From IMG/VR virus record IMGVR_UViG_3300004481_000271, positions 32,001-96,000 of that record: a stretch of 64,000 bases of DNA, one strand, 5' to 3'. Every line of letters begins with the position of its first letter. Position 1 is the first letter of the stretch. A program made the position numbers and the translations under genes. Shown piece after piece: positions 1-64,000 of the stretch. Source of the stretch: a virus. The notes below the pieces were generated by a model, which saw only the letters and a list, made by a program, of their open reading frames with translations, did not search any database and had not been told where the DNA came from.

Positions 1-1
1 C

Positions 2-520
2 GACTTCCGCTACCATCGCCCGAGCCGTCGTCAGTCGGCCCTCGGGATCGGCGTCGGGAAGCCGGTCCTCCCCGCCCTCGTCCAGCCCGTCCCCCCCCAG
101 GTCGGGATCGCGATCGACACGTCGGGGTCGATGTCGCCGAAGGAGCTCGCGACCGCGGTCTCCGAGGCGGACGGTATCCTCCGGGCGGTCGGGGCGGAGG
201 TGACCTTCTTCGCGTGCGATTCGCGCGTCGGGGCGGTGAAGAAGGTCCGCTCTGGGCAGGAGCTCGCGGAGTTGCTCGTCGGAGGCGGCGGGACCGACTT
301 CGCACCCGTCTTTCGCGCCGTCGAGAAGGTCCGCCCCCACCCCGAGATCCTCGTCTACGCAACGGACGGTTGCGGACCCGCCCCGGCGGAAGCCCCGGTC
401 GGCCTCCGCGTGATCTGGCTCCTCGTCGGTTCCCAGCGTCAACGACCTTGGTTTCCAGCCGGTGAATGGGGGGACTTCGTCGAGGTCGACGACCTCGACG
501 AGGTATCCTCCGCGGCGTGA
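2..520 (+). CDS. VWA-like domain protein (DUF2201-type C-terminus), 5'-truncated by the window edge
   Basis: Frame is open from base 2: ...RPSRR...VLPAL...VGIAIDTSGSMS (MIDAS DxSxS), GGGGTDF, VYATDG. Confidence 0.8.
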   Translation, partial: DFRYHRPSRRQSALGIGVGKPVLPALVQPVPPQVGIAIDTSGSMSPKELATAVSEADGILRAVGAEVTFFACDSRVGAVKKVRSGQELAELLVGGGGTDFAPVFRAVEKVRPHPEILVYATDGCGPAPAEAPVGLRVIWLLVGSQRQRPWFPAGEWGDFVEVDDLDEVSSAA

Positions 521-583
521 TCCTTGACGGCTTCCGGCGATCTGAGCAGTAACTAGATCGTGGGCGGAAGGAGCCCCCGAAAC

Positions 584-772
584 ATGGAGCTTGCCGCGGC
601 GGTCCTCGAGGGTTGGGTCGTGACCCGGCTCGGCCGGCGAAGCGTCCCCGTCCTCGCCCTCGTCCTCGGTCGGTTGTGTGACCGCTTCGAGGTCGACGCG
701 GAGCTCGCCTCGAGGCTCGTCGAGCTCGCCCGGTCCGCCTCGGCTCGGACCGCCGAGCTCCGCCCGAATTGA
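584..772 (+). CDS. small hypothetical protein
   Basis: Short ORF with genome-typical codons, AGGAG upstream, fills the gap between two plus-strand genes. Confidence 0.45.
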   Translation: MELAAAVLEGWVVTRLGRRSVPVLALVLGRLCDRFEVDAELASRLVELARSASARTAELRPN

Positions 773-785
773 AGGGGGTCGAGAC

Positions 786-1364
786 GTGGCGAAGACGAAG
801 GACCGGACGCGCCTCGGCCGTCGGTCGAAGATGAAGGGGAAGGTCTGGGAGCGGGCGGTCGCCCGACTCCTCCGCCCGATCTTCCCCGACGTCTTTCGAG
901 CTCGCCAGGACCGCCGAGGCGGCGCCGGTGTTGACGAGGGAGCCGACCTCGAGGCGACTCCCTTCTGGGTCGAAGCGAAGCACCGTTGGACCGTGAACGT
1001 CCTCGAGGGCCTCCGCCAGGCAGCGGCAAAGCAAGCGGAGAAGGGCGACGGCCGGCCAGCCGTCGTCATCGCGAAGACGGACAAGACCCCTCCCGGTTGG
1101 AGAGTCGGCCGACCGCTCGAGCCCCCGACGGCAACGATGAAGCTCGCGGACTGGCTGGTTCTAGTCGAGGACTGGGCGAGGCTCCGCCGTCTCGTCGACG
1201 AGGACCTCGAGGCTCCGGTCGGCGACGACGACGTCGTCAGGACTCCGACTTCCCCGACCGGGTCGTCCCGGACGATCCCCCCCACGTCCGAGGATGGCCC
1301 GGTCGGGGGTTCCCTCCCCGAAGCCGGCGGGGAAGACCCCGAGCTGGTAGCAGACCGGATCTAG
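786..1364 (+). CDS. Holliday junction resolvase-like PD-(D/E)xK nuclease
   Basis: SKMKGKVWERAVA...GADL...WVEAKH pattern of archaeal-type/phage Hjc. GTG start inferred at 786. Confidence 0.75.
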   Translation: MAKTKDRTRLGRRSKMKGKVWERAVARLLRPIFPDVFRARQDRRGGAGVDEGADLEATPFWVEAKHRWTVNVLEGLRQAAAKQAEKGDGRPAVVIAKTDKTPPGWRVGRPLEPPTATMKLADWLVLVEDWARLRRLVDEDLEAPVGDDDVVRTPTSPTGSSRTIPPTSEDGPVGGSLPEAGGEDPELVADRI

Positions 1365-2237
1365 ATCCTCCGCGCATCCCTGGCTCCCAGGACGACACCA
1401 GAAGGCGTTGCGCGTCGCGGTTCCCGGGATACGGGCGAGCCCCCTCGCGCACGCCAGGGGGTCGTCACAGGCTCCGCCGGCGTCCTCGCAACGTCCGCCC
1501 CAGGCGATCGCCCAGGCGCCTCGGGTGACCCGCCGGGCGGACTCGCCGGAGGCGAGCTCCCGAACGAGCTCGACGAGCCGCTCGCACCGCGGCCGCTCCC
1601 GAGCATCCCAGCGGGCCTCGCCCTCGGGGAAGGAGGGCGGCCGGCGACAGTCGAGCTCGAGCTCGCCAATCCAGCGGGAGCGGAGGGACCTCGGCGGAAC
1701 CATGCCGAGGACGACCCGTTGAAGCCGACGGAGAGCGGAGAGGGCGGTCTCCCCGTCGGAGCCGCATTCGGTGATCCGCGGGAGGACCTCCCGGCGGCAG
1801 CCCCGGGATCGGACGTTCTGGACGACCTCCCAGATCCCGACGCAGTCGCGGTCGCCGTCGAAGTCTGCCTCGGAGGTGCAGACCCGAAGGAGGGCGGTCG
1901 CGGTCGCGGTCGCGGTCTCCTCGGCGGGGATCGCCCAGAGGCGGGCGCGGGTCTCGCCCGGGGACTCCCAAGGCCAGCGGCGGATCGGGTGAGGACGGCG
2001 CGGCAGGGGGTCCGCCCGCGCGGGTTCCTCGAGCTCGCGGCGACCCGCCGAGGCGGAGAGCTCCTCGGCGGCAAGACGTCGGCCTCGCTCGAGGGCGGCC
2101 TCGAAGTCGAAGTCCTCCTCCTCGAGGGCGAGCCGAACGGCGGCGGCGTCGTCCGCTGGATCGGCGTCCTCGAGCTCGGGCGTCGTGCCGCACGACACCG
2201 CGGCGAGGACGAGAAGGGCGGCGATTGCGGACTTCAT
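1161..2237 (-). CDS. Cys-rich lipoprotein with a putative SleB/Hydrolase_2-like lytic transglycosylase domain
   Basis: Lipobox MKSAIAALLVLAAVS-C. LLRVCTSEAD...CVGIWEVVQNVR resembles the SleB motif LARxIxxEAxGE...AVxxVIxNR. GGAGG RBS. Confidence 0.55.
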   Translation of the reverse strand: MKSAIAALLVLAAVSCGTTPELEDADPADDAAAVRLALEEEDFDFEAALERGRRLAAEELSASAGRRELEEPARADPLPRRPHPIRRWPWESPGETRARLWAIPAEETATATATALLRVCTSEADFDGDRDCVGIWEVVQNVRSRGCRREVLPRITECGSDGETALSALRRLQRVVLGMVPPRSLRSRWIGELELDCRRPPSFPEGEARWDARERPRCERLVELVRELASGESARRVTRGAWAIAWGGRCEDAGGACDDPLACARGLARIPGTATRNAFWCRPGSQGCAEDLDPVCYQLGVFPAGFGEGTPDRAILGRGGDRPGRPGRGSRSPDDVVVADRSLEVLVDETAEPRPVLD

Positions 2238-2336
2238 GGCGACCTCCGGGTTGAGCCGACCGAGGACGTCCGGCCGGTCGGTCTGGACTTCTCGCGATGG
2301 TAGCGGCAGGCTCCGGAGGAGACAAGGGAGGGAGTC

Positions 2337-2978
2337 ATGCGCTGGATCCTCTTCGTCGTGACCCTACCGTGGACGCTCCTCGCGTCCTGGCCCTGGGTCC
2401 TCCTCCTCCGCGCCTTCGCGGCGAAGGACCTCCGCTTCGAGGAGCTCGGGGTCTTGACCGCCGTTTGGCGGGACTGGGTCGTGAAGCCCCGGGCCTGGCT
2501 CGGAGCCCGGACGCGGGCGGACGGCGAGGTTCTCCTCGACGAGGACGGTCGGGTCGTCTACCGGAACCTATGGCGATGGTCGACGACGATCGGCCGAGGG
2601 ATCGTCTACCAGCCCGGCGCCCGAAGGGCCCGGCCGGAGGATCCGCGGACCGCGACCGAAGACCACGAGCTCGTCCACGTCCGCCAGGCAGAAGATCGAA
2701 TGGTGCTCTCCCTCGTTGTCGGCCTCGCCGTCCTCCTTGCCGTCGGCCTCGCCGTCGGGGACTGGCCCCTCGCCGGCGTCCTCGGCGCCGTCCTCTGGGC
2801 ATCCGGCGGGAGCTGGCAAGCCCCGAGCTTCCTTGCCGCCGGGATGCGTCACGGGTGGAGCCTCGAGGGCGTCTACCGTCAAGCGGAGCATGAGCGAAGC
2901 GCCCGCGCCCAGACCTCGCGATGGTGCTCGGGGAAGTCCTGGCTCGGCGAGGAGCGGCGGAAGGCGGACGTCCGATGA
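2337..2978 (+). CDS. membrane protein with HExxH zinc-metallopeptidase motif
   Basis: N-terminal hydrophobic segment, HELVHVRQ, further TM helices, downstream YRQAEHERSA. Strong RBS. Confidence 0.7.
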   Translation: MRWILFVVTLPWTLLASWPWVLLLRAFAAKDLRFEELGVLTAVWRDWVVKPRAWLGARTRADGEVLLDEDGRVVYRNLWRWSTTIGRGIVYQPGARRARPEDPRTATEDHELVHVRQAEDRMVLSLVVGLAVLLAVGLAVGDWPLAGVLGAVLWASGGSWQAPSFLAAGMRHGWSLEGVYRQAEHERSARAQTSRWCSGKSWLGEERRKADVR

Positions 2979-3379
2979 CCGGCCCGGAATGGAAGACCGC
3001 GACCTGGACTTGCGGGCGGTGCGGACTCGAGACGAGCCAGCGGTTCCACGTCCCGACGGACGGCGACCCGGCGAAGGCTCCCCCGCCGGAGCCCTGGACC
3101 TTCGAGGTCGGCGAGGGAGGGAAGTCCTACTTCTGCGGGGAATGCTCGCGGACCCGGAAGGCGGAGCGGAGGGCGGAGGAGATCCCCGCCTCGGCGACGT
3201 TCGGGGAATGCGCCGACGAGGAAGAAACCCTCGCGGTCTGGGCGGACGAGCATCTTTGCCTCCGGTGCGCCCACTCGGACCTTTGCCGCTTCGTCCCGAC
3301 CGATCCGTCCTATCAGACCTTCGCAACGATCCGACGTTGCCGTCGGTTCGTCTTCGATCTCGATCGCGACGAGACCTGA
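2975..3379 (+). CDS. zinc-finger protein
   Basis: CGRC, CGEC, CLRCxHxxxC. ATGA overlap with the upstream gene. Confidence 0.65.
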   Translation: MTGPEWKTATWTCGRCGLETSQRFHVPTDGDPAKAPPPEPWTFEVGEGGKSYFCGECSRTRKAERRAEEIPASATFGECADEEETLAVWADEHLCLRCAHSDLCRFVPTDPSYQTFATIRRCRRFVFDLDRDET

Positions 3380-3462
3380 TAGAATCCGCCCCGGGCGTCG
3401 GACGAACTCGGACGGAGGAGAGCCTTCCCCCTCCTCTCCCTCGAGGGCGTCCGGCGCCTTCT

Positions 3463-4014
3463 CTATCTTGCCGCTTCGGGGATCGCTGATAGGGCGTAGG
3501 CGGTTAGGGCAACGAGCCCGCCGGTCACGACAGCCCCGACGGCGAGCCAGAGGGAGGGCGAGCGCCACCATACGCGGGCGGACTCCTCGGTCTCGCGACG
3601 GAGGCGGACGGCCTCGGCGAGGGCGTCGGCGGCCCTCCGCTCCCCCTCCTCGGCGAGCTCGACGACGAGCCGGAGCCGCTCGACTTGATCGTCCCGGAGC
3701 TCGAGCCGCTCCTCGAGGAGGGAGACCCGTTGACGGAGGACCGGAAGCTCCTCGAGGTCGGCGAGCATCTGGCGGGCGACGTCCGCCCGAAACCAGACCC
3801 CGACCGCCCCGGCGTGTTCGATCGTCGCCCGGCGTGGAGCCTCCGATTCCGCTTCCTCTCCCCGGGCGGCCGCGCCGAAGACGAGGAGGGCCCCGAGAAT
3901 GGCCCCCAGGGCGACGAGGAGGGCGAAGCGGGGCGTCCCGCTATCCCGGGAGACCTTCGGCTCGAGGGCCCTCTGGGCGGCGTGTAGAGCTCGCGGGTCG
4001 CTTGTCCAGATCAT
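3463..4014 (-). CDS. membrane coiled-coil protein (possible spanin-like lysis accessory)
   Basis: Hydrophobic signal/TM segment, coiled coil, C-terminal TM helix. Last gene of the putative lysis block. Confidence 0.5.
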   Translation of the reverse strand: MIWTSDPRALHAAQRALEPKVSRDSGTPRFALLVALGAILGALLVFGAAARGEEAESEAPRRATIEHAGAVGVWFRADVARQMLADLEELPVLRQRVSLLEERLELRDDQVERLRLVVELAEEGERRAADALAEAVRLRRETEESARVWWRSPSLWLAVGAVVTGGLVALTAYALSAIPEAAR

Positions 4015-4038
4015 CGGCCTTCCCCGTTCTCGCCCGGT

Positions 4039-4392
4039 CTAGTAGCCGAGGCGGGCGAACTCCTCGACGAGCTCGTCGTCGGGAACGTCCGCCCGGCGGC
4101 GGGCGGTCTCGATCGCGAGGCGGTTCTCCTCGAGGGCGACATCGATCTCCCGAACCTTCTCCTCGTCCCGGTCGTCCTGGGCGAGGAGCTCCTCCCGGCG
4201 AGCTCGGAGGACCTCGACCTCGCGGAGGGCCCGCTCGACCTCGAGAGCGTCGCGGAGCCCGGCGACCTTCCGCCGGTAGGCGCCGACCGCGAGGGCGGCC
4301 CCCAGGGCGACGACAAGGGCCCCGCCGAGGGCGGGGACGATGACCTTCCACCACTTCCGGAGCCAGCCCCAGGCGGCGCGGAGAGCCTTCAC
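4039..4392 (-). CDS. N-anchored coiled-coil protein (i-spanin-like)
   Basis: GTG start, WxWLRKWWK followed by a TM helix and a helical coiled coil. Confidence 0.55.
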   Translation of the reverse strand: MKALRAAWGWLRKWWKVIVPALGGALVVALGAALAVGAYRRKVAGLRDALEVERALREVEVLRARREELLAQDDRDEEKVREIDVALEENRLAIETARRRADVPDDELVEEFARLGY

Positions 4393-4556
4393 GGGTCGAC
4401 CTCCTCGTCCTCGAGGTCGAGCGCCCCGTAGGGCCCCGCCTCGACGAGCTCGCCGCAGTTGACGCAGTCGAGGTCCCCGGTCGGTTGATCCCGACGGAGC
4501 TCCGACGAGCCGCAAGCTGGGCAGACCTCGAGGGGCTCCGGCCGAGCTCGGGTCAC
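4389..4556 (-). CDS. TFIIB-type zinc-ribbon small protein
   Basis: CPACGS...GDLDCVNCG. 4-bp overlaps with both neighbours. Confidence 0.6.
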   Translation of the reverse strand: MTRARPEPLEVCPACGSSELRRDQPTGDLDCVNCGELVEAGPYGALDLEDEEVDP

Positions 4557-4930
4557 GACGAGCCCCCAGCGTCGAGGTCGAGGTCGAGCTCGACTCCCTT
4601 CTTTTTCGCGATCCCCTTCACGACCGCGAACGCCCAGGTCGAGAAGAGCCCGGCGCCGGCGTAGTAGACGGCGAGGGCGGCCATGGTCTCGGGGACGTTC
4701 GGCGAGGCGGGGAGTCCCGGGATCAGACCAAAGAGGGTGCCGGCGACGACCGGATGAAGCGGGAGGGTCTTCCGCGCCCACCAGAAGAAGCCGGCTCTCG
4801 CCCCCTTCCCCTTCGCCCGAGCCTCCGTCCACACCGCGGCCTTGAAGATCTGGACCACGATCGCGGCGGTCAGGGCGAAGACGAGGAACGGCCAGTGACT
4901 CGTGATGAAGGAGACGACGTCGTCGAACAT
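4553..4930 (-). CDS. putative holin
   Basis: 125 aa, about 3 TM helices, charged C-terminus, next to the putative endolysin. Confidence 0.6.
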   Translation of the reverse strand: MFDDVVSFITSHWPFLVFALTAAIVVQIFKAAVWTEARAKGKGARAGFFWWARKTLPLHPVVAGTLFGLIPGLPASPNVPETMAALAVYYAGAGLFSTWAFAVVKGIAKKKGVELDLDLDAGGSS

Positions 4931-4939
4931 GAGGACCTC

Positions 4940-5791
4940 CTATCGGGGCGGAAGGGCGCAAGCCCCCCGATCGAGCCGCTCCGCCCATCGGGAGAGGACC
5001 CGCCAGAGCCCCGCGTTGACGAAGTTGAAAGCCCAGCCGATGAGCCCGTGGACCTCGACCGGTGAGTCGAGGAAGTCGTCGAGGTGTTCCTCGAGCTCCT
5101 CCGGCGTCTTCGAGACCGCCTTCCGGTTCTTGCCCGACATCGGGAGAGCGGGGTCGGCCTTGACGAACTTGTAGACCCCGAAGCTCGGGACGACGGCGTC
5201 GAAGCCGATCTCCGCATAGTCGGCGAGTCCCTCGAGGACCCTGGTCTTCGGGACGTCGTAGAGCTGGGGGGAACCGTAGTCACATTCGACGGTCGGGTCG
5301 CCTTCGACCCCAGGCTCGGCGAACGCTCCGAAGGGGAAGCTCCGGTGACCGCGCGGGAGCCCGTAGGAGGTGAGCCCGAGGGCGATGTAGGGGTTTCGTC
5401 CCTCGATGGCGGCCCGGCTCTTCTGGAAGAGCTCGGCGGCCTCGGCGGCGTGCCCCTTGAAGCCGAGCTCGGGGTCGAGGAGCCAGCCCGAGGTCGCCGG
5501 TCCGGTGCAGGCGAGGAGGTCCTCGACGAAGGCGTCGACGCGGTCATGCCAAGGGTATCCCCAGACGTGGGCCTGGACGCCGGCGGCGGCGAGGGCCTCC
5601 GAGTAGCGAAGGATCTCCTCCGGCCGGTTCATCCACCGGTTGCCCTTCCGCGGGTCGTCGTGCCAGGGTCCGCCGATCGCAGCCCAGCGAAGCCCCGCGT
5701 CGGCGAGCTTCTTCGCGAGCTCCTTCGGTGTTCCGTGTCGCTTCTTCGAGAACGCCCGGAGATAGAGCGCGAGTCCGATCGGTGCGTCCAT
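4940..5791 (-). CDS. glycoside-hydrolase-like TIM-barrel protein, putative endolysin
   Basis: Alternating beta/alpha pattern with HVWGYP, GWLLDPE (DxE) and SPQLY. Lies between the tail fibre and the holin-like gene. Confidence 0.5.
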   Translation of the reverse strand: MDAPIGLALYLRAFSKKRHGTPKELAKKLADAGLRWAAIGGPWHDDPRKGNRWMNRPEEILRYSEALAAAGVQAHVWGYPWHDRVDAFVEDLLACTGPATSGWLLDPELGFKGHAAEAAELFQKSRAAIEGRNPYIALGLTSYGLPRGHRSFPFGAFAEPGVEGDPTVECDYGSPQLYDVPKTRVLEGLADYAEIGFDAVVPSFGVYKFVKADPALPMSGKNRKAVSKTPEELEEHLDDFLDSPVEVHGLIGWAFNFVNAGLWRVLSRWAERLDRGACALPPR

Positions 5792-5824
5792 GCCTTCCCC
5801 TCCTCGAAGGGAGAGGATACCGCG

Positions 5825-7777
5825 TCACGACCGGATCGCGCCAGGTCCGCCGATGAGGGAGACGAGAAGGTCGCGGTTCGCGGCGTCGCCCTGGAGATAG
5901 AGCCCGGCAAGATAGAAGAGCGTCCGCTCGTTGGAAAAGTCGCCGGCGTTTCCGAGGTAGTGCAACCCCCAGGTCACCCCGAGATCTCGAGAGAAGGCGA
6001 CCCGCATGGACGCGGAGCCAGTGGCGAGGAGGAGCCCCCGCCCGTCGGTCGCGATGGACTCGTTCCAGTCGTCCATGTTGACAGACCGCATCGCCCAGGC
6101 CGTCCCGACAGCGTTCGTCGACACCCAGACGTCACCGTCGATCGTGAGTCCGACCCATCGCTCGGCGCGAGGCTCCCAGACGAGGTCGGTGAAGTAGCGT
6201 CCGGCGCCGTCGGTGTTCGCGAGGACCTCAGTCCAGGTGTCCCCACCGTCGATCGAGCGGAGGATCGCGGAGCCGGCGGCCTTCTCGCCACCGCAAAGGA
6301 TCGTTCCGTTCCCGTCGTGGGCAAGGCAGAAGAGATCGGCCGTCGTCGGGAGCGTCGTCGGGGAAGCCCACGCAGCGGTTCCGTCAGCCGTCCGCGCGAC
6401 GGCACCAGCGGTCCCGCCCCCTCCGACACCGCACGCGATGAAGTAGCCGGAGGCGGCGTCATAGATCACGTCCCGGAGCTCGTCGCCGGCGGCGGTGAGG
6501 GTCGCGGGGAGGTTTGCCGAGCGGTCGGTCCACGCAGCGGCGGTCGAGGCGGCCGACTCTGCCATCGCCCCGGCGGCGGCGGAGGTCCGCCCGACGGCAA
6601 CCCAGAGGGTCTCGGCGTCTGCCCAGACGACGGCCCGAGCTCGATCGTGGGCGGCGCCGAAGGCTCGGGCCGTCCACGTCTCGAGAGGGTTGTCCGTCGT
6701 GAAGGCGGAGCTCGTCGCCCCGTCGTCCGCGACGGCGCACCACACGGGGACCTGGGCAACCCCGTCCGAGAAGCGGACGTCGACCCCGCGCACCCGAAGA
6801 GCTCCGGCCCCGCCGGTGACGTCCGCCATCCGGGTGAAGTTGAGAGCGTTCAGAACCCCGCCTTGTTCGGCGCCGGCCTCGATCTCGCCGAGGAGCTCGA
6901 CGATCTGGTCGTAGACCGACCCAGCACCGATCGACGTCGCTCCGGACGTCGCGGCCGCGGAGCCGACCCGGTCGGAACCGGCGGCGGCGACGAGGTCGGA
7001 GACGAGCTTGTCGAGCTGTGCTTCGACCGTCGCGGCGGGGTTCGTCGTCCCGTCGTGCCAGGCTCCGCCGCCGGCGTAGTCGACCGCAGAGGCGAGGTGT
7101 TGGCTTGCAGCGGCGGCGATGTGATCGGCGAGGTCGGTGTCGCCGGCGTCGAGGTGATCGGCGAGGGACTGGACCGCTTCCTCGACGGTCCCGACGGCGA
7201 CGGCGTTCGTCGCGCCGGACGTCCGGATCGCCCACTCCCGGCGGGAGTCGTCGATGTCCGCGTTGAAGATCTGGGTCATCCCGAAGGTCAGGAGGACATC
7301 GGCGAGGAGGATCTCGTCAGCCCGAGCGGCGGGTCGTGTCGGCGTGACCGCCTCGGCTCCCTGGGCAACGTGGAGCTCGAAGCCCTCGGCGCGGGAGAAG
7401 TAGACCGAGGCTCCGGTCCCGTCGAGCCGAGGGTCGGAGAGGACCCGCTTGAACTGGGCGAAGATCGTGATCCACTTCGAGTTGCCCGGAGTCGTGACCG
7501 CCGTCGAATTGCTGTTTTCGTCGACGGTGCAGTCGACGTCCTGGGTCGGGGACCATGAGATCCGCTGCCCGGTCTGGTCGTAGATCGTCGCCGGCCCGGA
7601 GACGTCGACCGTCATGTTCGGCGTCCCGGCGTTCTCGGTCACGACTCCGCCCGTCGTTACCCCGACAACCCCGTTGTCGAGCGCCCAGTTGAAGAGGGCG
7701 TCCTCGATCGCGTCGAAGGCGGAGTCGAGCTCGCCCTCGGTGACCTTCTGCCGGAAGAAGAAGTTGAAGCGGTCCAT
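5825..7777 (-). CDS. tail fibre / receptor-binding protein with C-terminal beta-propeller
   Basis: Baseplate-attachment-type N-terminus (FFFRQKVTEGELD). C-terminal BNR/Asp-box-like repeats (SIDGGDTW, SRDLGVTW). Confidence 0.75.
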   Translation of the reverse strand: MDRFNFFFRQKVTEGELDSAFDAIEDALFNWALDNGVVGVTTGGVVTENAGTPNMTVDVSGPATIYDQTGQRISWSPTQDVDCTVDENSNSTAVTTPGNSKWITIFAQFKRVLSDPRLDGTGASVYFSRAEGFELHVAQGAEAVTPTRPAARADEILLADVLLTFGMTQIFNADIDDSRREWAIRTSGATNAVAVGTVEEAVQSLADHLDAGDTDLADHIAAAASQHLASAVDYAGGGAWHDGTTNPAATVEAQLDKLVSDLVAAAGSDRVGSAAATSGATSIGAGSVYDQIVELLGEIEAGAEQGGVLNALNFTRMADVTGGAGALRVRGVDVRFSDGVAQVPVWCAVADDGATSSAFTTDNPLETWTARAFGAAHDRARAVVWADAETLWVAVGRTSAAAGAMAESAASTAAAWTDRSANLPATLTAAGDELRDVIYDAASGYFIACGVGGGGTAGAVARTADGTAAWASPTTLPTTADLFCLAHDGNGTILCGGEKAAGSAILRSIDGGDTWTEVLANTDGAGRYFTDLVWEPRAERWVGLTIDGDVWVSTNAVGTAWAMRSVNMDDWNESIATDGRGLLLATGSASMRVAFSRDLGVTWGLHYLGNAGDFSNERTLFYLAGLYLQGDAANRDLLVSLIGGPGAIRS

Positions 7778-7786
7778 CGCGTCCTC

Positions 7787-9556
7787 CTAGTGGAGCGTCC
7801 AGTTGCCCGACGGCCCCGCCGTCTCGCCGAGCTCGGAAAGTCCGAGCTCGAGGTGATCGACGACCTCGGCGGTCGTCGGCTCGACGATCCGGACGAGGTG
7901 GGTGTGAGCCGGCTTCATCAGCTCCGCGATCGCTACGATCCGGGTTCGCTCCTCGTCCGTCAAGACGACCGGGGAGACGATCTCGAAGGAGTAGAGGAGC
8001 CGTCGCTCGCCCGGCCCGAGCTCGGCGGCGTCGGCCGGCTCGACCGTGTCGCTCGAGAGCTCGTCCCCCGGGCCGGCCGGCGGGGACTGTCCGTCGAGGG
8101 TCGGCGAGTCGGAACTTGCGAGCTCCCAGCCGATCCCGTTGTAGATCTCGATCGTGACGTCGAGCCCAAGGAAGAAGCGGACGACGTCGATGATCCCGTC
8201 CTCCGTCCCCTTCTCCCGGTAGATGTCGACGAGGACCCGAAGGAGCCTCCGCTTGTCGATCTCCGAGAGCTCGGCGAAGGCGAAGGGGTTCCCCAGGTCG
8301 GCAAGCATCGCGTCGAGGTAGCGGGCGGGCGCGAGGTCCGGGTCGAGGATGTCGGTCCAGTCGTCGACCTGTTTCAAGAGGAGGTCGAAGACGTCTTGCA
8401 GGCAGGCGACCCAGAGCTCGAGCTCACCGGTCGCGTCTTCCGTCCGGTTGATCTGGGGGAGGAGCTCGAGGAGCTCGAAGCGCCGTCCGTCCGGCCATGG
8501 GCGGTCGAGGGACTGAAACTCGACCGAGTTGTAGGGCGCGGCGACGACGTTCCCGAAGCCGTCGACGACATTCGACACCGTCAAGAGGTAGGTCGTGGCG
8601 AAGGAGAGCTCGAGGTCGACCTCGACGTCGACGGTCGACGAGTCGACCGGGGTCACTTCGACGGCCTCGACGTCGACGGTCGGAACCGCGAGCCGTTGGA
8701 AGGTGTAGTTTGCCGGGTTCAGGGCGTCGGACGTTCCGCTCGGCGAGACCTGGCGGACCTCTTCGTTGAAGGTCACCCGGACGACGAGCTGGGAGCGGGC
8801 CTCGGCGGAGACGACGCTCGGCGAGGTGAGGTCCTCCGCTCGGAAGGTGTAGGTCTCGTCGAGGGAGCTCCCCGACTCCGTCACCCGAACCTCGACCTCC
8901 TCGTCGGAGGTGAAGTCGGTCGTCGGGTCGATGACGATCCGGAGGGTCGCGGCGTCCGGGTTGGACGTCGCCGAGCCCGGCCCGTCGAAGCCGGTCTGGA
9001 ATGAGCCGGCCGAGAAGGCGAGGGTCCCGCCGACGTAGACCGCGACGTTCGCGGCGGACGGCGCCGTCCCGTCCCCGTCGTGGAGCTCGAGCTCGACGAG
9101 GGAGTCGAGCGGGACCCCGTACTCTCCCGGCTCCGGTATCCGGTTGATGAGCTCGACGATCGGCGTGAAGTCGGAGCCGACCTCGAGGGAGGTAGGGAAG
9201 CCGAGGACGGCGTTCGCCGTCCCGCCGGTGACCTGGACCGAGCTCGTCGCCCCGAAGACGTCCGAGGTGATCCTCGGCGCCCCGCCGTCGTCCTCGGCCG
9301 TCGCCCCAGTGAGCCCGGCGGTGATCGAGGCGGCGACCTCGACGGCGGTCGCCTCGGCGATGTCGTCGAAGTTGACCGCGAGGAAGGTCACGACCTGGGC
9401 GCCCCCGCCGTCGACGGAGACGGAGAGGGTCATCCCGTCGACGAGGGCGTAGGTCTCCGCGTTCCCGGCGAGGACGGTCCCGGGGGTCGCGTCGCCGAGG
9501 TCCTCGCGGACCCGGTCGAGTTGGACGGACGGGATGGAGACCTTCGTCGCCATCAT
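7787..9556 (-). CDS. baseplate wedge / tail protein I-like with Ig-like domains
   Basis: DPDLAPARYLDAMLADLG, YREKGTEDGI and KPAHT motifs of the P2 gpI family. N-terminal beta-rich domains. Confidence 0.8.
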   Translation of the reverse strand: MMATKVSIPSVQLDRVREDLGDATPGTVLAGNAETYALVDGMTLSVSVDGGGAQVVTFLAVNFDDIAEATAVEVAASITAGLTGATAEDDGGAPRITSDVFGATSSVQVTGGTANAVLGFPTSLEVGSDFTPIVELINRIPEPGEYGVPLDSLVELELHDGDGTAPSAANVAVYVGGTLAFSAGSFQTGFDGPGSATSNPDAATLRIVIDPTTDFTSDEEVEVRVTESGSSLDETYTFRAEDLTSPSVVSAEARSQLVVRVTFNEEVRQVSPSGTSDALNPANYTFQRLAVPTVDVEAVEVTPVDSSTVDVEVDLELSFATTYLLTVSNVVDGFGNVVAAPYNSVEFQSLDRPWPDGRRFELLELLPQINRTEDATGELELWVACLQDVFDLLLKQVDDWTDILDPDLAPARYLDAMLADLGNPFAFAELSEIDKRRLLRVLVDIYREKGTEDGIIDVVRFFLGLDVTIEIYNGIGWELASSDSPTLDGQSPPAGPGDELSSDTVEPADAAELGPGERRLLYSFEIVSPVVLTDEERTRIVAIAELMKPAHTHLVRIVEPTTAEVVDHLELGLSELGETAGPSGNWTLH

Positions 9557-9966
9557 GCACTCACGAGCTCGAGCCGGAAGGCGAGCGTGTTAGTCGGTCC
9601 CCCGGTCGCGGCGACCGTGGGGATCGCGATGTCTCGGAGCTCGAGCTCGCGGAGCTCGGCGCGGAGCCTCCGGGTGTAGCGGGCGGTCCCGTTCAGCCGG
9701 ACGGAGAGCTCCCATTCCAGAGCGGGAGACGTCGGGAGCGTGAGCGGGAGCCGGATGTTGACGTCGACGCGGGCGAGGGCGGCCTGGGCGGCGAAGTCGA
9801 TCGAGCCCTGGGAGACCTCGACGAAGTCCCCGACGTTGAAGTTGCCGTCCTCGAGGTTCTCGTTCCCGAGCTCGAAGACGTAGCCCCCGGCCGGAGCGTC
9901 GCCGGCGGCCGGAGCGATCCGCCCGTGCTCGCCCCCGAGGTCCCGCTGGAAGGGGGAGAGCGGCAT
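9553..9966 (-). CDS. hypothetical virion protein
   Basis: Translationally coupled ORF inside the baseplate operon, typical codon use. Confidence 0.65.
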   Translation of the reverse strand: MPLSPFQRDLGGEHGRIAPAAGDAPAGGYVFELGNENLEDGNFNVGDFVEVSQGSIDFAAQAALARVDVNIRLPLTLPTSPALEWELSVRLNGTARYTRRLRAELRELELRDIAIPTVAATGGPTNTLAFRLELVSA

Positions 9967-10694
9967 CAGAGCTGCCTCGCGACCTCGAGGTGATCGAAGA
10001 AGCCCCTCCGCGTGACGTCCTCGACCCGGAAGGCAAAGCCCGCCCGGCCGGAGGTGTAGGGCGCGGAGCCCGTGTTGACCCCGAGGGCGTCGTCGACGAA
10101 GCCCTCGATCGAGGGGTACTGGGGCCCTTCCATCCCGGTGATCCGCTCCCAGACCGGGGAGGAGACGGGGTTGACGTCGAGGTCGTTCGCGAAGACCTGG
10201 AGAAGGACGTCGCCGGATCCCTGGCGGACCATGTCGAGCCGAAGGTGAAGCCAGGTGTCATTCTCGAAGGTCTCCGTCGACCGCATGAGGACCGAGGTCG
10301 AAGGAGGGTTCGGCGCGAGGTCGGGAAGCCCGCCGACGACCGCCCCCTTCCGGAGGACGATGTGACCCGGCTCGTCGTCCCCGATCCCGAGGAGGTACCC
10401 CAGATCGTTGACGCTCGGTCCCTGTAGCCCGATGAAGAGGAAGGGAGCGAAGCCGGTTGTCCCTCCCGAGGGAGCTCGCTTCAGAGCTCCGCGAACCGAA
10501 CCGCCATTCGCCATCGGTGCGAAGTTGACGAGGTTCGCGAAGAGCCCGACGGCCCCGTCGACGACGGCCTTCGAGTTGAAGCCGTAGACGAAGGACCCGC
10601 CCCCGTTCGGCTTGTCGACCCCGGCGGTGACTCCGCGGGCGACGCTCGCGGAGCCAAGGGAATCGGTCAAGAGGGTCCAATCTGTTTCAGCCAT
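9966..10694 (-). CDS. hypothetical virion protein (beta-sandwich/lectin-like)
   Basis: ATG at 10694 with GGAGG RBS. WLHLRLD...GRAGFAF beta-rich pattern. Confidence 0.7.
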   Translation of the reverse strand: MAETDWTLLTDSLGSASVARGVTAGVDKPNGGGSFVYGFNSKAVVDGAVGLFANLVNFAPMANGGSVRGALKRAPSGGTTGFAPFLFIGLQGPSVNDLGYLLGIGDDEPGHIVLRKGAVVGGLPDLAPNPPSTSVLMRSTETFENDTWLHLRLDMVRQGSGDVLLQVFANDLDVNPVSSPVWERITGMEGPQYPSIEGFVDDALGVNTGSAPYTSGRAGFAFRVEDVTRRGFFDHLEVARQL

Positions 10695-10728
10695 GAATAG
10701 TCCCTCCGGTTGTGATACACTTCCGGAT

Positions 10729-11259
10729 GTGAGAACCGCGCGGTACGAAGATGTTCGAGACGCCATAGACGAAGGACGCCTTCGAGTCGATCTGTCGACC
10801 GGACTTGTCGAAGGAAGGCGCCTCGACGCGAAGGCGCAATGGAGACCGAAGAAGCTCGAACCCGTCGCGTCCCCCGGTCAGCTCCCCTACTACCGCGTGA
10901 CCTTCACGACGAGCAAAGGACGCTTTCGGTGTCTCGTTCACCGCGTTGTTTGGTTTGCCGGCCGAGGAGCCATCCCGAACGACCTCACCGTCGATCACGG
11001 GAACTTCGATCGGGGCGACAATCGGCTCGAGAACCTCGCGCTCGTAACCCCCGCGGAGAACACTCGGCGCGCCGTCGAAGCCGGCCGGCTTGATCTCCAC
11101 TCCCCGAAGAATTGGAGCTTGACCGAGGAGCAAGTCCGAGCGATCCGTCGGCGCCTCGCGGACGGCTCCTCCCAGCGAGAGGTCGCTCGCGAGCTCGAGA
11201 CGAGCCCGAACGTCGTCAACCGAGTTGCTCGGCGTCGAACGTACCGCTCGGTTGTGTAG
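10729..11259 (+). CDS. free-standing HNH homing endonuclease with C-terminal HTH
   Basis: VHRVVW...VDHGNFDRGDNRLENLALVTPAEN, then LTEEQVRAIR...QREVARELETS. Antisense to the tail operon. Confidence 0.9.
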   Translation: MRTARYEDVRDAIDEGRLRVDLSTGLVEGRRLDAKAQWRPKKLEPVASPGQLPYYRVTFTTSKGRFRCLVHRVVWFAGRGAIPNDLTVDHGNFDRGDNRLENLALVTPAENTRRAVEAGRLDLHSPKNWSLTEEQVRAIRRRLADGSSQREVARELETSPNVVNRVARRRTYRSVV

Positions 11260-11280
11260 CTCGCCGGCCATGGCGTGCCC

Positions 11281-12198
11281 CTACACTCCGACGAGCTCCT
11301 CCGTCCACCATCGGCGCGGATCGTGGCGGAGGTAGTGCTCGCCGAAGCCGTAATCGGTGACGTCGACGATCGGACTCGTCGGCGTCGCCGAAAGTTGGAA
11401 GGTGTCCGCGGCGACGTTGCGGACGTAGTAGGGCGTCGAGAGGATTCCCTCCGGCCGGCGCCCGGTGTCATTCCCGATCGTGATGATCCAGAGGTTCGTC
11501 AGCCCGTGGGTGGCGAAGGTGAAGGTATCGGTCGCGGGGTTGACGTTGACCCCCGCAAGGTCGTAGCGGACCCCCTCGAAGGACTCGAAGCCGTCCTGGG
11601 TCGCGTCGTCCTGCCAGAAGGCGGCGAGCTCGAGCTCGGTCCCGACCCCGGTCGCGGGGAAACTCCAGTTGTACGGGTGACCCGTCCAGCCTTGCTCGAG
11701 GTCCTCCGCCCCGCCGGCCCCGCCGAAGTCGCCGAAGGAGAGCTCCGCCCCGTCGAAGCCAGGGTTCAGGACGGCGCCGGCCGGCCAGCCCTCCTCGAGG
11801 TCCTCGACGTCCTCGGGTCCTGTCGGCTCGAGAGCATCGAAGGAGCCCGCCTCGATCGGGACCGGGTCGAGGTCGTAGAGCCCTTGGGGCGCGGTCCCCC
11901 AGAGGGTCTCGAAGTCCTCGAAGGCGGTCGGGTCGCCGAAGCCGGCGAGGTCGTAGAAGGAAGGCTCGAGGTCTACGAAGTAGCCCTCGAAGGCGCCGAG
12001 GAGCCCCTCGGAGTAGCCGGCCGGCCATTCCCCCTCGAAGCCTTCCTGGGCGGAGGTCCTCGTCCCGGCGACGACAACCTCGACGGTGAACTCCGCGAAC
12101 TCCTGCCCGGTGTAGGACTCGGCGACCGTCCAGCCGTCGGCGGCGCCGGGTTGTGTCCCCGCAGCCTGGGTCTCGAAGCTCCCGTTCGCGATCGTCAT
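11281..12198 (-). CDS. acidic virion protein
   Basis: IANGSFE start, repeated EDFE/EDLExGW motifs, coupled to baseplate J. Confidence 0.7.
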   Translation of the reverse strand: MTIANGSFETQAAGTQPGAADGWTVAESYTGQEFAEFTVEVVVAGTRTSAQEGFEGEWPAGYSEGLLGAFEGYFVDLEPSFYDLAGFGDPTAFEDFETLWGTAPQGLYDLDPVPIEAGSFDALEPTGPEDVEDLEEGWPAGAVLNPGFDGAELSFGDFGGAGGAEDLEQGWTGHPYNWSFPATGVGTELELAAFWQDDATQDGFESFEGVRYDLAGVNVNPATDTFTFATHGLTNLWIITIGNDTGRRPEGILSTPYYVRNVAADTFQLSATPTSPIVDVTDYGFGEHYLRHDPRRWWTEELVGV

Positions 12199-13712
12199 GC
12201 GAGCGGCGCCCCCGTGTCACCGTCGAGGAGGGTCACCGTCCCGAGGGTCGGGAACTCTTGCGTCGCGACCTCGACGTCGAACCTCTCCCCGTTCAGGAGG
12301 AAGGCGCCGAGGGAGTCGTCGATCTTCCGGACACCGGAGACGTCGCGGACGACGTTGAAGACGTCCGACCACGCGATCTCATTCGCCGGAGCTCCGCTCG
12401 CCGTCTTGAGGTTGAAGCCGAAGTCGACGGTCGGGTTCGGGGAGCCGTCCTCGAGCTCGATCGCGAAGTAGTCCTCGAGGGCCTCGCGGATTCGCGCGTC
12501 GACGACGGACGCGGTCTCGCCCTCCTCGAGGTAGACCGTCGCCTGGACGTCGATCGTCAGGTACTCGGGATCGCGGACGTCGACGAGGAAGGTCAGGGTG
12601 TTCGGATAGGTCTCGGTGACCATGGTCAGGACGGCGGCCTTCAACGTCGACGTCGGAAACCCCCCGCCCGTCGGGATGACGTGCAAGTGCCCGGCGTTCT
12701 CGTCGATCTCCGTCCGCTCGTTGCTCGTGAGCATGAGAGCTCGAGAGACCCCAGGGACCCGCTTCGCGTTGATCTCGTAATCCTCGCGGGCGACCGTTCG
12801 GTTCAGAACGCGGATCGACTCGGGAGCGTACACTCGGATCTGCTCGATCGACTCCCGGTTCTGTCCCCCGCTCGCCGGCGACGGATTCGAGACGGTGACG
12901 ACCTGGGGGTTGCCGAAGGTGTCGGCGTAGGTCCGATCGCTCTTCGAGATCGCGAGGGCCTCGACGTTTCCAGCGGTCCCGCCCCCGGTTCTGTAGTCAA
13001 CGTCGATCGACCCCTGGGGGATCGCCCCGTTGATCCCGTTCCCAAAGCGGATCGTCGCCCGGTCGTTTTCGTCGACCGTGACCGTGAAGTGCCGATCGCT
13101 CGAGGTCGAGGAGAGGAAGTCGTCGACCTGGGAGTAGGTTCCATCGCCGGCGGTGACGTCTGCCGTCGCGTCGAGGTAGGGCGAATCGGAGAGGAGGAAC
13201 TCCTGATTCGGGAGCCCCGTCGAGGTGAAGGTCTCGGTCGCGTCGAGGGAGTTTTGAACCGTGACGATCGCGGTCGGAGGGTCGGTCCCGGCGGTGATCG
13301 TGACGTCGGCGTCGATGACCTGGAAGACGATCGGGTCGGTGATCTCGAGCGTCCGGAAGGTGTCCCCGATCGCGAAGGTCACGTCCCCGACCGGCGGAGC
13401 TCCGAGGGTCACGACGAGCTCGGCCGTCGAGGCGATCGCACCGTCCGGGGTGTAGCCGAGGAGCTTCGCGAGCCCGAGGAGGGACTTCCGGAGCTGGGCG
13501 GTCGTGATCCTCGACTCCCGCGATTGGTTGTCCTGGTAGAAGAGGAGGACGTCCCCGACGTGGGCGTTCAGCTCGAGGAGGATGTTCCCGAAGTTGGCGA
13601 CGTTGAAGTCGGTCCATTCGGGGAAGGCCCCCCGGACGAGATTGATCAACCGAGCCCGGAGGGAGTCGAAGTCCTTGTCGGTGTAGTCGACCGATGCCCC
13701 GAGGAGTGCCAT
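12195..13712 (-). CDS. baseplate J/gp47-like wedge protein
   Basis: DYTDKDFDSL, PEWTDFN, IRFGNGING, GGxxGNV, RTVAREDYE...VPGV. Confidence 0.93.
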   Translation of the reverse strand: MALLGASVDYTDKDFDSLRARLINLVRGAFPEWTDFNVANFGNILLELNAHVGDVLLFYQDNQSRESRITTAQLRKSLLGLAKLLGYTPDGAIASTAELVVTLGAPPVGDVTFAIGDTFRTLEITDPIVFQVIDADVTITAGTDPPTAIVTVQNSLDATETFTSTGLPNQEFLLSDSPYLDATADVTAGDGTYSQVDDFLSSTSSDRHFTVTVDENDRATIRFGNGINGAIPQGSIDVDYRTGGGTAGNVEALAISKSDRTYADTFGNPQVVTVSNPSPASGGQNRESIEQIRVYAPESIRVLNRTVAREDYEINAKRVPGVSRALMLTSNERTEIDENAGHLHVIPTGGGFPTSTLKAAVLTMVTETYPNTLTFLVDVRDPEYLTIDVQATVYLEEGETASVVDARIREALEDYFAIELEDGSPNPTVDFGFNLKTASGAPANEIAWSDVFNVVRDVSGVRKIDDSLGAFLLNGERFDVEVATQEFPTLGTVTLLDGDTGAPLA

Positions 13713-13740
13713 CGGCCCGAGTCTACCGCGGGCGGGCGCG

Positions 13741-14259
13741 TTACTCCAGCGGGACGACGGCCTCGAGCCCTGGGAGGAGGACGGCGTTCCCGGCGGAGTT
13801 GCGGTCGACGAGGTCGAACCGGACCCGGATCGCGATCGCGACCTCGCCGAGTCCCTCGACCTCCTCGGAGTAGATCTCGACTCCGGTCACCCGGACGCGA
13901 GGCTCCCAGCGGACGAGAGCCTCGGCGATGTAGATCCTCGCGAGCTCGCGGGTCGTGTCGTCGTTTGGGGCGTGCCGGAGGAGGTAGAGCTTCGACCCGA
14001 ACTCGGTCCGCCAGGCAAGCTCGCCCTGGGAGAAGTCCGAGGCGGCCCTCGTTCCGAGAACCTGGCCGACGCAAGCGGTCACGAGCTTGACCCCGCCGGC
14101 GGCGGCCCAGTCGAGCTTCCGGTCCCGCCGGAAGGGGCGAAGGATACCGTAACCGAAGAGGTCGCCTCCCCCGATGAGCTTCGGCGAGGGCCCGACCTCC
14201 GTCGTCCTCGTCGTCGTGGGGAGTCCGCTCGAAACGGGGTATGAAGCATCCCGGCTCAT
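13741..14259 (-). CDS. GPW/gp25-family baseplate wedge protein
   Basis: GELAWRTEFGSKL...ALVRWEPRVRV. Confidence 0.9.
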   Translation of the reverse strand: MSRDASYPVSSGLPTTTRTTEVGPSPKLIGGGDLFGYGILRPFRRDRKLDWAAAGGVKLVTACVGQVLGTRAASDFSQGELAWRTEFGSKLYLLRHAPNDDTTRELARIYIAEALVRWEPRVRVTGVEIYSEEVEGLGEVAIAIRVRFDLVDRNSAGNAVLLPGLEAVVPLE

Positions 14260-14711
14260 GTTTCGAGATTACCAGACGGGTCGACGGCGAACACTCGGAC
14301 CGTGACCGTCGTCCCCGTCGGCCATCCTCCGGTCCGCCGGAGGGAGAAGCGGAAGCCGTTCGCGATCGCGGTGCGGGTCGAACGGGCGGCGTAGCGGGCG
14401 GTAAAGGCGGCCCCGTCGTGAGCGAGCTCCTGGTCGGCGGTCCTCGATAGGAAGGCGACGACGAGGACCCGCCCAAGCGTGCCGGAGTCGTCGGTGACGT
14501 CGAAGACGAGGGCATCCCCGGCTTCGATCTGGGTCCCCTCGAGCGGCGAGACGAAGGTCACGACAGGAGGAACCTCGTCGAAGAGCGGAACCTCCCGACA
14601 CGGCGGGATCGCGGCCGGAGTCATGTCGACGGCGACGAGTTGAACAAGCTCGCCGTCGTCGGGGATCTCGAGCGGAACGATGGTCACTACTTCGAGAGGA
14701 TAGTCGGCCAT
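14256..14711 (-). CDS. hypothetical virion protein (Ig-like)
   Basis: PPVVTFVSP...VRVFAVDPSGN Ig-like pattern. Confidence 0.65.
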   Translation of the reverse strand: MADYPLEVVTIVPLEIPDDGELVQLVAVDMTPAAIPPCREVPLFDEVPPVVTFVSPLEGTQIEAGDALVFDVTDDSGTLGRVLVVAFLSRTADQELAHDGAAFTARYAARSTRTAIANGFRFSLRRTGGWPTGTTVTVRVFAVDPSGNLET

Positions 14712-14713
14712 TG

Positions 14714-15706
14714 TCACACCACGAGAGGCGTCGAGGAACCATCCCAAAGATCGGCAATGAGAACTTCGTCGAGATAGAGATAGTTGTAGCTATCCCCGGT
14801 GTTCGGGTAGGCGCGAGGAACCCCGGGCGCGAAAACCCATCGGGAAACGCCAAGGTAGCCGGCGACGGTTTTCTCGACGGCAATCGCCGGGATCGCTCGT
14901 TCCTTCCCGTCGTACAAGTTGACCTTCCCATGAAGGGGAAAATACTGTGAGCCACCATAAGGAAAGTCGAGCTGAGTCCGAAGGAACGACTCGGCTCCTC
15001 CCCCGACGTCAGCCCATGTAAATCCGTCCGCAAGCGCCAAGACTGAAGGCGTCAGCGCGATATTTCCGAGGAACAATGCAAGGGGGCTTGCCTCTCCGGT
15101 TGCCACTTGGCGGAGGTCGTCGAGCTTGCCCCAACCGTTCAGGTTGTTCGGATTGATGACCTCCCCAATGAAGAACCCATATTCTCCCGCTGGTGATGGA
15201 GTATCGTCCGCGGCGACGTGCGTCACGTTGGCAGTCGTACCGGCAGCGAATACTGACTGGGGGTTATCCTTCGTTCCGGATACGTTGAACGTAGCTTCAT
15301 CGGTGGCACTCGGGAAGGTATCCGCGCTCCCTCCGGTGAACCCCGCCGCCCTGGAATAACCGCCCCACCAATAACCATCGACGTTGGAGTTTTTCGAGTT
15401 ATACCGCGTGAAGAGAATCTCGCGGTTTCCGTCCGGGTCCTGCATAACGAACCAGCATTTCGGGCCGCCGAGAGCCTCGAGTCCGACTCCGATTCCGACG
15501 TTCGCCGGCGGAGGGTGCGGGTCGCCCGGGTAGACGATGGAAGACCCCACGACGACGGATCCGAAGACGTCGGAGGTGGCATAGACCCCGTTCGTTCCGG
15601 ACCCGCTCGCCTTCACCGTCCATCCCGCGGCCTTGAGCGTTTCCTTGAGCCACCACATGCAGTGGTTTCCGCCGAAGCCGGTCTTGTTCAAGTTGCGATG
15701 GAGCAT
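14714..15706 (-). CDS. putative accessory tail/receptor-binding protein with atypically low GC
   Basis: LKETLKAAGWTV N-terminus. 3' two-thirds rich in A/T-ending codons. Confidence 0.6.
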   Translation of the reverse strand: MLHRNLNKTGFGGNHCMWWLKETLKAAGWTVKASGSGTNGVYATSDVFGSVVVGSSIVYPGDPHPPPANVGIGVGLEALGGPKCWFVMQDPDGNREILFTRYNSKNSNVDGYWWGGYSRAAGFTGGSADTFPSATDEATFNVSGTKDNPQSVFAAGTTANVTHVAADDTPSPAGEYGFFIGEVINPNNLNGWGKLDDLRQVATGEASPLALFLGNIALTPSVLALADGFTWADVGGGAESFLRTQLDFPYGGSQYFPLHGKVNLYDGKERAIPAIAVEKTVAGYLGVSRWVFAPGVPRAYPNTGDSYNYLYLDEVLIADLWDGSSTPLVV

Positions 15707-15774
15707 CCCGCCCTCCGTCGGCAAGCGTACCGCAAACCTCCCCCCAAGCCCAGCCCGTAGCGGCGCCAGAGGCA

Positions 15775-15841
15775 CCCCAGGACGTCCGGAAGCTCCGGAG
15801 GGTCCGACCTACCGCCTCGAGCTCCTCGGGCCGTCCTGGGG
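15775..15841. repeat. CCCCAGGACG-bounded inverted-repeat element (copy 1)
   Basis: CCCCAGGACG at 15775-15784 and CGTCCTGGGG at 15832-15841. 15775-15801 matches 29103-29129 at 26/27 nt. Confidence 0.6.
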
Positions 15842-15865
15842 CATTCTCGCGGGCGTCTCGAGGTC

Positions 15866-16573
15866 CTAGAGCGGGATCGCTGCCCGGACGAGCTCGAGGG
15901 CGTCGGCGATCGCTCGGACTTGCTCGGCGGCGGCCCCGATGTCGTCCCCGAGGTCGCCGAGGGTCGGGATCGGTGGCATCCCGGGAACGAGGGCCCCGAA
16001 GGTGTTCAGGAGCTCGATCATGGAGTCGACCGGCCCCGAGCTCGCTTGGAGATTCGCGAGCTGGGCGGCGAGGGTGTCGGAACCGCAAGCGGCGGCCTGG
16101 CGAAGGGCGTCGAGGTTCTCCGACTCGGCGATCTCGACCGCCCGCTGGATTCGGTCCTCGAAGGCGGCGAGGACCTCGAGGGTCTCGGCGACCCCGTCGA
16201 GGTAGGTCGCGACGACCCCTATCAAGTCGAGGACCATCGCGGGGACGGAGAGCTGGGGGACGAGGGCGGCGAGGTTGGAGACCTTCTCGACGAGCTCGTC
16301 GATCGCCTCGAAGAGGGCGGTCGGATCGGTGAGGATTCCGGGGACGGCGACGATCGCATCCTTGATCGCGATGACCGCCCCGATGATGTCGAAGATCGGG
16401 GAGAGCGGCGCCATGGCGGCGGTCGTTTGCGCCATGAGCTGTTGCGCGAGGGCGAGCGGCGGCGCGTCGATCCCGGGGAGCGAAGCGCAGACCCGCACGC
16501 CTCCCGGCATCCGGACGCAGAGCTCGTGGTTCCGAACCTGGACCTCGGGGCACTCGATCTCGACCGTGGGCAT
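15866..16573 (-). CDS. hypothetical helical protein downstream of the spike gene
   Basis: Full-length ORF with typical codon use in the tail operon. Confidence 0.75.
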   Translation of the reverse strand: MPTVEIECPEVQVRNHELCVRMPGGVRVCASLPGIDAPPLALAQQLMAQTTAAMAPLSPIFDIIGAVIAIKDAIVAVPGILTDPTALFEAIDELVEKVSNLAALVPQLSVPAMVLDLIGVVATYLDGVAETLEVLAAFEDRIQRAVEIAESENLDALRQAAACGSDTLAAQLANLQASSGPVDSMIELLNTFGALVPGMPPIPTLGDLGDDIGAAAEQVRAIADALELVRAAIPL

Positions 16574-16589
16574 CGGCGGCCCCCTTCCC

Positions 16590-17168
16590 CTAGATCGGCT
16601 CGGTCGACGGCGCGACCGGCCTCCCGTTGATCGTGACGTTCACCCCCTCGATCGCGACGGTCCCGATCGCGGCGATTCGGATCGACGAGGTCGCGGTGAT
16701 CGACATCTGTCGCGTGAGACCGTTCAGCTCGACCCCGTCGCCGGAGACCTTGTCGGAGAGGAGGAGCCCGGGGGTGTCGAGGGAGTCGTCGAGGACGACG
16801 AGCCAGCGGTCCGTCTCGAGGACCTTGACCTTCGGTGCGTCGGCCGGCGACTTCGCGGAGACGCGGGCGTTCAGCCCGGAGGTCCTCCGCGGAGCTCGGA
16901 AGCATCCCGGGATGTAGTGGACCTCGTCGACGTCCCCTTGATGGAACCAGACCGCGACCTCGGCGCCGACCTCGGGAACGAAGAAGAGCCCGAGGGAACC
17001 GGCGCCTCCGCCGACGTTCAGCGGGAGGGCCCATCCCGAGCTCGGCTCGAGAAGCCCGGGGACGCGAACCTTGACCCGTCCGACCTTCAACGGGTCGGCG
17101 TTGTCGGTCACGACCCCGCGGTAAAGGGCGGTGAAGCGCGGGTCACCGGCGCCGTCGTGCTCGTCCAT
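16590..17168 (-). CDS. baseplate assembly protein V / spike (gp5/VgrG OB domain)
   Basis: YRGVVTDNADPLKVGRVKVRVP...WALP...VPEVGAEVAVWFHQGD. Confidence 0.93.
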   Translation of the reverse strand: MDEHDGAGDPRFTALYRGVVTDNADPLKVGRVKVRVPGLLEPSSGWALPLNVGGGAGSLGLFFVPEVGAEVAVWFHQGDVDEVHYIPGCFRAPRRTSGLNARVSAKSPADAPKVKVLETDRWLVVLDDSLDTPGLLLSDKVSGDGVELNGLTRQMSITATSSIRIAAIGTVAIEGVNVTINGRPVAPSTEPI

Positions 17169-17169
17169 G

Positions 17170-18624
17170 TTAGGACCCTCCTCCCGAGCTCGGAGTCACG
17201 CCTCCGCCTCCCGAGCTCGCCCTCCGGCCCGGTTGCTCTCTCCTCGAGCTCCGCCTCGGGGGCGACCCCGTCGGCGGGGTGTAGACGACCTCGGTCCTCC
17301 TCGTCTCGGGGTCGACCCGCTCGATCCACTCGGCCGGCCGAGCGTCCCCGTCCCCGTCACGGGTCGCGGTATCCTGGTCTTCCCCATCTTGACGGTTCCG
17401 CCGGCCCCGGTTCGCCGGACCCCCGTCGAGGAGCTCGACCCCTCGAGCGGCCCTCGAGCTCGTCGAATGCCCGCCGTGCCCGTCGGAGATCGCCGAGACC
17501 TTCATCCGGTAGCCCCCGGAGTCGAGGGTGTGCTCGACCTCCTTGACGTAGTAGCGGATCGAGAGCCGTTGTCCGACCCCGTCGAGCTGGAAGACGGTCT
17601 TCGCGTAAAACTGGGGGTCCCCGATGACTTCCATGGAGAGCTTGACCGCCATCTGCCGATGGCGCCGAGCTCGAGCTCGAGCTTGACGGACGGCGGTCGT
17701 CGGCGAGGAAGTCGACGTCGGACGGACCTCGTCCTGGGCGACGTTCCCCTCGTGAGCGTCCGGCGGCCGGCCGAAGTCTGGGTTCCTCCGGGCGGCCCTC
17801 GTTTCGGGATCGATGAGCTCGAAGACCGGCGCGAGCCCCGTCTCCCCCGAGGCTCGGCTTCCGCCCTCGCCGGAGTCGCCGGCGACGTCCTCTCCCTCGA
17901 GGGGGTTCCGGCCGGCGGTCCGGACGCGGGCGGGCCTCGCGGTGATGTCGTTCTCGACGTTGATCGAGAGGATCTCCCCGACGGTCGGGTCGGTGTAGTA
18001 ACGGAAGCGCCGGACCGGTTGCTCGTCGGTTCGCCTCGGATGGAAGTGCAGCCCATCCCAATCAACGAAGAACTCGAAGCCCTCGTCGGTCGCGAGGCGG
18101 CGAAGAAACTGGGCGTCGGTCAAGCGAGCCTGGGAGATCGACGGGAGGACCTCCTCGGTGTCCTCGATCTCGACGTCCTCGAAGCCGTTCTCTTGGGCGA
18201 TCTGTCGGACGACGTCGGACCGCCGGAGGTTCTCGAAGAGCCTGGTCCGGACGATCCGGTTCATGGTGACGGACCGAGCGCGGGCCTCGATCGAGAGCTG
18301 TTGGAAGCCGGAGACCTTCGTGATGACGAGCTCCCGCGGCGTCGACATCCTCCCGGGGTAGCCCCAGGCGGCCCGGATGACGTTCCCCTTCTTCCAGAGG
18401 GGATCGTCGAAGTTGGAGAGGTCGAAGTTGTCGACCGTGAGCTTCATCGTGTCGGCGGCCCGCTCCGAGTCGGTGAAGGAGAAGGAGAGGACGCGGATCG
18501 AGTTGTCCGGCGCCGGCGTCCCCCGGCCGGCGGGGTCGACGAGGGCGAGGCGGTCCTCGCCGGACTCGGTCTCGACGGTGACCCAGAACTGCGGTTCGGT
18601 CCGGATGAAGGGTCGGACACTCAC
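17170..18624 (-). CDS. baseplate hub / late control D (gpD, gp27-like)
   Basis: FTDSERAADTMKLTVDN, QARLTDAQFLRRLA, YYVKEVEHTLDSGGY. Confidence 0.9.
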   Translation of the reverse strand: MSVRPFIRTEPQFWVTVETESGEDRLALVDPAGRGTPAPDNSIRVLSFSFTDSERAADTMKLTVDNFDLSNFDDPLWKKGNVIRAAWGYPGRMSTPRELVITKVSGFQQLSIEARARSVTMNRIVRTRLFENLRRSDVVRQIAQENGFEDVEIEDTEEVLPSISQARLTDAQFLRRLATDEGFEFFVDWDGLHFHPRRTDEQPVRRFRYYTDPTVGEILSINVENDITARPARVRTAGRNPLEGEDVAGDSGEGGSRASGETGLAPVFELIDPETRAARRNPDFGRPPDAHEGNVAQDEVRPTSTSSPTTAVRQARARARRHRQMAVKLSMEVIGDPQFYAKTVFQLDGVGQRLSIRYYVKEVEHTLDSGGYRMKVSAISDGHGGHSTSSRAARGVELLDGGPANRGRRNRQDGEDQDTATRDGDGDARPAEWIERVDPETRRTEVVYTPPTGSPPRRSSRREQPGRRASSGGGGVTPSSGGGS

Positions 18625-18968
18625 CCCGAGACCCTCCTCTCCTCCGAGAAGATCTTCTCCTCGACCGTCCGGAGGGAGGGGATCACGACGATCGAGCCAA
18701 CCGGGAGCTCGACGGTCGGGTCATGGATCGGCTGGGGTTGGAAGTCGGCGATGACCCACCATAGCCCGGACGGCCTCGGGAGCCCGCGGAAGTAGCGCCC
18801 GGCAAGGCTCCACAGGGTATCCCCGGCCCGGATGACGTGGGCCCGGTTGTCGGAGAGCTGGGCGAAGGGAAAGGGTTCTCGCTCGACGAGGAAGAGCTCC
18901 TTCTCGCCGAGGTCGTCGAAGCGGACGCCGGTCGTGTAGATGTACCGCGATCGGGCTCGAGGCGGCAT
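18621..18968 (-). CDS. LysM / tail protein X-like
   Basis: HVIRAGDTLWSLAGRYF...LWWVIADFQ. Confidence 0.9.
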   Translation of the reverse strand: MPPRARSRYIYTTGVRFDDLGEKELFLVEREPFPFAQLSDNRAHVIRAGDTLWSLAGRYFRGLPRPSGLWWVIADFQPQPIHDPTVELPVGSIVVIPSLRTVEEKIFSEERRVSG

Positions 18969-18971
18969 CGG

Positions 18972-19541
18972 TCAGCCCTCCTCGGGGAAGGGGTTCGGGC
19001 GGAACTTCAAAGCGGCGGGAACGTCGCCCCCTGGAACGTGCCCGTAGCGGAGGCTCGAGTCGTCCCGGACCTCGGCCGAAGTGATCCGGACGTCGCGGAT
19101 CTCCTCGATCGCAAGCGTCGCTCTCGAAACCCTCGCTTGCCCGTACCGGTTGAAGAACTCGTGAGAGAAGCGAACCGCGGTCACGATACAGGTCAAGGAA
19201 AGCATCCTCGGCCAGACAAAGAGGATGCGAGGCGGAGCTCCTCCGGCGATCGTTTCCGCTCCGCCCTTCGGGAAGCAAAGGGACTTGAGAAAGCGCCGCT
19301 GTTGCCGCATGAGCTCGAGGTCCGCCGGTGTCATCGCCCGCCAGAAGAGCTCGACGGAGAAGGACTCGTTCCCGGTGTAGCCGAACTGGAGAGGTTGATG
19401 TGAGAGCCCGGGGACGGTGAGCTTCGACCATGAGACCTGGATCTCCTCCTCGAGCCGTTCGGGATTGAAGAGGACCCGGAGGGTCTCGTTCGTCTCGAGG
19501 TTGGAGATCGTCATCTTCGCGCCGGCCTGCCAGTCGGGCAT
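18972..19541 (-). CDS. CIS-tube-like tail tube initiator
   Basis: VLFNPERL...VPGLSHQPLQF...PPRILFVW. Confidence 0.85.
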   Translation of the reverse strand: MPDWQAGAKMTISNLETNETLRVLFNPERLEEEIQVSWSKLTVPGLSHQPLQFGYTGNESFSVELFWRAMTPADLELMRQQRRFLKSLCFPKGGAETIAGGAPPRILFVWPRMLSLTCIVTAVRFSHEFFNRYGQARVSRATLAIEEIRDVRITSAEVRDDSSLRYGHVPGGDVPAALKFRPNPFPEEG

Positions 19542-22208
19542 CTAGTCCTCCACTCCGACCGGGGCGAACTCCCCGGCGGCGGCCGACCGAGCTCCGCCTC
19601 GAGTCGCCCGAGCGATCGCCTCGCCGTCGACCTGGACAACGATCGGTTGTGCGGCGGCGAGTCGCATCGCGCCGACGGCCTGGCGAAGGGCCTCGCGGTC
19701 CCCGCCGGACATCCGGACGGCCTCCGCCATCCGAGCCCCGGCGGCCTCGCCCCGAGCTCCGGCGACCGAGGGTTGCGCGGCGGCAGCGGTCGGCTCCCCT
19801 CGACGAGCTGCCTTCATCGCCTCGCTTCTGGCGCGGAGCTCCGCTTGCTGCTCTCGGCCGGCAACAAACCCCCCCATCGCTTGCTCGGCCCCGCCCCAGC
19901 CGAGGGCCTGGCGGACCGGGGCGGGGACGATCTGCATCATGCCGAGGATCGCGCGGGAGACGCTCTCGGCGACTCCGAGAACGGCGTCGCGGAACCGATA
20001 CCAGGCTTCAACCTGTCGGTTGACCCAGCCCTCGACGGCGGAGAATCCGGCGGCGAGGGTGTCGACGGTCCAGTTGTAGGCGCGGACGAGGGCGGCGAGG
20101 ACCTCGATCGTGACGCCGATGTAGGACGCGAAGAAGATCAAGGCGGGGACGAGGAGGTCGACGAAGACTCGCCCGAGCTCGCGGAAGACGGACATCCCCT
20201 CGCGCCCCTGCCCCGCGGCCTGTTCCTGCATCCCGAAGGCTTCGCGGAGGGCGTCGACGAGCCGACCAACCGAAGAGGAGAGAGCATCCCACACGAGCCG
20301 GAGGGTCGGGAGCCATTCCTGAAACTGCGAGACCATTCCTTGTGCGAACTGGACGACGTTCCGAATCCCGTCGACGATGATCACGATCGCTCGGCCGACG
20401 ACTCGGCCGACCTGCATCCCGACCTCCATGAAGCGTTGCATCGGGGTCGATGCTCCGGCCTCCGTCGCCTCCCCGATGAAGCCGAGCTGGCGGCCGAGCT
20501 GTTGCAGCGCGCGGACGAGGGCTCGAGCGGCCGGAGCTCCGGCCGCGAAGGCTTCGTTGAAGCCCTTCCGGATCCCGGAGAAGAAGCGCCGAGCTCGAGC
20601 GTAGAGGGCAAAGAGGTTGATGATGAAGGGACGAATCCCTCGGTTGCTCGCGAGGGAGAGCTCACCGGCGACCGCCTTCGAGAAGCCCCCCCTCGTGAGG
20701 AGCTCGCGGAGAGCTCGGAAGCCGAGGGAGACCCTCGCGAAGACATTCCGGACCCAGTCGCCGATCCCGCCGAGGTTGTAGCGGATCGCCAGCCCGAGGG
20801 CGATGAACCCCGAGGCGAGGACGGCGACGGCGGCGACGACCGGCAAGGTCGCGAGAAGGATCACCCCCATCGTGATCGCCATGATCTTCAAGAACGGGAG
20901 GATCAAGGCGACCGAGAAGCCGAGGATCCCGAGCCCTCCCATCGCGGTCACGAGGGCACCGATCGCGATGACGATCGCGGCGATCGCGGTCCCTACCTCC
21001 TCGGGGACTGCGTTGAAGACCCGGATAAAGAAGTTGAGGAGGTTCGTCAGGGCGGCGACGAAGGGACGGAAGGCGCGGGCGAACGCCTCGCCGAGGACGA
21101 CTTGAAGGGTCTGGAGGGTCCCCTGCAAGAGGACCCGTTGACCGCGGAAGGTGTCGAGCATCCTCTGGCGAAACTGCTCGGCGGCGCCGTCGGCGTTTCG
21201 CATCGTTCCGCGGAGGAAGTCGACAGCCTCGGCCCCGCGAACGATCTCGCCCCGAGCGTTCCGCATCCCGGTTGTGAGCTGTTGCGTGATCCCGGTGACC
21301 GCCGTCAACCCGAACCGGCCGAAGAGCTCGGAGGCGACGGCGGCCCGCTCCGCCTCGTTCGGGAACCGCTCGCCGAGGGCGACCCCGGCTTCGCGAACGA
21401 CGTCGAGGAAGTCGCGGAAGTTGCCCTGGGCATCGGTGACGTTCACCCCGAGACGTTGCCGGATCTGGTCGGAGTTGCGCGCCATGAAGATCAAGGCGGA
21501 GGAGACGGAGCTCGCGGCGACGCTCGCCTCGACACCGGTGTTCCGGACGAGACCGATCGCGGGGAGCATCTCCTCGAGGGACTGGCCGGTCGCGGCGGCG
21601 CCGCGGGAGACCGTTCCGAGGGCGAGGGCGAGCTCGTTGTGCTGTAGGGCGGTCACGTTCGCGATCCGAAGGAGCCGGTCGGTTGCGTAGCCCGCTTGAT
21701 CGGCCTGTAGCCCGAAGACGCGGAGGGCGGCTCCGACGCTCTGGGCGGCGAGGGAGACGTCGATCTGTCCTCCCGCGGCGAGGTCGAGGGCACCCCCGAG
21801 AGCTTGCATGGATTGCTGGGCGTCGAAGCCTCGGACGGCGAGCTCGGCGAGTCCCTGGGCGGCCTCCGTCGGCGAGAACTGGGTCGCGATGCCCGCCTCG
21901 ATCGCCCGGTCTCGAAGGGCGCGCATGTCGTCGGCCCCCGCCATGGAAAGCGCGCCGACTCGTGCCATGGTCTGGCCGAACTCGGACGAAGCGTCGGCGA
22001 GGTCGAAGGCGCCTCGCAGCGTCCCGACCCCGGTCGCCATGGTCGCGACCGAAGCTCCGACCCCGAGGGCGGCCGCTTGCATGATACCGCTCGAGAGCCG
22101 CGCCCTCGTAGCTTGCCGGTCGAAGGCTCCCCCGACTCGGTTGATCACCCCCGTCGCCTGGTCGCGGGCGGTGAAAATGTAGCCCATGCCGGCTTGGTTC
22201 AAAGCCAT
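19542..22208 (-). CDS. tail tape measure protein
   Basis: 888 aa, TP901-type TQFSPTEAAQGL...LDLAA motif, central TM segments. Confidence 0.93.
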   Translation of the reverse strand: MALNQAGMGYIFTARDQATGVINRVGGAFDRQATRARLSSGIMQAAALGVGASVATMATGVGTLRGAFDLADASSEFGQTMARVGALSMAGADDMRALRDRAIEAGIATQFSPTEAAQGLAELAVRGFDAQQSMQALGGALDLAAGGQIDVSLAAQSVGAALRVFGLQADQAGYATDRLLRIANVTALQHNELALALGTVSRGAAATGQSLEEMLPAIGLVRNTGVEASVAASSVSSALIFMARNSDQIRQRLGVNVTDAQGNFRDFLDVVREAGVALGERFPNEAERAAVASELFGRFGLTAVTGITQQLTTGMRNARGEIVRGAEAVDFLRGTMRNADGAAEQFRQRMLDTFRGQRVLLQGTLQTLQVVLGEAFARAFRPFVAALTNLLNFFIRVFNAVPEEVGTAIAAIVIAIGALVTAMGGLGILGFSVALILPFLKIMAITMGVILLATLPVVAAVAVLASGFIALGLAIRYNLGGIGDWVRNVFARVSLGFRALRELLTRGGFSKAVAGELSLASNRGIRPFIINLFALYARARRFFSGIRKGFNEAFAAGAPAARALVRALQQLGRQLGFIGEATEAGASTPMQRFMEVGMQVGRVVGRAIVIIVDGIRNVVQFAQGMVSQFQEWLPTLRLVWDALSSSVGRLVDALREAFGMQEQAAGQGREGMSVFRELGRVFVDLLVPALIFFASYIGVTIEVLAALVRAYNWTVDTLAAGFSAVEGWVNRQVEAWYRFRDAVLGVAESVSRAILGMMQIVPAPVRQALGWGGAEQAMGGFVAGREQQAELRARSEAMKAARRGEPTAAAAQPSVAGARGEAAGARMAEAVRMSGGDREALRQAVGAMRLAAAQPIVVQVDGEAIARATRGGARSAAAGEFAPVGVED

Positions 22209-22220
22209 GACTCCCCCAGT

Positions 22221-22556
22221 CTACCGCCGGCGGTTCGCCTTCTCCAGAGCCTTCGCCTCCCGCCGGCGTTGTTCCTCGAGGAAGTCGAGGGCGGCCTCGA
22301 GCTCGCCGATCGACATCTCGAGGACGTCCGCCCGGGTGAACGAGTAGCCCGAACCCCCGTGAACGGAGTAGCAGAGGGTCCGCGTCGCAGCCCAGACGTC
22401 CTCGAGCGGGAGCTCGGGGATCAGTCCGAAGAGGGCGACGGGTCTTCCTGGCCGGCCAGCGGCAGCGCGGGTCCGCCCCGTCGAGCTCGTCGAGCTCGAG
22501 CCCGCCGTCTCTCCGACGGCTTCTTCGGGACAAACATGCGCTGCAAGTCCAAAGGG
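22221..22556 (-). CDS. -1 frameshift extension of the tail assembly chaperone (gpGT-like)
   Basis: Slippery heptamer C CCT TTG at 22556-22550. The -1 frame reads ...LFGLIPELPLEDVW...HGGSGYSF...EQRRREAKALEKANRRR* to TAG at 22221. Missing from the ORF track. Confidence 0.75.
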   Translation of the reverse strand, partial: PFGLAAHVCPEEAVGETAGSSSTSSTGRTRAAAGRPGRPVALFGLIPELPLEDVWAATRTLCYSVHGGSGYSFTRADVLEMSIGELEAALDFLEEQRRREAKALEKANRRR

Positions 22557-23245
22557 AGGTCAATCTCCCACTCGGCCCCGCACGTCGGGCAGTAGACGTC
22601 AAAGGCGGTCTCGATCCCGCCGTCGGCGGAGTCCATCTTCTCGAGGAGGTCCTCGATCTCTCCCATCGACAAGTCGGCGATGAACCGCTCCGTCGCTTCG
22701 CCCTTCGCGACCTCTTCGATCTCGAGGACCCTCGCCTTCATCGCGGCGACGACGAGGTCGTCCCCCTGGCTCTGGATCGCCTCGAGGGCGCGGAGCTGGT
22801 CTCGTCCCTCCATGAGCTTGAAGAAGACCCGCCGACCGTCGGAGAGCTTCGCCTCGAAGCGGTTCCGGCCGGAGGCGATCGCGACCCTTGACGCCTCCGG
22901 GATCGGTCGGACCGGAAGCTCGAGAAGCGGCAGATCCCAGACGAACTTGTTCCCGCATTGGGGACACCGAACGTCGAGCTCCTCGGTCTCCCCGTAGGTT
23001 GCGACCCGGATCATCAGGAGGGCGAAGATCCGGTCGGCGGCGAGGACCCTCGTCCAGTCGACGGCGGTCCTCTCGAAGGTGTAGGGCCCGAGCTCGAGGG
23101 TCTCGAGCCAGCAAGCCCGAAGGATCGCCTCGGCGGCCTTCCCGGACCGCATGGCCCTGGCGTCGCCGAGGACGCCGGCCTTCCCGGCGGCGAGGTGTGA
23201 GACCCGCCCAGCGAGCCCGGACGGGCATTCGACAATGCGCTCCAT
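22421..23245 (-). CDS. tail assembly chaperone (T4 gp26-like, two CxxC motifs)
   Basis: DRIFALLMIRVATYG, CPQCG, CPTCG. Lies between tube and tape measure. Confidence 0.8.
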   Translation of the reverse strand: MERIVECPSGLAGRVSHLAAGKAGVLGDARAMRSGKAAEAILRACWLETLELGPYTFERTAVDWTRVLAADRIFALLMIRVATYGETEELDVRCPQCGNKFVWDLPLLELPVRPIPEASRVAIASGRNRFEAKLSDGRRVFFKLMEGRDQLRALEAIQSQGDDLVVAAMKARVLEIEEVAKGEATERFIADLSMGEIEDLLEKMDSADGGIETAFDVYCPTCGAEWEIDLPLDLQRMFVPKKPSERRRARARRARRGGPALPLAGQEDPSPSSD

Positions 23246-23346
23246 GCTTTCCTTCCCCTGCGAGGGCGACGTCGCCCTCAGCTCCTCGAGAGCCTACCAC
23301 AGGCGGAGGCGAGGAGGGAGCTCGCGGGCGAGCTCGAGGCGGGGAC

Positions 23347-23811
23347 CTACTGGATCAGCTCGGGGTAATCGTAGGCGAGGACGACTGTCTCGATGACGTT
23401 CTCGTCCGCCTCGTTATCCCAGGACCCGCCGACGAGCCGCTTCGGCCAAGCGTTGTGCAGGCGCCAGCGGCGGAGGATCGAGCCGTCCCGATCGTACTGG
23501 ACGACGTCGACCATGCGCTTGTACTCGGCATCGACGAGCCCCGCGTTCGCGGAGAGGTCCGCGACCTCGAGAAGCCAGTCGTAGAGGTCCCGGTCCTGGG
23601 TCGCGCCTCGCTCGAGCGTGATGTCCTCGACGGTCGCACGCCCCGGGGACTTGTCGGCGATGAGCGTCCCGCCCTCGAAGTGCTCGACCGTCGCGAACTC
23701 GATCGCGATGTCGGAGCAAGTCCGGAAGGCGGCCGAGCCGAGACCGTCGATCTGGACCTGAAACTTGAACCGCTTGTGAAAGCTCCGCGGCGTTCCGATG
23801 ATTCCGGCCAT
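23347..23811 (-). CDS. tail tube protein (T4 gp19-like)
   Basis: [38 protein letters not shown]. Confidence 0.95.
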
Positions 23812-23834
23812 GGTGTCCTCTCCTCCCCGCTACG

Positions 23835-26099
23835 CTATGCGGTCGCGGCCGCGATCTCCTCCTCGAGCTCCCGGGTGTCCTGGGAGAAGCGGAGGATGAT
23901 GTACTCGGCCGGCTTCTGGGTCGCGAGCCCGATCCTCGCGACGAGCTTCCCGGCGAAGACGACCGAGGGCGGGTTGAGCCCCTCCCCGACGTCGACGAAG
24001 AAGCTCGTCTGGGGCGACGTCCCGCGGAAGGCGCGGTTCCGATACTGGATCAGAAGGAAGGCGACGAGGGTCCGCTCGACCCGGGCTCGGAGCTCCGGGT
24101 CGTTGTTCGCGTGGCGTGCGAACTGGATCCCGAGCTTCGCGGACTGCTCGATGTAGATCACGCCTCGACGCTCGGCGACGCTCGGGAAGTTGCCGTTCGA
24201 CTTGAGCGTCCGGGAGCCGTCGATGTGGATCGGGAGACCGGGGCCCGTCGTGATCGGGTTGATCCGCTTCGGGTAGATGAGATCGCGGGTCGGCTCTTGC
24301 TTGACGTCGTCGGTCTCGAAGCCGACGACCCCGCGGAGGATGCCCCGCTCGACCCCGGCCGGTTGGTCGTAGACCCCGCCCTCGCGAGCTCCGTCCGTCC
24401 GGGCGTAGGTCCCGGCGATGTGCCCCGAGGGCGGCACGACGATCGTGTCCTCGTTCCCGAAGACGGTCTTGTTCGGGTTCAGGACCTTGACCTGGGGCCA
24501 GTAGATTGCCCCGAACTCGGAGAGCTCGAGGAGGGAGGCGGTCGTCTCGACGTAGGTCACGATCCCGGTCTTGGATTGCCCGGCCGGCGGGTCGAGAACC
24601 GCGAAGACCGACCCGTCCCGGGTGTCCTCGCAGTAGGAGATCATCCCGTTGTGGACCGCGTTCGTCGGCCGGTCCGGGATCGCGAGGAGGGCGAGGTCGA
24701 GGGACTGGTCGAGGACGCGGAGCCCCGTCGGACCCGCCGAGCTCCCGAGGAAGTCGTTGTCGTCGAGGGACGTCAGCCCGTCATCCCCGCCGGCGAGCGG
24801 CCCGTGAGTCGTCGGGGAGTAGGTCGGGGCGAGGTGCCCGCCGGCCGGCCGGCGTTGCTCGGCCGTCCCCGCGGCGAGGAGGTCCTCGGCGGTGACGAAG
24901 TGCGACCCGGTGTCCTCGTCGTTCAGGATCGTCTCGACGTAGCGATCCCCCGCGTCGTCCATCGTGAGGTTCGGGAAGGTCTCGACGACGATCCCACCGT
25001 CGAGGACGGCGAGGTTGAACTCGGACGCCTCGAGGGAGGTCGCCCTCGAGATCTTGATCGTGAGGTCGTGGGCGAAGGTCCCGTCGTACTTCCCCCAGAT
25101 CTTGAGGGTGTTGACGGCGGCCCCGCTCGTCCCGGAGTGCGTCGCGTTGTCGAGCCCGAGCTCGTCGTCCGCGGTCGAGGTCGCATCGACCTGGACCGAG
25201 TAGGCGGCGCCCGCGGTGTTCCGGGTGATCCGGACTCGGCCGGAGTCGTCCGAGACGGTGACGCCGGCGACGGCGGCCTCGACGATCGTCTTGACCTCGG
25301 CGACGGTGACGCCTTCGATGTCGGCGACGTTGCCTCCGCCGGTGTCGGAGAGTCCGGTGAAGCCGAGGGCGGCGAGGGCGGTCCCGCCGAAGGTCGCGAG
25401 CTCGGAGTCCGTCCCGCGAAGGTCGGAGGTGATCTTGACCGCTCCGGCCGAGACCTCGGCGAAGATCCCGGCGGCCTCCGCGTTGATCACCGCGGCGACC
25501 TCGAGGGCGGTCGCGGCACCGATCGCGACGAACTCGGCGGTGTTGAAGGTCACCGTCCGCGCCAACCCCTCGACCTCGAAGGTCAGCGTCCATCCGTCGG
25601 TGAGAGCGAAGGGTTGAGTCGCCCCTCCCGTCACCGTCGCGGCGTCGGCGTTGAAGGTCGCGGCGGTCGGCCCGCCGAGGTCCGTCGTGATCTGAAGGGT
25701 GTCCCCCGGCTCGAGGTCGAAGGGTTCGACGATCGACCCCAGGACGGACCCCTGGGTCGGAGCTCCGGCCGGCGTCTGGATCGTGTAGGACGCGGCGACG
25801 GACGTCTTCGTCGCCGGCGTGTTGATGTCGGTGTAGTGGACGGTCCGGACGAAGTCGAGGACCTGTCCCCCGTTCTGGAAGAAGCCCTGGACGGCGTGGT
25901 AGGCGTCGCCGTCGGCGATCGCGCCCCCGTAGGCGTCGACCCACTCGTCGAAGCTCGTCGTCCGCGTGAGCTCCCCGACGGGGCCCTTCTCGGTGATCCC
26001 GATCATCCCGAGGATGTTGGTCGGGACGCCGAGGATCTGGCGGACGCGAGGCTCCTCCTCCGTGATGACGACCTTGCTCGCGAGAAGCTCTTTCGACAT
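23835..26099 (-). CDS. contractile tail sheath protein
   Basis: GITEKGPV, FFQNGG, YWPQV, VPPSGHIAG, RINPI, NNDPELRARV, KPAEYIILRF. Confidence 0.97.
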   Translation of the reverse strand: MSKELLASKVVITEEEPRVRQILGVPTNILGMIGITEKGPVGELTRTTSFDEWVDAYGGAIADGDAYHAVQGFFQNGGQVLDFVRTVHYTDINTPATKTSVAASYTIQTPAGAPTQGSVLGSIVEPFDLEPGDTLQITTDLGGPTAATFNADAATVTGGATQPFALTDGWTLTFEVEGLARTVTFNTAEFVAIGAATALEVAAVINAEAAGIFAEVSAGAVKITSDLRGTDSELATFGGTALAALGFTGLSDTGGGNVADIEGVTVAEVKTIVEAAVAGVTVSDDSGRVRITRNTAGAAYSVQVDATSTADDELGLDNATHSGTSGAAVNTLKIWGKYDGTFAHDLTIKISRATSLEASEFNLAVLDGGIVVETFPNLTMDDAGDRYVETILNDEDTGSHFVTAEDLLAAGTAEQRRPAGGHLAPTYSPTTHGPLAGGDDGLTSLDDNDFLGSSAGPTGLRVLDQSLDLALLAIPDRPTNAVHNGMISYCEDTRDGSVFAVLDPPAGQSKTGIVTYVETTASLLELSEFGAIYWPQVKVLNPNKTVFGNEDTIVVPPSGHIAGTYARTDGAREGGVYDQPAGVERGILRGVVGFETDDVKQEPTRDLIYPKRINPITTGPGLPIHIDGSRTLKSNGNFPSVAERRGVIYIEQSAKLGIQFARHANNDPELRARVERTLVAFLLIQYRNRAFRGTSPQTSFFVDVGEGLNPPSVVFAGKLVARIGLATQKPAEYIILRFSQDTRELEEEIAAATA

Positions 26100-26114
26100 T
26101 GGTCAGCCCTCCTC

Positions 26115-26543
26115 TTACTCGCCCCGCTTCGCCTTCGCGACGGCGGCGGCCTTGCCGTTCTTCTCCGTCGAGGCAGGCGCCTCCGACGGCATGGTTTCCG
26201 ACGGCGGCGTGGCCTTCGACGGCGCGGCCCTCGGTGTCTGGCTCCTCGGCTTCGGGTCGGGGACGACCTCGAGCCGGATGTCGCCGGCGGCGCGGAGCCG
26301 TTTCACGTCGGGGACCCCGACGATCGCGTCGGGAAGCCCCTCGAGCCTCTGCCCGGCGAGGAGGGTCAAAGTCCCCGGTGTCCCCTTCCGTTGCTCGAGG
26401 ACGCCCCGGACACCGGTCTTCGGGTTGAGGTCCGAGGTCCGGATGACCCGTCGGCGGAAGCCGTAGCGTCCGGAGTAGAACGCGGGATGATCGAGGGAGA
26501 TGATCTTCCGCCGCTTCGAGACGTTGATGATCGTCGTCGACAT
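26115..26543 (-). CDS. hypothetical protein upstream of the sheath
   Basis: Coupled ORF, basic with a low-complexity tail. Confidence 0.65.
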   Translation of the reverse strand: MSTTIINVSKRRKIISLDHPAFYSGRYGFRRRVIRTSDLNPKTGVRGVLEQRKGTPGTLTLLAGQRLEGLPDAIVGVPDVKRLRAAGDIRLEVVPDPKPRSQTPRAAPSKATPPSETMPSEAPASTEKNGKAAAVAKAKRGE

Positions 26544-27797
26544 TTAGCAGTCTCCTCCTGGGCTCGGACCGACGTCGTAGGTCTCGCCCGTTTGGGTCGT
26601 GGTCAGCTCCGTTTCCTCGACCGGTATCACGACGCGGGTCCCGAGCTCGCCGTCGAAGCCGGCGAGGTCCTCGAGGTCGAAGCCCCGCACGACAACGGTT
26701 CCCGAGAAGGATCGCAGGTTGGAGACGTTCGCGCCAGTGGTGATCTCGAAGTCGCCTCCGTCGGCGAAGTCGAGCTCGTATCGGACGCGCCCCTGGCTCG
26801 GGTCGGACGTGTCGCGGTCGAGATAGACGTAGGGGTTCCGGTCGATGACCTGGGTCGCGAGGGCGAGGAGGTTCACGAGCTCGATCTGGGAGTCGGAAAC
26901 CCCGGTCACGGTGAAGGTGAGGTCGACGGTGTAGGGCGCCCGGCGGAGGATGACCTCCCCGTTCGGGAGCTCGAGCTCGACGCTCCCGTTGACCGAGAAG
27001 AAGCGGTTCTCCTCGAGGTCCGGTCCGTCGAGCCCGATCCCTGGGAGCTCGGCGATCTCGACGATCGAGTAGGCGTCCCCGGTTTCCGCGTCGTATTCGG
27101 TGTGGGTCGTTGTCGAGACGTTCGGGATGACCTGTTTCCGGAAGAGCCGAACGAGCTCGCGGACGAGTCGCGTCAAGTGCGCTTCGTCGGCGAGCTGGAC
27201 CCTCGAGAAGCGATAGGCGTCCTCGAGGACGACCGACTCGCCAGGGATCGGGACGCCGGCGTCGTCGAGGTTCCGGATCGTGACCGAGACCTTCCCTTCC
27301 CCGTAGGCGCGGGAGTAGACGCGGACGTCCGCGACGGGCCCCTCGGCGACGAGAGCTCCCGAGCTCGTGAGGGAGAGGGTCGAAGCGGTGAGGGAGGCGA
27401 CCTCCCGCGCCCCGTCATTCGACCCCGAGCCCTCGACGGTGACCTTCTGCCCGGCGCGGAAGCCGTCGGCCCGCCAGTCGCCCGAGCTCCTCGCGATCGT
27501 GTCCGGCGCCCCGGGAACGAAGGTCAAGACCGCGCCCTGGGCGAGGCGGACGAGCCCGCCGGAGATCGGCGAGACCGGGGTCCTCGCGACGATCCGGTTC
27601 GTCCGGACGACCTGGACGTCGACGGCCGGCTCGTCGTCGAAGAGAACCTCGACGCTCGGCGGCGCCGGCGGCGTGACCCCGCTCGGGTTCAGGATGAGGG
27701 TCGGAAGGCGGAAGCCGTCCCCGTAGATCTGGACCATGGCCCGGCCGGACGTCGGCCCGCGAGTCGGGACGATGTTGACGACGCTCGGGGCGACCAT
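26544..27797 (-). CDS. tail terminator-like protein with N-terminal IPT/TIG domain
   Basis: PSVVNIVPTRGPTSG...IYGDGF (IPT). C-terminal PYTVDLTFTV domain. Position just before the sheath. Confidence 0.7.
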   Translation of the reverse strand: MVAPSVVNIVPTRGPTSGRAMVQIYGDGFRLPTLILNPSGVTPPAPPSVEVLFDDEPAVDVQVVRTNRIVARTPVSPISGGLVRLAQGAVLTFVPGAPDTIARSSGDWRADGFRAGQKVTVEGSGSNDGAREVASLTASTLSLTSSGALVAEGPVADVRVYSRAYGEGKVSVTIRNLDDAGVPIPGESVVLEDAYRFSRVQLADEAHLTRLVRELVRLFRKQVIPNVSTTTHTEYDAETGDAYSIVEIAELPGIGLDGPDLEENRFFSVNGSVELELPNGEVILRRAPYTVDLTFTVTGVSDSQIELVNLLALATQVIDRNPYVYLDRDTSDPSQGRVRYELDFADGGDFEITTGANVSNLRSFSGTVVVRGFDLEDLAGFDGELGTRVVIPVEETELTTTQTGETYDVGPSPGGDC

Positions 27798-27836
27798 GGC
27801 CGGAGTCTACCAGAGACCGCCCCCAGGACTCCAGCG

Positions 27837-28526
27837 TCAAAGGCGGCCGAAGTCCCCGCCGAGGAGGTTCGTCGTCGTCCGGAGAATACGGTCCGGAGCC
27901 CCCTTCTTCCGCCGGTCGAAGACCGGCCGAAGGAAGGGGCGGGGTTTGATCCGGATGATCAAGACCGCGCCCGGCCGAAAGCTCGGGATCGCCCGTCCGG
28001 AGGATCTCGTTCCGCCCTCCGGCTTCGCCCCAGGCGCCCGCCGACGGGAGGCAACCCCGGCCATCCGTCGCAGCATGGCGAAGAAGTAGCCGACCATCTT
28101 CGAGGTGATCCGGATGACGATGATCTTCCCCCGCTCGTGAACGGCGGCAATGTTCGCGAGTCCGGTCTTCCCCGTGCGCCCGGAAGCTCCCCCGCCTCGC
28201 CCTCGAGCCGTCCGGTGAACCCCGCCGAAGTATTCCATCTGGCGGACCCGCTTGACGCGGACCCCGCCGACGAGGTCTCCATGGTCGATCAACGGCTTGT
28301 TGCTCTTCTTCCGGTAGACCGTAAGAGGACGGAGAGCGGCGAGCTTCTTCCCGCCCGGCGAGCCCTGGCGGATTCCCGTCTTCACGTCCCGGACGAACTC
28401 CTCGGCCTCGCGGCGGACGGCTTGGTCGAGAGCTCGGCGAAAAACCGTCCCTCCCCGATGCCGTCGCAGGATCGCTCGGACCCGCTCCCAGTCGCCCGTC
28501 AAGGTGACGCGGACGGAGACGGTCAT
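27837..28526 (-). CDS. neck / virion morphogenesis protein
   Basis: KPLIDHGDL, IAAVHERG, IKPRPFLRP. Confidence 0.8.
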   Translation of the reverse strand: MTVSVRVTLTGDWERVRAILRRHRGGTVFRRALDQAVRREAEEFVRDVKTGIRQGSPGGKKLAALRPLTVYRKKSNKPLIDHGDLVGGVRVKRVRQMEYFGGVHRTARGRGGGASGRTGKTGLANIAAVHERGKIIVIRITSKMVGYFFAMLRRMAGVASRRRAPGAKPEGGTRSSGRAIPSFRPGAVLIIRIKPRPFLRPVFDRRKKGAPDRILRTTTNLLGGDFGRL

Positions 28527-29047
28527 CGAACCGAGAGCTCCCGGGTCTCGAAGGTCATCAGGAAGAGGGACCGCTCCCCGCCGAGACCGAGCGATCTCGG
28601 TTGCGCTTGCGTGCAGTAGAGCCCCGGCTTCGCGGGGATCGTCCAGACGAGAGCCCCGTCCGGCTTGTAAACCGCGGCGAGCCGGTCGTTCACCCGAAGG
28701 GCGGGGACGAGGTTCGCGTCGAGGAGCCCCTCGGCCTCGAGCTGGGCGTAGTGAAGGACGAGCCGGACGAGAGCTCGCGGCGAGCGGCCAGTCGCGAACA
28801 TCTCGAGGGAGTCGAAGGTGTCGTCCTCGAATTGGGCGAGGAGCCGGACGGTCGACTCGACCCGGCGGACCTCCCCCCGCTCCGAGCTCGTCGCGTCGAC
28901 CGGCGGCACGACGACCGGCTCCCGAAAGTCGTCGTCGTAGCCAGCGACGAGAGGGCCCGCCCCGTCCGGGTCTTCCGCAGTTGCGGCGGTGTCGAGCCTC
29001 GCGATGTCGACTTGCATCGGGAAGATCAGAGGGACGAGGTAGGTCAT
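28523..29047 (-). CDS. head closure / head-tail joining protein (putative)
   Basis: Position and beta-rich pattern (GYDDDFRE...LRVNDRL). Confidence 0.6.
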   Translation of the reverse strand: MTYLVPLIFPMQVDIARLDTAATAEDPDGAGPLVAGYDDDFREPVVVPPVDATSSERGEVRRVESTVRLLAQFEDDTFDSLEMFATGRSPRALVRLVLHYAQLEAEGLLDANLVPALRVNDRLAAVYKPDGALVWTIPAKPGLYCTQAQPRSLGLGGERSLFLMTFETRELSVR

Positions 29048-29092
29048 AGGGTGAGCCTACCATGCGAGGAGCTCGACGTCCGCGGCGAAGGG

Positions 29093-29129
29093 CCCCAGGA
29101 CGCCCCAGGACGTCCGGAAGCCCCGGAGG
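29093..29129. repeat. CCCCAGGACG element (copy 2, tandem first unit)
   Basis: CCCCAGGACG twice, then TCCGGAAGCCCCGGAGG. Intergenic. Confidence 0.55.
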
Positions 29130-29181
29130 TTCTCGGGTAGCCGAGGCGGAGCTCCTCGAGCTCCTCGAGCCCTCGAGGGTC

Positions 29182-30168
29182 TCAGACGGCGCGGAGCATC
29201 GGAGCTCGCCGGTAGCGGAGGAGGATCTGGTCGATCTCGGGGTCGCCGGTGTAGAGCCCGACCCCGGCCCGGCCGAGGGAGGCGGCCGAGGGCGCGGCGA
29301 ACTTGATCGTCTGGTCGCGGGTCTTGAGCTCGGAGACCCGCCAAGCGGAGGAGCTCGGAACGGTCGGCGACGAAGCCCCCCTCGGCGCGAGCTCGCGAAG
29401 GGCGAGGAGGACGCAAGCCCGCCGGATGAGGTCCGGGGTTTTCCCGCTCGCCGTCCCGTCCGGGTCGGTGTAGCCGAAGGTCCCGGTGATCGCGACGTTC
29501 CGCTGGCCCGGCGGCCAGACCTTGATCCCGAGGGCGAAGAGGTAGAGGTTGTCGAGCGGCTCGAGGAGCTCGATCCTCGGGTTGTCCCGGTCGTCCGGTC
29601 GGAGGAGCCCCTCGGAGAGGTGCCGGTTGTAGACGATGAGGTCGGCAGTCGCGACGACAACGTCGTCGACCGAAACCTCGGTCACTTCGACGATCGGGAT
29701 GTCCAGGTGGATCGACCGCTTCCCGGTCCCGTCGACGGTGAAGGTCATCGCCCGAGGCTCGAACCATCGCCCCGTGAACATCTCGATCTTCTGGCTCGCA
29801 AGGGCGATCGCGTTGGAAACCCGGGTGTCATCGTAGGGCGGATCGGTGACCCCCTCGTCGCGGACGTCTTGGATCGTGGCGTACCGTCCGAGGACCCCCT
29901 CCCCGCGGATCGGCTCCGACGCGGTCCCCTCGGCGGCGGTGATGGAGTTGTAGAAGGCGAACCGATACCAGTAGGCGGGATCGCCGGCGGCGTCGATGAA
30001 CTCGTAGAGCGTCGTCCCGGCGACGAGAGGGACCCTCGTCCCCGGCCCGGTGATCTCGGAGTAGTGCCCCGCCTCGACGGTCGTCGACCGATAGACCTTG
30101 ATCTCGTCGAATTGCGTCAAGACGTTGGAGAGCTCGTTGACGATGACCCGGAGCTTGATGGACGCCAT
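29182..30168 (-). CDS. head-tail adaptor protein
   Basis: YATIQDVR, ASQKIEMFTGRWF, ITGTFGY...PDLIRRAC, ILLRYRR. N-terminal Fn3-like segment. Confidence 0.8.
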   Translation of the reverse strand: MASIKLRVIVNELSNVLTQFDEIKVYRSTTVEAGHYSEITGPGTRVPLVAGTTLYEFIDAAGDPAYWYRFAFYNSITAAEGTASEPIRGEGVLGRYATIQDVRDEGVTDPPYDDTRVSNAIALASQKIEMFTGRWFEPRAMTFTVDGTGKRSIHLDIPIVEVTEVSVDDVVVATADLIVYNRHLSEGLLRPDDRDNPRIELLEPLDNLYLFALGIKVWPPGQRNVAITGTFGYTDPDGTASGKTPDLIRRACVLLALRELAPRGASSPTVPSSSAWRVSELKTRDQTIKFAAPSAASLGRAGVGLYTGDPEIDQILLRYRRAPMLRAV

Positions 30169-30170
30169 GG

Positions 30171-30617
30171 TCAGACCTCCTCGGCGGAGAGCGGGACGGG
30201 GACGAGGTCGAGGGCGGCGACCCCCTCCGGCTTCAAGTCGATCGCCCCGAGGGCGAAGGGCGTCGAGGTCCCGGCCTCGGGGATAGCGTCCTCGGCGAGC
30301 GGCGCCAGGTCAAGGGCAGCGGCGGCGATCGGGACGAGGTCGAGGGCCTGGTAGGCTCTGGGAGGCTCGGGGAAGGGCGCCGGCGTCGGCCCCCTCTCCT
30401 GGTAGTAGGCGTGGACCGTGTCGCCTGGGAAGGGCGCCTCGCGCAAGCGGAAGGCGTTCCCGCCGAGCTCGACGGGCCCCTCGTCGCCGTCCCGCTGGAC
30501 GAGGACCCCGTTGAAGTAGACCCAGAGGGTTCCAGGCCAGTAGGCGGACGGAGTCGTGAAGTCGACGTTGACCCCGTCGATCGTCCCGCTTGCCTCCGCC
30601 AGGACCGGATCGCTCAT
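30171..30617 (-). CDS. small virion beta-domain protein
   Basis: GTIDGVNVDF...LWVYFNG...EAPFPGDT, plus ALDLxP repeats. Confidence 0.7.
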   Translation of the reverse strand: MSDPVLAEASGTIDGVNVDFTTPSAYWPGTLWVYFNGVLVQRDGDEGPVELGGNAFRLREAPFPGDTVHAYYQERGPTPAPFPEPPRAYQALDLVPIAAAALDLAPLAEDAIPEAGTSTPFALGAIDLKPEGVAALDLVPVPLSAEEV

Positions 30618-30844
30618 GCCTCGAGATACCTCACCGTCAGGGTATCACCTGGGAAGGGCGCCTCGCGAGCCTCGATCGTCGTCCCGCCGAGCTCGTCGAA
30701 GCCGTCGTCGTCGAGGGAGCGCACGAGAACCCCGTTGACCCAGAGGCGAACGGTCCCGGTCTGGTAGGGGAGGGAGACGTCGAAGACCCGGTTCGCCCCG
30801 TCGATCGCCCCGGCCGGCGCCTCGAGGTGCTCGTCGCCGGTCAC
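30614..30844 (-). CDS. small virion beta-domain protein, paralog of 30171-30617
   Basis: GAIDGANRVF...LWVNG...EAPFPGDT. GTG start inferred. Confidence 0.7.
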   Translation of the reverse strand: MTGDEHLEAPAGAIDGANRVFDVSLPYQTGTVRLWVNGVLVRSLDDDGFDELGGTTIEAREAPFPGDTLTVRYLEA

Positions 30845-31497
30845 GGTGGAGATCCGGCGTCCCCGCGTTCGCGAGCTCGGGAGAGGATGTCCCGCAGTTG
30901 GCGACGTTCGGACGGTAGGAGTTGGAGGTCCTCGAGGGCGCGGTCGACCATGGCAACGTCCGGCTCGTCCTCGCGGACCTTCGCCGAGACCTTCGTCGGG
31001 ATTTGCCGGACCTCCCGGATGAAGGTCTCCCGGTCCTGCGCTCGAGCCTTCTCGAGGGAGGAGAGCTCCGCCTCGTGACGGGCGACATCGCGGTCGAGGA
31101 CCTCGACGAGCGTCGCGGTCTCCGCCGCCCCAGCCCGCACGAGGAGGGCGAAGCCGACGGCGGACGAGAGAACGACCCCGCCGACCCCGATCGTCCACCA
31201 TACCAAGCGAGAGACCCCCGAGACCTTCGGGCGGAGGTCGGCGATCGCTTCGTCTTGCCGGCCCTGGCGTTCCTTCTCGTCGCAAGGGTGCCCGTGCTCG
31301 CCGATGTCGGCAACGTGCGCGTCGATCTTCTGGAGAGCCTCCCTGGCCTTGTCCCGAGCCTCCCGGGTGTCGCGGGCGACCGGTGGAAGGAGGTCCTCCT
31401 TGATCGTCTTGACGTTCTGGTCGACGCGGGCAACCGCGGACGTCAGGGCGTGGAGCGCGGAGGTCGGGACCGGGGTGTGTCTTGGGTCAGCGGGCAT
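30841..31497 (-). CDS. membrane-anchored coiled-coil protein
   Basis: Coiled coil, one TM helix (LVWWTIGVGGVVLSSAVGFALLV), coiled coil. Confidence 0.7.
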   Translation of the reverse strand: MPADPRHTPVPTSALHALTSAVARVDQNVKTIKEDLLPPVARDTREARDKAREALQKIDAHVADIGEHGHPCDEKERQGRQDEAIADLRPKVSGVSRLVWWTIGVGGVVLSSAVGFALLVRAGAAETATLVEVLDRDVARHEAELSSLEKARAQDRETFIREVRQIPTKVSAKVREDEPDVAMVDRALEDLQLLPSERRQLRDILSRARERGDAGSPP

Positions 31498-31545
31498 CGG
31501 GAACCCCTCCTTTCTCCCTCCCAGAGCGTTCGGTCGCACCGTTCA

Positions 31546-32436
31546 TCAGATCAGGGACTCGAAGACCGAAGCGACCGCGTCCGCGATCGCGAGCCCATAG
31601 GTGGACCGCGCGGCCAGAGGTTGCTCGATCTGGACGCCCCCTCCCGTCGCGGTCAACCAATTCACGACGTTCTTCGGGTCAGTCCCGGCGTAGGGCCCGG
31701 AGGTGACGACCTCGACGTCGAACTCGGCGCCGACGACGTCGGCGATCGCGTTCGCGACCGCTTGCTTCAGAGCGAGCGTCGCGGCCCCTCCGACCGAGAT
31801 CGGGTCCTCCCCGTAGCCGTGGAACGAGACCGCATGGGAGAACCCCCGCCCCGCGATTGCGGCGAGGAGCGGAAACGAAGCGACGTGAAGCTCCGTCGAG
31901 GTGATGTGCCATGCGGCCGCCGCCCCGCCCCCGGTTCGCCAGCCCTTGCACCGCCAGGCGGAGCACGGCTTCCCGGCGGAGGCGAGGGTTGCGAGAACTC
32001 GCTCCGCTTGCTCGTCGGTGTGGTTCTCGACCATCCCACCGTGCGGGGCGACCGCGACGAGTCCGGAATGGGCGGCGTCCGTCTCGTCGAGCCGCTCGAC
32101 GAACTCGCCTTGAGCCTCGGCCTGGGCATCGGTGAGATCGGAGCGCGAGCAGACGGAGTCGCACGTCCCCGACGAGAACGTCGAACCGGCGGAGTCGAGT
32201 CGCTTCCGTCCGTCGAGACACATTCGGATCCGACGGTCCGGTGATTCCTGGCGAAGCTCCGCGACCGTGTAGAGTGCTTTCAGCCCCGTCGTCGGGTGAA
32301 CGATCCGGACTTGCTGCCCGAGCCCCCGGCCGATCGCGGCGAGCTTCTCGGGGTCCGCAGAGCAATGCTCGGGGTATCCCATGAGGGCGGCCTGGTTAGC
32401 GTAGGCGGTCAAGACGTCGCAAAGGTAGGTGCCCAT
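31546..32436 (-). CDS. poly-gamma-glutamate hydrolase family protein (PghP/DUF867-like)
   Basis: VAPHGGMVE, WHITST, AVSFHGY, NVVN...GVQIEQ motifs of the family. Confidence 0.88.
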   Translation of the reverse strand: MGTYLCDVLTAYANQAALMGYPEHCSADPEKLAAIGRGLGQQVRIVHPTTGLKALYTVAELRQESPDRRIRMCLDGRKRLDSAGSTFSSGTCDSVCSRSDLTDAQAEAQGEFVERLDETDAAHSGLVAVAPHGGMVENHTDEQAERVLATLASAGKPCSAWRCKGWRTGGGAAAAWHITSTELHVASFPLLAAIAGRGFSHAVSFHGYGEDPISVGGAATLALKQAVANAIADVVGAEFDVEVVTSGPYAGTDPKNVVNWLTATGGGVQIEQPLAARSTYGLAIADAVASVFESLI

Positions 32437-32474
32437 CGGTTTCCTCACTTCCCTTTCCCTTCCCCTTCCCCGTT

Positions 32475-33917
32475 CTACTGCCCGGGTTGTCCGGCCAGCT
32501 TCCTTCCGGTGTAGCGGAGCTCTGCAAGGTGAACGTGGACAACGAGCGTGCAAGTGTCGCCCGCGTGATCCCCGTCCCGGCGAAGCCAGAGCGCCATGAA
32601 GTCCTTCGTCGCGTCGAAGTCGCCAGCCGGGATCGCGAAGTCGACGGCGAAGAGGACGTCGTTCGACCTGGCGGACTCGTCTTCCGTGAATGCGACGCTG
32701 TGCTGGTAGCTCGCCGGGAGTGCGTCTCCGGCCGATAGAAGGCTCCAGTCGAGTTGCCAGCGGACCCCGGTGTTGCCCGGAGTCCCGGCAAATGAGCAGA
32801 CCGCGCGAAGCGTGAGATCCCCGCCCGTCCGGTTCTGCGGCGGTCGACAGGTCCAACGAAGGCGACTTTCCCCGGCGGCGGCGAACGTGACGCTCGGGAC
32901 GTCGTTGTTCGACGACGCGGCGGCGCCTCCTCCTCGGATGCCCGTGTCGACCGGGAATCCGACGCGGCACGTCCCGACAGAGACGACGTCCGCGCCGGCG
33001 AGCTCCAGATCCCCGCGGTGCGTGACGCGAAGTCGCTCGACCGTCGATGTCCCGCCGTCCCGGAGCAGAACTCGGAAGTCGGCCTCCGGAGCGGCGGTCG
33101 CGGGGTCGGACCATACGAAGTGACACGATCCGACGTCGCGGAGGACGTCGTCGTCGTCGTTCAGCCGGACGAAGACCCCGGTCCCGAACCCCGCTAGGAC
33201 TGGCTCACTTGACCTTCGGGTGATCCCGATCAGCGACGTCGCGGAGGAGTCGTCCGTCGTGAGCTCCCGGACGTCGAGCTTCCGCGCCGGCAAGCCCCCG
33301 ACGTCGACATCTCCGCCGACGATGACCGCCCCCGAACGGTCCTCCGACGGGAGTCCGCCGGACGCGGACAAGCCGACGTCGTCGACGTGGAGTCCCGTCG
33401 TGCGGGCGATCCTCCCGACGTAGCTCGGAGACCCGCCGGCCGTCGTCCGGAAGACCGCATAGGACACGGCTCCGGGAAGCGCACCCCATGAAACCCGGTT
33501 GAAGTCGACTTCCCCGAGCGTCGCGGCCCCGGTCGAGATCAACGTCTCCTCGGACGCGACCGTCTCCCCAGTCGGGGAAAACGCCGTCACGCAGTAGCCC
33601 CAGGACGTCGAGCCGGGGGTCCCCTGCGGTGCGACGGTCGGCGCGGCGGGAGACCCAAGCGGGTTGACGATCATCCCGGCTTCGACCGGGTCGAGCGGGA
33701 TTCCGTCGTGGGCGGCGACGACTCCGTCGAGGAGCGTTTCGTCGCCGGCGTCGAGGGGCCCGTCGAACCAGACCCCGACGTTGTCTCCGGCGACGTTCGT
33801 GTGGAGGTAGCCCGCGGAGTCGATCCCGGAGCTCGCGACCTCCTCCTCGAAGGCGTCTGCGGCGAGTCCGTTCGGGAAGTCGCCGGCGAGACTGTAGCTG
33901 TACTCGGTCGCGGCCAT
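32475..33917 (-). CDS. multidomain virion accessory protein (head/neck fibre-like)
   Basis: LDGVVAAHDG N-domain, Fn3-like segment (YCVTA..GET, SYAVFRT), C-terminal beta-sandwich. ATG start inferred at 33917. Confidence 0.7.
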   Translation of the reverse strand: MAATEYSYSLAGDFPNGLAADAFEEEVASSGIDSAGYLHTNVAGDNVGVWFDGPLDAGDETLLDGVVAAHDGIPLDPVEAGMIVNPLGSPAAPTVAPQGTPGSTSWGYCVTAFSPTGETVASEETLISTGAATLGEVDFNRVSWGALPGAVSYAVFRTTAGGSPSYVGRIARTTGLHVDDVGLSASGGLPSEDRSGAVIVGGDVDVGGLPARKLDVRELTTDDSSATSLIGITRRSSEPVLAGFGTGVFVRLNDDDDVLRDVGSCHFVWSDPATAAPEADFRVLLRDGGTSTVERLRVTHRGDLELAGADVVSVGTCRVGFPVDTGIRGGGAAASSNNDVPSVTFAAAGESRLRWTCRPPQNRTGGDLTLRAVCSFAGTPGNTGVRWQLDWSLLSAGDALPASYQHSVAFTEDESARSNDVLFAVDFAIPAGDFDATKDFMALWLRRDGDHAGDTCTLVVHVHLAELRYTGRKLAGQPGQ

Positions 33918-34600
33918 CAGGCGATTCTCCAGAGCGTGACCCGGATCGACTTGAACGAGACGCTCCCGTTGCCGGACGCCTTCCGGATGTCGAAGTCCAC
34001 GGTATGAGCCGCCACGGTTGGGAAGGCGACGGACCGCACGCCAACTAACGGACGCGACCCCCCGACGTATCCAACAGGTCCGATCGTGTTCGCGATCGTC
34101 TCCGCGTCGTCGACCTGGGCTCGGCAGTCGGTGACGTTGCCCGCGTTCGTCGTGTCGAGATCCGCCTGGACCGCAAAGAAGTAGCTCCCCGCCGGAAGGA
34201 CGGCCGTCGTGTAACGCCATGCCTGTTGGTAGCTCGAAGACGACGTCGAGAACGGTGTCGACGTCGAATCGGTCTCGAGGTTCGGCGGGAACCCTGGAAC
34301 GTAGTCAACGAGATTCCACCCCCCAGCCCCGTCGGACTGAAGGAGCTTCCCGGTCGGGGCAACCCCGCTTCCGAGGTCCTGGGCGTTGACTTGGTCGGAC
34401 CCTCCCTTGCTATGCGTCGGAGCGTGAAGGGCGACGGCGCGCGGGTTGAAGACTCCGACCGAGTCCCGGAGCTTGAATCCTCCGTCGGCGTAGATCAGCT
34501 CGCCGGCATGGTCGGGGGTCGACCCCGGAGAGAGCTCGTCGAACTGGAGTCGTGAGGTCTCCGATTCGGCTCGAGCCCTCTCCGGAGTCGTCGGCATCAT
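33917..34600 (-). CDS. virion accessory protein
   Basis: HAPTHSKGGSD fibre-type motif, C-terminal jelly-roll-like domain. Confidence 0.65.
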   Translation of the reverse strand: MMPTTPERARAESETSRLQFDELSPGSTPDHAGELIYADGGFKLRDSVGVFNPRAVALHAPTHSKGGSDQVNAQDLGSGVAPTGKLLQSDGAGGWNLVDYVPGFPPNLETDSTSTPFSTSSSSYQQAWRYTTAVLPAGSYFFAVQADLDTTNAGNVTDCRAQVDDAETIANTIGPVGYVGGSRPLVGVRSVAFPTVAAHTVDFDIRKASGNGSVSFKSIRVTLWRIA

Positions 34601-35166
34601 CGAGCCTTGGGGACCGGCTTCGGCTTCGGCTTCGGCTTCCGCTTCCCCTTGACGGGCGCGGAGGGAGCTTCCTTGGCCTGCCCGGCGTCCTCGGCCTGGC
34701 GACGGTTCTTGATCGTGACGCCCGGATGAACCCCGACCGGACGAGCTCGCCCTCGACCGTTCGCCCCGTCGTCCTGGGCGGCGACCTCGGCGGCAGCACG
34801 GGCCTTCGCGGTCTCGCGGTCGAAGACCCGCTTCGTCACGGTGACGGCGACCTCGAGGGCCTCGACCTTCCCCCTCGCGGCGTGCGCCTCGCCGAGCTTC
34901 GCGGCGGCCGCTTCCTTCGCCCCGTTGACCGCCCGGAGGAGCCAGGTCTTCGCGAGCTTCGCTTCCTCGAGGTCGAGCTTCCCCTCGTCGACCTCCTTCG
35001 AGACGAGCCCGAGAAGCCCCTCGAGGCTCTTCGCGGCGGTCGCCCATGCGTCCGCCTCCCCGGCCTTCCTCGCCTGGGAGACCCTCCCTTGCTCGAGGAC
35101 GTCCTCGAGGGCGTTCCCGATCTCGCCTGCCGTCTCCCGCCTTAGCTCGGCCTTTTCGATCCCCAT
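34597..35166 (-). CDS. coiled-coil hypothetical protein
   Basis: Ala/Glu/Lys helical ORF with KP repeats, RBS present. Confidence 0.7.
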   Translation of the reverse strand: MGIEKAELRRETAGEIGNALEDVLEQGRVSQARKAGEADAWATAAKSLEGLLGLVSKEVDEGKLDLEEAKLAKTWLLRAVNGAKEAAAAKLGEAHAARGKVEALEVAVTVTKRVFDRETAKARAAAEVAAQDDGANGRGRARPVGVHPGVTIKNRRQAEDAGQAKEAPSAPVKGKRKPKPKPKPVPKAR

Positions 35167-35242
35167 CGTTTCGTCCTTCCCCTAGTTACGGTCGAGGGAA
35201 GCCGAGCTCGAGCTCGAGCTCGTCTCCTCCCCTACCGGTCGA

Positions 35243-37024
35243 TCACAGGTTGTAGGGCACGACGCAGAGGACGTCGTTGACCTTCACAACGAACTCGAAG
35301 CGGAGCTGCCCATTCGCGAGGGACGTCCCCGGATAGTAGTCGTTGTTTGCGGTCGAGTTGGCCCCGGGGCGGAGGAGCTCCCCGTTCAGGAAGACGTCAT
35401 AGGCGGTCAGGAAGGAGCCCGTGCTCATGTCGGGGAGCTGGGCGTCGAGGTTCGTCCCGCCTCCGACCCCGCCAACATCCGTGTCCGCGGTCGTCGTGCT
35501 CGTGACGTTGGCGTAGGTCTTCGTCCCGCGGGCGTTGCCCGGGTTCTTCGCCTCGATGAGCATCGCGGCGAGGGAGACCTCCCCGTATTCGGTCTCGAGG
35601 TCCGACCATTCCTGGGCGGTCTCGGTGAGCTTGAGCGGGACACCGAAGGTCGACCCTCCGCGGTTTCCGTCGTCGAAGAGGAGCTCCGCGGCGGCCTGGA
35701 CCTCGAGGTCGCCGGCCGTCGACTCGATGAGCCCGTCGGTCACCCCGATCGCGATCGGGCGGGTCTTCGAGCTCGCGATCGTTGCCCCCTGGGCGAAGTC
35801 GACGAGGGCGGCGTCGATGTCGAGCTCGTCGACGTCGGCGAAGACCCGAAGCTCGGTCGTCCCGCCGGTCGTCCCCTCGGTGATCCGGAAGAGGCTCGCG
35901 TTCAGGAGGTCGCGGATCTCCCAGTAGACCCCGGCGGAGCTGAGATCGAGGATCGCGTTCGCCGCAAGCTCGACGGGGGTCGTCCCCTGGTTGTCGTAGG
36001 CGTTCTGTCGCGTGACGTCGACGGCGCCGGCCTGGTCGACGAAGGCACCGGTGAGGAAGGCGGTCTCGGGGATTCCGTCGAAGGCGACCCGCCGGATGTA
36101 GGAGTAATCGATCGCCTGGCCCGCGATGTCCGCGACGGGGCACGCCTCGAGGTCGTCACCGGTCGCGGTCCTCCGAACGAAGGAGATCTGGACCTGTTGG
36201 GTCGAGTCGTTGAAGGTGTGCCCGTCGGTGGCGACCTCGGACTGGAGAAGCCCCCAGACCCGCCGGTTGTTCGAGGTGACCGGATCGCCCGACGCTTGAT
36301 CGACGACGAGGACGAGGTTCCGCGGGGTGATCGCGTTCTGCCCGGTGACCTCGGCGAGGTCGTGGGCGTTGAAGGTCCCGGCCTGGGCGACGACGGCGCC
36401 CTCCGTCGTGACCGCACCGACGGCGGCGGTCTCGGTCGGAGCCTCTCCCCCGGAAACGGAGAGGACAACCCAGTTTGCCCCGGGGACCGACCAATCCCCG
36501 GCGAACGCCTCGGCGACACCGCTCGCGTTCGTGTAGGAGATCACCGTCGACGAGGTGTAACCGACGATCGGGAAGGTCCCGTTGTTCGCGGGAGTCGTCG
36601 CTCCGGTGATCGTGATGGACTTCCCGACCATGTCCGGCGTGAAGAGCGCGGCGGCGTCGGTGAGAGTCATCGTCGGCGCGGTTCCGCCGATCGTGTCCCC
36701 GGTCCCGGAGGCAGCATCGGGGACGGTGACCCCGCCGGCGACGATTACCTGGGAACGGAAGAGGAGCCGCTTCTCTTCGATGTCGTCGAGGTCGGAGTTG
36801 ACGGCGGCGATCCCTCGCTTCTTCGAGTTGTAAGTCGGGATGTCGTCGTACCAGTTGCCGGCGACGTCCGCCCAGAGGGCCCGCTTGATCTGCGATCGGA
36901 GGGCGTCGAGGTCGTCTTGGATGTTCGCCGCCCCCGACTCGAGGGTCGCCCCCGCGGTCAGCGAGTCGGTGTAAGCGTCCGAGTTGCGGATCTGGGTGTC
37001 CTGGCGAAGGAACGTCCGGGCCAT
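35243..37024 (-). CDS. large virion structural protein
   Basis: 593 aa, Thr/Gly/Asp-rich, C-terminal DVFLNG...DY beta domain. Confidence 0.8.
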   Translation of the reverse strand: MARTFLRQDTQIRNSDAYTDSLTAGATLESGAANIQDDLDALRSQIKRALWADVAGNWYDDIPTYNSKKRGIAAVNSDLDDIEEKRLLFRSQVIVAGGVTVPDAASGTGDTIGGTAPTMTLTDAAALFTPDMVGKSITITGATTPANNGTFPIVGYTSSTVISYTNASGVAEAFAGDWSVPGANWVVLSVSGGEAPTETAAVGAVTTEGAVVAQAGTFNAHDLAEVTGQNAITPRNLVLVVDQASGDPVTSNNRRVWGLLQSEVATDGHTFNDSTQQVQISFVRRTATGDDLEACPVADIAGQAIDYSYIRRVAFDGIPETAFLTGAFVDQAGAVDVTRQNAYDNQGTTPVELAANAILDLSSAGVYWEIRDLLNASLFRITEGTTGGTTELRVFADVDELDIDAALVDFAQGATIASSKTRPIAIGVTDGLIESTAGDLEVQAAAELLFDDGNRGGSTFGVPLKLTETAQEWSDLETEYGEVSLAAMLIEAKNPGNARGTKTYANVTSTTTADTDVGGVGGGTNLDAQLPDMSTGSFLTAYDVFLNGELLRPGANSTANNDYYPGTSLANGQLRFEFVVKVNDVLCVVPYNL

Positions 37025-37165
37025 GGTCGTTTTCTCCTCTTCCTTCCCCGGTTGTCGTCGACGTCGCCTTCGAGTCTACAACGGAGGACGGGAAGGTCGC
37101 CAGCGTCGCGCGCACGACGAGCGCACGATCAGGGGAGAAACGATCTCGGGGGGAACTCGAGGACG

Positions 37166-37786
37166 TCAGCGGGCGCGTCGGACGGCGGAGGCGATCTCGG
37201 ACTTCTTCATCTTCCCGTCGACCTCGAGACCGAGATCGTCGGCGAGCTCGAGGAGCTCCTTTTTCGTCATCGCGGCGAGGTCCGGACCCTCGCCCTCCGC
37301 GTCCTCCGCGTCCTCCGCGTCCTCCGCCTCCGCTACGGCCTTCGCCGCAGCCTCGACCCTCGCTTCGAGGGCGATCGGGGTTGGTGCCAGGTCGGCAGCG
37401 ACCTTCCGGGCGGTCTCGCCCCGGTCGATCTCCTTCGCCTTCAACCCCGAGAAGGCGGACGGGATGACCTCCCCCTCCTTCTTCGGTGGGGCCGACTTCG
37501 TCGGAGACGGCGAGGCGAACATCTCGGCGAGGGCGGCAGCCTCGGGCCCGCCCATCTTCGCGGCGAGCTCCTTCCGAGCGATCTCACGCCAGGTTGCCTC
37601 GGTCTCGACGATCTCGAAGTAGGGCGCCCCGGTTCCCTGGACGAGGTCGCGGAGGGCGGCCGTCGCCGAGCTCGGGAGCTCGTACCACTTCCCAGCCTCG
37701 AAGATCTGGCCCCCAATGCAGACCCGTTGCGCGAGGGCGCCCCGCTTCTGACTGTAGGGGGCAAGTCGAACGTAATGCGTGGACAT
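37166..37786 (-). CDS. protein with C-terminal Rho-N/HeH-like domain
   Basis: DLAAMTKKELLELADDLGLEVDGKMKKSEI. GGAGG RBS before ATG at 37786. Confidence 0.75.
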   Translation of the reverse strand: MSTHYVRLAPYSQKRGALAQRVCIGGQIFEAGKWYELPSSATAALRDLVQGTGAPYFEIVETEATWREIARKELAAKMGGPEAAALAEMFASPSPTKSAPPKKEGEVIPSAFSGLKAKEIDRGETARKVAADLAPTPIALEARVEAAAKAVAEAEDAEDAEDAEGEGPDLAAMTKKELLELADDLGLEVDGKMKKSEIASAVRRAR

Positions 37787-37851
37787 AGCTCCTCCGTTCT
37801 GCCGGGAACGTATCACGCCCCCAGAGCCTTCCCCTAGAGGTTACTGCCCGG

Positions 37852-38241
37852 TCAGCCCTTGACCGTCCGGACGGAAGCCGGAGCCGGCGAGAGGAGGACC
37901 CTCGCACCGGTGACCGCGTCGGCGCCGGCGAAGGTGAGGGTCGCGACCCCGGCGGCGAAGGTCGCCTGGACCTCCCCCGCAGCCGGCGCCGAGTAGACGA
38001 TCGCCTTGACTCCCGTCGAGCCGGCCGTCGTCGCCTCGACCGCCACGGGGACGCCGGCCCTCGAGAGGGTCACGACGTTCGCGGCGACCGTGAGCTCGGC
38101 CGTCCAGTCGGCGAGGGCGCCGGCGAGGTCCCCGAGGTCGTCCGCGACGTCGCGGAGGGCCTCGGCGATGCTCGGGTCGTCGCCCGAGTGCCCGGGGACG
38201 ATCCGAAGACCCTCCCCGTACTTCTCTTTGATCGTCGCCAT
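37852..38241 (-). CDS. putative head decoration protein
   Basis: Small Ala/Val/Thr-rich ORF after the capsid gene. Confidence 0.55.
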   Translation of the reverse strand: MATIKEKYGEGLRIVPGHSGDDPSIAEALRDVADDLGDLAGALADWTAELTVAANVVTLSRAGVPVAVEATTAGSTGVKAIVYSAPAAGEVQATFAAGVATLTFAGADAVTGARVLLSPAPASVRTVKG

Positions 38242-38250
38242 GGAAACCCC

Positions 38251-38583
38251 CTACTCGCCGATCCAGCCGACGACGAGTCCGGTGTGACCGGAGAGGTCCG
38301 TCGCGCCGGCAACCTCGGCCCCGGGCGCCCCGTTCGCGGTCGCGAACGCCTTCAGGCGCGGGACGCCGGAGACGTCGGCGATCTTGAACCACCGGAGGAC
38401 GGCGCCGTCGTAGTCCGGGACGAAGTCCGAGTGAACGACCGTGACCCCGTCGGGGAGCGTCGCGGAGACGTCGTACCCCGTCGCGGTGTAGGAGGCGTCG
38501 AGGTCGACGTCGACCTTCCCCGCGAGGATCGGAGCCTTCGGAACCTGCCCGGCGTCGGCCGAGCTGTTGATCGTGATCGCCAT
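38251..38583 (-). CDS. putative head decoration / cement protein
   Basis: DASYTATG...EVAGATDLS, immediately after the capsid gene. Confidence 0.6.
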   Translation of the reverse strand: MAITINSSADAGQVPKAPILAGKVDVDLDASYTATGYDVSATLPDGVTVVHSDFVPDYDGAVLRWFKIADVSGVPRLKAFATANGAPGAEVAGATDLSGHTGLVVGWIGE

Positions 38584-38657
38584 CGCTGCATCCTCCTCGT
38601 GTGGGCTGGCTCGAGAGCCCGCCCGCTACGGTTCGGCGGTCGAAAGCCCAAAGGCTA

Positions 38658-39590
38658 TCAGACCGCGCGGACCCCCGTCGCCTTCACGACCGCCGGCTCA
38701 TGCGCCCACTTGAAGTCGACGCGAGCGGTCACGACGATCATGTAGACGCCGGCCGAAATGTCGCGGTCGGTGTCGATCCGGATGTTCCGCCAGATCCCGA
38801 AGAGCATGTTCCCCGGGTCCGCCGCGAGGACGACCGTCTCGTTCGCGCCGACTCCGAGGTCGGTCGGGAAGACGGGAACGCCCATCACGGGGATCCCCTG
38901 GAACGGCCGGCTCTCGAGGGCCTGGACCTGCTCGTCGCCGAGCGGGGTCGCGCGGTCGCCGAGGCTCTCCTGATAGTCGATGTTCGCCTCGTCCGCGGAG
39001 AGGAAGCGGAGGCTTCGCTTGTCGCGGCGGAACTCAGAGGGCATCGTCTTCAGGATGTCCTTCAGGACGCTCCTCTGGAGGGTCGCCCCGCCCCCGAGGA
39101 CGACGTTCGTCGTCGCCTGGACGATGAAGCCGTTCAGGGTCTTCAGGAGGTCGTCCGTCGAGGTCGTGTCGCCGTTGAAGGCGAGGTCCTCGAGGTCGAG
39201 AGCGATCCGGTCCGCGAGGGTCTGGCGGATCGTCTGCTCGAAGTTGCCCCGCTCGATCGAGTCCTCGAGGGCCTCGAAGGAGACGTGGGTCTCCGCCTTC
39301 ACGAGCTGGGCGTCGAGCTCGATCTTCGAGGTGTCCGGCGCCGACCGCATGGCGAGCGGAAGCGCGGCGGCCTCCGTCCCCTTCCGGAGCGCGCGGGACC
39401 CATATCGGATCTTTTCCCGGAGCTCCTTCGGGCTGTTCATGTCGACCCTCGTCATCATGGGCATGACGACGGACTGGTCGATCGCGAGCTGGATGAACCG
39501 GTCGGCCTGTGCGGGCTCGAGGAGACCGCCAGGCGCCAGGTTCGCCAGCAAGAAGTCCGCCTTCCGAATGACGTCGCGGTTGTCCTGCAT
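38658..39590 (-). CDS. major capsid protein (HK97 fold)
   Basis: GGLLEPAQADRFI, EDSIERGNFEQTI, DLEDLAFNGD, GIWRNIRI. Confidence 0.95.
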   Translation of the reverse strand: MQDNRDVIRKADFLLANLAPGGLLEPAQADRFIQLAIDQSVVMPMMTRVDMNSPKELREKIRYGSRALRKGTEAAALPLAMRSAPDTSKIELDAQLVKAETHVSFEALEDSIERGNFEQTIRQTLADRIALDLEDLAFNGDTTSTDDLLKTLNGFIVQATTNVVLGGGATLQRSVLKDILKTMPSEFRRDKRSLRFLSADEANIDYQESLGDRATPLGDEQVQALESRPFQGIPVMGVPVFPTDLGVGANETVVLAADPGNMLFGIWRNIRIDTDRDISAGVYMIVVTARVDFKWAHEPAVVKATGVRAV

Positions 39591-39617
39591 GACTCGTTTC
39601 CCTTTCCTGGCGTTCTC

Positions 39618-41003
39618 TCAGAGGACCCAAGGCCCGCCGCGATGCGTGCGGTCGGCCCGCGTTCCGTTGCTTCTTCCGGTCGACTCGGTCCGACTCGCGG
39701 GAACTTGGGGCGTTCCCGCGATCTCCTCGACCTTCGAGGTGACCGCGTCGAGCTTCTTCATGATCCCGGCGAGGAGGTCGTCTCCCTCGCGGACGGGCTT
39801 GTCGTCGGGGCCGGAGCCGACGCTTCCCGGACCGCCGTCGGCGTTCGCCGGCGGGAGCGGTTCGGTCGCGGCGGCCCGCTTCTGGGCGTCCTCGGTCGAA
39901 GCGGCCGGAGCCTCCGCCTCTTCGATGATCGAGATCGCCCGACGGACGGCGTCGAGGACACGGGCGAGCTTGTCGGCTCCGCCCTTCTCGACGGTCGACT
40001 CGAGGGACTTCGAGAGCCCGACGATCTCGTCGCGGATTCGGACGAGCTCGGCGGGGTCGGGAGCGTTCGCGATCCGGGTCATCGCCTCGGCGAGGACCTT
40101 CAGCTTGTCGCTGGTCTCGGATCCGACCGCGGAGAGCTTCTCGTCCATCTCCTCGGCAGTGACCTCGACCGCCTCGCCCTCGGCCTTCTCCTCGACGGTC
40201 GGCTCCGCGGCCGGCGGGTCGGAGGCGGGAGCCTCGACGGTGGGAGCGGGAGCGGGGGTCTCGCCTCCGGCCGGAGCTCCGCCCTCGGCCTCCGGCTCCT
40301 CGGGGACGTCCGCCTTCGTCTCGGCGGTGGCCTCGAGGGCGGACGGCGCCGCTCCGGCGGTCGGCTGGGGATACTTCTCGGCGAGGGCGTTCAGCTTGGC
40401 GGCGAGCGCCCGGACTTGCGACAACGTCGCGGCGTCGAGCTCGTCGGACTCGGCGGCGGAGGCGGCGAGGGACATCGCGGTCTCGCCGACCTCCATCAAG
40501 CCCTGCGAGACCGGGCCGTCGGCCTTGTCGACCTTCTCGGCGGTCTTGCTCATGGGCGAAGGATACCGCGAAAGAGCTCCGCGCAACAGATCCGAGATCG
40601 CGGTGATCTCCTCCGCGAGCTCGACGGGGACCGGCTCGGCCGACGACTCGGACGTCTCGCCGGCTTCCTTCACCATGTTGGAGACGGAGACGAGCCGCTC
40701 GAGAGCCTCGGTCACGATCCGGAGGAGTCCCTCCTTCACCGGACCGGGGAGGTCGACCTTCACCACGGCGGAGACGTCCGCCGCGAGGGTTGTCTCGGCG
40801 ACATCGTTCGTCGCCGTCCTGGTCGGGTCCATGTTCCCTCCGCGTTGCTTGACGATGAGAAAGCGCCGACGGTTCGCGGCGCGGTCGACGAAGGAGACCT
40901 CCTCGACGAGGATGTCCCGAAGCCGAAACTTCGCTTCGTCGGGAGCTCGCCCCAGGAAGACGAGAGCGGCCTCGAGAGCTCGGTTGAACTTCGCGACGTC
41001 CAC
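39618..41003 (-). CDS. capsid scaffold protein with N-terminal protease-completing strand
   Basis: RLRDILVEEVSFVDRAANRRRFLIVK followed by an acidic Ala/Glu/Pro-rich helical body. GTG start inferred. A second ATG with RBS at 40832 could give a shorter form. Confidence 0.75.
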   Translation of the reverse strand: MDVAKFNRALEAALVFLGRAPDEAKFRLRDILVEEVSFVDRAANRRRFLIVKQRGGNMDPTRTATNDVAETTLAADVSAVVKVDLPGPVKEGLLRIVTEALERLVSVSNMVKEAGETSESSAEPVPVELAEEITAISDLLRGALSRYPSPMSKTAEKVDKADGPVSQGLMEVGETAMSLAASAAESDELDAATLSQVRALAAKLNALAEKYPQPTAGAAPSALEATAETKADVPEEPEAEGGAPAGGETPAPAPTVEAPASDPPAAEPTVEEKAEGEAVEVTAEEMDEKLSAVGSETSDKLKVLAEAMTRIANAPDPAELVRIRDEIVGLSKSLESTVEKGGADKLARVLDAVRRAISIIEEAEAPAASTEDAQKRAAATEPLPPANADGGPGSVGSGPDDKPVREGDDLLAGIMKKLDAVTSKVEEIAGTPQVPASRTESTGRSNGTRADRTHRGGPWVL

Positions 41004-41029
41004 GGGAAGGACTATAAACCGATCGCCGG

Positions 41030-44000
41030 TCAGGACGCCAGCGATTCCCGAAGGGCGGTCCCGCCCATGGAGTAGCCGGTGAAGGCGCCTCGCTTGATCG
41101 CCTCCCAAACGTCATCGTTCAGGACGCGGGTCCCGAGAAACCACGTCCCGACCGGAAAGGTCTCCTCGCCGTGGGTCTCGCGCACCTTCGCGAGGTAGGT
41201 CTCGAGCACGACAACACCATCGACCGCAGCCCCGTTGTGCATGACCTTGAAGGTGTCACCCCCGAAGTGTTCCATGTAGCTATGAGCCGCCTTCCGAACC
41301 TCGTCGGCGGAGTAGATGTCGCCCTGGGCGTCCGGTTCGTTGGGGACGAGGACGACGCCGAAGACGTAACGCTCCTCGGGCTCGGAGCCGTCCCGCTTCA
41401 AGAGGCGGACCGGCCGCTCCGCTCGGACGATCCGCTTCGACGTCTCGGTCCGCTCCTCGAGCTCGCCTGGCCGAAGAAGGAGACGGACGTCCTCCGGCTT
41501 CATCGGCGCCCCCTCGAGGAGGTCGATCGCCTGGGCGGGACCGAACCATCGAATCCGCTTCGGCGGCCCCTCCTCCCAGAGGAGCTCGAAGGTATGCACG
41601 AGGATCGTGTCCCCGACATCGGCGTCGAGCTTGCGGTTCCCGGTCCGACCGACGAGGACGTAGGGTCTTCCCTCGACCTCGACGACCTCCTTCCACTCCT
41701 CGATCTCGGAGCTCGAGATCGGCCCGACGGCACCGACGAAGTTGTAGACCTCCGGTGATCCCTCGACGGCGTTCCGCTCGGCGACGATCGCTCGGACTTC
41801 GCGGACGGCCTTGACCTTCGCCCAGAGGTCTTGCTCGCCCCCGAGGGAGTAGGTCGAAGCGAGTTGCTTCATCATCGCGCCCTCGGAGCCCGGCTCCTTC
41901 GTTGCCCAGGCGATCGCCCGGCGAAGCGCCGACCTCGTCTGCGCGATCCTCCTCGGGGCGAGGATGACTCGCGTCGCCCTCGAGATCTCCGAGTCGCGGA
42001 AGAACCGCTCGAGGGCCCGACGGCGTTCGCCCTGGGGCCGACCGGCGAGGGAGTCCCCGCCCGAGTAGAGGAGATCGAAGACGACGAAGCGGAGGTCCTC
42101 GTCGTCGACGGGCTTGTCGACGCGGAAGCGGGAGAGCTCGCGGCGCGGAAGGAAGGAACCCTCCTCGTCGACGGCCATGATCTCGCCGTCGAGGATGAAG
42201 CTCCCCCCGACCGCCTCGAGCTCGCCGGCGAGCCCGCGGAGGTTCGGCGCGATGTCCCGCTGGGTGTCTTCGGTGTAGACGAGGACCCCGCCCTCGCGGA
42301 CGTCCTCGTCGACGTTCGCTTCCCACTTCTCCGCGATCGCGCGGAAGCCGTTCAGCTTGGGCTCGACCTGGACGCCGGCCCGGACGAGTTGGTCAGTGAA
42401 GACCTGGCGAGCCGCTTCGTCCGGGTCGGTGAACTCGTTCGTCGCCCTGGGCGCCGGCTTCATCGGTTGGAAGAGCGCCGGCGGCCGAAGCTCGAGCCGC
42501 TCGCCCCCCTTGTCGTCTCCGTCCTCGACCTCCTTCGGATTCCAGACCTGGGTCCCGTCCTCCCGGACGCGGTGTCGCTTCGCGATCCCAGCCTCGGAGA
42601 GGGACCGCTCCGTCCCGGTCGGGAGCTCCTCGCCCTCGAGCTCGATCGTGTGCCAGTGGCGAACGTCCCGCCCGGGGACGGTCTGGACCGGGAGGCTCGT
42701 CTCGAGCTCGTCCCGGACGCGGTGTCGATGATCCCGACCGGCGGCCGGTTCGGTGAAGCCCTCGCCGAGGGTCTCGGGGAGGGCGTGGACGTGGCCGTCG
42801 CCTCGAGCCTTCTCCTCGGGAACCGCCCTTGCCGGCGTCCCGCCCGGCGAGAATTGCCAGAGGTCCGAGCCGGCTTCCTCGGCGACGAGGGAGAAGAGCC
42901 CCCGGAGCTTCTCGCCCCGGAAGCGGACCCGCTTGAACGTCCGACCGTCCTCGAGGAGCTCGGCCCGACCGCGGTCGACGAGCTCGACCGCCGAGGCGGT
43001 CGCCTTCGTCTCGTTCATCGGGACCCCGCCGACCTTCGCCCCAGGCGGGACGTCGCCCTCGAAGCCGAGGAGCTCCTTCCCGGCGTCGAGGAGGACGGCG
43101 CCGATGACCTCCTCGCCGGAGAGCGGGTCCTTCTGGAGCTGGAAGTCGTAGACCCCGCCCCCTGGCTTCTCGATCGCGAGGTGCCAGATCTGCCGGCTCG
43201 GCGCGGCCCGGATGACGGTCTGGCCCTTCCACCATTGCCAGGCGAGGGAGAAGTCGACGCGGGCGGCCTGTTTCTCGAGCTCGCCGAGCTCGCCCTCCTC
43301 CGGGTCGTAGGCTTCGACGAGGACCTTCCGCTCGACCCGTCGGAACTCGTTATTTTCGACGACGACGTTCTCCGAGGTGAAGATCCGCTCGGCGACGAGG
43401 GCGTCGCGGACCTCCCGGGCCTCCCGCTCGGAGTCGGCCTCCCAGAAGCGAAACTCCCGCGGCGTGGCTTCCATGAGAGACCGCGGCATCCCGGATTGAC
43501 CGAGCGGAGGCATGGACCGCGTTCGGACGGACCGGCGGTCGAGGACGGACGGGAGGACGTCCTTCGCGAAGCCGGTCGTCCAGAAGGTCTCGCTCGGCCC
43601 GTGGCCGGCGTCGTCGGGAGCGGGCGCGTCCCCTCCCTGGAGAAGCCGGAAGGTGAGCCGGCCGGCGAAGTCGGAGCCGGTGAGAAAGTATTCATGGGCG
43701 GCCGGCTTCTGAAGCCCCCATTCGACCTTCGGCCTTGCGACCTCGACGTAGACCCCCGGCTCGTTCCGCGTCGCCCCGACGTCCCCCGGCTCGACGACGG
43801 CGTCGCCGAGCTCGAGCCACTCGATCGGCTGCCTCGACTTCGGAGTCGCGAAGAGCCTCGCGGGAAGGATCATCGGCTTTGTGTAGCGGGAGCCTTCGAC
43901 GTTGAAGGCGGCGGCGATCTTCCGCCCATCGGCGACGGTCGAGACCTCGGGGACGGCGCCGGCCTTCTGAAGAGCGATCGTCCAGCCGACGAGGTAGTCC

Positions 44001-46084
44001 GGATCGACCTTCATCCGGAGGTCGGCGTGAAGCGTCCGGCCGCGGAAGTGAAACTGGAGAACAGCAAGGACCGGCCCCGGCTTCGCCGGCCAGTCGAGCA
44101 TCGGGTCGTCTTGCTTCGCGACGTCCGCCATCTCCTTCAAGGCGCGGTCCTCGTGGGGGACGAGAACGAGATCGTAGAGGGCGACGTGGTTCGTATAGGG
44201 CCCGCCGGCCGGTTCGTGGAGGAACTGGACCCGCCTCGAGAGCCGAGGCTCGAGGGCCCGCCCCAGGCGAAACTTGATCGCGTGAAGGGTCTCCTCGTCG
44301 AAGGGACCGCGGATCAGGATGTCGATGTCGTTCTCGCTCCGGCCAGCGGCGCAGATCGAGCCGACGAGGTAGACCGCCGGCATCCGGATCGACATCGGCT
44401 TCGAGAGCTGGGCGAGGACCTCCTCGAGCGCGGCGGGGTCGTCGGCGTTCGCGCGTTCCCCGCTCGGGTGAATCGGCGCCGTCTTCCCCTCCCCGTCGGG
44501 GAGGGCCTTCCCAAGGGCGGCGAGCTCGGACTCGGTGATCGGACGGCCCGGCCCCTCGAGCTCCTCGGTTCCGAATGTCTCGCCGGAAAGGAAGCGGACC
44601 GTCTCCTCGGCGAGAGCGTCGACCTCGACGGTCTGGACGCCTCGACGGCCGAGCTCGGCGAGGAGGAAGGCATGGGCGTTGATGACGTCCTCCCGCGTGA
44701 CCCCCTCGGCGCGGGTCACGTCGGACTCGGCGAAGGACCGCTCGAAGATCCGATGAAGTTGACGATCGAGCTCGACGAGCTCGGCCGGTGTCGCCCGCCG
44801 GAGCTCGTTCGGAGACGGGTCGGCGATGAAACCGTGAGCCCCCCGGCGGGCGGCCTGGCGGAGGACCTCGTCGATCGACATCTGTCGGGACTTCACGACG
44901 TCCCGGTCGAAGTCGACCGAACTCCCGAAGCGGCGCCCCAGCGGCGGGCGGCGGAGCTCGAGCGGCGGGTCGAAGATCACGACGACCTCGAGGGGGAGAT
45001 ACCAGAGCCCCGACTCGGTCGAGAACTCCCGGGCGGTGAAGTCGTCGAGGGACTCCTTCTGCTCGTCGGAGAGATCCGCCATGGTCTCGACCGCGACCGG
45101 ATCGGCCTGGGCGACGACCGCCCAGACGAGGGACTTCCCGACCCCCTGGGGGGCGACCTCGTTCACGAGGGCCTGGGGCTTGCCGATCCGCCCGACCCGG
45201 CGACGCCTCGAGAGGAGAGCGGCCGGCTTCCCATCGCGGAGCCGCTCGACGATGAACCCCGGATCGGGGACTTTCAAGGCGGGGAGAACCCCCTTCGGGG
45301 GCTCGGCTTGCCAGACGACGGCGGGAACGGCCCCGGAGAGCCGGCCGGCGAGAACGGCGACGGCGAGCTCCTCGACAGGTCCGCACTGGGCGATCGACGC
45401 GAGGGCGGGGTCGAGGTCGGCGAGCTTCGCGACGTCCTCGGCCCCGTCGAGGACGTAGGTCACGCGGGCGGCGACCGACCCCAGGGGAGGGCGAGCCGGC
45501 GGCGGAGCATTCGTCGCGAGCTCGGAAGCGGGCGGCGCCGGCGGGGTCTCCCGGAGGTCCGGCGACCCCATGGCTTCCCAGAGCTCCGCCCCGTCGAGGG
45601 AGCGGAGGACGAGCTCCCCGAGGGCGAGCTTGTGACCGTGGGCCCCGTCGAAGGCGGTCGACGTCGCGAGGAGCTCGTGAAGGTGATCGCCCCCCTCGTC
45701 GGTGATGAGCTCGACCCCCTCGCCGAGGACGAGGACGTGACGATGAACCGACCCGTCCCCGACGGCGACGTCGGCCCCGTTGCTCGTCTCGAGCCCGTGA
45801 GCGTGCGGCCCGTCCTCGGAGGTTGCCAGGACGGCGCCGGCCTCGAGGTGGACCTCGCCCCCTCCGTCTGGGTCGAAGATCGAGATCGGCGCGGGGAGGC
45901 GGAAGAGGTGCCGATGAAGCCCGTCGAGCTTCGTCGTCCCGGTCTCCCGCTCGAGGTTGTGAACGTGAACCCCGGCCTCGGCCGAGCCGGCGGGGAGCCC
46001 CTTCGCGAGCTCGGCGCGATTCCCCTCGAGGGTGTCGGCGGCCTTCGCCAGGGCGGCCTCGAGGCGGTCTTCGATCGTCATCAT
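41030..46084 (-). CDS. 1684-aa polyprotein: His-rich repeats, ASCH-like, nucleotidyltransferase, two LigD phosphoesterase-like domains, ATP-dependent ligase, XkdF-like prohead serine protease
   Basis: VYLVGS...NDIDILIR; QFH...LHADLR; DRG...FRGEKLRG; EPKLNGFR / ILDGEI / VFDLLY / EGAMMK / WAKVK; VFGVVLVP..DAQGD...MH...TGYSMGG. Confidence 0.88.
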   Translation of the reverse strand: MMTIEDRLEAALAKAADTLEGNRAELAKGLPAGSAEAGVHVHNLERETGTTKLDGLHRHLFRLPAPISIFDPDGGGEVHLEAGAVLATSEDGPHAHGLETSNGADVAVGDGSVHRHVLVLGEGVELITDEGGDHLHELLATSTAFDGAHGHKLALGELVLRSLDGAELWEAMGSPDLRETPPAPPASELATNAPPPARPPLGSVAARVTYVLDGAEDVAKLADLDPALASIAQCGPVEELAVAVLAGRLSGAVPAVVWQAEPPKGVLPALKVPDPGFIVERLRDGKPAALLSRRRRVGRIGKPQALVNEVAPQGVGKSLVWAVVAQADPVAVETMADLSDEQKESLDDFTAREFSTESGLWYLPLEVVVIFDPPLELRRPPLGRRFGSSVDFDRDVVKSRQMSIDEVLRQAARRGAHGFIADPSPNELRRATPAELVELDRQLHRIFERSFAESDVTRAEGVTREDVINAHAFLLAELGRRGVQTVEVDALAEETVRFLSGETFGTEELEGPGRPITESELAALGKALPDGEGKTAPIHPSGERANADDPAALEEVLAQLSKPMSIRMPAVYLVGSICAAGRSENDIDILIRGPFDEETLHAIKFRLGRALEPRLSRRVQFLHEPAGGPYTNHVALYDLVLVPHEDRALKEMADVAKQDDPMLDWPAKPGPVLAVLQFHFRGRTLHADLRMKVDPDYLVGWTIALQKAGAVPEVSTVADGRKIAAAFNVEGSRYTKPMILPARLFATPKSRQPIEWLELGDAVVEPGDVGATRNEPGVYVEVARPKVEWGLQKPAAHEYFLTGSDFAGRLTFRLLQGGDAPAPDDAGHGPSETFWTTGFAKDVLPSVLDRRSVRTRSMPPLGQSGMPRSLMEATPREFRFWEADSEREAREVRDALVAERIFTSENVVVENNEFRRVERKVLVEAYDPEEGELGELEKQAARVDFSLAWQWWKGQTVIRAAPSRQIWHLAIEKPGGGVYDFQLQKDPLSGEEVIGAVLLDAGKELLGFEGDVPPGAKVGGVPMNETKATASAVELVDRGRAELLEDGRTFKRVRFRGEKLRGLFSLVAEEAGSDLWQFSPGGTPARAVPEEKARGDGHVHALPETLGEGFTEPAAGRDHRHRVRDELETSLPVQTVPGRDVRHWHTIELEGEELPTGTERSLSEAGIAKRHRVREDGTQVWNPKEVEDGDDKGGERLELRPPALFQPMKPAPRATNEFTDPDEAARQVFTDQLVRAGVQVEPKLNGFRAIAEKWEANVDEDVREGGVLVYTEDTQRDIAPNLRGLAGELEAVGGSFILDGEIMAVDEEGSFLPRRELSRFRVDKPVDDEDLRFVVFDLLYSGGDSLAGRPQGERRRALERFFRDSEISRATRVILAPRRIAQTRSALRRAIAWATKEPGSEGAMMKQLASTYSLGGEQDLWAKVKAVREVRAIVAERNAVEGSPEVYNFVGAVGPISSSEIEEWKEVVEVEGRPYVLVGRTGNRKLDADVGDTILVHTFELLWEEGPPKRIRWFGPAQAIDLLEGAPMKPEDVRLLLRPGELEERTETSKRIVRAERPVRLLKRDGSEPEERYVFGVVLVPNEPDAQGDIYSADEVRKAAHSYMEHFGGDTFKVMHNGAAVDGVVVLETYLAKVRETHGEETFPVGTWFLGTRVLNDDVWEAIKRGAFTGYSMGGTALRESLAS

Positions 46085-46085
46085 G

Positions 46086-46418
46086 TCAGCCCTCCGCGGT
46101 CCAGCCTCGTTCGGCGGGCGGAGGTTCCCAGGACTCCCCGTCGAGCTCCGCGCGGACAGCCCTCGGAAGGAGGTCGAGGGCCTTCGTCGACGAGTAGCCC
46201 GCCTCGGTCCGAAGCCGGATGAACCAATCATAGGCGAGATCCGTCCGGCGTTTCACTTCGGCATCCGTCGGCGAGACCCCTCGGAGGAGCACGATCGCAG
46301 AACGGCGGCGGTCCTCCTCGAAGGTCTCGGCGACGACCCGGGTGATCCGGGTGACGATCTGCCGGACCCGCTCCGGGTCACCGTTCGCGAGCTCGCGGAG
46401 GACGTCGGTCTTCTCCAT
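46086..46418 (-). CDS. hypothetical protein
   Basis: RBS present, tightly packed between MuF and the polyprotein. Confidence 0.7.
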   Translation of the reverse strand: MEKTDVLRELANGDPERVRQIVTRITRVVAETFEEDRRRSAIVLLRGVSPTDAEVKRRTDLAYDWFIRLRTEAGYSSTKALDLLPRAVRAELDGESWEPPPAERGWTAEG

Positions 46419-46433
46419 GGTTCCTTCCCCTTC

Positions 46434-47723
46434 TCAGACCGGGATCGTCGTGCATCGGCAAAGCCCGTGAGCGGGCGGGACCATGGTTCCGCCGGCCTCG
46501 CGAACGGACGTCAGCTCCCGGAAGGTGCCCCTCTCGTCGTTTCGTCCGGCGGCAGATTCGCGCACGACAGCGACCGGAGTCGTCGGCCCCTCTCCTCGAG
46601 GCGAGACGTAGATCGTCCCGCCGACCCGAAGACCCTCGGGCGACGTCGTCCCGCCGACGACCCGATACCACGGGAACTCGTTCACCCCGGCCTCTGGGTC
46701 CGGGTTCGCGGACGCTCGAGCGTAGCGGGCGAGCTGGGGCTCGACGGCGAAGACCTGGCCATGAAGGAACTGGCAGATCTGGCAAGTCCGGCCGTCGAGG
46801 AACGCCTCCCATTGGTAGTATTGGAAGCCCGCCTCGCGGTAGCCGGAGAGGGAGCCGAAGCTCCTCGACCGGGAGGTCGTCGCGGAGGCGACGACCCGGT
46901 AATACCACTCGGAGCGGCCGGAGACTCGGTCGCGGAGGGCGGCGGTCAAGTCGCGTCCGATGTCGACCCGCCCGAGCCCCTCGCGAACCCCGCTCGAAAT
47001 GATCGCCCGAGCGTCGCGGGACCACATGGCGCCCCGGTGTCGATATTCGTTCGTGACGAACGTCAGTCCGTCCCGACCGATCCGGCGGGCGATCGCCTCG
47101 GCGCCGGCGGAGAGGGTCCGCGAGACCCCTGGACCGCCGGCAACGAGGGAGGCGGCGCCGGTCGCCATGGCGGCGGCCTCGAGGGTTGCAGTCGCCTCGG
47201 CGACGTAGGCTGCATCGGACGGGATCTCGGCGACAAGCTCGGCGACCCCGTCGATCGCTTCGTTGAGCTCGGCGGCCGACATCGCCGGCCAAGGGCGCCG
47301 GCCGAGGGTTGCGAGAGCTTGTCGGACCGCCTCCCGCTCCGCCGGCGTCGCGACGGAAACAAGCCCTTGTTGGAGCTGCTCGACGGCAACGGCGAACCCC
47401 GTCCGCGTGAGAGGGTTCGGCGGCGCCTTCGCGACGGCGATCCGGTCGACGGCGATCGGCCAGAGCCAGGCGCCCGAGCGGGTCTGGATCACGCCTTGGA
47501 GGACGAAGGCGACCCCATCGCCGGCCTTGGCGAGCTCGCGAGCTCGCTTCTCGACCGCCTCGGCGGAGAGCTCGCGGACGAGCTCGCCCAGGTAGGGCGA
47601 GAAGGCGGCAAGGGCGAGGTGAGACGCGCACCCCAGGGGACCGGGAGGGTCGGCGAAGAGGACGTCCCTCGAGCTCGCCACCGTCCGCCACGGCGGACCG
47701 TAGACGGCGAGCTCCTCGGTCAC
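46434..47723 (-). CDS. MuF / phage minor head protein
   Basis: YQWEAFLDGRTCQICQFLHG...PPAHGLCRCTTIPV. GTG start inferred. Confidence 0.88.
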   Translation of the reverse strand: MTEELAVYGPPWRTVASSRDVLFADPPGPLGCASHLALAAFSPYLGELVRELSAEAVEKRARELAKAGDGVAFVLQGVIQTRSGAWLWPIAVDRIAVAKAPPNPLTRTGFAVAVEQLQQGLVSVATPAEREAVRQALATLGRRPWPAMSAAELNEAIDGVAELVAEIPSDAAYVAEATATLEAAAMATGAASLVAGGPGVSRTLSAGAEAIARRIGRDGLTFVTNEYRHRGAMWSRDARAIISSGVREGLGRVDIGRDLTAALRDRVSGRSEWYYRVVASATTSRSRSFGSLSGYREAGFQYYQWEAFLDGRTCQICQFLHGQVFAVEPQLARYARASANPDPEAGVNEFPWYRVVGGTTSPEGLRVGGTIYVSPRGEGPTTPVAVVRESAAGRNDERGTFRELTSVREAGGTMVPPAHGLCRCTTIPV

Positions 47724-48175
47724 CGTGCCCGCTCCCCGGCCCACTTCCCGCCGGTCGTCCGGACGATCGCAACGTCCGCGCCGGCAAGGGCGAGGGCGGT
47801 CACGCGAAAGGCGACGTCGTGTCCCTCGGTCGCGACCTCGTAGATCGCCCCGGAGCCGAGAGCCCCTGTCGAGGCGAGCTCCCGCCACTTCCGGCCCCCG
47901 GCGTTGTTCGGATAGGGCGTCGCGACGAGCGGGGTGATCGTGACCGTCCCGCCAGCGTGCGGCGCCCCCGCCGTCGTCTCGAAGTCGACGACGAGCCGAA
48001 CCGTGTCCCATTCCCTCGCGTCGAGCGTGACGTCGTCGGCGACGACCCCGGCGGTGATCTCGCCGGCGGAGAGGTTGTCCGGTGTCCAGGCGGCGGCGTC
48101 TTGGATTCCGAGATCATCGCGGACGACGACCGTCGCGTCCTGGGAGTAGAGCCTTCGCTTCGTCGGGCCTGTCAT
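47720..48175 (-). CDS. hypothetical virion protein
   Basis: Coupled to portal and MuF, beta-rich. Confidence 0.7.
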   Translation of the reverse strand: MTGPTKRRLYSQDATVVVRDDLGIQDAAAWTPDNLSAGEITAGVVADDVTLDAREWDTVRLVVDFETTAGAPHAGGTVTITPLVATPYPNNAGGRKWRELASTGALGSGAIYEVATEGHDVAFRVTALALAGADVAIVRTTGGKWAGERAR

Positions 48176-50077
48176 CTATTCCTCCTCGAGGAGGTCCGCC
48201 CCGTGAAGCCCCGCCGCTTCGTCGAGGGCGGCCCGTGCCGCTCGAGCGGCGGCGTCGGGGACCTCTCCCGCGGCCTCCTCGAGGGCGTTGTTACGGGCGG
48301 CCTGGGCGGCGCCAGCGGCGGAGAGGGAGCGGAGCTCTTCCTCGACCCCTGGACGCCAGTCGGTCCCCTTGTCGGAGCTCGAGCTCGCCCCCTTCGTCTC
48401 GTCCTCCGGAGGGCGGAAGCCGGCGAGCGTGAGCTGGATCGGTTGCTTCGCCCAGGGGACGTCGAGGGAGTCGAGGTCCATCCCGATCACGTCGGAGGAG
48501 AGCTCTCTCGCTTCGTTCGGGGTCACGACCCCGACCTTTGCCAGGTCGACGATGATCGCGGCGACCTTCTCCGGGTCCCTCGTCGAGGGCCCAAGGCTCC
48601 GGTAGGTCCAGAGGGTGATCCCGAGAGCGGGGAGGATCGTCCGGTTGAACCAAGCATCGAACTCCCGCCGCTCCGGCTCGAAGATCTGCTCGTCGGCGAA
48701 GCGAAGGGAAGCGTCGGCAGTCGCCCGGTTGAAGTCGCGGACGTCCCCGCGAAGAAGTCGCGGCAGGCGAAAGGAGCTCCCGATCTTGTCGATGTTCCGC
48801 TCGTCGTAGGCTTGGAAGAGGGCGTCCCCTTGCTGGACGTCGACGAGCTTCTCGAACTTGAGAGTCGGAATCTCCCTCGGTGACAGCGGGTCAGCGTCCG
48901 CGTCGTCGGCCTCGATCACGAGGATCGAATGGAAGTTGCCGCGCCCCTTGATGTTGTCGCGGAGGTAGGTCTGGATCTGGTCGACCGAATCGGAGGAGAG
49001 CCTCCCGCCGGAGACGAGAAGGGCGAGCGGAGGAACCGCCTTGTTGTCGAAGTAGGTGTAATTGACCTCGTCGGCAGCCCTCGAGCCGAGGACGGAGAGG
49101 AGATTCCCGATCCATCGCGGGACCCCGTAAGCCTCCCCCGTCCGATGGATCCGAAAGTGAACGAGCTCCGTCGCCGGAGCTTCATCGTTCCGGCCAAGGG
49201 TTGCAGCCTTGAAGGCGGCGAGGGTCGGATAGACCTCTCCGGTCTTCTGGGAAACGACTCTGGGGTCGCCGAACTCCTTGAACCAAACGAGCTTCCGCCC
49301 GACGGCCTGGACGTAGCGGCGGAAGAAGCGAGGTTGACGAACGACCTCGAAGCCGAGCCCGACCTGGACCTTCTCCTCGACGAGGACCGGCTCCTCGTCG
49401 ATCGGTGTGCAACGGACGTGCGTCGGTGGAACGACAACGAAGCGGGCGAGCCGGCCGGCCCGATCGCGAAGGACCTCCCAGTAGGCGTTGCCGCAGATCT
49501 CCCGGTCCTGGCGGGTCTGTCGCTTCAAGGTGTCGAAGGACCCCGTCGGGGAGACCGCGTCGAGGAAGGCAGAGAGCTTCGCCTTCTCGATCCGTTGGAG
49601 GCTCTTCAGTTGCTCGAGCTTCTTCTCGACCTCCTCGTCCGACGGCATGAGGGCGAGTGGGTCGAGGGCGAGCTCGCCCTCCGCCGGCGGAGCCCCCTCT
49701 TCCCCAAGACGGGAAGTCGCGTCGGCGAGCCTCGCCTCGGCGCGACGGAACCGCTCGACCCAGATCGCATCGCGGACCTTCTCGAAGGAGTCGTCGGCGT
49801 TCAGGTCGATTCGGGGAGCGAACCGGTAGCCGAGCCCGTCGATGTTCGTAACGTAGGCGGCGACGTTCTGGTTTAGAGCGGAGCTGTTCTCCCAGAGTCG
49901 GAAGAGCGTCCCGGGGTCGTAGCTCGGCTCGACGACCCCGGAGCCGCTGAAGAGCGCCCCGAGTTGCTCGTCCTCGGTGCCCTGGATCGATCGCGGGATG
50001 ACGAGGTCGGAACCGAGGACCTCGGCTTTCAACGTGCGCCGGCGTCCGCTCCTCTTCGTCTCGCGATCGTCCGCCAT
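48176..50077 (-). CDS. portal protein (PBSX-like)
   Basis: CGNAYWEVLRD, ELVHFR, YGVPRW, YFDNKAVP, FRLPRLLRG, DFNRATA, TPNEAR. Confidence 0.95.
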   Translation of the reverse strand: MADDRETKRSGRRRTLKAEVLGSDLVIPRSIQGTEDEQLGALFSGSGVVEPSYDPGTLFRLWENSSALNQNVAAYVTNIDGLGYRFAPRIDLNADDSFEKVRDAIWVERFRRAEARLADATSRLGEEGAPPAEGELALDPLALMPSDEEVEKKLEQLKSLQRIEKAKLSAFLDAVSPTGSFDTLKRQTRQDREICGNAYWEVLRDRAGRLARFVVVPPTHVRCTPIDEEPVLVEEKVQVGLGFEVVRQPRFFRRYVQAVGRKLVWFKEFGDPRVVSQKTGEVYPTLAAFKAATLGRNDEAPATELVHFRIHRTGEAYGVPRWIGNLLSVLGSRAADEVNYTYFDNKAVPPLALLVSGGRLSSDSVDQIQTYLRDNIKGRGNFHSILVIEADDADADPLSPREIPTLKFEKLVDVQQGDALFQAYDERNIDKIGSSFRLPRLLRGDVRDFNRATADASLRFADEQIFEPERREFDAWFNRTILPALGITLWTYRSLGPSTRDPEKVAAIIVDLAKVGVVTPNEARELSSDVIGMDLDSLDVPWAKQPIQLTLAGFRPPEDETKGASSSSDKGTDWRPGVEEELRSLSAAGAAQAARNNALEEAAGEVPDAAARAARAALDEAAGLHGADLLEEE

Positions 50078-50116
50078 GCGCGAAGGCTACCACGACGGGA
50101 GGGACGGAGGCGAGCC

Positions 50117-50797
50117 CTACCGCGGGAGATAGAGCTCGCGGAGCTCGGCCCGGTCCGAGTCGGTGAGGCGGCCGGCGGGGAGCTCGCTCTCCTCGGCAGA
50201 GAGCGTCCGCCGGTTCATCAGCGAGCCCGTCCAGTCGTCGTGGGCAAGCCCGGCGGCGTGACCGAGCTCGTGAAGGAGAACGCGGAAGAGCGTCGCGTCG
50301 TCGGGGACGTTCCGGACGACAACCGTCGCGGCAGTCGCCCGGCCGTCCCCTCGAAGCCGATGTCGGCACTCCCCGGGAGGGTCGCCGAGCTCGGCGGCGG
50401 CCCCAAGAACGAGGGAGACGTCGACGACCCCTTCGCGCCCCCGGTCGAGGGTGAAGAGCTCGAAGCCGACCTGGGAGTTGAAGTCGGCGACGGCGGCCTC
50501 GACGACTCGAAGCTCCTCGGCCGGCGGCGTCCCGTTCTCGCCCTCTCCATGAAAGACCCGGACGGCGAGCGGGACAGCCTCCCGCGGCCAGCGGAGCTCG
50601 AGAGCGTCCGCACAAGTCGCCGGCTCCTCGCCCTCGAGGTCGTCGACGTAGACCGCCCGGTCGCCGATCCGGCAGATCCGCAGGAGCCCCGGCTCGTCGT
50701 GCGTCGTGACCCCGTAGACGATGAGAACCGCGGCGGCGACCCCGATCGTCAGGAAGACGACAACCCCGACGACCCATCCGACCCAGCGGCGTTGCAT
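50117..50797 (-). CDS. membrane-anchored matrixin-like (M10) zinc metalloprotease
   Basis: N-terminal TM helix, HELGHAAGLAH, Met-turn SLMN, LTDSD...LY. Confidence 0.85.
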   Translation of the reverse strand: MQRRWVGWVVGVVVFLTIGVAAAVLIVYGVTTHDEPGLLRICRIGDRAVYVDDLEGEEPATCADALELRWPREAVPLAVRVFHGEGENGTPPAEELRVVEAAVADFNSQVGFELFTLDRGREGVVDVSLVLGAAAELGDPPGECRHRLRGDGRATAATVVVRNVPDDATLFRVLLHELGHAAGLAHDDWTGSLMNRRTLSAEESELPAGRLTDSDRAELRELYLPR

Positions 50798-51135
50798 GAT
50801 TCGCCCTCCTCCTCCTCGCAAGACTGCCCAGCGAGAGCGGCAGCCCTCGCCTTCGCGGCGATCTTCGCGAGCTCCTCGGGACCCCCGACCGCGTCGGCGA
50901 GCTTCGCGAGCTTCGCTTGAAGCTCGGCGTTCGCCTTCTCGGCGGCGTCGGCGAGCCCCTGGGCAAAGCGGATCGCCTGGGCGGGGTTCAAGACAACGTG
51001 GTCGAGCATCCGTCCGAAGCGGACGGCGACTTGACCCGGAGCGGTCCCGATGTTGATGTCGATCGACCGCGACGGCGCCGACGGCGCAGCCTTCCCGTTC
51101 CGCGGCCGCTTCCCTGGCTTCCTTGGCTTCTTCAC
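50749..51135 (-). CDS. hypothetical protein
   Basis: GTG start inferred, coupled to neighbours. Confidence 0.55.
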   Translation of the reverse strand: MKKPRKPGKRPRNGKAAPSAPSRSIDINIGTAPGQVAVRFGRMLDHVVLNPAQAIRFAQGLADAAEKANAELQAKLAKLADAVGGPEELAKIAAKARAAALAGQSCEEEEGESCNAAGSDGSSGLSSS

Positions 51136-51413
51136 CCCGAGCTCCTTCCCCTTGGAACCTCTTCGAGCGTCGGCTCGTCGCCTCGACCGGCGGTCTCTTC
51201 CTCCTCCTCGACGACGACCTCCGGCTCCGGCCGGACGTAGCGGGCTCGGACGGCGGCCTCGCACCGGTCGGAGCACGCATCGAACCGCCCCCAGCCGAGA
51301 ACCTCGACGAACCGCCAGGGCGGCGGAAGGACGACGACCCTCTCCGGACGATCGACCGGGATCGCCCTGGGGCAGGCGTCGCAAACGATCCGAGATTCCG
51401 TCCGGTCGACCAT
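51132..51413 (-). CDS. small Cys-containing protein
   Basis: CDAC...ACSDRC. Confidence 0.6.
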   Translation of the reverse strand: MVDRTESRIVCDACPRAIPVDRPERVVVLPPPWRFVEVLGWGRFDACSDRCEAAVRARYVRPEPEVVVEEEEETAGRGDEPTLEEVPRGRSSG

Positions 51414-51447
51414 GGCGCCTCGAGTCTACTCTCCGACCGCGGTCGAT

Positions 51448-53049
51448 CTAAACCCCGATGATCTTCGCGCCCCCTCGCCCCGAGCTCCGACGAGCTCTTC
51501 GGTCTCGACGGGCGGAGTAGAGGCGGGCGGCCTCCCGGGCGATCCACGACGCCATGAGGCGGTCGCCCGTATGTGTCCCGGGGTCGTAGGACACCATCTC
51601 AGCGATCCATTCCCCGACCTGGGAACCGACGGCGCGAGTCCCCGCCTCGCACGGGATCGCCCACTTCCCGACGGCGAGCTCGGCGGCGAGAGACTCGACC
51701 CCATACTCGGCAGAGAGCTTGTTTCGTCCGGTCGTGAAGGAACGGACGCGGAGACCCGGAGCCCGTTCCCGGACCCACTGAAGGAGGAAGTCCTGGGCGG
51801 CGTTGTTCTCGACGATGACGATCGATCGGAACCGCTCGTGAACGGAGACGACCCGGTCGATGATCTCGGGCCCGGCCCATCGGCCGGCCTGGACCTCGAG
51901 GACCTGGCGAACCTCGTCCGGCCGGACGAGGATCGTGAAGAGGGCGGTCAGGTCGGCCGACTCCTTCCTCGAGACGGCGAGGTCGACTCCGGTCACAACG
52001 AGAACCCCCTCGGGGAGCCCGCCGAGGCGGGCGACGGCGTCGGTGAAGTTGAGCTCCTCGGCGAGCTCGGGGAGCTTCTCGGGGATCTCCTCGAGGCTCC
52101 GGATCGTCGGGAGCCCCTCACCGTTCGCGAGGCACGTCTCGATCCACTCCCGCTTGAACCGTGCGGACTCCTCGTCGCGGGGTTGGCATAGCATCTGGCG
52201 AGCGAACTCGATCGGTCCGAGGATCTCGTTCCGCGTTCGCTCGATCCGCTCGAGGTTCCATCGCTCCGGCCAGAGCGGGACACCGTCGGCGTTGACGACG
52301 GGATACCGCTTCGCCCACCACCCCGACCGCTCGAGAGAATGCGCCATGTCGTCCGGGTGCCAGGCGTTCGATAGGAAGACGACCCAAGCGCCCTCGGCGA
52401 GCCGCGGGAAGGCGGAGGCGCGGATCCATTCCTCCGTCTTCTCCCGCTGGTACTTCGTCCGGGTGTTGATCTCCGTCAAGACGTCGTCGATCACGAGCCC
52501 GTCAAGGCGGGCGCCTTGGATCGTTCCGCCCTCCGGAGAGTAGGCTTGAACCGACGGGTCCTTGATTCCGTGCGGCCGCTCGATCTCGATCGCGTTGTCC
52601 GTCCAGAGGGTCCCCTTCCTGAGTCCGGGGAAGACGTCTCGGACGACCCGGTTCTCGATGATGTGCCCCTGGATCGCTCGGATGATCTTCTTCGCCTGCC
52701 CCTGAGTCGCGGAAAGGATCGCGTATCGACGCCGGACGTCCTGGCCAAGAAGCCAGAGGATGCGGACGATCGCGAGCTGTTGGGTCTTCCCCGACTCCGG
52801 GAACGTCCAGATCACCGCGAGGAGGTTCTCCTCGATCGTGTCGTGCCATTCGACTTGGAAATCTTGAACCTCGATCGGGTGTCCGGTCTCCTCTTCGCGA
52901 AGGACGAGCTCGCAGAACGTCGGGCAGTCGTGACGCGCGAGCTCGACGAGGGACGCATAGGCGAGCCTCGCGGTGTCAACGAGCGGACTCGCCTCGACCC
53001 GCCGATGGAGGAACCGAAGATCCGCCGTCTTATCTCCGGAGAAGGTCAT
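51448..53049 (-). CDS. terL: terminase large subunit
   Basis: PESGKT (Walker A), LVIDD (Walker B), WHPDD, LWPERW, GVDLA, VENNAAQ, HTGDRLMA. Confidence 0.95.
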   Translation of the reverse strand: MTFSGDKTADLRFLHRRVEASPLVDTARLAYASLVELARHDCPTFCELVLREEETGHPIEVQDFQVEWHDTIEENLLAVIWTFPESGKTQQLAIVRILWLLGQDVRRRYAILSATQGQAKKIIRAIQGHIIENRVVRDVFPGLRKGTLWTDNAIEIERPHGIKDPSVQAYSPEGGTIQGARLDGLVIDDVLTEINTRTKYQREKTEEWIRASAFPRLAEGAWVVFLSNAWHPDDMAHSLERSGWWAKRYPVVNADGVPLWPERWNLERIERTRNEILGPIEFARQMLCQPRDEESARFKREWIETCLANGEGLPTIRSLEEIPEKLPELAEELNFTDAVARLGGLPEGVLVVTGVDLAVSRKESADLTALFTILVRPDEVRQVLEVQAGRWAGPEIIDRVVSVHERFRSIVIVENNAAQDFLLQWVRERAPGLRVRSFTTGRNKLSAEYGVESLAAELAVGKWAIPCEAGTRAVGSQVGEWIAEMVSYDPGTHTGDRLMASWIAREAARLYSARRDRRARRSSGRGGAKIIGV

Positions 53050-53401
53050 CGACGATCATCCTATCAGACCCGAGCCGCCATGCTGCAAGGTCGGCCTCGC
53101 CCTCGGGGCCGACTCGCCGAACGAGGAGCTCGGAGAAGTCCGGATCGCCCCCCCATCGGGCGAAGCCGAGCTCGGCGAGGACCGCCCGGACGAAACCGAC
53201 GAGGACCTCGAGGCGGGCGGCGGCGTCGCCCTCGACGAGGATCTCCCCGATGAAGACGGTCGCCCCATCGTGTCGCTCGTATCGCCCGACCTTCCCGCCG
53301 ACGATCTGGGGCCAGCGGCGGCGAAGCTCGGCGAAGGCACTCCCCACCCCAGGCTCGAGGTCGCCGTGCCCGAGCTTCGTCATGCTCCGCCGAGCCGCCA
53401 T
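53030..53401 (-). CDS. hypothetical protein
   Basis: Coupled ORF upstream of terL. Start uncertain (53401 or 53383). Confidence 0.5.
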   Translation of the reverse strand: MAARRSMTKLGHGDLEPGVGSAFAELRRRWPQIVGGKVGRYERHDGATVFIGEILVEGDAAARLEVLVGFVRAVLAELGFARWGGDPDFSELLVRRVGPEGEADLAAWRLGSDRMIVDDLLRR

Positions 53402-53889
53402 GATGCCTCGAGGAGGTCGCCCTCGGCGCCCCGCGGCCGGACGAGGACCTCGAGGTCGGCCCGGACAAGGTGACCCAAGGCAACGAGCTCGCCCCGGACC
53501 CGCTCGCCGAGCTCGTCGAGGTCGACCCCGACGGCGGTCTCGAGGACGGCGACCGGCCGACCGACGGCGCGTCCGCCTCGGATGACGGCGGCGATCCCTC
53601 CGATCGGCTCGCCCTCGACGCGGACCTCGACGACCCCCTCGAGCTCGCCGAGGACATCGGCGATCGGACGGGAGGTGTCGACCCAGCGTCCCGAGCTCCG
53701 GACGAGCTCTCGGCGGTCGGCGCCGTGGACCGGAGCGTCGAGGACGACGAGCCGGTCACCGTCCCGGAGGTCCGAGCTCGCGGCGGGCGTCGGGAGCTCC
53801 TCACCGTCCGGCCAGACGAAGTCACGCCCTTCGCCCTCGAGGAGGAGCCGACCGTTCAGGTAGACGAGCTCGGTCCGTCTTCGGGTCAT
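53380..53889 (-). CDS. hypothetical protein
   Basis: ATG at 53889. LVYLNG N-terminus. C-terminal LEVLVRP..EGD.LEA.WRLGG shared with 54158-54553. Confidence 0.6.
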   Translation of the reverse strand: MTRRRTELVYLNGRLLLEGEGRDFVWPDGEELPTPAASSDLRDGDRLVVLDAPVHGADRRELVRSSGRWVDTSRPIADVLGELEGVVEVRVEGEPIGGIAAVIRGGRAVGRPVAVLETAVGVDLDELGERVRGELVALGHLVRADLEVLVRPRGAEGDLLEASWRLGGA

Positions 53890-54161
53890 CGGTCGCCCTC
53901 CTCGAGGACCTCGGCAACGAGGACCTCGCGGTCGACCCGGAAGGTCCTCGAGACCCCGACGACCTGGGAACCCCCGGCCGGCGGCCGGTCGCCCTCGGAG
54001 GCGAGGACGACCCGGACGACCCCGCCTCCCCGACCTCCGACCTCGCGGACGAGGACCTCGAGCTCGACGCCTCCGACGAGGAGGACCTCGAGGAGCCCCT
54101 TCACGGCAGCCCTGGGGGTCTCCGCCTCGAGGAGGTAGGTCGCCTCGACCTGGGTCTTCAT
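53886..54161 (-). CDS. hypothetical protein
   Basis: ATGA overlaps on both sides. Confidence 0.55.
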   Translation of the reverse strand: MKTQVEATYLLEAETPRAAVKGLLEVLLVGGVELEVLVREVGGRGGGVVRVVLASEGDRPPAGGSQVVGVSRTFRVDREVLVAEVLEEGDR

Positions 54162-54553
54162 CGACCGCCCCCAAGTCGCCAGGCGGCCTCGAGGGCGTCG
54201 CCCTCGGGGCCCGGCGGGCGGACGAGAACCTCGAGGGCGATCCCGACGGAGAGGAGCCCTCCGAGGGAGCGGCGGACGGTCTCCTCGACGGCGACGCGGA
54301 GCTCGTCCGACGGCGAAGCGGCCTCGACGAGGACCGCGATGGTCCCGCCTCCCCGAACGGCGCCGGTCACGCGGTAGACCCCGGGGACGGCCCGAGCTCG
54401 AGCCTCGAGGTCCTCGAGGGTCGGCGACCGGAGGTCCTCGCGGAGGACGCGGGCGACGCGGGCGGCGAGGAAGTCCGCCGGCTCCCCCGGCCCGGGGACG
54501 AGCCCGACGAGGGCGGCGGAGCGGCGGAGGGACGCGAGGGCCTTCGGCTTCAT
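54158..54553 (-). CDS. small protein resembling a baseplate-J C-terminal fragment
   Basis: RSPTLEDLEARARAVPGV compared with RTVAREDYEINAKRVPGV in the J gene. Confidence 0.55.
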   Translation of the reverse strand: MKPKALASLRRSAALVGLVPGPGEPADFLAARVARVLREDLRSPTLEDLEARARAVPGVYRVTGAVRGGGTIAVLVEAASPSDELRVAVEETVRRSLGGLLSVGIALEVLVRPPGPEGDALEAAWRLGGGR

Positions 54554-54596
54554 CGCCTTCGTTACTACTCGATCGCGATGGAGGCGGCCAGAAGCC

Positions 54597-54660
54597 CCCA
54601 GGACGCCCCGGAGGGCGGGGGGCTCGGAGGTAGGGGAGAAGCCGGGGCGGACGTCCTGGG
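54597..54660. repeat. CCCAGGACG-bounded inverted-repeat element (copy 3)
   Basis: CCCAGGACG at 54597-54605 and CGTCCTGGG at 54652-54660, immediately 3' of the recombinase. Confidence 0.5.
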
Positions 54661-54664
54661 CGGA

Positions 54665-55378
54665 CTAGGCGGCGAGGAAGCGGGAGATCTGGGTCGGAGC
54701 GAACCGGCGCCCGTTCCGGGAAACGAGCCCGCGGGTCTCGAGCTCCTCGGCGGTCGCCCGGTAGGAAAGCCCAGCGGCGCGGAGCTCGCGGGCGACGCGG
54801 ACGACCTCGAGCTCCTCGGGGACCTCGACGAGGGTCTTCCCATCGGCGGCGAGGCGGTAGCCGTAGGGGACGGAGCCGACGAGCTCGCCCCGAGCCTTCT
54901 TCACCGCGAGGGCGGCCTTCGTCCGGGAGCGGATCATCGCCCGCTCATACTCGGCGAAGGCGTCAACGAGCCGGCGGAGGAGGAGCCCGGAGGGGTCGTC
55001 GGCGTCGCCGTCGGTCCCCTCGCCGGCGGCGGAGACGACCCGGGCACCGGAGCGGGCGGCGAGCCGCTCGGTCATCGCGGCCTCGACGACGTCGCGGGCG
55101 AGGCGGTCCCGCTTCGCGACGAGGAGGACGTTCGCCTCGAGGTCGACAACGGCGCCGAGGGCGGCGAGGAGCCCCGGGCGGTCGGCGGCGGGGGTCGCCC
55201 CGGAGACCCCGAGGTCCTCGAAGACGGCGACGAGCTCGGCGCCGTGGGCGGCCGCCCAAGCCTCGAGGGCGGCCCGCTGGGCGTCCGGCCCGAGGTTCTG
55301 GTCCTCGGTTGAAACCCGGATGTAGCCGACGACGACGGCGGCGGCGAGGGTCTTGACGGCGGCGTTGACGGTCTTCAT
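54665..55378 (-). CDS. small serine recombinase (resolvase/invertase family)
   Basis: GYIRVSTEDQ, EDLGVSG, DRPGL, KRDRLARD, FAEYERAMIRSRT, PYGY. Confidence 0.95.
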   Translation of the reverse strand: MKTVNAAVKTLAAAVVVGYIRVSTEDQNLGPDAQRAALEAWAAAHGAELVAVFEDLGVSGATPAADRPGLLAALGAVVDLEANVLLVAKRDRLARDVVEAAMTERLAARSGARVVSAAGEGTDGDADDPSGLLLRRLVDAFAEYERAMIRSRTKAALAVKKARGELVGSVPYGYRLAADGKTLVEVPEELEVVRVARELRAAGLSYRATAEELETRGLVSRNGRRFAPTQISRFLAA

Positions 55379-55397
55379 TGTCCTTCCCCTTCCCTTC

Positions 55398-55625
55398 TTA
55401 CTCGGCCTCGACGGCGGCGGCGGCGGCGGTCATCGCGAGGCAGGCGGCGATCGCGTCGTCCCCGTAGAGGACCCCGGTCTTCGCGACGGTGAAGGCGAGG
55501 TCGGCGGGGACGCCGGCGGTGACGAGCTCGAGGGCGGCGATCGCGTCGTCGCTGAAGAGGAGGTTGTCGTCGGTGATCGTCAGGGTCTCGGTCGTCGTCT
55601 CGGTCATCGTGTCCTCCGTCCTCAT
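55398..55625 (-). CDS. hypothetical early protein
   Basis: Starts at promoter cassette 1. Internal duplication DDAIAA. Alternative start at 55607. Confidence 0.65.
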   Translation of the reverse strand: MRTEDTMTETTTETLTITDDNLLFSDDAIAALELVTAGVPADLAFTVAKTGVLYGDDAIAACLAMTAAAAAVEAE

Positions 55626-55692
55626 GTCTCTGTTATACGGTCCCGCCGGGGACCGGTCAAGAGAAAAACGACATCGGGGCGAAAAAAAGATC
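55623..55692 (-). promoter_or_regulatory. sigma70-type promoter cassette 1
   Basis: TTGACC (55660-55655), 17 nt, TATAAC (55637-55632), 6 nt, ATG. Upstream T-tracts. Confidence 0.85.
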
Positions 55693-55718
55693 TCCGAGGG
55701 GGTCTTCTCGGCCGGAGC

Positions 55719-55934
55719 CTACTCGTCGCCGGCGTCCGGGTCCTCGGACCCGTCGCCGATCCCCTCGTTCGCGAGCTCCGCCTCGAAAGCGGCGCGGCAC
55801 TCGGGGCACATGCCGTGCGTGATGACGAGCCCCGGAGTCGGCTCGCCCTCGACCCAAGACCCGCCCCGAAGGAAGCGGCCGCACCATGAACACCGCTTCT
55901 CGAGGTCGTCGTCCTGGTAGGACGGGATCGTCAT
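55719..55934 (-). CDS. small zinc-binding protein
   Basis: CSWC...THGMCPEC. Confidence 0.75.
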   Translation of the reverse strand: MTIPSYQDDDLEKRCSWCGRFLRGGSWVEGEPTPGLVITHGMCPECRAAFEAELANEGIGDGSEDPDAGDE

Positions 55935-55980
55935 CGGCCGTTCCCTCCGGCCCCCCGAAGGGGGCCCGTTGTCCTCGTCT

Positions 55981-56328
55981 CTACCGCCCCCTCGGTCCGC
56001 GGCGGATAGCGGGGACGATCCCATATCCGATGTCGCGGGCGTCGATGACGGTCGAAGCGATGTAGCCGTCGTCGAGGAGCTCGTCGAGGACGGCGTCGAA
56101 GCCGTCAACGTCGATACCCCAATGGGCGGCGACGGTCGCGAGGTAGGCTTCAGTCGGCTCGGCAGTCGCGACCGTCGTCTCGTTCAAGACGCGAGTCCGA
56201 AACCAGGCGGCCAAGTCGGCGGCCCCAGTGGAGACCCCGGCGGCCTCGAGCTCGGCGCGGCGGCGGGCGGCGGCGGCATTGTGTCGGGCTTCCTTCGTCG
56301 TCGTGGTCATCGTGTTCTCCCTTGCCAT
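55981..56328 (-). CDS. hypothetical early protein
   Basis: Starts at promoter cassette 2 (MARENTMTTT). Confidence 0.65.
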   Translation of the reverse strand: MARENTMTTTTKEARHNAAAARRRAELEAAGVSTGAADLAAWFRTRVLNETTVATAEPTEAYLATVAAHWGIDVDGFDAVLDELLDDGYIASTVIDARDIGYGIVPAIRRGPRGR

Positions 56329-56394
56329 GATTCTGTTATCACATACCCAAGGAGACCGGTCAAGAGAAAAACGACATCGGGGCGAAAAAAGATC
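56326..56394 (-). promoter_or_regulatory. sigma70-type promoter cassette 2
   Basis: TTGACC (56363-56358), 17 nt, GATAAC (56340-56335), 6 nt, ATG. Confidence 0.75.
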
Positions 56395-56611
56395 TCCCGG
56401 GCAGTCTCCCCGCCGAGGAGCTCTGCCGGAGGAGCCCGAGAAGCCCCCCCAGGACTGCCCGGAAGCTCGAGACTGGGAGGAGAGGTCGGACGGCGAGCTC
56501 GAGAAGCTCCTCGAGGCGGTGAGCACCTTGGGTGCCCCCCTGAAACGACAAAGCCCTCGAGCCGGAGCTCGAGGGCGTCGAAGACGACGGCCGGCCGGAG
56601 CCGGCCCCGGA

Positions 56612-57028
56612 CTAGAGGCTCGCCTCGAGCTTCCTCGCCTCGAGCTCGCACCGCTTCGAGCCCTCGAAGTCCCCGAGGCGGGCGAGGTCGACCGCGACCC
56701 GGCGACATTCGGCGACCCGGGGGTCGCTCTGGACGTTCGCCCGAAGGGTATCGGTGGCGAGCCGGCGGATCATCCCCGCCATCTTCGCGACGGCCTCGGG
56801 GGACGAGTCCCGGACGTGGCTCCAATCCCAGAGCATGTCGAGGACCGCCGCGGTCTTCGGCCCGCGGAGGGAGCCGAAGCCGTCCCCGAGCTCGCGGACG
56901 CGAACCTGGGTCCGCGCGGGGAGCGCGATCTCGCTCGAGTAGTGAAGGGCGGCGACGACGATCTTCCAGTCGTCGACGATCGCGAGAAGAGCGGAGGCAA
57001 CGGCCACGGTCAGCGTCGAAGCGTTCAT
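56612..57028 (-). CDS. hypothetical protein
   Basis: RBS and typical codon use. Confidence 0.6.
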   Translation of the reverse strand: MNASTLTVAVASALLAIVDDWKIVVAALHYSSEIALPARTQVRVRELGDGFGSLRGPKTAAVLDMLWDWSHVRDSSPEAVAKMAGMIRRLATDTLRANVQSDPRVAECRRVAVDLARLGDFEGSKRCELEARKLEASL

Positions 57029-57210
57029 CGGAGACTCCCTTCCTCGCGGACGGCGAGGATAACGCGGGCGGTCTGGACGGCGCCGGTGAGCTCGACCGGG
57101 GTCGAGGTCCCGCCGACCGGCCAGAGGGCGACGAGGAGCGCGAGCTTCGCGGCAACGAGGAGCCCCCTCGTCGTCGTCCGCGTCCCCGTCCCGATTTCCG
57201 TCCGCCTCAT
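57025..57210 (-). CDS. small hydrophobic protein
   Basis: Starts at promoter cassette 3, ATGA-coupled to the next gene. Confidence 0.5.
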   Translation of the reverse strand: MRRTEIGTGTRTTTRGLLVAAKLALLVALWPVGGTSTPVELTGAVQTARVILAVREEGSLR

Positions 57211-57276
57211 GCTTCTGTTATACGGACTCCCCGGAGACCGTGCAAGAGAAAAACGACACCGCCCGAAAAAAAGATC
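57208..57276 (-). promoter_or_regulatory. sigma70-type promoter cassette 3
   Basis: TTGCAC (57245-57240), 17 nt, TATAAC (57222-57217), 6 nt, ATG. Confidence 0.8.
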
Positions 57277-57308
57277 CCGACCGGGCGATCTCCCGTCGGC
57301 CCGGACGT

Positions 57309-57342
57309 CGCAATTCCCAGTGTTTTATCGGGTCAAGTCGAC
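57309..57342. repeat. 34-bp element, copy A
   Basis: CGCAATTCCCAGTGTTTTATCGGGTCAAGTCGAC, identical to 63512-63545. Confidence 0.9.
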
Positions 57343-57366
57343 TTCGAGGTAGAAAGATCTCTTCCG

Positions 57367-57811
57367 CTACCGCCGCCCCGATCGAGGCGGCCACGGGACG
57401 AAGGAGTCGGCCTTCTCGAGGACCCCCGAGGCGGCAGCGATGATGTAGGCGCGGGCGCCGGCGAAGAGGAGCCGGACGTCCCCGGCGAAGATCTCGACCC
57501 GCCCGAAGCGACCGAGGTCGAGAACCCCAGCCCAGGACCCGTCGGGGAGCCTACTCGCGACGAGGACCGCTTCGCCGGCGAAGCGGACGCGGAGCCCGTC
57601 CCGCTTCGGCGAGCCATGAAGCGAACCGACGGAGCTCCCGAGAAGGGTCGAGCCCTCGACCTTGCAGATCGGCGAGGCGGCGGAGCCGGCTCCGGACCCG
57701 TCCGACCGGCCGGCCGGAGACGCGGGAGATCTCCTCGGCGGAGACGACGAAGGTCGTCGACGTCGAGCTCGAGCCGTCGACCCGGAGGGCGACGACCGGC
57801 CCATTCGTCAC
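57367..57811 (-). pseudogene. apparently frameshifted hypothetical gene
   Basis: Coding-like codon bias switches frame near 57670. Confidence 0.4.
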
Positions 57812-58026
57812 CGTCCGCCCCAGGCTCCCAACGTCGCCATGAAGAGGAGCGTCGAAGGGTCGCAAGCTACCGCGGCGGTCCCGCGGAGCTCCGCCTCGGA
57901 GGACCTTGTCGCCTCGCAATCGAGGCAGACGGGATCGCCCCCGAAGCGGGAGGAGACGATCGCGAACGTATCGGATGAAGCCCCGCAGTCGGAGCAAAGG
58001 ACGAGACGAGACCGGTCGATCCCCAT
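57808..58026 (-). CDS. small zinc-finger protein
   Basis: CSDC...CLDC. Confidence 0.55.
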   Translation of the reverse strand: MGIDRSRLVLCSDCGASSDTFAIVSSRFGGDPVCLDCEATRSSEAELRGTAAVACDPSTLLFMATLGAWGGR

Positions 58027-58037
58027 GGTCGAACCCC

Positions 58038-58598
58038 CTAGTCCCCGGAGCCGTCGGGCCCGGGGTCGGCGTAGGTTGGAACGAGACGAGCTTCGAGAAC
58101 CCCGAGGGCGAGGAGCTTCGTGCGAAGGCAAGGTCGACACGTCTTCATGCCGGCGATCTCCTCGAGGTCGTCCGCGTTGATCGGCCCGCAAGCGGGGCAT
58201 TCCCAATGCGTCCCGATCTGGCGAGCCCCCGGCGTCCGCTCGTTCGGTGCGAATCGCTCGAGGATCGTCCGGCATTCGTCCGCGAAGGACAAGACCCCGG
58301 CGTTCTCGGCGCGGCCCCGGAGCTCCCGAAGTGCGCGGACGAGATCACGACGGGAGCGAGAGATCTCCCTCGCCACCTTCGCGATCTGGTCGCGGTCGGC
58401 GGCGAGCTCCTTCGTCCTGGCGACGGTCCGATCGTGGCGCCCCTCGAGGTCGACCGCGGAGCGAACGATCCCCTCGAGCTCGGCGACGACATCGTCGAGC
58501 CCGCATTTGCAACCCTCGCCCTCGAAGCATCGGGACTCGTGCTCGGAGTGACCTCGGAGCGCAACGACGAGCTCCGGCAGTCGACCGAGCCCGGTCAT
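58038..58598 (-). CDS. coiled-coil protein with zinc ribbon
   Basis: HxxxC..CKCGL, coiled coil, CPAC...CRPC. Confidence 0.6.
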   Translation of the reverse strand: MTGLGRLPELVVALRGHSEHESRCFEGEGCKCGLDDVVAELEGIVRSAVDLEGRHDRTVARTKELAADRDQIAKVAREISRSRRDLVRALRELRGRAENAGVLSFADECRTILERFAPNERTPGARQIGTHWECPACGPINADDLEEIAGMKTCRPCLRTKLLALGVLEARLVPTYADPGPDGSGD

Positions 58599-58798
58599 CG
58601 ACGCCAGCCCTTCTCGGTCGCAACGAGCTCGACGGCGGCGTCGGCGTCCACGGCATCGAAGCCAAGGTCGACGACGAAGAGCTCCCGGTCGAGAACGAGC
58701 TCGTCGAGGACGAAGGCCCCCCGAAAGTGCTGGACCATGGTCCGAAACTGGACCGAGTCCCTCGGGGCGTATCGTGCGACTTCCATCGCGGCACACAT
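58595..58798 (-). CDS. hypothetical protein
   Basis: GAGGAG RBS, upstream TGGTAGGAT extended -10-like motif. Confidence 0.55.
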   Translation of the reverse strand: MCAAMEVARYAPRDSVQFRTMVQHFRGAFVLDELVLDRELFVVDLGFDAVDADAAVELVATEKGWRR

Positions 58799-58832
58799 GG
58801 AGATCTCCTCGTCGCGATCCTACCACGACAGA

Positions 58833-59327
58833 TCAGGAGGATCTCCTCCGACGAGCTCGCCGGCCCCGCGGACGGGCAACCCCGAGGGTTGCAAGGGCGA
58901 GCGGGTCGAGCTCCTCCCAGCGGAAGCCGAGCTCGAGGACGGCGCGGACCTCGACCTGGCACATGGACGCGAAGACCGCGTCGGATGAGAAGGACCCGGG
59001 GGGAGGCGACGACCGAGTCGCCTCGAGGCGACGGACGGCGTCCTCGCCTTGCCAGGCGCGACGAGCCTCCGAGGCGATGTGCTCGGCGGCGTCCCGCGGG
59101 TCGTCGAAGTAGGGAAGCGGGCGAAGCTCCCCGAGAACGAGCCGGGCGTCGTAGGCGTCGCGCGGATAGACGCGGACGTGCCCCTTCCCGGAGTAGTAAG
59201 CGACAGTATGGAACCGCTCGACCGGCCACTCTTCCGCCCAGAGGATGATCACCGCGGGCGGTCGTGGGGACGGCTCGGCCGGCGGTCTCGGCGCCGGAGC
59301 TTCACGTCCTGGGGTTCGGTAGGTCAT
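58833..59327 (-). CDS. hypothetical protein
   Basis: Coupled ORF, YRTPG start. Confidence 0.55.
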   Translation of the reverse strand: MTYRTPGREAPAPRPPAEPSPRPPAVIILWAEEWPVERFHTVAYYSGKGHVRVYPRDAYDARLVLGELRPLPYFDDPRDAAEHIASEARRAWQGEDAVRRLEATRSSPPPGSFSSDAVFASMCQVEVRAVLELGFRWEELDPLALATLGVARPRGRRARRRRSS

Positions 59328-59821
59328 CGGGTCCTCCTCTCGAGACGGTCGAGCCGGAGCTCGAGGTCGTCGAGGCGACGGACGAGCCCTCGGAGGGACG
59401 CGCCCAGGGCGAAGACCTCGTCCACGGCGAGGACCGCCGTCCGGACGAGCTCGGCGAGGTGAAGGACCGAGAGCTTCTGGCTCGCGAGGCTCGAGAAGCT
59501 CCCCTCGGGGACGACTTCCTCGAGGCGGCGGACGACCTCTTCGTCGCCGAGGCGACGGGCGGCGTCACCGACGAGGACTTCCTCGACGAGCCAGGCGCCC
59601 CCGGTCGGCGGCGCCGGCCGCGGGAGCTCCCAGCCGCAAGCCCCGCAAGCGACCCCGGCCCGGACGTTCCGGCCGGCGAGGCGGTCGGTCGAGAAGGAGA
59701 GAGCCTTCCCGTCGCCGCAAGCGGGGCAGGATGGCCAGTCGACCCCGACCCCGGCCCGGCGGCCGGACTCCTCGGCGGCCTCCCAGAGGGCGAGCCAGAG
59801 CTCCGTGTTCGCGTCGGTCAC
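59324..59821 (-). CDS. zinc-ribbon protein
   Basis: CPAC...CGAC. GTG start inferred. Confidence 0.6.
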   Translation of the reverse strand: MTDANTELWLALWEAAEESGRRAGVGVDWPSCPACGDGKALSFSTDRLAGRNVRAGVACGACGWELPRPAPPTGGAWLVEEVLVGDAARRLGDEEVVRRLEEVVPEGSFSSLASQKLSVLHLAELVRTAVLAVDEVFALGASLRGLVRRLDDLELRLDRLERRTR

Positions 59822-60300
59822 GGCGGGACGCTCCCGTCGTCGTCCGGAGGCGGGAGGTCGAGGTCGTCGACCCCAAGGGAGGCGACCCGTCGCCGGAGGG
59901 CGAGAACCTCCTCGGCGAGGAGGACGGCGAGCTCGCGGGCGGGGTGAGTCCAGCTCCGCGAGAAGCGCCCGACCCCGAGGGCGCCGCGGAGGGTCCAGAA
60001 GACCTCGAGGAGCTCCTCCTCGAGCGGGGAGGGCGGGAGGAGGACGGCCGGCCAAACGTCGAGGGGGAGGAGCTCCCAGCCGTCGGAGCGGGCGGTCTCG
60101 CCCCCGCCGGCGTCGGCCGGCGTCGCCCAGGGGACGGCGTCGAGGCGGACGACCGGACGGAAGCGGTCGTCGACGTCGACGACCGTCGCCCCGGACCCCC
60201 CGACGGCCCGGGGGACCCCGAGGCGGTCGAGGGCCTCGACGCGGACGCGGACGCGGTCCCCAGCTTGCGGGACGTAGAGACGGAAGGGGTCAGCCTTCAT
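59818..60300 (-). CDS. hypothetical protein (SH3/KOW-like N-terminus)
   Basis: PQAGDRVRVRV...GATVVDV. ATG at 60300. Confidence 0.55.
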   Translation of the reverse strand: MKADPFRLYVPQAGDRVRVRVEALDRLGVPRAVGGSGATVVDVDDRFRPVVRLDAVPWATPADAGGGETARSDGWELLPLDVWPAVLLPPSPLEEELLEVFWTLRGALGVGRFSRSWTHPARELAVLLAEEVLALRRRVASLGVDDLDLPPPDDDGSVPP

Positions 60301-60613
60301 CGTCCTCGAGCTCCATCGCAACGGAGCGGTGGAGGACCTCGTCGACGGCGAGCCCGAGCTCGCGGACCTCGAGCTCCTCGCCCGGACGGAGGACGGGCGG
60401 GCGGGCGGCCTCGACCTCGCGAACGAAGTCGAAGACGGACCCCCGACCGAAGCCGTCGCCGAAGTCGAGCTCGGCGAGGACAACCCCGGAGCGTCCGCCT
60501 CGGAGGACGGCGACGACGACCCGGACCTCCTCGAGCGGGTCCGCGAGGTCGCGAACGAGCCGCTCGAGACGGCGCCGCTTCCCGGGGTCCAGGTCGACAA
60601 CCTTCCCGGTCAT
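60290..60613 (-). CDS. hypothetical protein
   Basis: Coupled ORF. Confidence 0.6.
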   Translation of the reverse strand: MTGKVVDLDPGKRRRLERLVRDLADPLEEVRVVVAVLRGGRSGVVLAELDFGDGFGRGSVFDFVREVEAARPPVLRPGEELEVRELGLAVDEVLHRSVAMELEDDEG

Positions 60614-61257
60614 AGCCCGAGCTCCTCGAAGATCCTCGCCGAGGTTGCGAGGGCGAGGGCGAGCTCGCGGATCTCCCGCGCCGCCTCGCCGAAGCTACGG
60701 GTCGCGATCTCCCGATAGACCCGCTCCCCCAGACGACGGGATGCCAGGGCGAGAGACTCCGTCCGCGCGGCGGTCGGAGTCGTAGGCGGAGGGGCGGGAG
60801 GAGGAGGAGGAGGAGGAGGAGGAGCGGGCTCCTCGGCGAAGTCGAGCTCGGCCTGGGGACCGATCGGCAGGGAAGCCGGTCGCTCGATCGCCCCCTCGAG
60901 CTTCGTCTTGACCCGAGACCCGTCGCCTCTGTTCTCGCGGCGACGCGAACGGTCGACGTGGACCCCGAGGTTCGTCGCCGTCCACTTCGCGTGAGCCTTC
61001 GGAAGTCCGGAGTCGAGCCGAGCGATCTCCCCCCGCCGAACGAGCTCGGCGAGGAGCTTCCGGATCTTCTGGTCGTGGCGCTTCGCGAGCTTCACGTCGG
61101 AGACGTAATCTTGCGCCCCCCAGGTCAACGCAAGGCGCCGGGCGACGTCCTGGGTCGTGGCGAACGCCGTCGGGTTCTCCGGCGTCCGGTCTTCGACCGA
61201 GATCTCGACGACGGCCTTCCGGAGGTCGTCGAGCTCGGTCCATCCCTTCCGAGTCAT
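60610..61257 (-). CDS. putative winged-helix DNA-binding protein with poly-Pro linker
   Basis: TTQDVARRL...IRKLLAELVRRGEI. Confidence 0.6.
   Translation of the reverse strand: MTRKGWTELDDLRKAVVEISVEDRTPENPTAFATTQDVARRLALTWGAQDYVSDVKLAKRHDQKIRKLLAELVRRGEIARLDSGLPKAHAKWTATNLGVHVDRSRRRENRGDGSRVKTKLEGAIERPASLPIGPQAELDFAEEPAPPPPPPPPPAPPPTTPTAARTESLALASRRLGERVYREIATRSFGEAAREIRELALALATSARIFEELGL
60797..60823. repeat. (GGA)9 microsatellite encoding poly-Pro
   Basis: Seen directly in the sequence. Confidence 0.85.
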
Positions 61258-61721
61258 GGGTCCTTCCCCTTTCCGTTGTCCTCGACGCGGACGAGCTCCG
61301 CCTCGAGCCAGACGGCACCGTCGACCGCCGGACCGGAATCGGCGGCGTCGAGCTCGAGGAGCGGGAGGGCCTCGCCAGCGAGAGCGAAGACGATCGTCCT
61401 CACGCCCCGACAGTCGCGGTCGAAGAGGTCGACGCGGAGCCAGCGGGAGCCGACGAGCCGCTCGGCGAGCGGCGGACGTCCGCGGACGTGCGCGGTCCGG
61501 AGCTCGAGGCGGCGGCCGTCGTAGCGGAGCCGCGCCCCGGCAACGGACGGCGGACCTCCGAGGCGGGCGATCGAGTCGGCGGCCTCGAGCCCGTCCTCGT
61601 CGTCGGCGACGGCAAGGCGGAACCTGTACCCCGGGAGGAAGTCGGCCTCGAGCCCTTCCATCGCCAGCATTCGGCGGGCGGTCTCGTCGAGGGCGCGGGC
61701 GACGTTCTCCTTCTCGGCCAC
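61254..61721 (-). CDS. hypothetical protein
   Basis: Coupled ORF. Confidence 0.6.
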   Translation of the reverse strand: MAEKENVARALDETARRMLAMEGLEADFLPGYRFRLAVADDEDGLEAADSIARLGGPPSVAGARLRYDGRRLELRTAHVRGRPPLAERLVGSRWLRVDLFDRDCRGVRTIVFALAGEALPLLELDAADSGPAVDGAVWLEAELVRVEDNGKGKDP

Positions 61722-61793
61722 GGTTTCGTTACTGCTCGCCGGCGGGGAAGACGTCGCCCTCGAGGAGGAGCCCCGAGGGCGGCGAGGCGGAAG

Positions 61794-62549
61794 CTACTTC
61801 ACGAGGGCGGCGCGGGCGATCTCGGTCTGCTTCTCGCCCTTGTAGGTCGAATGCGACTTGACGGTCCCGCGGATCCGAACCTCGTCGCCCTTCCCGATCG
61901 GGACCTCACCGTTCCCGGCGGGAGCGGTCTTCCAGAGCCCGACACCGGTCGTCTTCCAGACGATCGCGTTCCCGTCGGCGTCGCGGAACTTGTAGAGCGT
62001 GACCGTCGTCGTCCCGAAGCCCGAATAGGAGTTGATCGCCCAGGAAAAGGTCGCCTCGAGGCGGACGTCGAAGACCCTCCGCTCGCCCTCGGTCCCGACG
62101 AAGTCGGAGGCGGCGGCGCGGGAAGCACGGTCCTGGCGACGGATCTCGTCGAGCTCGGCGAAGGTGACCGGCCCGTGCCCCTGGCTCTCGCACCATGCCC
62201 GTTGACGCTCGAGGGCGGCCTCGGCCCGCTTCTCGGCGGCGGCCTGGCGACGGCCGGCGGCGAGCTCGCGACGACGCTCCGCCTTCGCGAAGTCGACGAC
62301 GGGGACGAGATCGACGAGCCCGGCAGTCTTCGCGCCGTTGCACTCGTAGCAGATCCCGCCGTCGGGGAACCAGTGACCGCGCCCCTCGCCCCCGCACCGT
62401 GGGCAGGCGAGGGAGACTGCGACGGCCGGACCGTCGACGGTCTCGCGGATCGAGACCCCGCGGTCGACGAGGTAGGCGATCGCGGCGGCGATCGTGTTCA
62501 GGGAGAGCCGCTTCGTCGTCTTCGTTCCCATCGTGTCCTCCGTCCTCAT
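61794..62549 (-). CDS. zinc-finger plus OB-fold protein
   Basis: CPRCGGEG...CYECNG; FVGTEGER...FRDADGNAIVWKT...IRGTVKSHSTYKGEKQT. Confidence 0.75.
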   Translation of the reverse strand: MRTEDTMGTKTTKRLSLNTIAAAIAYLVDRGVSIRETVDGPAVAVSLACPRCGGEGRGHWFPDGGICYECNGAKTAGLVDLVPVVDFAKAERRRELAAGRRQAAAEKRAEAALERQRAWCESQGHGPVTFAELDEIRRQDRASRAAASDFVGTEGERRVFDVRLEATFSWAINSYSGFGTTTVTLYKFRDADGNAIVWKTTGVGLWKTAPAGNGEVPIGKGDEVRIRGTVKSHSTYKGEKQTEIARAALVK

Positions 62550-62615
62550 GTCTCTGTTATACGGTCTCCCTGGGGACCGGTCAAGAGGAAAACGACATCG
62601 GGGCGAAAAAAGATC
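62547..62615 (-). promoter_or_regulatory. sigma70-type promoter cassette 4
   Basis: TTGACC (62584-62579), 17 nt, TATAAC (62561-62556), 6 nt, ATG. Confidence 0.85.
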
Positions 62616-62628
62616 GAGAGGGAGATCT

Positions 62629-62922
62629 CTAGGCGGGGACGGCGGCGAGGAGCTCGTCGGCGAGCTCGTCCCCGACGAAGAAGGCGAGCGTCCCGCGGTT
62701 CGCGTCGTTCGCGGGGAAGTGATGGACCCCGGTCACGATCCCGTTGCGGGTCGTCCGGACGTAGGCGTAGCGGCGGCCGCCGGAGCCGACGACGATCTCC
62801 GCCGTCTTCCGGAAGACGGTCTCGAAGGGAGCATAGGCGGGCGAGACCCGCTCCGTCTCGGTCTGCTCGATCACGATCCCGGTCTCGGTCCTGGTCACGG
62901 TCGCCTCGGTCGTCGTCTTCAT
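62629..62922 (-). CDS. hypothetical early protein
   Basis: GGAGGAG RBS, typical codon use. Confidence 0.7.
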   Translation of the reverse strand: MKTTTEATVTRTETGIVIEQTETERVSPAYAPFETVFRKTAEIVVGSGGRRYAYVRTTRNGIVTGVHHFPANDANRGTLAFFVGDELADELLAAVPA

Positions 62923-63003
62923 CGTCTCCTCCTCCTCGAGCCCTTCGGCCCGCGGAGACCCTCGAGGAGCTCGAGGACCTCCGCCGGCCGAAGCCGGCCC
63001 GCA

Positions 63004-63402
63004 CTAGGCGGCGACGGCCTTCGACCCGCCAGCAAGCCAAACCTGGACGAGCTTCTTCGCGTCCGCGATCGTGCGCGCCGGGGCCATGCCGTCGATCGCT
63101 TCCCAGGGCGAGAAGGACTCGGTCTTGACGTCGACGCGGTAACCCTTCCCGCGACCGGCCCGGCCGTCGATCCGGAAGGAGATCTTGCCGGCGTGCGAGC
63201 GGCCGGAGACGTCGGAGAAGGACGCGAGGACGCGCCCAACGAGGATCGCGGGCGCGACCCGCTCCCAGGAAACCGCCCGGGAGGAGCGGAAGGAGGAGGA
63301 GTTGACGACAGAGGAGAGGGTGTTGAAGACGACGGCGGCGATGATGGCGTCCATGATGACCTCCGGGCCGGCGGGGTTGGTTTCGTTTTCCGTCCGGCTC
63401 AT
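63004..63402 (-). CDS. hypothetical early protein
   Basis: Starts at promoter cassette 5 (MSRTENE). Confidence 0.6.
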   Translation of the reverse strand: MSRTENETNPAGPEVIMDAIIAAVVFNTLSSVVNSSSFRSSRAVSWERVAPAILVGRVLASFSDVSGRSHAGKISFRIDGRAGRGKGYRVDVKTESFSPWEAIDGMAPARTIADAKKLVQVWLAGGSKAVAA

Positions 63403-63468
63403 GTCTCTGTTATACGACCTCCCCGGAGACCGCGCAAGAGAAAAACGACACCGCCCGAAAAAAAGATC
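63400..63468 (-). promoter_or_regulatory. sigma70-type promoter cassette 5
   Basis: TTGCGC (63437-63432), 17 nt, TATAAC (63414-63409), 6 nt, ATG. Confidence 0.75.
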
Positions 63469-63511
63469 CCGACCGAGCGATCTCCATCCTCGAGGGCGAG
63501 GTCGCGAACGC

Positions 63512-63545
63512 CGCAATTCCCAGTGTTTTATCGGGTCAAGTCGAC
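63512..63545. repeat. 34-bp element, copy B
   Basis: Identical to 57309-57342. Confidence 0.9.
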
Positions 63546-63557
63546 GTCAGGCGGAGG

Positions 63558-64000
63558 TCATCCAAGAGATCGCGCCTTCCCATGAAGACGAGGGCGGGCG
63601 GCGTTCTTTTCGTTCTTTCGATCGACCTCGGCGCCGAGGTCGACCCCAAGGCGGGAGGCGGCCCGGAGGGTCTCGGCGAAGGTGAGCTCGAGGGCGATCA
63701 CAGCGTCGGTCCGGTTGTTGTGTCGCCAGTATTCGATCGCCTTGCAGACGTAGGAAACGATCGGCCATAGGACGACCTCGACGGGAGCGAAGGGGAGCCC
63801 CTCGAGGTCCCCAGGACGCGGGACGAAGTCGCGGACGTGCCAGCCCTCGCCGAGCCCCTCGAGGACGTGCAGAAGCCGGATCGCGAAGTCGGCGAGCTCC
63901 TCCTCGAGCGGGTCCTCTCCGGAGCCTCGGACGAAGTCGACGAGCTCGTCGAGCTCGGTCAAGGCGATCGCGAGCTTCCCGGGGAGGTTCTCCCAGGACG
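63558..64000 (-). CDS. MazG-like nucleotide pyrophosphohydrolase, 5'-truncated by the window edge
   Basis: KLAIALTELDE...EEELADFAIRLL...KNEKNAARPRLHGK. Frame is open to the window end. Confidence 0.8.
   Translation of the reverse strand, partial: SWENLPGKLAIALTELDELVDFVRGSGEDPLEEELADFAIRLLHVLEGLGEGWHVRDFVPRPGDLEGLPFAPVEVVLWPIVSYVCKAIEYWRHNNRTDAVIALELTFAETLRAASRLGVDLGAEVDRKNEKNAARPRLHGKARSLG

Follow-up and report, generated by a model that had tools for sequence, protein, structure and literature searches.

A putative virion-loaded phage polyvalent protein predicted to heal and seal broken DNA ends

The 64,000-nucleotide window analysed here (positions 32,001 to 96,000 of IMG/VR record IMGVR_UViG_3300004481_000271), taken from a complete phage genome of 109 kb, encodes in its head module a protein of 1684 residues that joins a set of nucleic-acid end-repair domains to a C-terminal prohead protease. 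We put at about 0.5 the probability that this is a virion-loaded polyvalent protein, one that would heal and seal broken DNA ends when the phage genome enters the cell. The identities of its domains, the intact catalytic motifs of its ligase and nucleotidyltransferase (NTase), the metal site of its first phosphoesterase (PE1), the position of the gene and the modularity of the family as a whole are directly supported. It is likely that the repair set is enclosed in the capsid and injected together with the DNA, because it is fused to the only head-maturation protease of the phage and is kept among head genes elsewhere.

The gene and its head-module locus

The reading frame is open over 41030–46231 of the (-) strand, on which all features described below lie, and the gene itself occupies 41030..46084 (stop included), as delimited by the ORF and the starts of its homologues. 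The start at 46084 is supported: it coincides with the start of homologues, has GGAGGG 7–8 nt upstream, and is immediately preceded by the stop codon of a 110-residue gene. A sequence-only reading of this DNA had placed a single 1684-residue ORF in the protease slot between MuF and the scaffold and major capsid protein (MCP) genes, and the gene proved real, with that length and position. Nor is it an assembly chimera, since the same architecture recurs on many independent contigs, for example in the 87% identical homologue P0003 (8 contigs) and at loci L005/L008. Preceding it on the strand are genes for the terminase large subunit (51448..53049), the portal (48176..50077) and a MuF-like minor head protein (46434..48011), then the small conserved gene of 110 residues between MuF and the polyvalent gene (46086..46418); directly downstream come a scaffold-like gene of 461 residues (39618..41003) and an MCP of the HK97 fold family (38658..39590). 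The order portal-MuF-[X-XkdF]-scaffold-MCP is found at 77 of 78 related IMG/VR viral loci, with slot ORFs that range from 235 to >2000 residues.

The C-terminal domain (residues 1552–1682, 41039..41431) is a predicted XkdF prohead protease (Peptidase_S78_2), identified by its Pfam match (PF14550, E 5e-27, residues 1568–1678, 94.8 bits against a cut-off of 24), its invariant H1616 and S1672, and its head-module slot, in agreement with the earlier proposal of an XkdF-like serine protease at this end of the chain. It is the sole XkdF domain of the complete 109-kb genome, in which no S78 or ClpP protease was found, and in all 127 of 127 family proteins it ends no more than 25 residues from the C-terminus. 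Lysine is conserved at six domain borders, including K1563 just ahead of the XkdF core (16/16 sequences). If each protease copy carried its full cargo, the 183-kDa load would be expected to crowd the procapsid unless it were trimmed or the copies were few.

A second conserved element lies in the scaffold-like protein, whose residues 26–52 (40848..40928) form an N-terminal peptide, F-R-L-x-D-I-L-V-E-E-V-S-x-V-D-R-A-A-N...F-L-I-V-K, that is a candidate docking site for XkdF; its eight invariant residues are present at 69 of 75 loci. Because the same peptide stands in cis, at the N-terminus of a canonical XkdF protein (gp33 of Lactococcus phage 28201), it may act here as a tether that loads cargo. 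Two other interpretations of the XkdF-scaffold junction were set aside. Programmed frameshifting from XkdF into the scaffold gene was rejected, as the motif is found in each of the three possible frames relative to XkdF (47, 12 and 10 loci), most scaffold genes begin with a start codon of their own, and a stop intervenes at the loci where the two genes are in frame. A protease split so that its last strand is encoded by the scaffold gene was kept only in part, the Pfam XkdF model being matched up to position 123 of 126 and the motif shared with gp33 being N-terminal, not C-terminal, to the protease.

Enzymatic and accessory domains

Residues 1166–1430 (41795..42589) comprise a pre-ligase segment and the predicted adenylyltransferase domain of an ATP-dependent DNA ligase, in which motifs I, III, IIIa, IV and V can all be read, as first described. 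The domain matches PF01068 (E 5e-20, 72.5 bits against a cut-off of 26.2), its profile reaches archaeal DNA ligases (E 8.6e-16), and its conserved residues are K1243, D1299/E1301, F-D, E1401-G...K1406 and K1423/K1425, with motif I reading K1243-x-N-G, not K-x-D-G. A conserved block of 93 residues past motif V (residues 1430–1522, 41519..41797), present in 118 of 187 family proteins and matched by no Pfam family, is assigned as an OB domain by position only. This is the only ATP-dependent ligase encoded by the phage genome, Ku was not found in that genome, and no AEP primase-polymerase appears among the Pfam or NCBIfam matches of the protein.

Ahead of the ligase are two LigD-type 3'-phosphoesterase (PE) domains, PE1 (residues 655–814, 43643..44122) and PE2 (residues 938–1090, 42815..43273), separated by a conserved 'Mid' region (residues 831–914, 43343..43594). 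All of the top 7 Foldseek matches of PE2 are LigD PE structures (prob 1.0), and its residues 942–1083 align with 3p43 at a VIA Z of 15.5 (rmsd 2.4, 120 aligned), but it lacks the His, His, Asp and Arg of the metal/phosphate site and keeps 0/6 catalytic residues, as expected of the degenerate second copy that had been proposed. This degenerate copy is the one structurally closest to solved LigD PE domains. PE1 is homologous to PE2 by hhalign (96.4%, E 1e-9), and its eight-stranded β-barrel fold is predicted through that homology. The metal site of the superfamily has been defined as Mn-binding His, His and Asp with a phosphate-binding Arg (PMC3082917), and PE1 keeps all four as H679, H686, D688 and R690, invariant in 16/16 sequences; the motif Q-x-H(5-7)H-x-D-x-R, first picked out here as QFH..LHADLR, is retained in 157 of 186 proteins of the family. 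For the His that binds phosphate and the nearby Tyr (CkoPE His51/Tyr55), PE1-PE2 profile alignment and a conserved F-E-G landmark point to Q752 and W756 as the equivalents in PE1 and to Ala and Leu in PE2. Archaeal PEs in which this His is changed to Ala are almost inactive (PMC3082917), so the chemistry of PE1 may differ or be weak. Pfam LigD_N (PF13298) gave no match above its cut-off in the protein or the genome and matched 1/16 homologues (E 0.0011), and a Foldseek search of the PE model against BFVD viral structures returned no convincing match.

The region preceding PE1 (residues 533–650, 44135..44488) is a predicted minimal NTase of the Pol-beta superfamily, as proposed from the letters and supported above all by its motif. 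The motif G575-S576-x9-D586-I-D588 and the third carboxylate D638 are invariant in the alignment, a related regular expression matches 82 of 156 NTase segments in the family, and the modelled region (model residues 311–386) aligns with 1no5 at a VIA Z of 6.0 (rmsd 3.1, 71 aligned) and with 8xeo at Z 5.7, with Foldseek probabilities of 0.84–0.96 at weak E-values. No Pfam NTase family matches this protein; a homologue (P0014) is annotated by JGI as 'predicted nucleotidyltransferase'. HI0073 and MNT antitoxins stand nearest to it in structure (Z 6.0 and 5.7, 18% identity), raising the possibility that this domain is an MNT-like protein adenylyltransferase by which a HEPN-type toxin of the host, or some other defence protein, is neutralised, and that it is then an independent anti-defence tool that shares a carrier with the repair enzymes. 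In the survey of polyvalent proteins, their Pol-beta NTases are indeed classed as protein-modifying (Iyer et al. 2017, PMC5512222), and one related locus (L027) encodes an ASCH-helical-NTase-XkdF protein with neither PE nor ligase. Set against this, the NTase is present in most ligase-PE proteins (156 of 187 family proteins carry it) and stands directly before the ligase in a free-standing form of the set described below, so that we regard the idea as worth keeping though on balance doubtful. It concerns one domain only and is compatible with the end-repair interpretation of the whole.

The three remaining regions are less readily tied to a chemistry. Residues 264–404 (44873..45295) are predicted from an AF2 model (pLDDT 85) to adopt the PUA-like β-barrel fold of the ASCH/PUA-like superfamily, as anticipated from the letters: the top Foldseek matches are 2kku, ZmASCH, TTHA0113 and EF3133 (prob about 1), alignment with 5y6b gives a VIA Z of 9.2 (rmsd 3.2, 120 aligned), and about 20 ASCH/EVE/YTH entries head the VIA list. 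A protein atlas look-up gave a weak PUA-like lead, and Pfam ASCH did not match this protein. The next domain (residues 421–482, 44639..44824) is helical, with an invariant R464-E465...N469; its identification as a HEPN RNase (R-x6-H) was dropped, the His being variable (H, Y or L) and HEPN structures being matched zero times. Finally, six G-x-H-x-H-x-hydrophobic units fill the N-terminal residues 34–165 (45590..45985) and three more residues 1091–1155 (42620..42814), both of which had been noticed earlier, amounting to 9 HxH motifs against 0.83 expected by shuffling (maximum 6 among 2000 shuffles). YmaF (PF12788) matches the N-terminal units weakly (E 0.0025, below its cut-off), and a PDB sequence search and the protein atlas yielded nothing usable for the repeats, which may resemble the metal-binding HxH motifs of phage fibre proteins.

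Taken together, these domains could instead mend RNA, with host tRNAs cut by anticodon nucleases as the substrate and the NTase rebuilding their 3' ends, by analogy with T4 Pnkp/Rnl1. Three homologues (P0020, P0058, P0060) contain 2H/LigT phosphoesterase domains, which act on 2',3'-cyclic phosphate RNA ends, gp18 of Arthrobacter phage Laroye is a 2H-XkdF fusion, RNA-acting enzymes occur among ASCH proteins (ZmASCH and YqfB are among the matches), and one free-standing homologue touches the RNA_ligase Pfam model, below its cut-off. The ligase, however, has its matches among families and structures of DNA ligases (archaeal ligases, Lig1/3, LigD, LigC), Pfam searches of the protein found no 5'-kinase domain, and the other cargo of the family is DNA-directed (Dam, Dcm, UDG). 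PE enzymes, moreover, were characterised on DNA primer-templates (PMC3082917), and a role in RNA repair seems to us quite improbable.

Cargo across the family

The content of the slot is highly variable, in that XkdF may be preceded by no cargo, by 1–4 Dam methylases, by a Tad3 Thoeris inhibitor domain, by ASCH only, HxH only, PE1-Mid, or ASCH-helical-NTase, or by the complete kit, and Dcm, UDG and 2H domains also occur among homologues. This pattern offers strong comparative evidence for the proposal that the enzymes are directed into the head by the protease, because XkdF is invariably last, its slot is conserved, and the cargo is swappable and includes anti-defence domains. Further support comes from the occurrence of the NTase, ligase and PE trio in head modules even where XkdF is lacking. 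In viral contigs with a GC content of 0.30–0.69 it takes a free-standing form of ~1000 residues, NTase-ligase-OB-PE1-Mid-PE2, encoded on the same strand directly after the portal and/or before the MCP wherever neighbours are recognisable. Such neighbours were identified by PHROGs (L099, L120, L090), in the archaeal virus ANMV-1, and by portal and MCP profiles seeded from this phage, which recognised them in 21 of 67 XkdF-less loci, the other 46 being uninformative, not negative. A search with homologue P0118 as sole query found no viral loci. Hundreds of uncultured phages have the same repair set among their head genes; among cultured phages in GenBank none has the full architecture, and no description of it was found in the literature searched.

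These comparisons bear on two further explanations of the fusion. The enzymes might act in the producing cell or in the procapsid on DNA that is being packaged, sealing nicks or trimming and joining ends, with no delivery to the next host and with the protease serving only to set them beside the packaged genome. Head-module position and late co-expression fit this equally well, the phage has no other ATP-dependent ligase, and a pre-adenylylated ligase could seal once without ATP. Nevertheless, the Dam methylases and the Tad3 anti-Thoeris domain that sister phages carry in the same cargo position make sense mainly in a newly infected cell, and the capsid interior would offer no ATP/NTP supply for the NTase; we therefore consider such a packaging-stage role unlikely. 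Alternatively, the fusion might be an expression device only, the protease releasing itself before assembly and the enzymes being ordinary late cytoplasmic factors of replication and recombination. The lysines conserved at the six domain borders would allow such release, and the ligase is the only ATP-dependent one of the genome, but this scenario explains neither why XkdF is always the last domain nor why unrelated phages and an archaeal virus also keep the XkdF-less trio between their portal and capsid genes, and we consider it quite improbable.

Proposed mechanism and implications

According to the model that we infer, the protein would be encapsidated, cleaved and ejected, and would act on DNA with an anti-defence purpose. 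As the head-maturation protease of the phage, the XkdF domain would enter the procapsid alongside the scaffold, perhaps through the scaffold's conserved N-terminal peptide, and the N-terminal enzymes would be carried in as its cargo, probably to be separated by cutting at the conserved Lys-containing linkers and to leave the capsid with the DNA upon infection. There, PE1, as a Mn-type 3'-phosphoesterase, would clean blocked 3' ends, the NTase may add nucleotides to ends and the ligase would seal them, while PE2, as an inactive copy, may only bind nucleic acid, and the ASCH/PUA-like module, presumed to bind nucleic acid, and the His-rich repeats would be accessories. The likely use is Ku-free repair or joining of broken or unligatable ends of the incoming genome. 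The 3'-OH/5'-P ends that common restriction enzymes and Cas nucleases produce are ligatable, and no PE is needed for them. The modules also need not form one pathway, because the NTase and PE1 are each found fused to XkdF without the ligase.

If the cargo is truly injected, break repair would join masking, modification and inhibitor proteins as a form of counter-defence, and a general one, because it would be independent of which nuclease made the cut. The family is large, its NTase-PE block falling into 1096 clusters at 50% identity, with members in phages across the above GC range and in an archaeal virus, and it provides another natural setting for LigD-type phosphoesterases. The pairing of XkdF with the scaffold peptide might in addition be engineered as a route for loading enzymes into phage heads. 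It is tempting to generalise that a virion-borne machine for end joining without Ku, made up of minimal NTase, PE and ATP-dependent ligase, is widespread among the tailed viruses of bacteria and archaea, where it reseals or circularises the genome as soon as infection begins and blunts DNA-cutting defences, and that in one large lineage XkdF and a detachable scaffold peptide have become a general platform for loading arbitrary enzymes (repair kit, methylases, Thoeris inhibitor); we advance this tentatively, as a conjecture with perhaps a reasonable chance of being right but short of probable.

Comparison with known systems

Delivery of large enzymes from the phage head has precedents in DarB and its partners in phage P1 and in Alt of phage T4 (cited in PMC5512222), which travel inside the head and are injected to shield the incoming genome or give it an advantage. 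These proteins use other head-targeting signals and are other enzymes (methylase/helicase, ADP-ribosyltransferase), and we know of none among them with a ligase or an end-healing enzyme.

In terms of enzymatic content a close counterpart is bacterial LigD, an NHEJ ligase that combines a PE, an ATP-dependent ligase and an AEP polymerase and has Ku as its partner. Like LigD, the phage protein fuses the PE fold (Z 15.5 to 3p43, 13.7 to the PE of P. aeruginosa LigD) to an ATP-dependent ligase, keeps the His-His-Asp-Arg core in PE1, has a predicted nucleotide-adding enzyme in the same polypeptide and shows a variable domain order. Unlike LigD, it has a minimal Pol-beta NTase instead of an AEP polymerase and a genome without Ku, and it contains two PE domains, one of them dead, on either side of a conserved spacer, with Gln and Trp in PE1 standing in for the phosphate-binding His and Tyr. 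It is, besides, a virus protein that is joined to a protease and whose gene belongs to the head module. The suggestion that it is a Ku-less analogue of LigD is supported as regards PE and ligase, which 140 of 187 proteins combine, in one or the other of two domain orders, with neither Ku nor AEP polymerase in evidence. Its corollary, that the NTase replaces the AEP polymerase, holds less firmly: the NTase usually accompanies PE and ligase, but it is MNT-like and is also fused to XkdF in the absence of both. The phage protein may work like LigD; it is not LigD.

Among solved structures, the archaeal stand-alone PEs CkoPE (3P43) and MbaPE (3P4H) are closest to PE2 (Z 15.5 and 15.2; 23% identity), and a sequence search with the family profile also finds them, though with weak scores (E 0.0019 and 0.024). 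Both are cellular enzymes that consist of one domain and whose active site is complete (PMC3082917), in contrast to PE2 with none of the six catalytic residues. On the capsid side, the canonical XkdF protein gp33 of Lactococcus phage 28201 shares this protease domain, is likewise encoded in the slot that follows portal and MuF, and has in common with the phage studied here the V-S-x-V-D-x-A-A-N...F-L-x-x-K peptide and the L-L-x-K element ahead of the protease core. It differs in uniting peptide, protease and a helical scaffold-like tail in one 349-residue chain, whereas here peptide and scaffold form a separate downstream gene and 1550 residues of enzymes precede the protease.

The broader class to which the protein appears to belong is that of the phage polyvalent proteins, in which, as originally described, an assemblin-like peptidase is always C-terminal and delivery with the DNA is predicted (Iyer, Burroughs, Anand, de Souza, Aravind 2017, PMC5512222). 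Judged by sequence, it fits their definition: several unrelated catalytic domains in a portal-terminase phage, with the peptidase at the C-terminus. The likeness extends to large multidomain proteins of portal-terminase phages with disparate enzymes and the prohead peptidase last, to the predicted packaging and co-delivery with DNA, and to Dam-type methylases, which sister phages carry in their cargo. Within the text searched, 'ligase' occurs only for ATP-grasp RNA ligases, LigD and XkdF go unmentioned, and there is no description of the NTase-PE-PE-ligase block, of its free-standing version in head modules or of the peptide motif at the scaffold N-terminus (PMC5512222).

The head module and its polyvalent gene

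The parent record of the window (108,941 bp, complete per CheckV; window GC ~69%) encodes a head module comprising the terminase large subunit (51448-53049, -), portal (48176-50077, -), a MuF-like protein (46434-48011, -), a 110-aa gene (46086-46418, -), the long ORF (41030-46084, -), a scaffold-like gene (39618-41003, -) and an HK97-type major capsid protein (MCP; 38658-39590, -). The reading frame of the long ORF is open from 46231, but because the ATG at 46084 is preceded by GGAGGG 7-8 nt upstream, follows immediately upon the stop of the small gene and agrees with homologue N-termini, its product is set at 1684 residues, the length claimed in the sequence-only reading. Its XkdF domain is the sole recognisable prohead protease in the genome and its ligase domain the only ATP-dependent ligase; the genome has no Ku. 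In this the protein matches the type that Iyer et al. 2017 (PMC5512222) call polyvalent proteins, some of which end in an assemblin-like peptidase and which are predicted to pass into the host along with the DNA. The reading we favour, at roughly even odds, is that the parts N-terminal of XkdF are cargo loaded in the capsid and probably cut by the protein's own protease, and that a phosphoesterase (PE1), a nucleotidyltransferase (NTase) and the ligase would mend and join broken DNA ends of the genome as it enters.

Several neighbouring genes deserve mention. The 110-aa gene is kept at the same position in most related loci (31-52% identity). Past the capsid gene lies the gene of a 216-aa protein (37166-37816, -) with a sub-threshold C-terminal Rho_N/SAP-like DNA-binding motif, and many related loci keep it after their MCP. 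An ORF between terminase and portal (50117-51547, -) resembles zincin metallopeptidases over its last 60 residues (Peptidase_M10, E 9e-7); none of the 78 related loci yielded a counterpart by tblastn, and the ORF may be either a genuine extra metallopeptidase gene or, the DNA being GC-rich, a frame called too long.

Domains of the 1684-residue protein

Unaided by databases, the sequence-only reading had listed HxH repeats, an ASCH/PUA-like domain, a helical domain, an NTase, two LigD-type phosphoesterases, a ligase and an XkdF-like protease, and Pfam, alignment, Foldseek/VIA and shuffling together support the full list, each domain in its place. XkdF (Peptidase_S78_2, Pfam E 5e-27) occupies the extreme C-terminus, with H1616 and S1672 invariant in a 16-sequence alignment. 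The ligase adenylyltransferase domain (Pfam E 5e-20) keeps K1243 (motif I), D1299/E1301, E1401-G...K1406 and K1423/K1425 in the same alignment, although motif I reads K-x-N-G, a caveat to end repair, as is the fact that ordinary restriction cuts require no 3' healing. A rival explanation has the kit repairing tRNA; in PDB and NCBIfam searches the ligase groups with DNA ligases (archaeal ligases, Lig1/3, LigD, LigC).

For an AlphaFold2 model of residues 650-1095 (pLDDT 90), the seven best Foldseek matches are all LigD phosphoesterase domains (probability 1.0 each), and by VIA they fall on residues 942-1083, the second copy, PE2 (Z 15.5, rmsd 2.4, 120 aligned to 3p43; Z 13.7 to the P. aeruginosa LigD domain). 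The upstream barrel, PE1 (655-814), is its paralogue by profile-profile comparison (probability 96.4%, E 1e-9). In the phosphoesterase active site as defined by Smith et al. 2011 (PMC3082917), manganese is held by two His and one Asp and the phosphate by one Arg and one His, with a Tyr completing the set. All six are lost in PE2; in PE1, H679, H686, D688 and R690 are invariant in 16/16 sequences, and by alignment Q752 and W756 stand at the places of the phosphate His and the Tyr. The altered phosphate-binding site is another caveat to end repair.

A model of residues 255-655 (pLDDT 85) contains the ASCH/PUA-like barrel at 264-404 (Foldseek probability ~1; VIA Z 9.2 to ZmASCH) and a small alpha/beta domain at 565-640 resembling minimal nucleotidyltransferases (Z 6.0 to HI0073, 5.7 to an MNT antitoxin), in which the signature G-S-x9-D-x-D and a third Asp are invariant. 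These MNT-like neighbours are a further caveat, and in a competing explanation the NTase modifies proteins. HxH motifs, with the consensus G-x-H-x-H-x-hydrophobic, number nine against 0.83 expected by shuffling, their single database match, YmaF, being sub-threshold. In two related loci (L032/L033) 595-aa XkdF proteins carry HxH repeat regions as their only cargo, and this His-rich module is therefore an independent unit, possibly metal-binding.

A large family with exchangeable cargo

In a word-indexed search, 62 proteins 1000-2400 aa long turned out to combine XkdF with ligase, with variable N-terminal additions (Dam, Dcm, 2H/LigT, UDG, radical SAM, Tad3, inteins), and exhaustive phmmer with the NTase-to-PE2 segment gave 1096 clusters at E <= 1e-3 (294 at E <= 1e-30), a large, uncharacterised family. 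Domain HMMs built from the alignment and run on 187 of the phmmer-found proteins placed ligase and PE1 together in 140 (phosphoesterase first in 83, ligase first in 57), XkdF in 127, in each of them no more than 25 residues from the C-terminus, and an intact PE1 catalytic motif in 157 of 186. In two proteins (P0039, P0051) Hint and LAGLIDADG domains split PE1 into two or three pieces, which suggests inteins inserted in the phosphoesterase. The full architecture is absent from all of 50,697 GenBank phage genomes, where the best match is a ligase-PE1-Mid-PE2 protein (Mid, the spacer between copies) after the portal gene of uncultured archaeal virus ANMV-1. That portal gene (L001:1913-3193, +), which directly precedes it, is annotated as a 'MutT-like phage hydrolase' but has a match to Phage_portal_3 (E 3e-22).

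The family alignment retrieved 78 loci from IMG/VR, and 77 of them keep the order portal, MuF, often the small gene, XkdF gene, scaffold and capsid protein. The XkdF gene in this slot ranges from 235 to >2000 codons. Its cargo runs from nothing to the full kit, by way of between one and four Dam methylases, four copies of Dam joined by Tad3, ASCH or HxH by itself, PE1-Mid, and ASCH-helical-NTase. XkdF thus acts like a constant anchor whose N-terminal cargo can be swapped, some of it drawn from known counter-defence families. That NTase and PE1 each occur on XkdF without ligase is another caveat to end repair. In another phage (L060:1162-5625, +) the cargo position of the XkdF protein holds a domain of the type I Thoeris inhibitor Tad3 together with four matches to Dam methylase, and P0038 and P0039 combine Tad3 with the ligase kit. 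Arthrobacter phage Laroye offers a cultured enzyme-XkdF fusion in gp18 (L003:4323-5444, +), annotated 'RNA ligase' but in fact a 2H/LigT phosphoesterase with C-terminal XkdF protease; the adjoining gp17, annotated 'head maturation protease', is MuF-like.

Another 80 loci encode the kit as a free-standing protein of ~1000 aa, NTase-ligase(K-x-D-G)-OB-PE1-Mid-PE2 (OB, a putative ligase domain), and their contigs span GC 0.30 to 0.69. By PHROG annotation, this trio gene follows the portal with the MCP further on (L099), lies between portal and head maturation protease (L120), or precedes the MCP by one ORF (L090). With profiles seeded from the window phage's own portal and capsid proteins, 21 of 67 XkdF-less loci show a portal upstream of the trio gene, an MCP downstream of it, or both, in every case on its own strand; the remaining 46 use families invisible to these profiles. 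Whether or not the protease is attached, the repair trio thus belongs to the head module in widely different viruses.

A candidate loading mechanism

Near its start the scaffold gene carries h-R-L-x-D-[IM]-x-V-E-E-V-S-L-V-D-R-A-A-N-K-R-R-F-L-[IV]-V-K in 69 of 75 loci, L28, E35, S37, V39, A43, N44, F48 and K52 being invariant in 29 diverse sequences. Between the XkdF stop and the motif are 47-285 nt; it is found in all three relative frames, mostly with its own start codon ahead, which rules out a frameshift product of the XkdF gene and makes the scaffold gene separate. Lactococcus phage 28201 has a canonical XkdF protein whose own N-terminus is this motif; F-L-T-K comes next, then a second L-L-T-K, the XkdF core and a helical tail. 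The peptide may thus dock onto the XkdF core, in cis on the protease protein in 28201 whereas in trans from a separate gene in the window phage, and such docking would link the polyvalent protein through the scaffold to the procapsid. Under a rival explanation the enzymes act on DNA inside the producing cell or procapsid, rather than on the incoming genome.

Conserved lysines stand at six domain borders (K398, K657, K920, K1092, K1169, K1563), where a rough estimate from 23 conserved-Lys columns expects ~2 by chance, and another closes the scaffold peptide; all are candidate cleavage sites. In a further rival explanation the enzymes are released before assembly.

Comparison with known systems

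Both parent concepts of this fusion are already known, while the architecture itself is undescribed in the literature searched on polyvalent proteins with ligase, on XkdF and ligase-protease fusions, on phage LigD phosphoesterases, and on ANMV-1 and virion ligases. Capsid-delivered end repair would make the polyvalent protein work similarly to LigD, yet it is not a LigD. In the text searched of Iyer et al. 2017 (PMC5512222) ligases appear only as ATP-grasp RNA ligases, and the authors state that they never saw 2H domains of polyvalent proteins together with RNA ligases. In the present family 2H domains and an ATP-dependent ligase share the same polypeptides.

Follow-up and report, generated by a model that had tools for sequence, protein, structure and literature searches.

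The gene at positions 41030-46084 of the window, by which we mean the whole stretch of 64,000 nucleotides of viral DNA analysed here, raises the question of whether a protein carrying several DNA-repair enzymes on one chain is cut into its modules by the protease at its own C-terminus, and after which residues. It encodes a "polyvalent" cargo-protease polyprotein, in which the DNA-repair enzymes stand ahead of a capsid-maturation protease. A leader helix opens the chain at the N-terminus; it is followed by a first His-rich module, a domain resembling ASCH, a helical module and a small nucleotidyltransferase, then by a pair of LigD-phosphoesterase-like domains, a further His-rich insert and the ATP-dependent DNA ligase. 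The C-terminus is formed by an XkdF-type prohead serine protease (assemblin fold). The gene call (P0002) starts with MMTIEDR and matches Pfam PF01068 (ligase) and PF14550 (XkdF protease). The following features were located; a slash marks a candidate cut.

41030-46084, minus strand: cargo-protease polyprotein gene (ORF listing and translation); 1,684 aa if M50 of the long ORF is taken as the start; stop codon at 41030-41032.
45998-46084, minus strand: N-terminal leader helix ending LAK/G (K77), a putative targeting peptide with a candidate site at its end; LAKA (K63) falls within the helix.
45587-45979, minus strand: His-x-His repeat module 1, residues 85-215 (translation); only part of the homologues have it.
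44891-45289, minus strand: ASCH/PUA-like domain, residues 315-447, whose last residues are VVK (K447).
44174-44479, minus strand: small Pol-beta-type nucleotidyltransferase module, residues 585-686, with a GS...DIDIL motif in the translation.
43331-44110, minus strand: LigD 3'-phosphoesterase-like domain 1 (PE1), residues 708-967; Foldseek matches 3p43, 3p4h, 3n9d and 3n9b, E 1e-5 to 3e-4.
42812-43270, minus strand: second PE-like domain (PE2), residues 988-1140; AlphaFold strands, pLDDT 85-93.
42587-42808, minus strand: His-x-His module 2, residues 1142-1215, an insert between EEK/A and IAK/R; pLDDT low to medium.
41438-42577, minus strand: ATP-dependent DNA ligase module, residues 1219-1598; PF01068 at 1285-1474, E 5e-20; phrog_114.
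41033-41395, minus strand: XkdF-type prohead serine protease domain, with its His in VMHNG and its Ser in GYSMGG; the ORF ends 9 residues past the Ser.

The ASCH-like domain is modelled by AlphaFold with a pLDDT of about 90 (model residues 20-152, followed by a disordered stretch), and Foldseek matches it to ASCH-like structures. The ANMV-1 enzyme is homologous at its N-terminus to the nucleotidyltransferase module, and its C-terminal half aligns with PE2. The predicted enzymes include the LigD-type pair, a 3'-phosphoesterase fold (Foldseek 3p43, 3n9b and related entries) and an ATP-dependent ligase (PF01068). His-x-His module 2 is missing in about half of the homologues. The gene lies in a head block with portal, MuF, scaffold and capsid genes. 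This nearby capsid-gene context, the several unrelated enzymatic domains and the C-terminal assemblin-like peptidase are the features by which polyvalent proteins are defined in the available part of their description in 2017 (Iyer, Burroughs, Anand, de Souza, Aravind; PMC5512222). There, too, the proteins are large multi-enzyme phage proteins in a virion-gene block, and C-terminal assemblin-like peptidases were predicted to process them; that part of the article gives no cleavage motif, does not mention XkdF and uses "ligase" only in unrelated senses. The LigD-like repair kit and the two-gene split protease described below are likewise not found in it, and the [VIL]-x-K code comes from the present analysis. 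A megablast search against phage records gave no match, PDB sequence searches with the protease and with PE1 returned nothing useful, and separate cargo genes were sought in the close relatives L023, L027, L028 and L031, where there are none and the gene order is identical.

The original prediction had invoked HK97-type prohead proteases. An HK97-type (S78) assignment was not borne out: residues 1617-1727 match PF14550 (Peptidase_S78_2) with 94.8 bits against a cut-off of 24 (E 5e-27), and no PF04586 (S78) match was obtained at E<=0.01. All 54 smaller relatives also match PF14550, and the catalytic His (VMHNG) and Ser (GxSxGG) are invariant among them. The fold was compared with a model of the relative L083, a natural protease-scaffold fusion, rather than of the window protein. 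This model aligned with T4 gp21 (5jbl_A) at Z 10.7 over 127 residues (rmsd 3.1), with the VZV protease (1vzv_A) at Z 8.2 and with 8j3s_A at Z 6.4, the next unrelated rows having Z <=4.7. As modelled, the protease is of the T4 gp21/herpes assemblin fold. Past the stop codon of its ORF, strands of the form EVSxVD...FLIVK sit on the next gene.

39618-41003, minus strand: scaffold gene; long form from a possible GTG at 41003, with a nested ATG at 40832 behind GGAGGG (ORF and start scan).
40848-40928, minus strand: scaffold N-terminal element FRLRDILVEEVSFVDRAANRRRFLIVK/Q; predicted last two strands of the protease fold, ending in [VIL]-x-K.

The N-terminal element of the scaffold is conserved in about 135 loci. 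In the L083 fusion, the scaffold-derived strand has a pLDDT of 84-95 and is included in the alignments with gp21 and the VZV protease. The protease fold was not found complete on one polypeptide; its last strands appear, from the model, to be encoded by the scaffold gene. We also considered whether a programmed -1 frameshift joins the polyprotein to the scaffold, and rejected this. The window scaffold is in the -1 frame, but the relatives vary: relative to the protease, the gene of the strands is in frame 0, 1 or 2 among them. In frame 0, 1-6 stops intervene; other relatives are at +1 or -1, and one has the two fused in frame. Because of this variation, a conserved recoding signal is unlikely.

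The polyprotein was further proposed to process itself at recurring hydrophobic-x-K motifs. All ten motifs listed for it are present at the expected positions.

46051-46040, minus strand: LAKA (K63), inside the leader helix.
46009-45998, minus strand: LAKG (K77), leader end.
45433-45422, minus strand: VAKL.
44899-44888, minus strand: VVKS (K447), end of the ASCH-like domain.
44504-44515, minus strand: LGK/A (K575), within a 40-residue disordered linker ahead of the nucleotidyltransferase.
44111-44122, minus strand: VAK/Q (K706), at the end of linker 687-707, directly ahead of DDPxLDWP of PE1.
43268-43279, minus strand: LEK/Q (K987), 6-7 residues ahead of the first PE2 strand.
42806-42817, minus strand: EEK/A (K1141), past the GRA[VI]P end of PE2.
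42575-42586, minus strand: IAK/R (K1218), 7 residues ahead of DGTQVW, the start of the ligase module.
41393-41404, minus strand: LLK/R (K1612), 6 residues ahead of EERYVFG of the protease.

In the AlphaFold model of residues 296-1240, linkers with pLDDT<50 extend over 448-463, 551-590, 687-707, 968-981, 1141-1148 and 1199-1222. K447, K575, K706, K987, K1141 and K1218 lie in or beside these low-confidence linkers, which match the module breakpoints revealed by BLAST among 21 homologues; it is for these six that the proposed position just before a domain could be upheld. LAKA was rejected as a cleavage site, since K63 is within the leader helix and poorly conserved (Lys in only 4/14 of the aligned close family); K77 is Lys in 3/7. 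In 24 methylase-first relatives, the first cargo domain has a similar leader ahead of it (M-x-DR-x-x-A-A-x-x-A-R-x-V-L...[VIL]-x-K). Three motif matches fall inside folded domains, and conserved Lys are also found within domains.

So loose a three-residue motif might have been picked by eye from 59 lysines by chance. The polyprotein holds 19 [VIL].K where 12.5 would be expected (z 2.1), and 11 [VIL].K[QATSRG] where 5.0 would be (z 2.9), the Arg control reaching a similar z of 2.5. Objectively defined linkers, which make up 24% of the residues, hold 4/7 motifs (p=0.066, not significant); they showed no enrichment in Lys as such (11/35 Lys, p 0.22), and several of the listed motifs are unconserved. 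The excess of the motif over chance in the polyprotein sequence alone is only weak. However, in the conserved columns of the family, Lys accounts for 4/17 in linkers versus 8/221 in domains (p=0.006). The excess is also specific to head genes, with 2.06x in those of the window versus 1.13x in 42 other genes, and to Lys, with 1.90x versus 1.00x for Arg in 90 non-redundant relatives. Together with the family-wide retention of Lys rather than Arg in a 69% GC genome, including 37/37 methylase cassettes, these counts make chance a quite improbable and already disfavoured explanation. The homologues do not count as independent samples.

Among the 90 non-redundant cargo-protease proteins, Lys is kept and almost never replaced by Arg ahead of PE2, the ligase, the Dam methylase cassettes and the protease, and after the ASCH-like domain. 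The relatives carry one to three Dam methylases as cargo, and the Lys ahead of them, which lies upstream of the start of the Pfam PF02086 model, is present in all 37 cassettes. The Lys at the end of the ASCH-like domain (K447) is conserved in 18/19 relatives with V/L/I always at P3. K575 is Lys in 7/11, many relatives carrying instead a Lys 2-5 residues ahead of APIHPSG. The Lys ahead of PE1 (K706) is found in 21/21 and 26/27 relatives, and that ahead of PE2 (K987) in 25/26, with V/L/I at P3 in 76% and A or Q at P1'; methylase cassettes are inserted just upstream of the latter in five homologues. At K1141, P3 is non-hydrophobic and 8/12 relatives have Lys at +3; in relatives that lack the His-rich insert, the equivalent of K1141 and the pre-ligase Lys are one single residue. 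The pre-ligase Lys (K1218) is kept in 18/19 and 24/26 relatives among variable adjoining residues, some of these sites having no hydrophobic P3. Ahead of the protease, [LIV][LIV]K (K1612) occurs in 82/82 anchored relatives, and its LIK equivalent in the L083 model is coil with a pLDDT of about 60. Across the junction classes, P3 is V/L/I in 46-100% of cases. The signal consists of [V/L/I]-x-K and then a residue that is small or polar (A, T, Q, G, S, R), and stands ahead of modules or, for the ASCH module, behind it; it travels with inserted cassettes, and its Lys is constant while the neighbours vary.

The same motif was traced in the other head proteins.

39555-39590, minus strand: capsid N-terminus MQDNRDVIRK/AD (K10), a 10-residue N-terminal peptide.
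47424-47435, minus strand: MuF VAK/A (K195); the whole MuF ORF has just three Lys.
50024-50035, minus strand: portal N-terminal TLK/A (K17), 41/41 relatives, no Arg.

The capsid protein starts with MQDNRDVIRKAD, as predicted, and K10 is conserved in 61/61 relatives, with no Arg, within the consensus M-x-[DEN]-N-R-x-[ILV]-[ILV]-[QE]-K-A-D; the N-terminus of a Lactococcus relative reads ELLQK/Q. All motifs listed for the scaffold (VDKA, LSKS, VEKG) and MuF (LAKA, VAKA) exist, not all of them conserved. In the scaffold, K168 (VDK/A), K424 and the Lys of FLIVK are each kept in 8/8 and that of LSK/S in 6/7, VEK/G in only 2/7; the variable acidic body of the protein begins right behind the FLIVK Lys. 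In MuF, K195 is found in 14/14 (P3 V or L in 13/14) and LAKA in 3/14. As a P3-x-P1 motif, [VIL]-x-K is conserved across six classes of junction as well as in the capsid, scaffold, MuF and portal proteins. Such a pattern is what a prohead-protease cleavage code should produce and, judged from these alignments, [VIL]-x-K is probably where the protease cuts. The proposal of self-processing stands in part, in that the motif marks module borders and that Lys, not Arg, is conserved at independent junction types as well as in the four head proteins.

The junction Lys could also owe their conservation to something other than proteolysis, for example domain capping, contacts with DNA or phosphate, or the docking of strands. 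The repair core would then be one multidomain enzyme that loses no more than the leader or the protease. The archaeal virus ANMV-1 has nucleotidyltransferase, ligase and both PE domains as one 866-aa protein without a protease, and this unfused enzyme reads SLK-LDADP at the place equivalent to K706, with the Lys ahead of the DxDP of PE1; for this reason K706 may be intrinsic to the PE domain. K1612, too, may be part of the protease enzyme, because [LIV][LIV]K also precedes the domain in a stand-alone Lactococcus XkdF protease, and MuF K195 sits between conserved blocks with no obvious linker. Separation of the modules is not obviously useful, since LigD-type enzymes work as fusions, and the repair core may stay joined, given the single ANMV-1 enzyme and the working fusion that is bacterial LigD. 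PMC5512222 adds that the N4 virion RNA polymerase is packaged unprocessed. Against this account, the same three residues adjoin six or more unrelated kinds of module, on one side or the other, and turn up in four further head proteins; the motif travels with inserted cassettes, lies outside the Pfam methylase model and keeps its Lys among variable neighbours. We consider a non-proteolytic role of the Lys a minority possibility, though a substantial one.

A further possibility is that the protease processes the polyprotein and the head proteins with a different or partly overlapping specificity, the Lys motifs not being scissile. Literature searches on XkdF/PF14550 specificity, prohead proteases with lysine, the PhiCh1 capsid and HFTV1 gave no relevant cleavage data, and neither a specificity nor a cleavage product for any XkdF-type protease. 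Among related proteases of the assemblin fold, cleavage follows Glu or Ala (PMC10052503), and the linkers are rich in E and A, so that alternative motifs are available. However, the variable linkers hold no other conserved residue, their conserved columns being either Lys or part of the adjoining domains, which makes another specificity unlikely.

Cutting by a split, assemblin-type protease at [VIL]-x-K sites in the procapsid, which would free the modules and trim the head proteins, remains the best explanation, and we give it a probability of about one half. The protease domain, predicted to be incomplete on its own chain, would bind the N-terminal beta-strands of the scaffold (EVSFVD...FLIVK), and this contact would both load the polyprotein into the procapsid and render the active site complete. 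The completed protease would then cut after the Lys of exposed [VIL]-x-K sites, thereby removing the leader, freeing the cargo modules and the protease, trimming the capsid N-terminus and dismantling the scaffold. Speculatively, the freed enzymes might leave with the DNA; that each enzyme is released as a small ejectable protein, as the original prediction had it, is conceivable at most. We propose only tentatively the strictest form of the scheme, in which the cargo-borne assemblin protease would be active solely once the scaffold strands complete its fold, so that one contact loads the cargo and switches on a Lys-specific [VIL]-x-K code that unzips the polyprotein, trims capsid, MuF and portal and detaches the scaffold, readable in more than 100 Myxococcota-associated phages and prophages.

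Known prohead systems offer several parallels. The prohead protease of T4 recognizes L/I-x-E, and HK97 gp4 (S78) cuts gp5 at K103/S104, in F-N-K/S with a hydrophobic P3. The candidate cut after Lys with a hydrophobic P3 resembles that of HK97; however, here there is no PF04586 match, and the capsid, which has a separate scaffold, lacks a delta domain and carries only the 10-residue N-terminal peptide. With T4 gp21, phiKZ gp175 and SPN3US gp245, the protease would share the assemblin fold, a P3-x-P1 code with charged P1, and N-terminal propeptides that target cargo to the prohead and are then cut off. In contrast to these systems, P1 would be Lys and not Glu, the Pfam family is PF14550 and not S77, and the cargo modules and the protease follow one another on a single chain, where those systems use separate tagged proteins. 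The hydrophobic-P3/charged-P1 layout of [VIL]-x-K parallels the A-x-E code measured for SPN3US gp245 (PMC10052503). As in the Dar system of phage P1 and the N4 virion RNA polymerase, enzymes acting on or protecting the incoming DNA would be loaded into the head, although targeting and proteases differ; DdrB of the Dar system is proteolytically processed according to PMC5512222, whereas the N4 polymerase is not. Lambda C/Nu3 and the Lactococcus-type XkdF protease-scaffold fusions share the linkage of protease and scaffold and a nested scaffold start (ATG 40832 here). In gp33 of Lactococcus phage 28201, the EVS strand, protease and scaffold are on one chain, whereas here a second gene, lying downstream of that for the protease, carries the strand together with the scaffold.

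Should the [VIL]-x-K code prove real, it could make the mature virion proteome, including the enzymes that travel with the DNA, readable from sequence across a large clade of high-GC phages and myxobacterial prophages, nearly all of it uncultured, and the widespread family of XkdF-type proteases would gain a testable substrate rule. The split protease, if true, would couple the activation of a protease to assembly in a novel manner. The cargo, a LigD-like end-healing and sealing kit here and Dam methylases in the relatives, suggests that the capsid delivers enzymes which protect or repair the incoming genome, a point that bears on the biology of phage defence.

The window (GC about 69%) carries on its minus strand a phage head module in the following order.

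48176-50077 (-), portal
46434-48011 (-), MuF
41030-46231 (-), giant ORF, between MuF and scaffold
39618-41003/41108 (-), scaffold, between giant ORF and capsid
38658-39590 (-), major capsid protein

Gene calling puts the start of the giant ORF at M50 (46084), which gives a polyprotein of 1,684 amino acids (59 Lys, 156 Arg). Pfam matched the ORF only twice, as an ATP-dependent ligase (residues 1285-1474) and an XkdF-type protease (PF14550, 1617-1727), and its stop lies 9 residues past the Ser of GYSMGG. Two modules of G-x-H-x-H repeats, at 45587-45979 (-) and 42587-42808 (-), contain the copies GVHVHNL, LHRHLF, GPHAHGL, VHRHVL, DHLHEL, GHVHAL, DHRHRV and RHWHTI; they had no family match and may be metal binders. 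The ORF adjoining the portal, 50117-51547 (-), which the crude gene calling left out, has a zincin-like HExxH region at its end, where residues 415-473 match Pfam Matrixin (E 9e-7). Its product could be a second virion protein bearing a metallopeptidase.

The original prediction placed hydrophobic-x-Lys motifs at the domain junctions of the polyprotein, and all ten that it listed were found at their positions. AlphaFold modeling of residues 296-1240 from a 21-sequence alignment (mean pLDDT 74) gave well-folded blocks with stretches of pLDDT below 50 between them, at 448-463, 551-590, 687-707, 968-981, 1141-1148 and 1199-1222. K575, K706, K1141 and K1218 lie inside these linkers, K987 lies at a linker edge, and K447 is the final residue of the ASCH-like domain. 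Foldseek recognized folds of the LigD 3′-phosphoesterase (PE) and ASCH-like types. A homologous-protein search returned 21 relatives; BLAST breakpoints in the 21 homologues, of shuffled architecture, fell at 447-449, 469, 565-583, 680, 963-987, 1138-1149, 1215-1225 and 1593-1597, coinciding with the model linkers. Because linkers and breakpoints agree, the location at domain junctions is borne out.

In the single sequence alone, the motif barely exceeds chance: [VIL].K was observed 19 times versus 12.5 expected, and [VIL].K[QATSRG] 11 times versus 5.0 (z 2.9), the Arg control in the same protein giving z 2.5. Four of seven copies lie in objectively defined linkers, which make up 24% of residues (p 0.066), and the linkers of the polyprotein show no Lys enrichment. 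The comparison of head with non-head genes, proposed as a control, was positive, with a 2.06-fold excess (z 3.7) in the head genes of the window and 1.13-fold in its 42 other genes. A related-locus search of IMG/VR and GTDB genomes (the latter mostly Myxococcota MAGs plus Myxococcus, Corallococcus and Archangium) found 160 loci, reduced to 90 non-redundant cargo-protease proteins. Across these 90, [VIL].K[QATSRG] was 1.90-fold over shuffles and its Arg version 1.00, the z-scores for this set being inflated because the sequences are related. Conserved columns were Lys in 4/17 cases in linkers versus 8/221 in domains (p 0.006).

Lysine at module junctions among relatives, counts anchored on each module's first conserved residues
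End of ASCH-like domain: Lys 18/19; P3 V/L/I 100%
Before PE1: Lys 26/27
Before PE2: Lys 25/26; P3 V/L/I 76%; P1′ A or Q
Seven residues upstream of ligase DGxQVW: Lys 24/26
Immediately before IWGSPAGKK, Dam methylase cassettes: Lys 37/37; P3 V/I/L 100%; P1′ mostly T
Before protease: Lys 82/82

The methylase-junction Lys lies upstream of the PF02086 model start. Inserted cassettes carry their own motif copy. Where a relative lacks the second His-rich insert, K1141 and K1218 merge into a single site. Lactococcus phage 28201 gp33, a stand-alone protein, also has [LIV][LIV]K ahead of the protease, so this Lys may be part of the enzyme. In nearly all relatives (loci L023-L160) the protease is C-terminal on proteins of 400-1,100 amino acids; cargo in 54 scanned relatives comprised one to three Dam-type methylase cassettes (33), ligase (2) and a biotin-carboxylase-like domain (1).

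The leader, 45998-46084 (-), has the conserved amphipathic N-terminus M-x-DR-x-x-A-A-x-x-A-R-x-V-L, common to cargo-protease proteins with very different first cargo domains, and is a candidate capsid-targeting peptide. K63 (LAKA), inside this leader helix, is unconserved and was discarded as a site. K77 (LAK/G, the slash marking the proposed cut) is the counterpart of the leader-end [VIL]-x-K in 24 methylase-first relatives.

Among the similar motifs claimed for scaffold and MuF, scaffold VDK/A (8/8) and LSK/S (6/7) and MuF VAK/A are conserved; scaffold VEKG and MuF LAKA are not. The observation as a whole is confirmed in part. The MuF site, K195 at 47424-47435 (-), is kept in 14/14 and was not ranked in the original prediction; MuF contains three Lys. 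Portal K17 (TLK/A), 50024-50035 (-), kept in 41/41, had been neither listed nor ranked. All 61 relatives keep capsid K10, with the consensus M-x-[DEN]-N-R-x-[ILV]-[ILV]-[QE]-K-A-D, and the capsid N-terminus of a Lactococcus relative reads ELLQK/Q. Scaffold FLIVK is invariant and conservation ends right after it.

The enzymes could also stay joined, as in LigD, ANMV-1 or N4 vRNAP. The archaeal ANMV-1 virus (KP703175; L162:3200-5800) encodes NTase, ligase and two PE-like domains as one 866-amino-acid protein, the same set in a different order and without the protease; its gene adjoins a MutT-like gene, with a terminase nearby. Since this enzyme has a Lys matching K706 (SLK-LDADP) without a protease, K706 may be a domain residue.

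HK97-type proteases had been cited as the precedent; the Pfam match of this protease is PF14550, so by profile it falls outside the HK97/S78 family. The protease ORF stops 13-47 residues beyond GxSxGG in every relative but two: the frame of L054 is open over 123 residues and that of L083 over 323. The next gene begins HRLxDMxVEEVSLVDRAANKxRFLIVK. A conserved frameshift from protease to scaffold is disfavoured because the scaffold frame varies (0, +1 or -1) across relatives. The EVS...FLIVK element stands at the protease's own N-terminus in phrog_3017 and Lactococcus gp33, an arrangement in Lactococcus-type XkdF proteins that looks like a permutation. L083, a MAG locus (L083:7893-8639), has an in-frame fusion of protease and scaffold. 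The fusion was modeled with AlphaFold from a 105-row alignment (pLDDT 78.5; EVS strand 84-95); the model matched T4 gp21 over its range 31-211 (Z 10.7) and, over 39-224, the proteases of VZV (Z 8.2) and HCMV (Z 6.4). By these matches, which extend through the EVS strand, the XkdF domain is, as modeled, of assemblin fold; the closing protease strands appear to come from the scaffold N-terminus in this clade, and the fold seems to be split over two genes.

41033-41395 (-), polyprotein part, with His and Ser
40848-40928 (-), scaffold part; its EVSFVD...FLIVK strands make the assemblin fold complete in the model of the natural L083 fusion
40832 (-), nested scaffold start, an ATG after GGAGGGAAC, 5 codons beyond FLIVK, with GGAGGG as Shine-Dalgarno

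The upstream part of the scaffold, with the EVS strand, has only GTG start candidates, such as that at 41003, 27 nt past the polyprotein stop. A Met 5-8 residues past FLIVK is kept in many relatives.

The best reading of [VIL]-x-K is a putative Lys-specific cleavage code. Assemblin-like peptidases at the C-terminus of polyvalent proteins, probably processing them, were described by Iyer et al. 2017 (PMC5512222). Self-processing of the polyprotein is supported in part, and ejection of the freed enzymes is speculation. The completed protease would use the Lys code inside the procapsid, in a layout analogous to the A-x-E code that was measured for SPN3US gp245 (PMC10052503) and to propeptide processing in T4.
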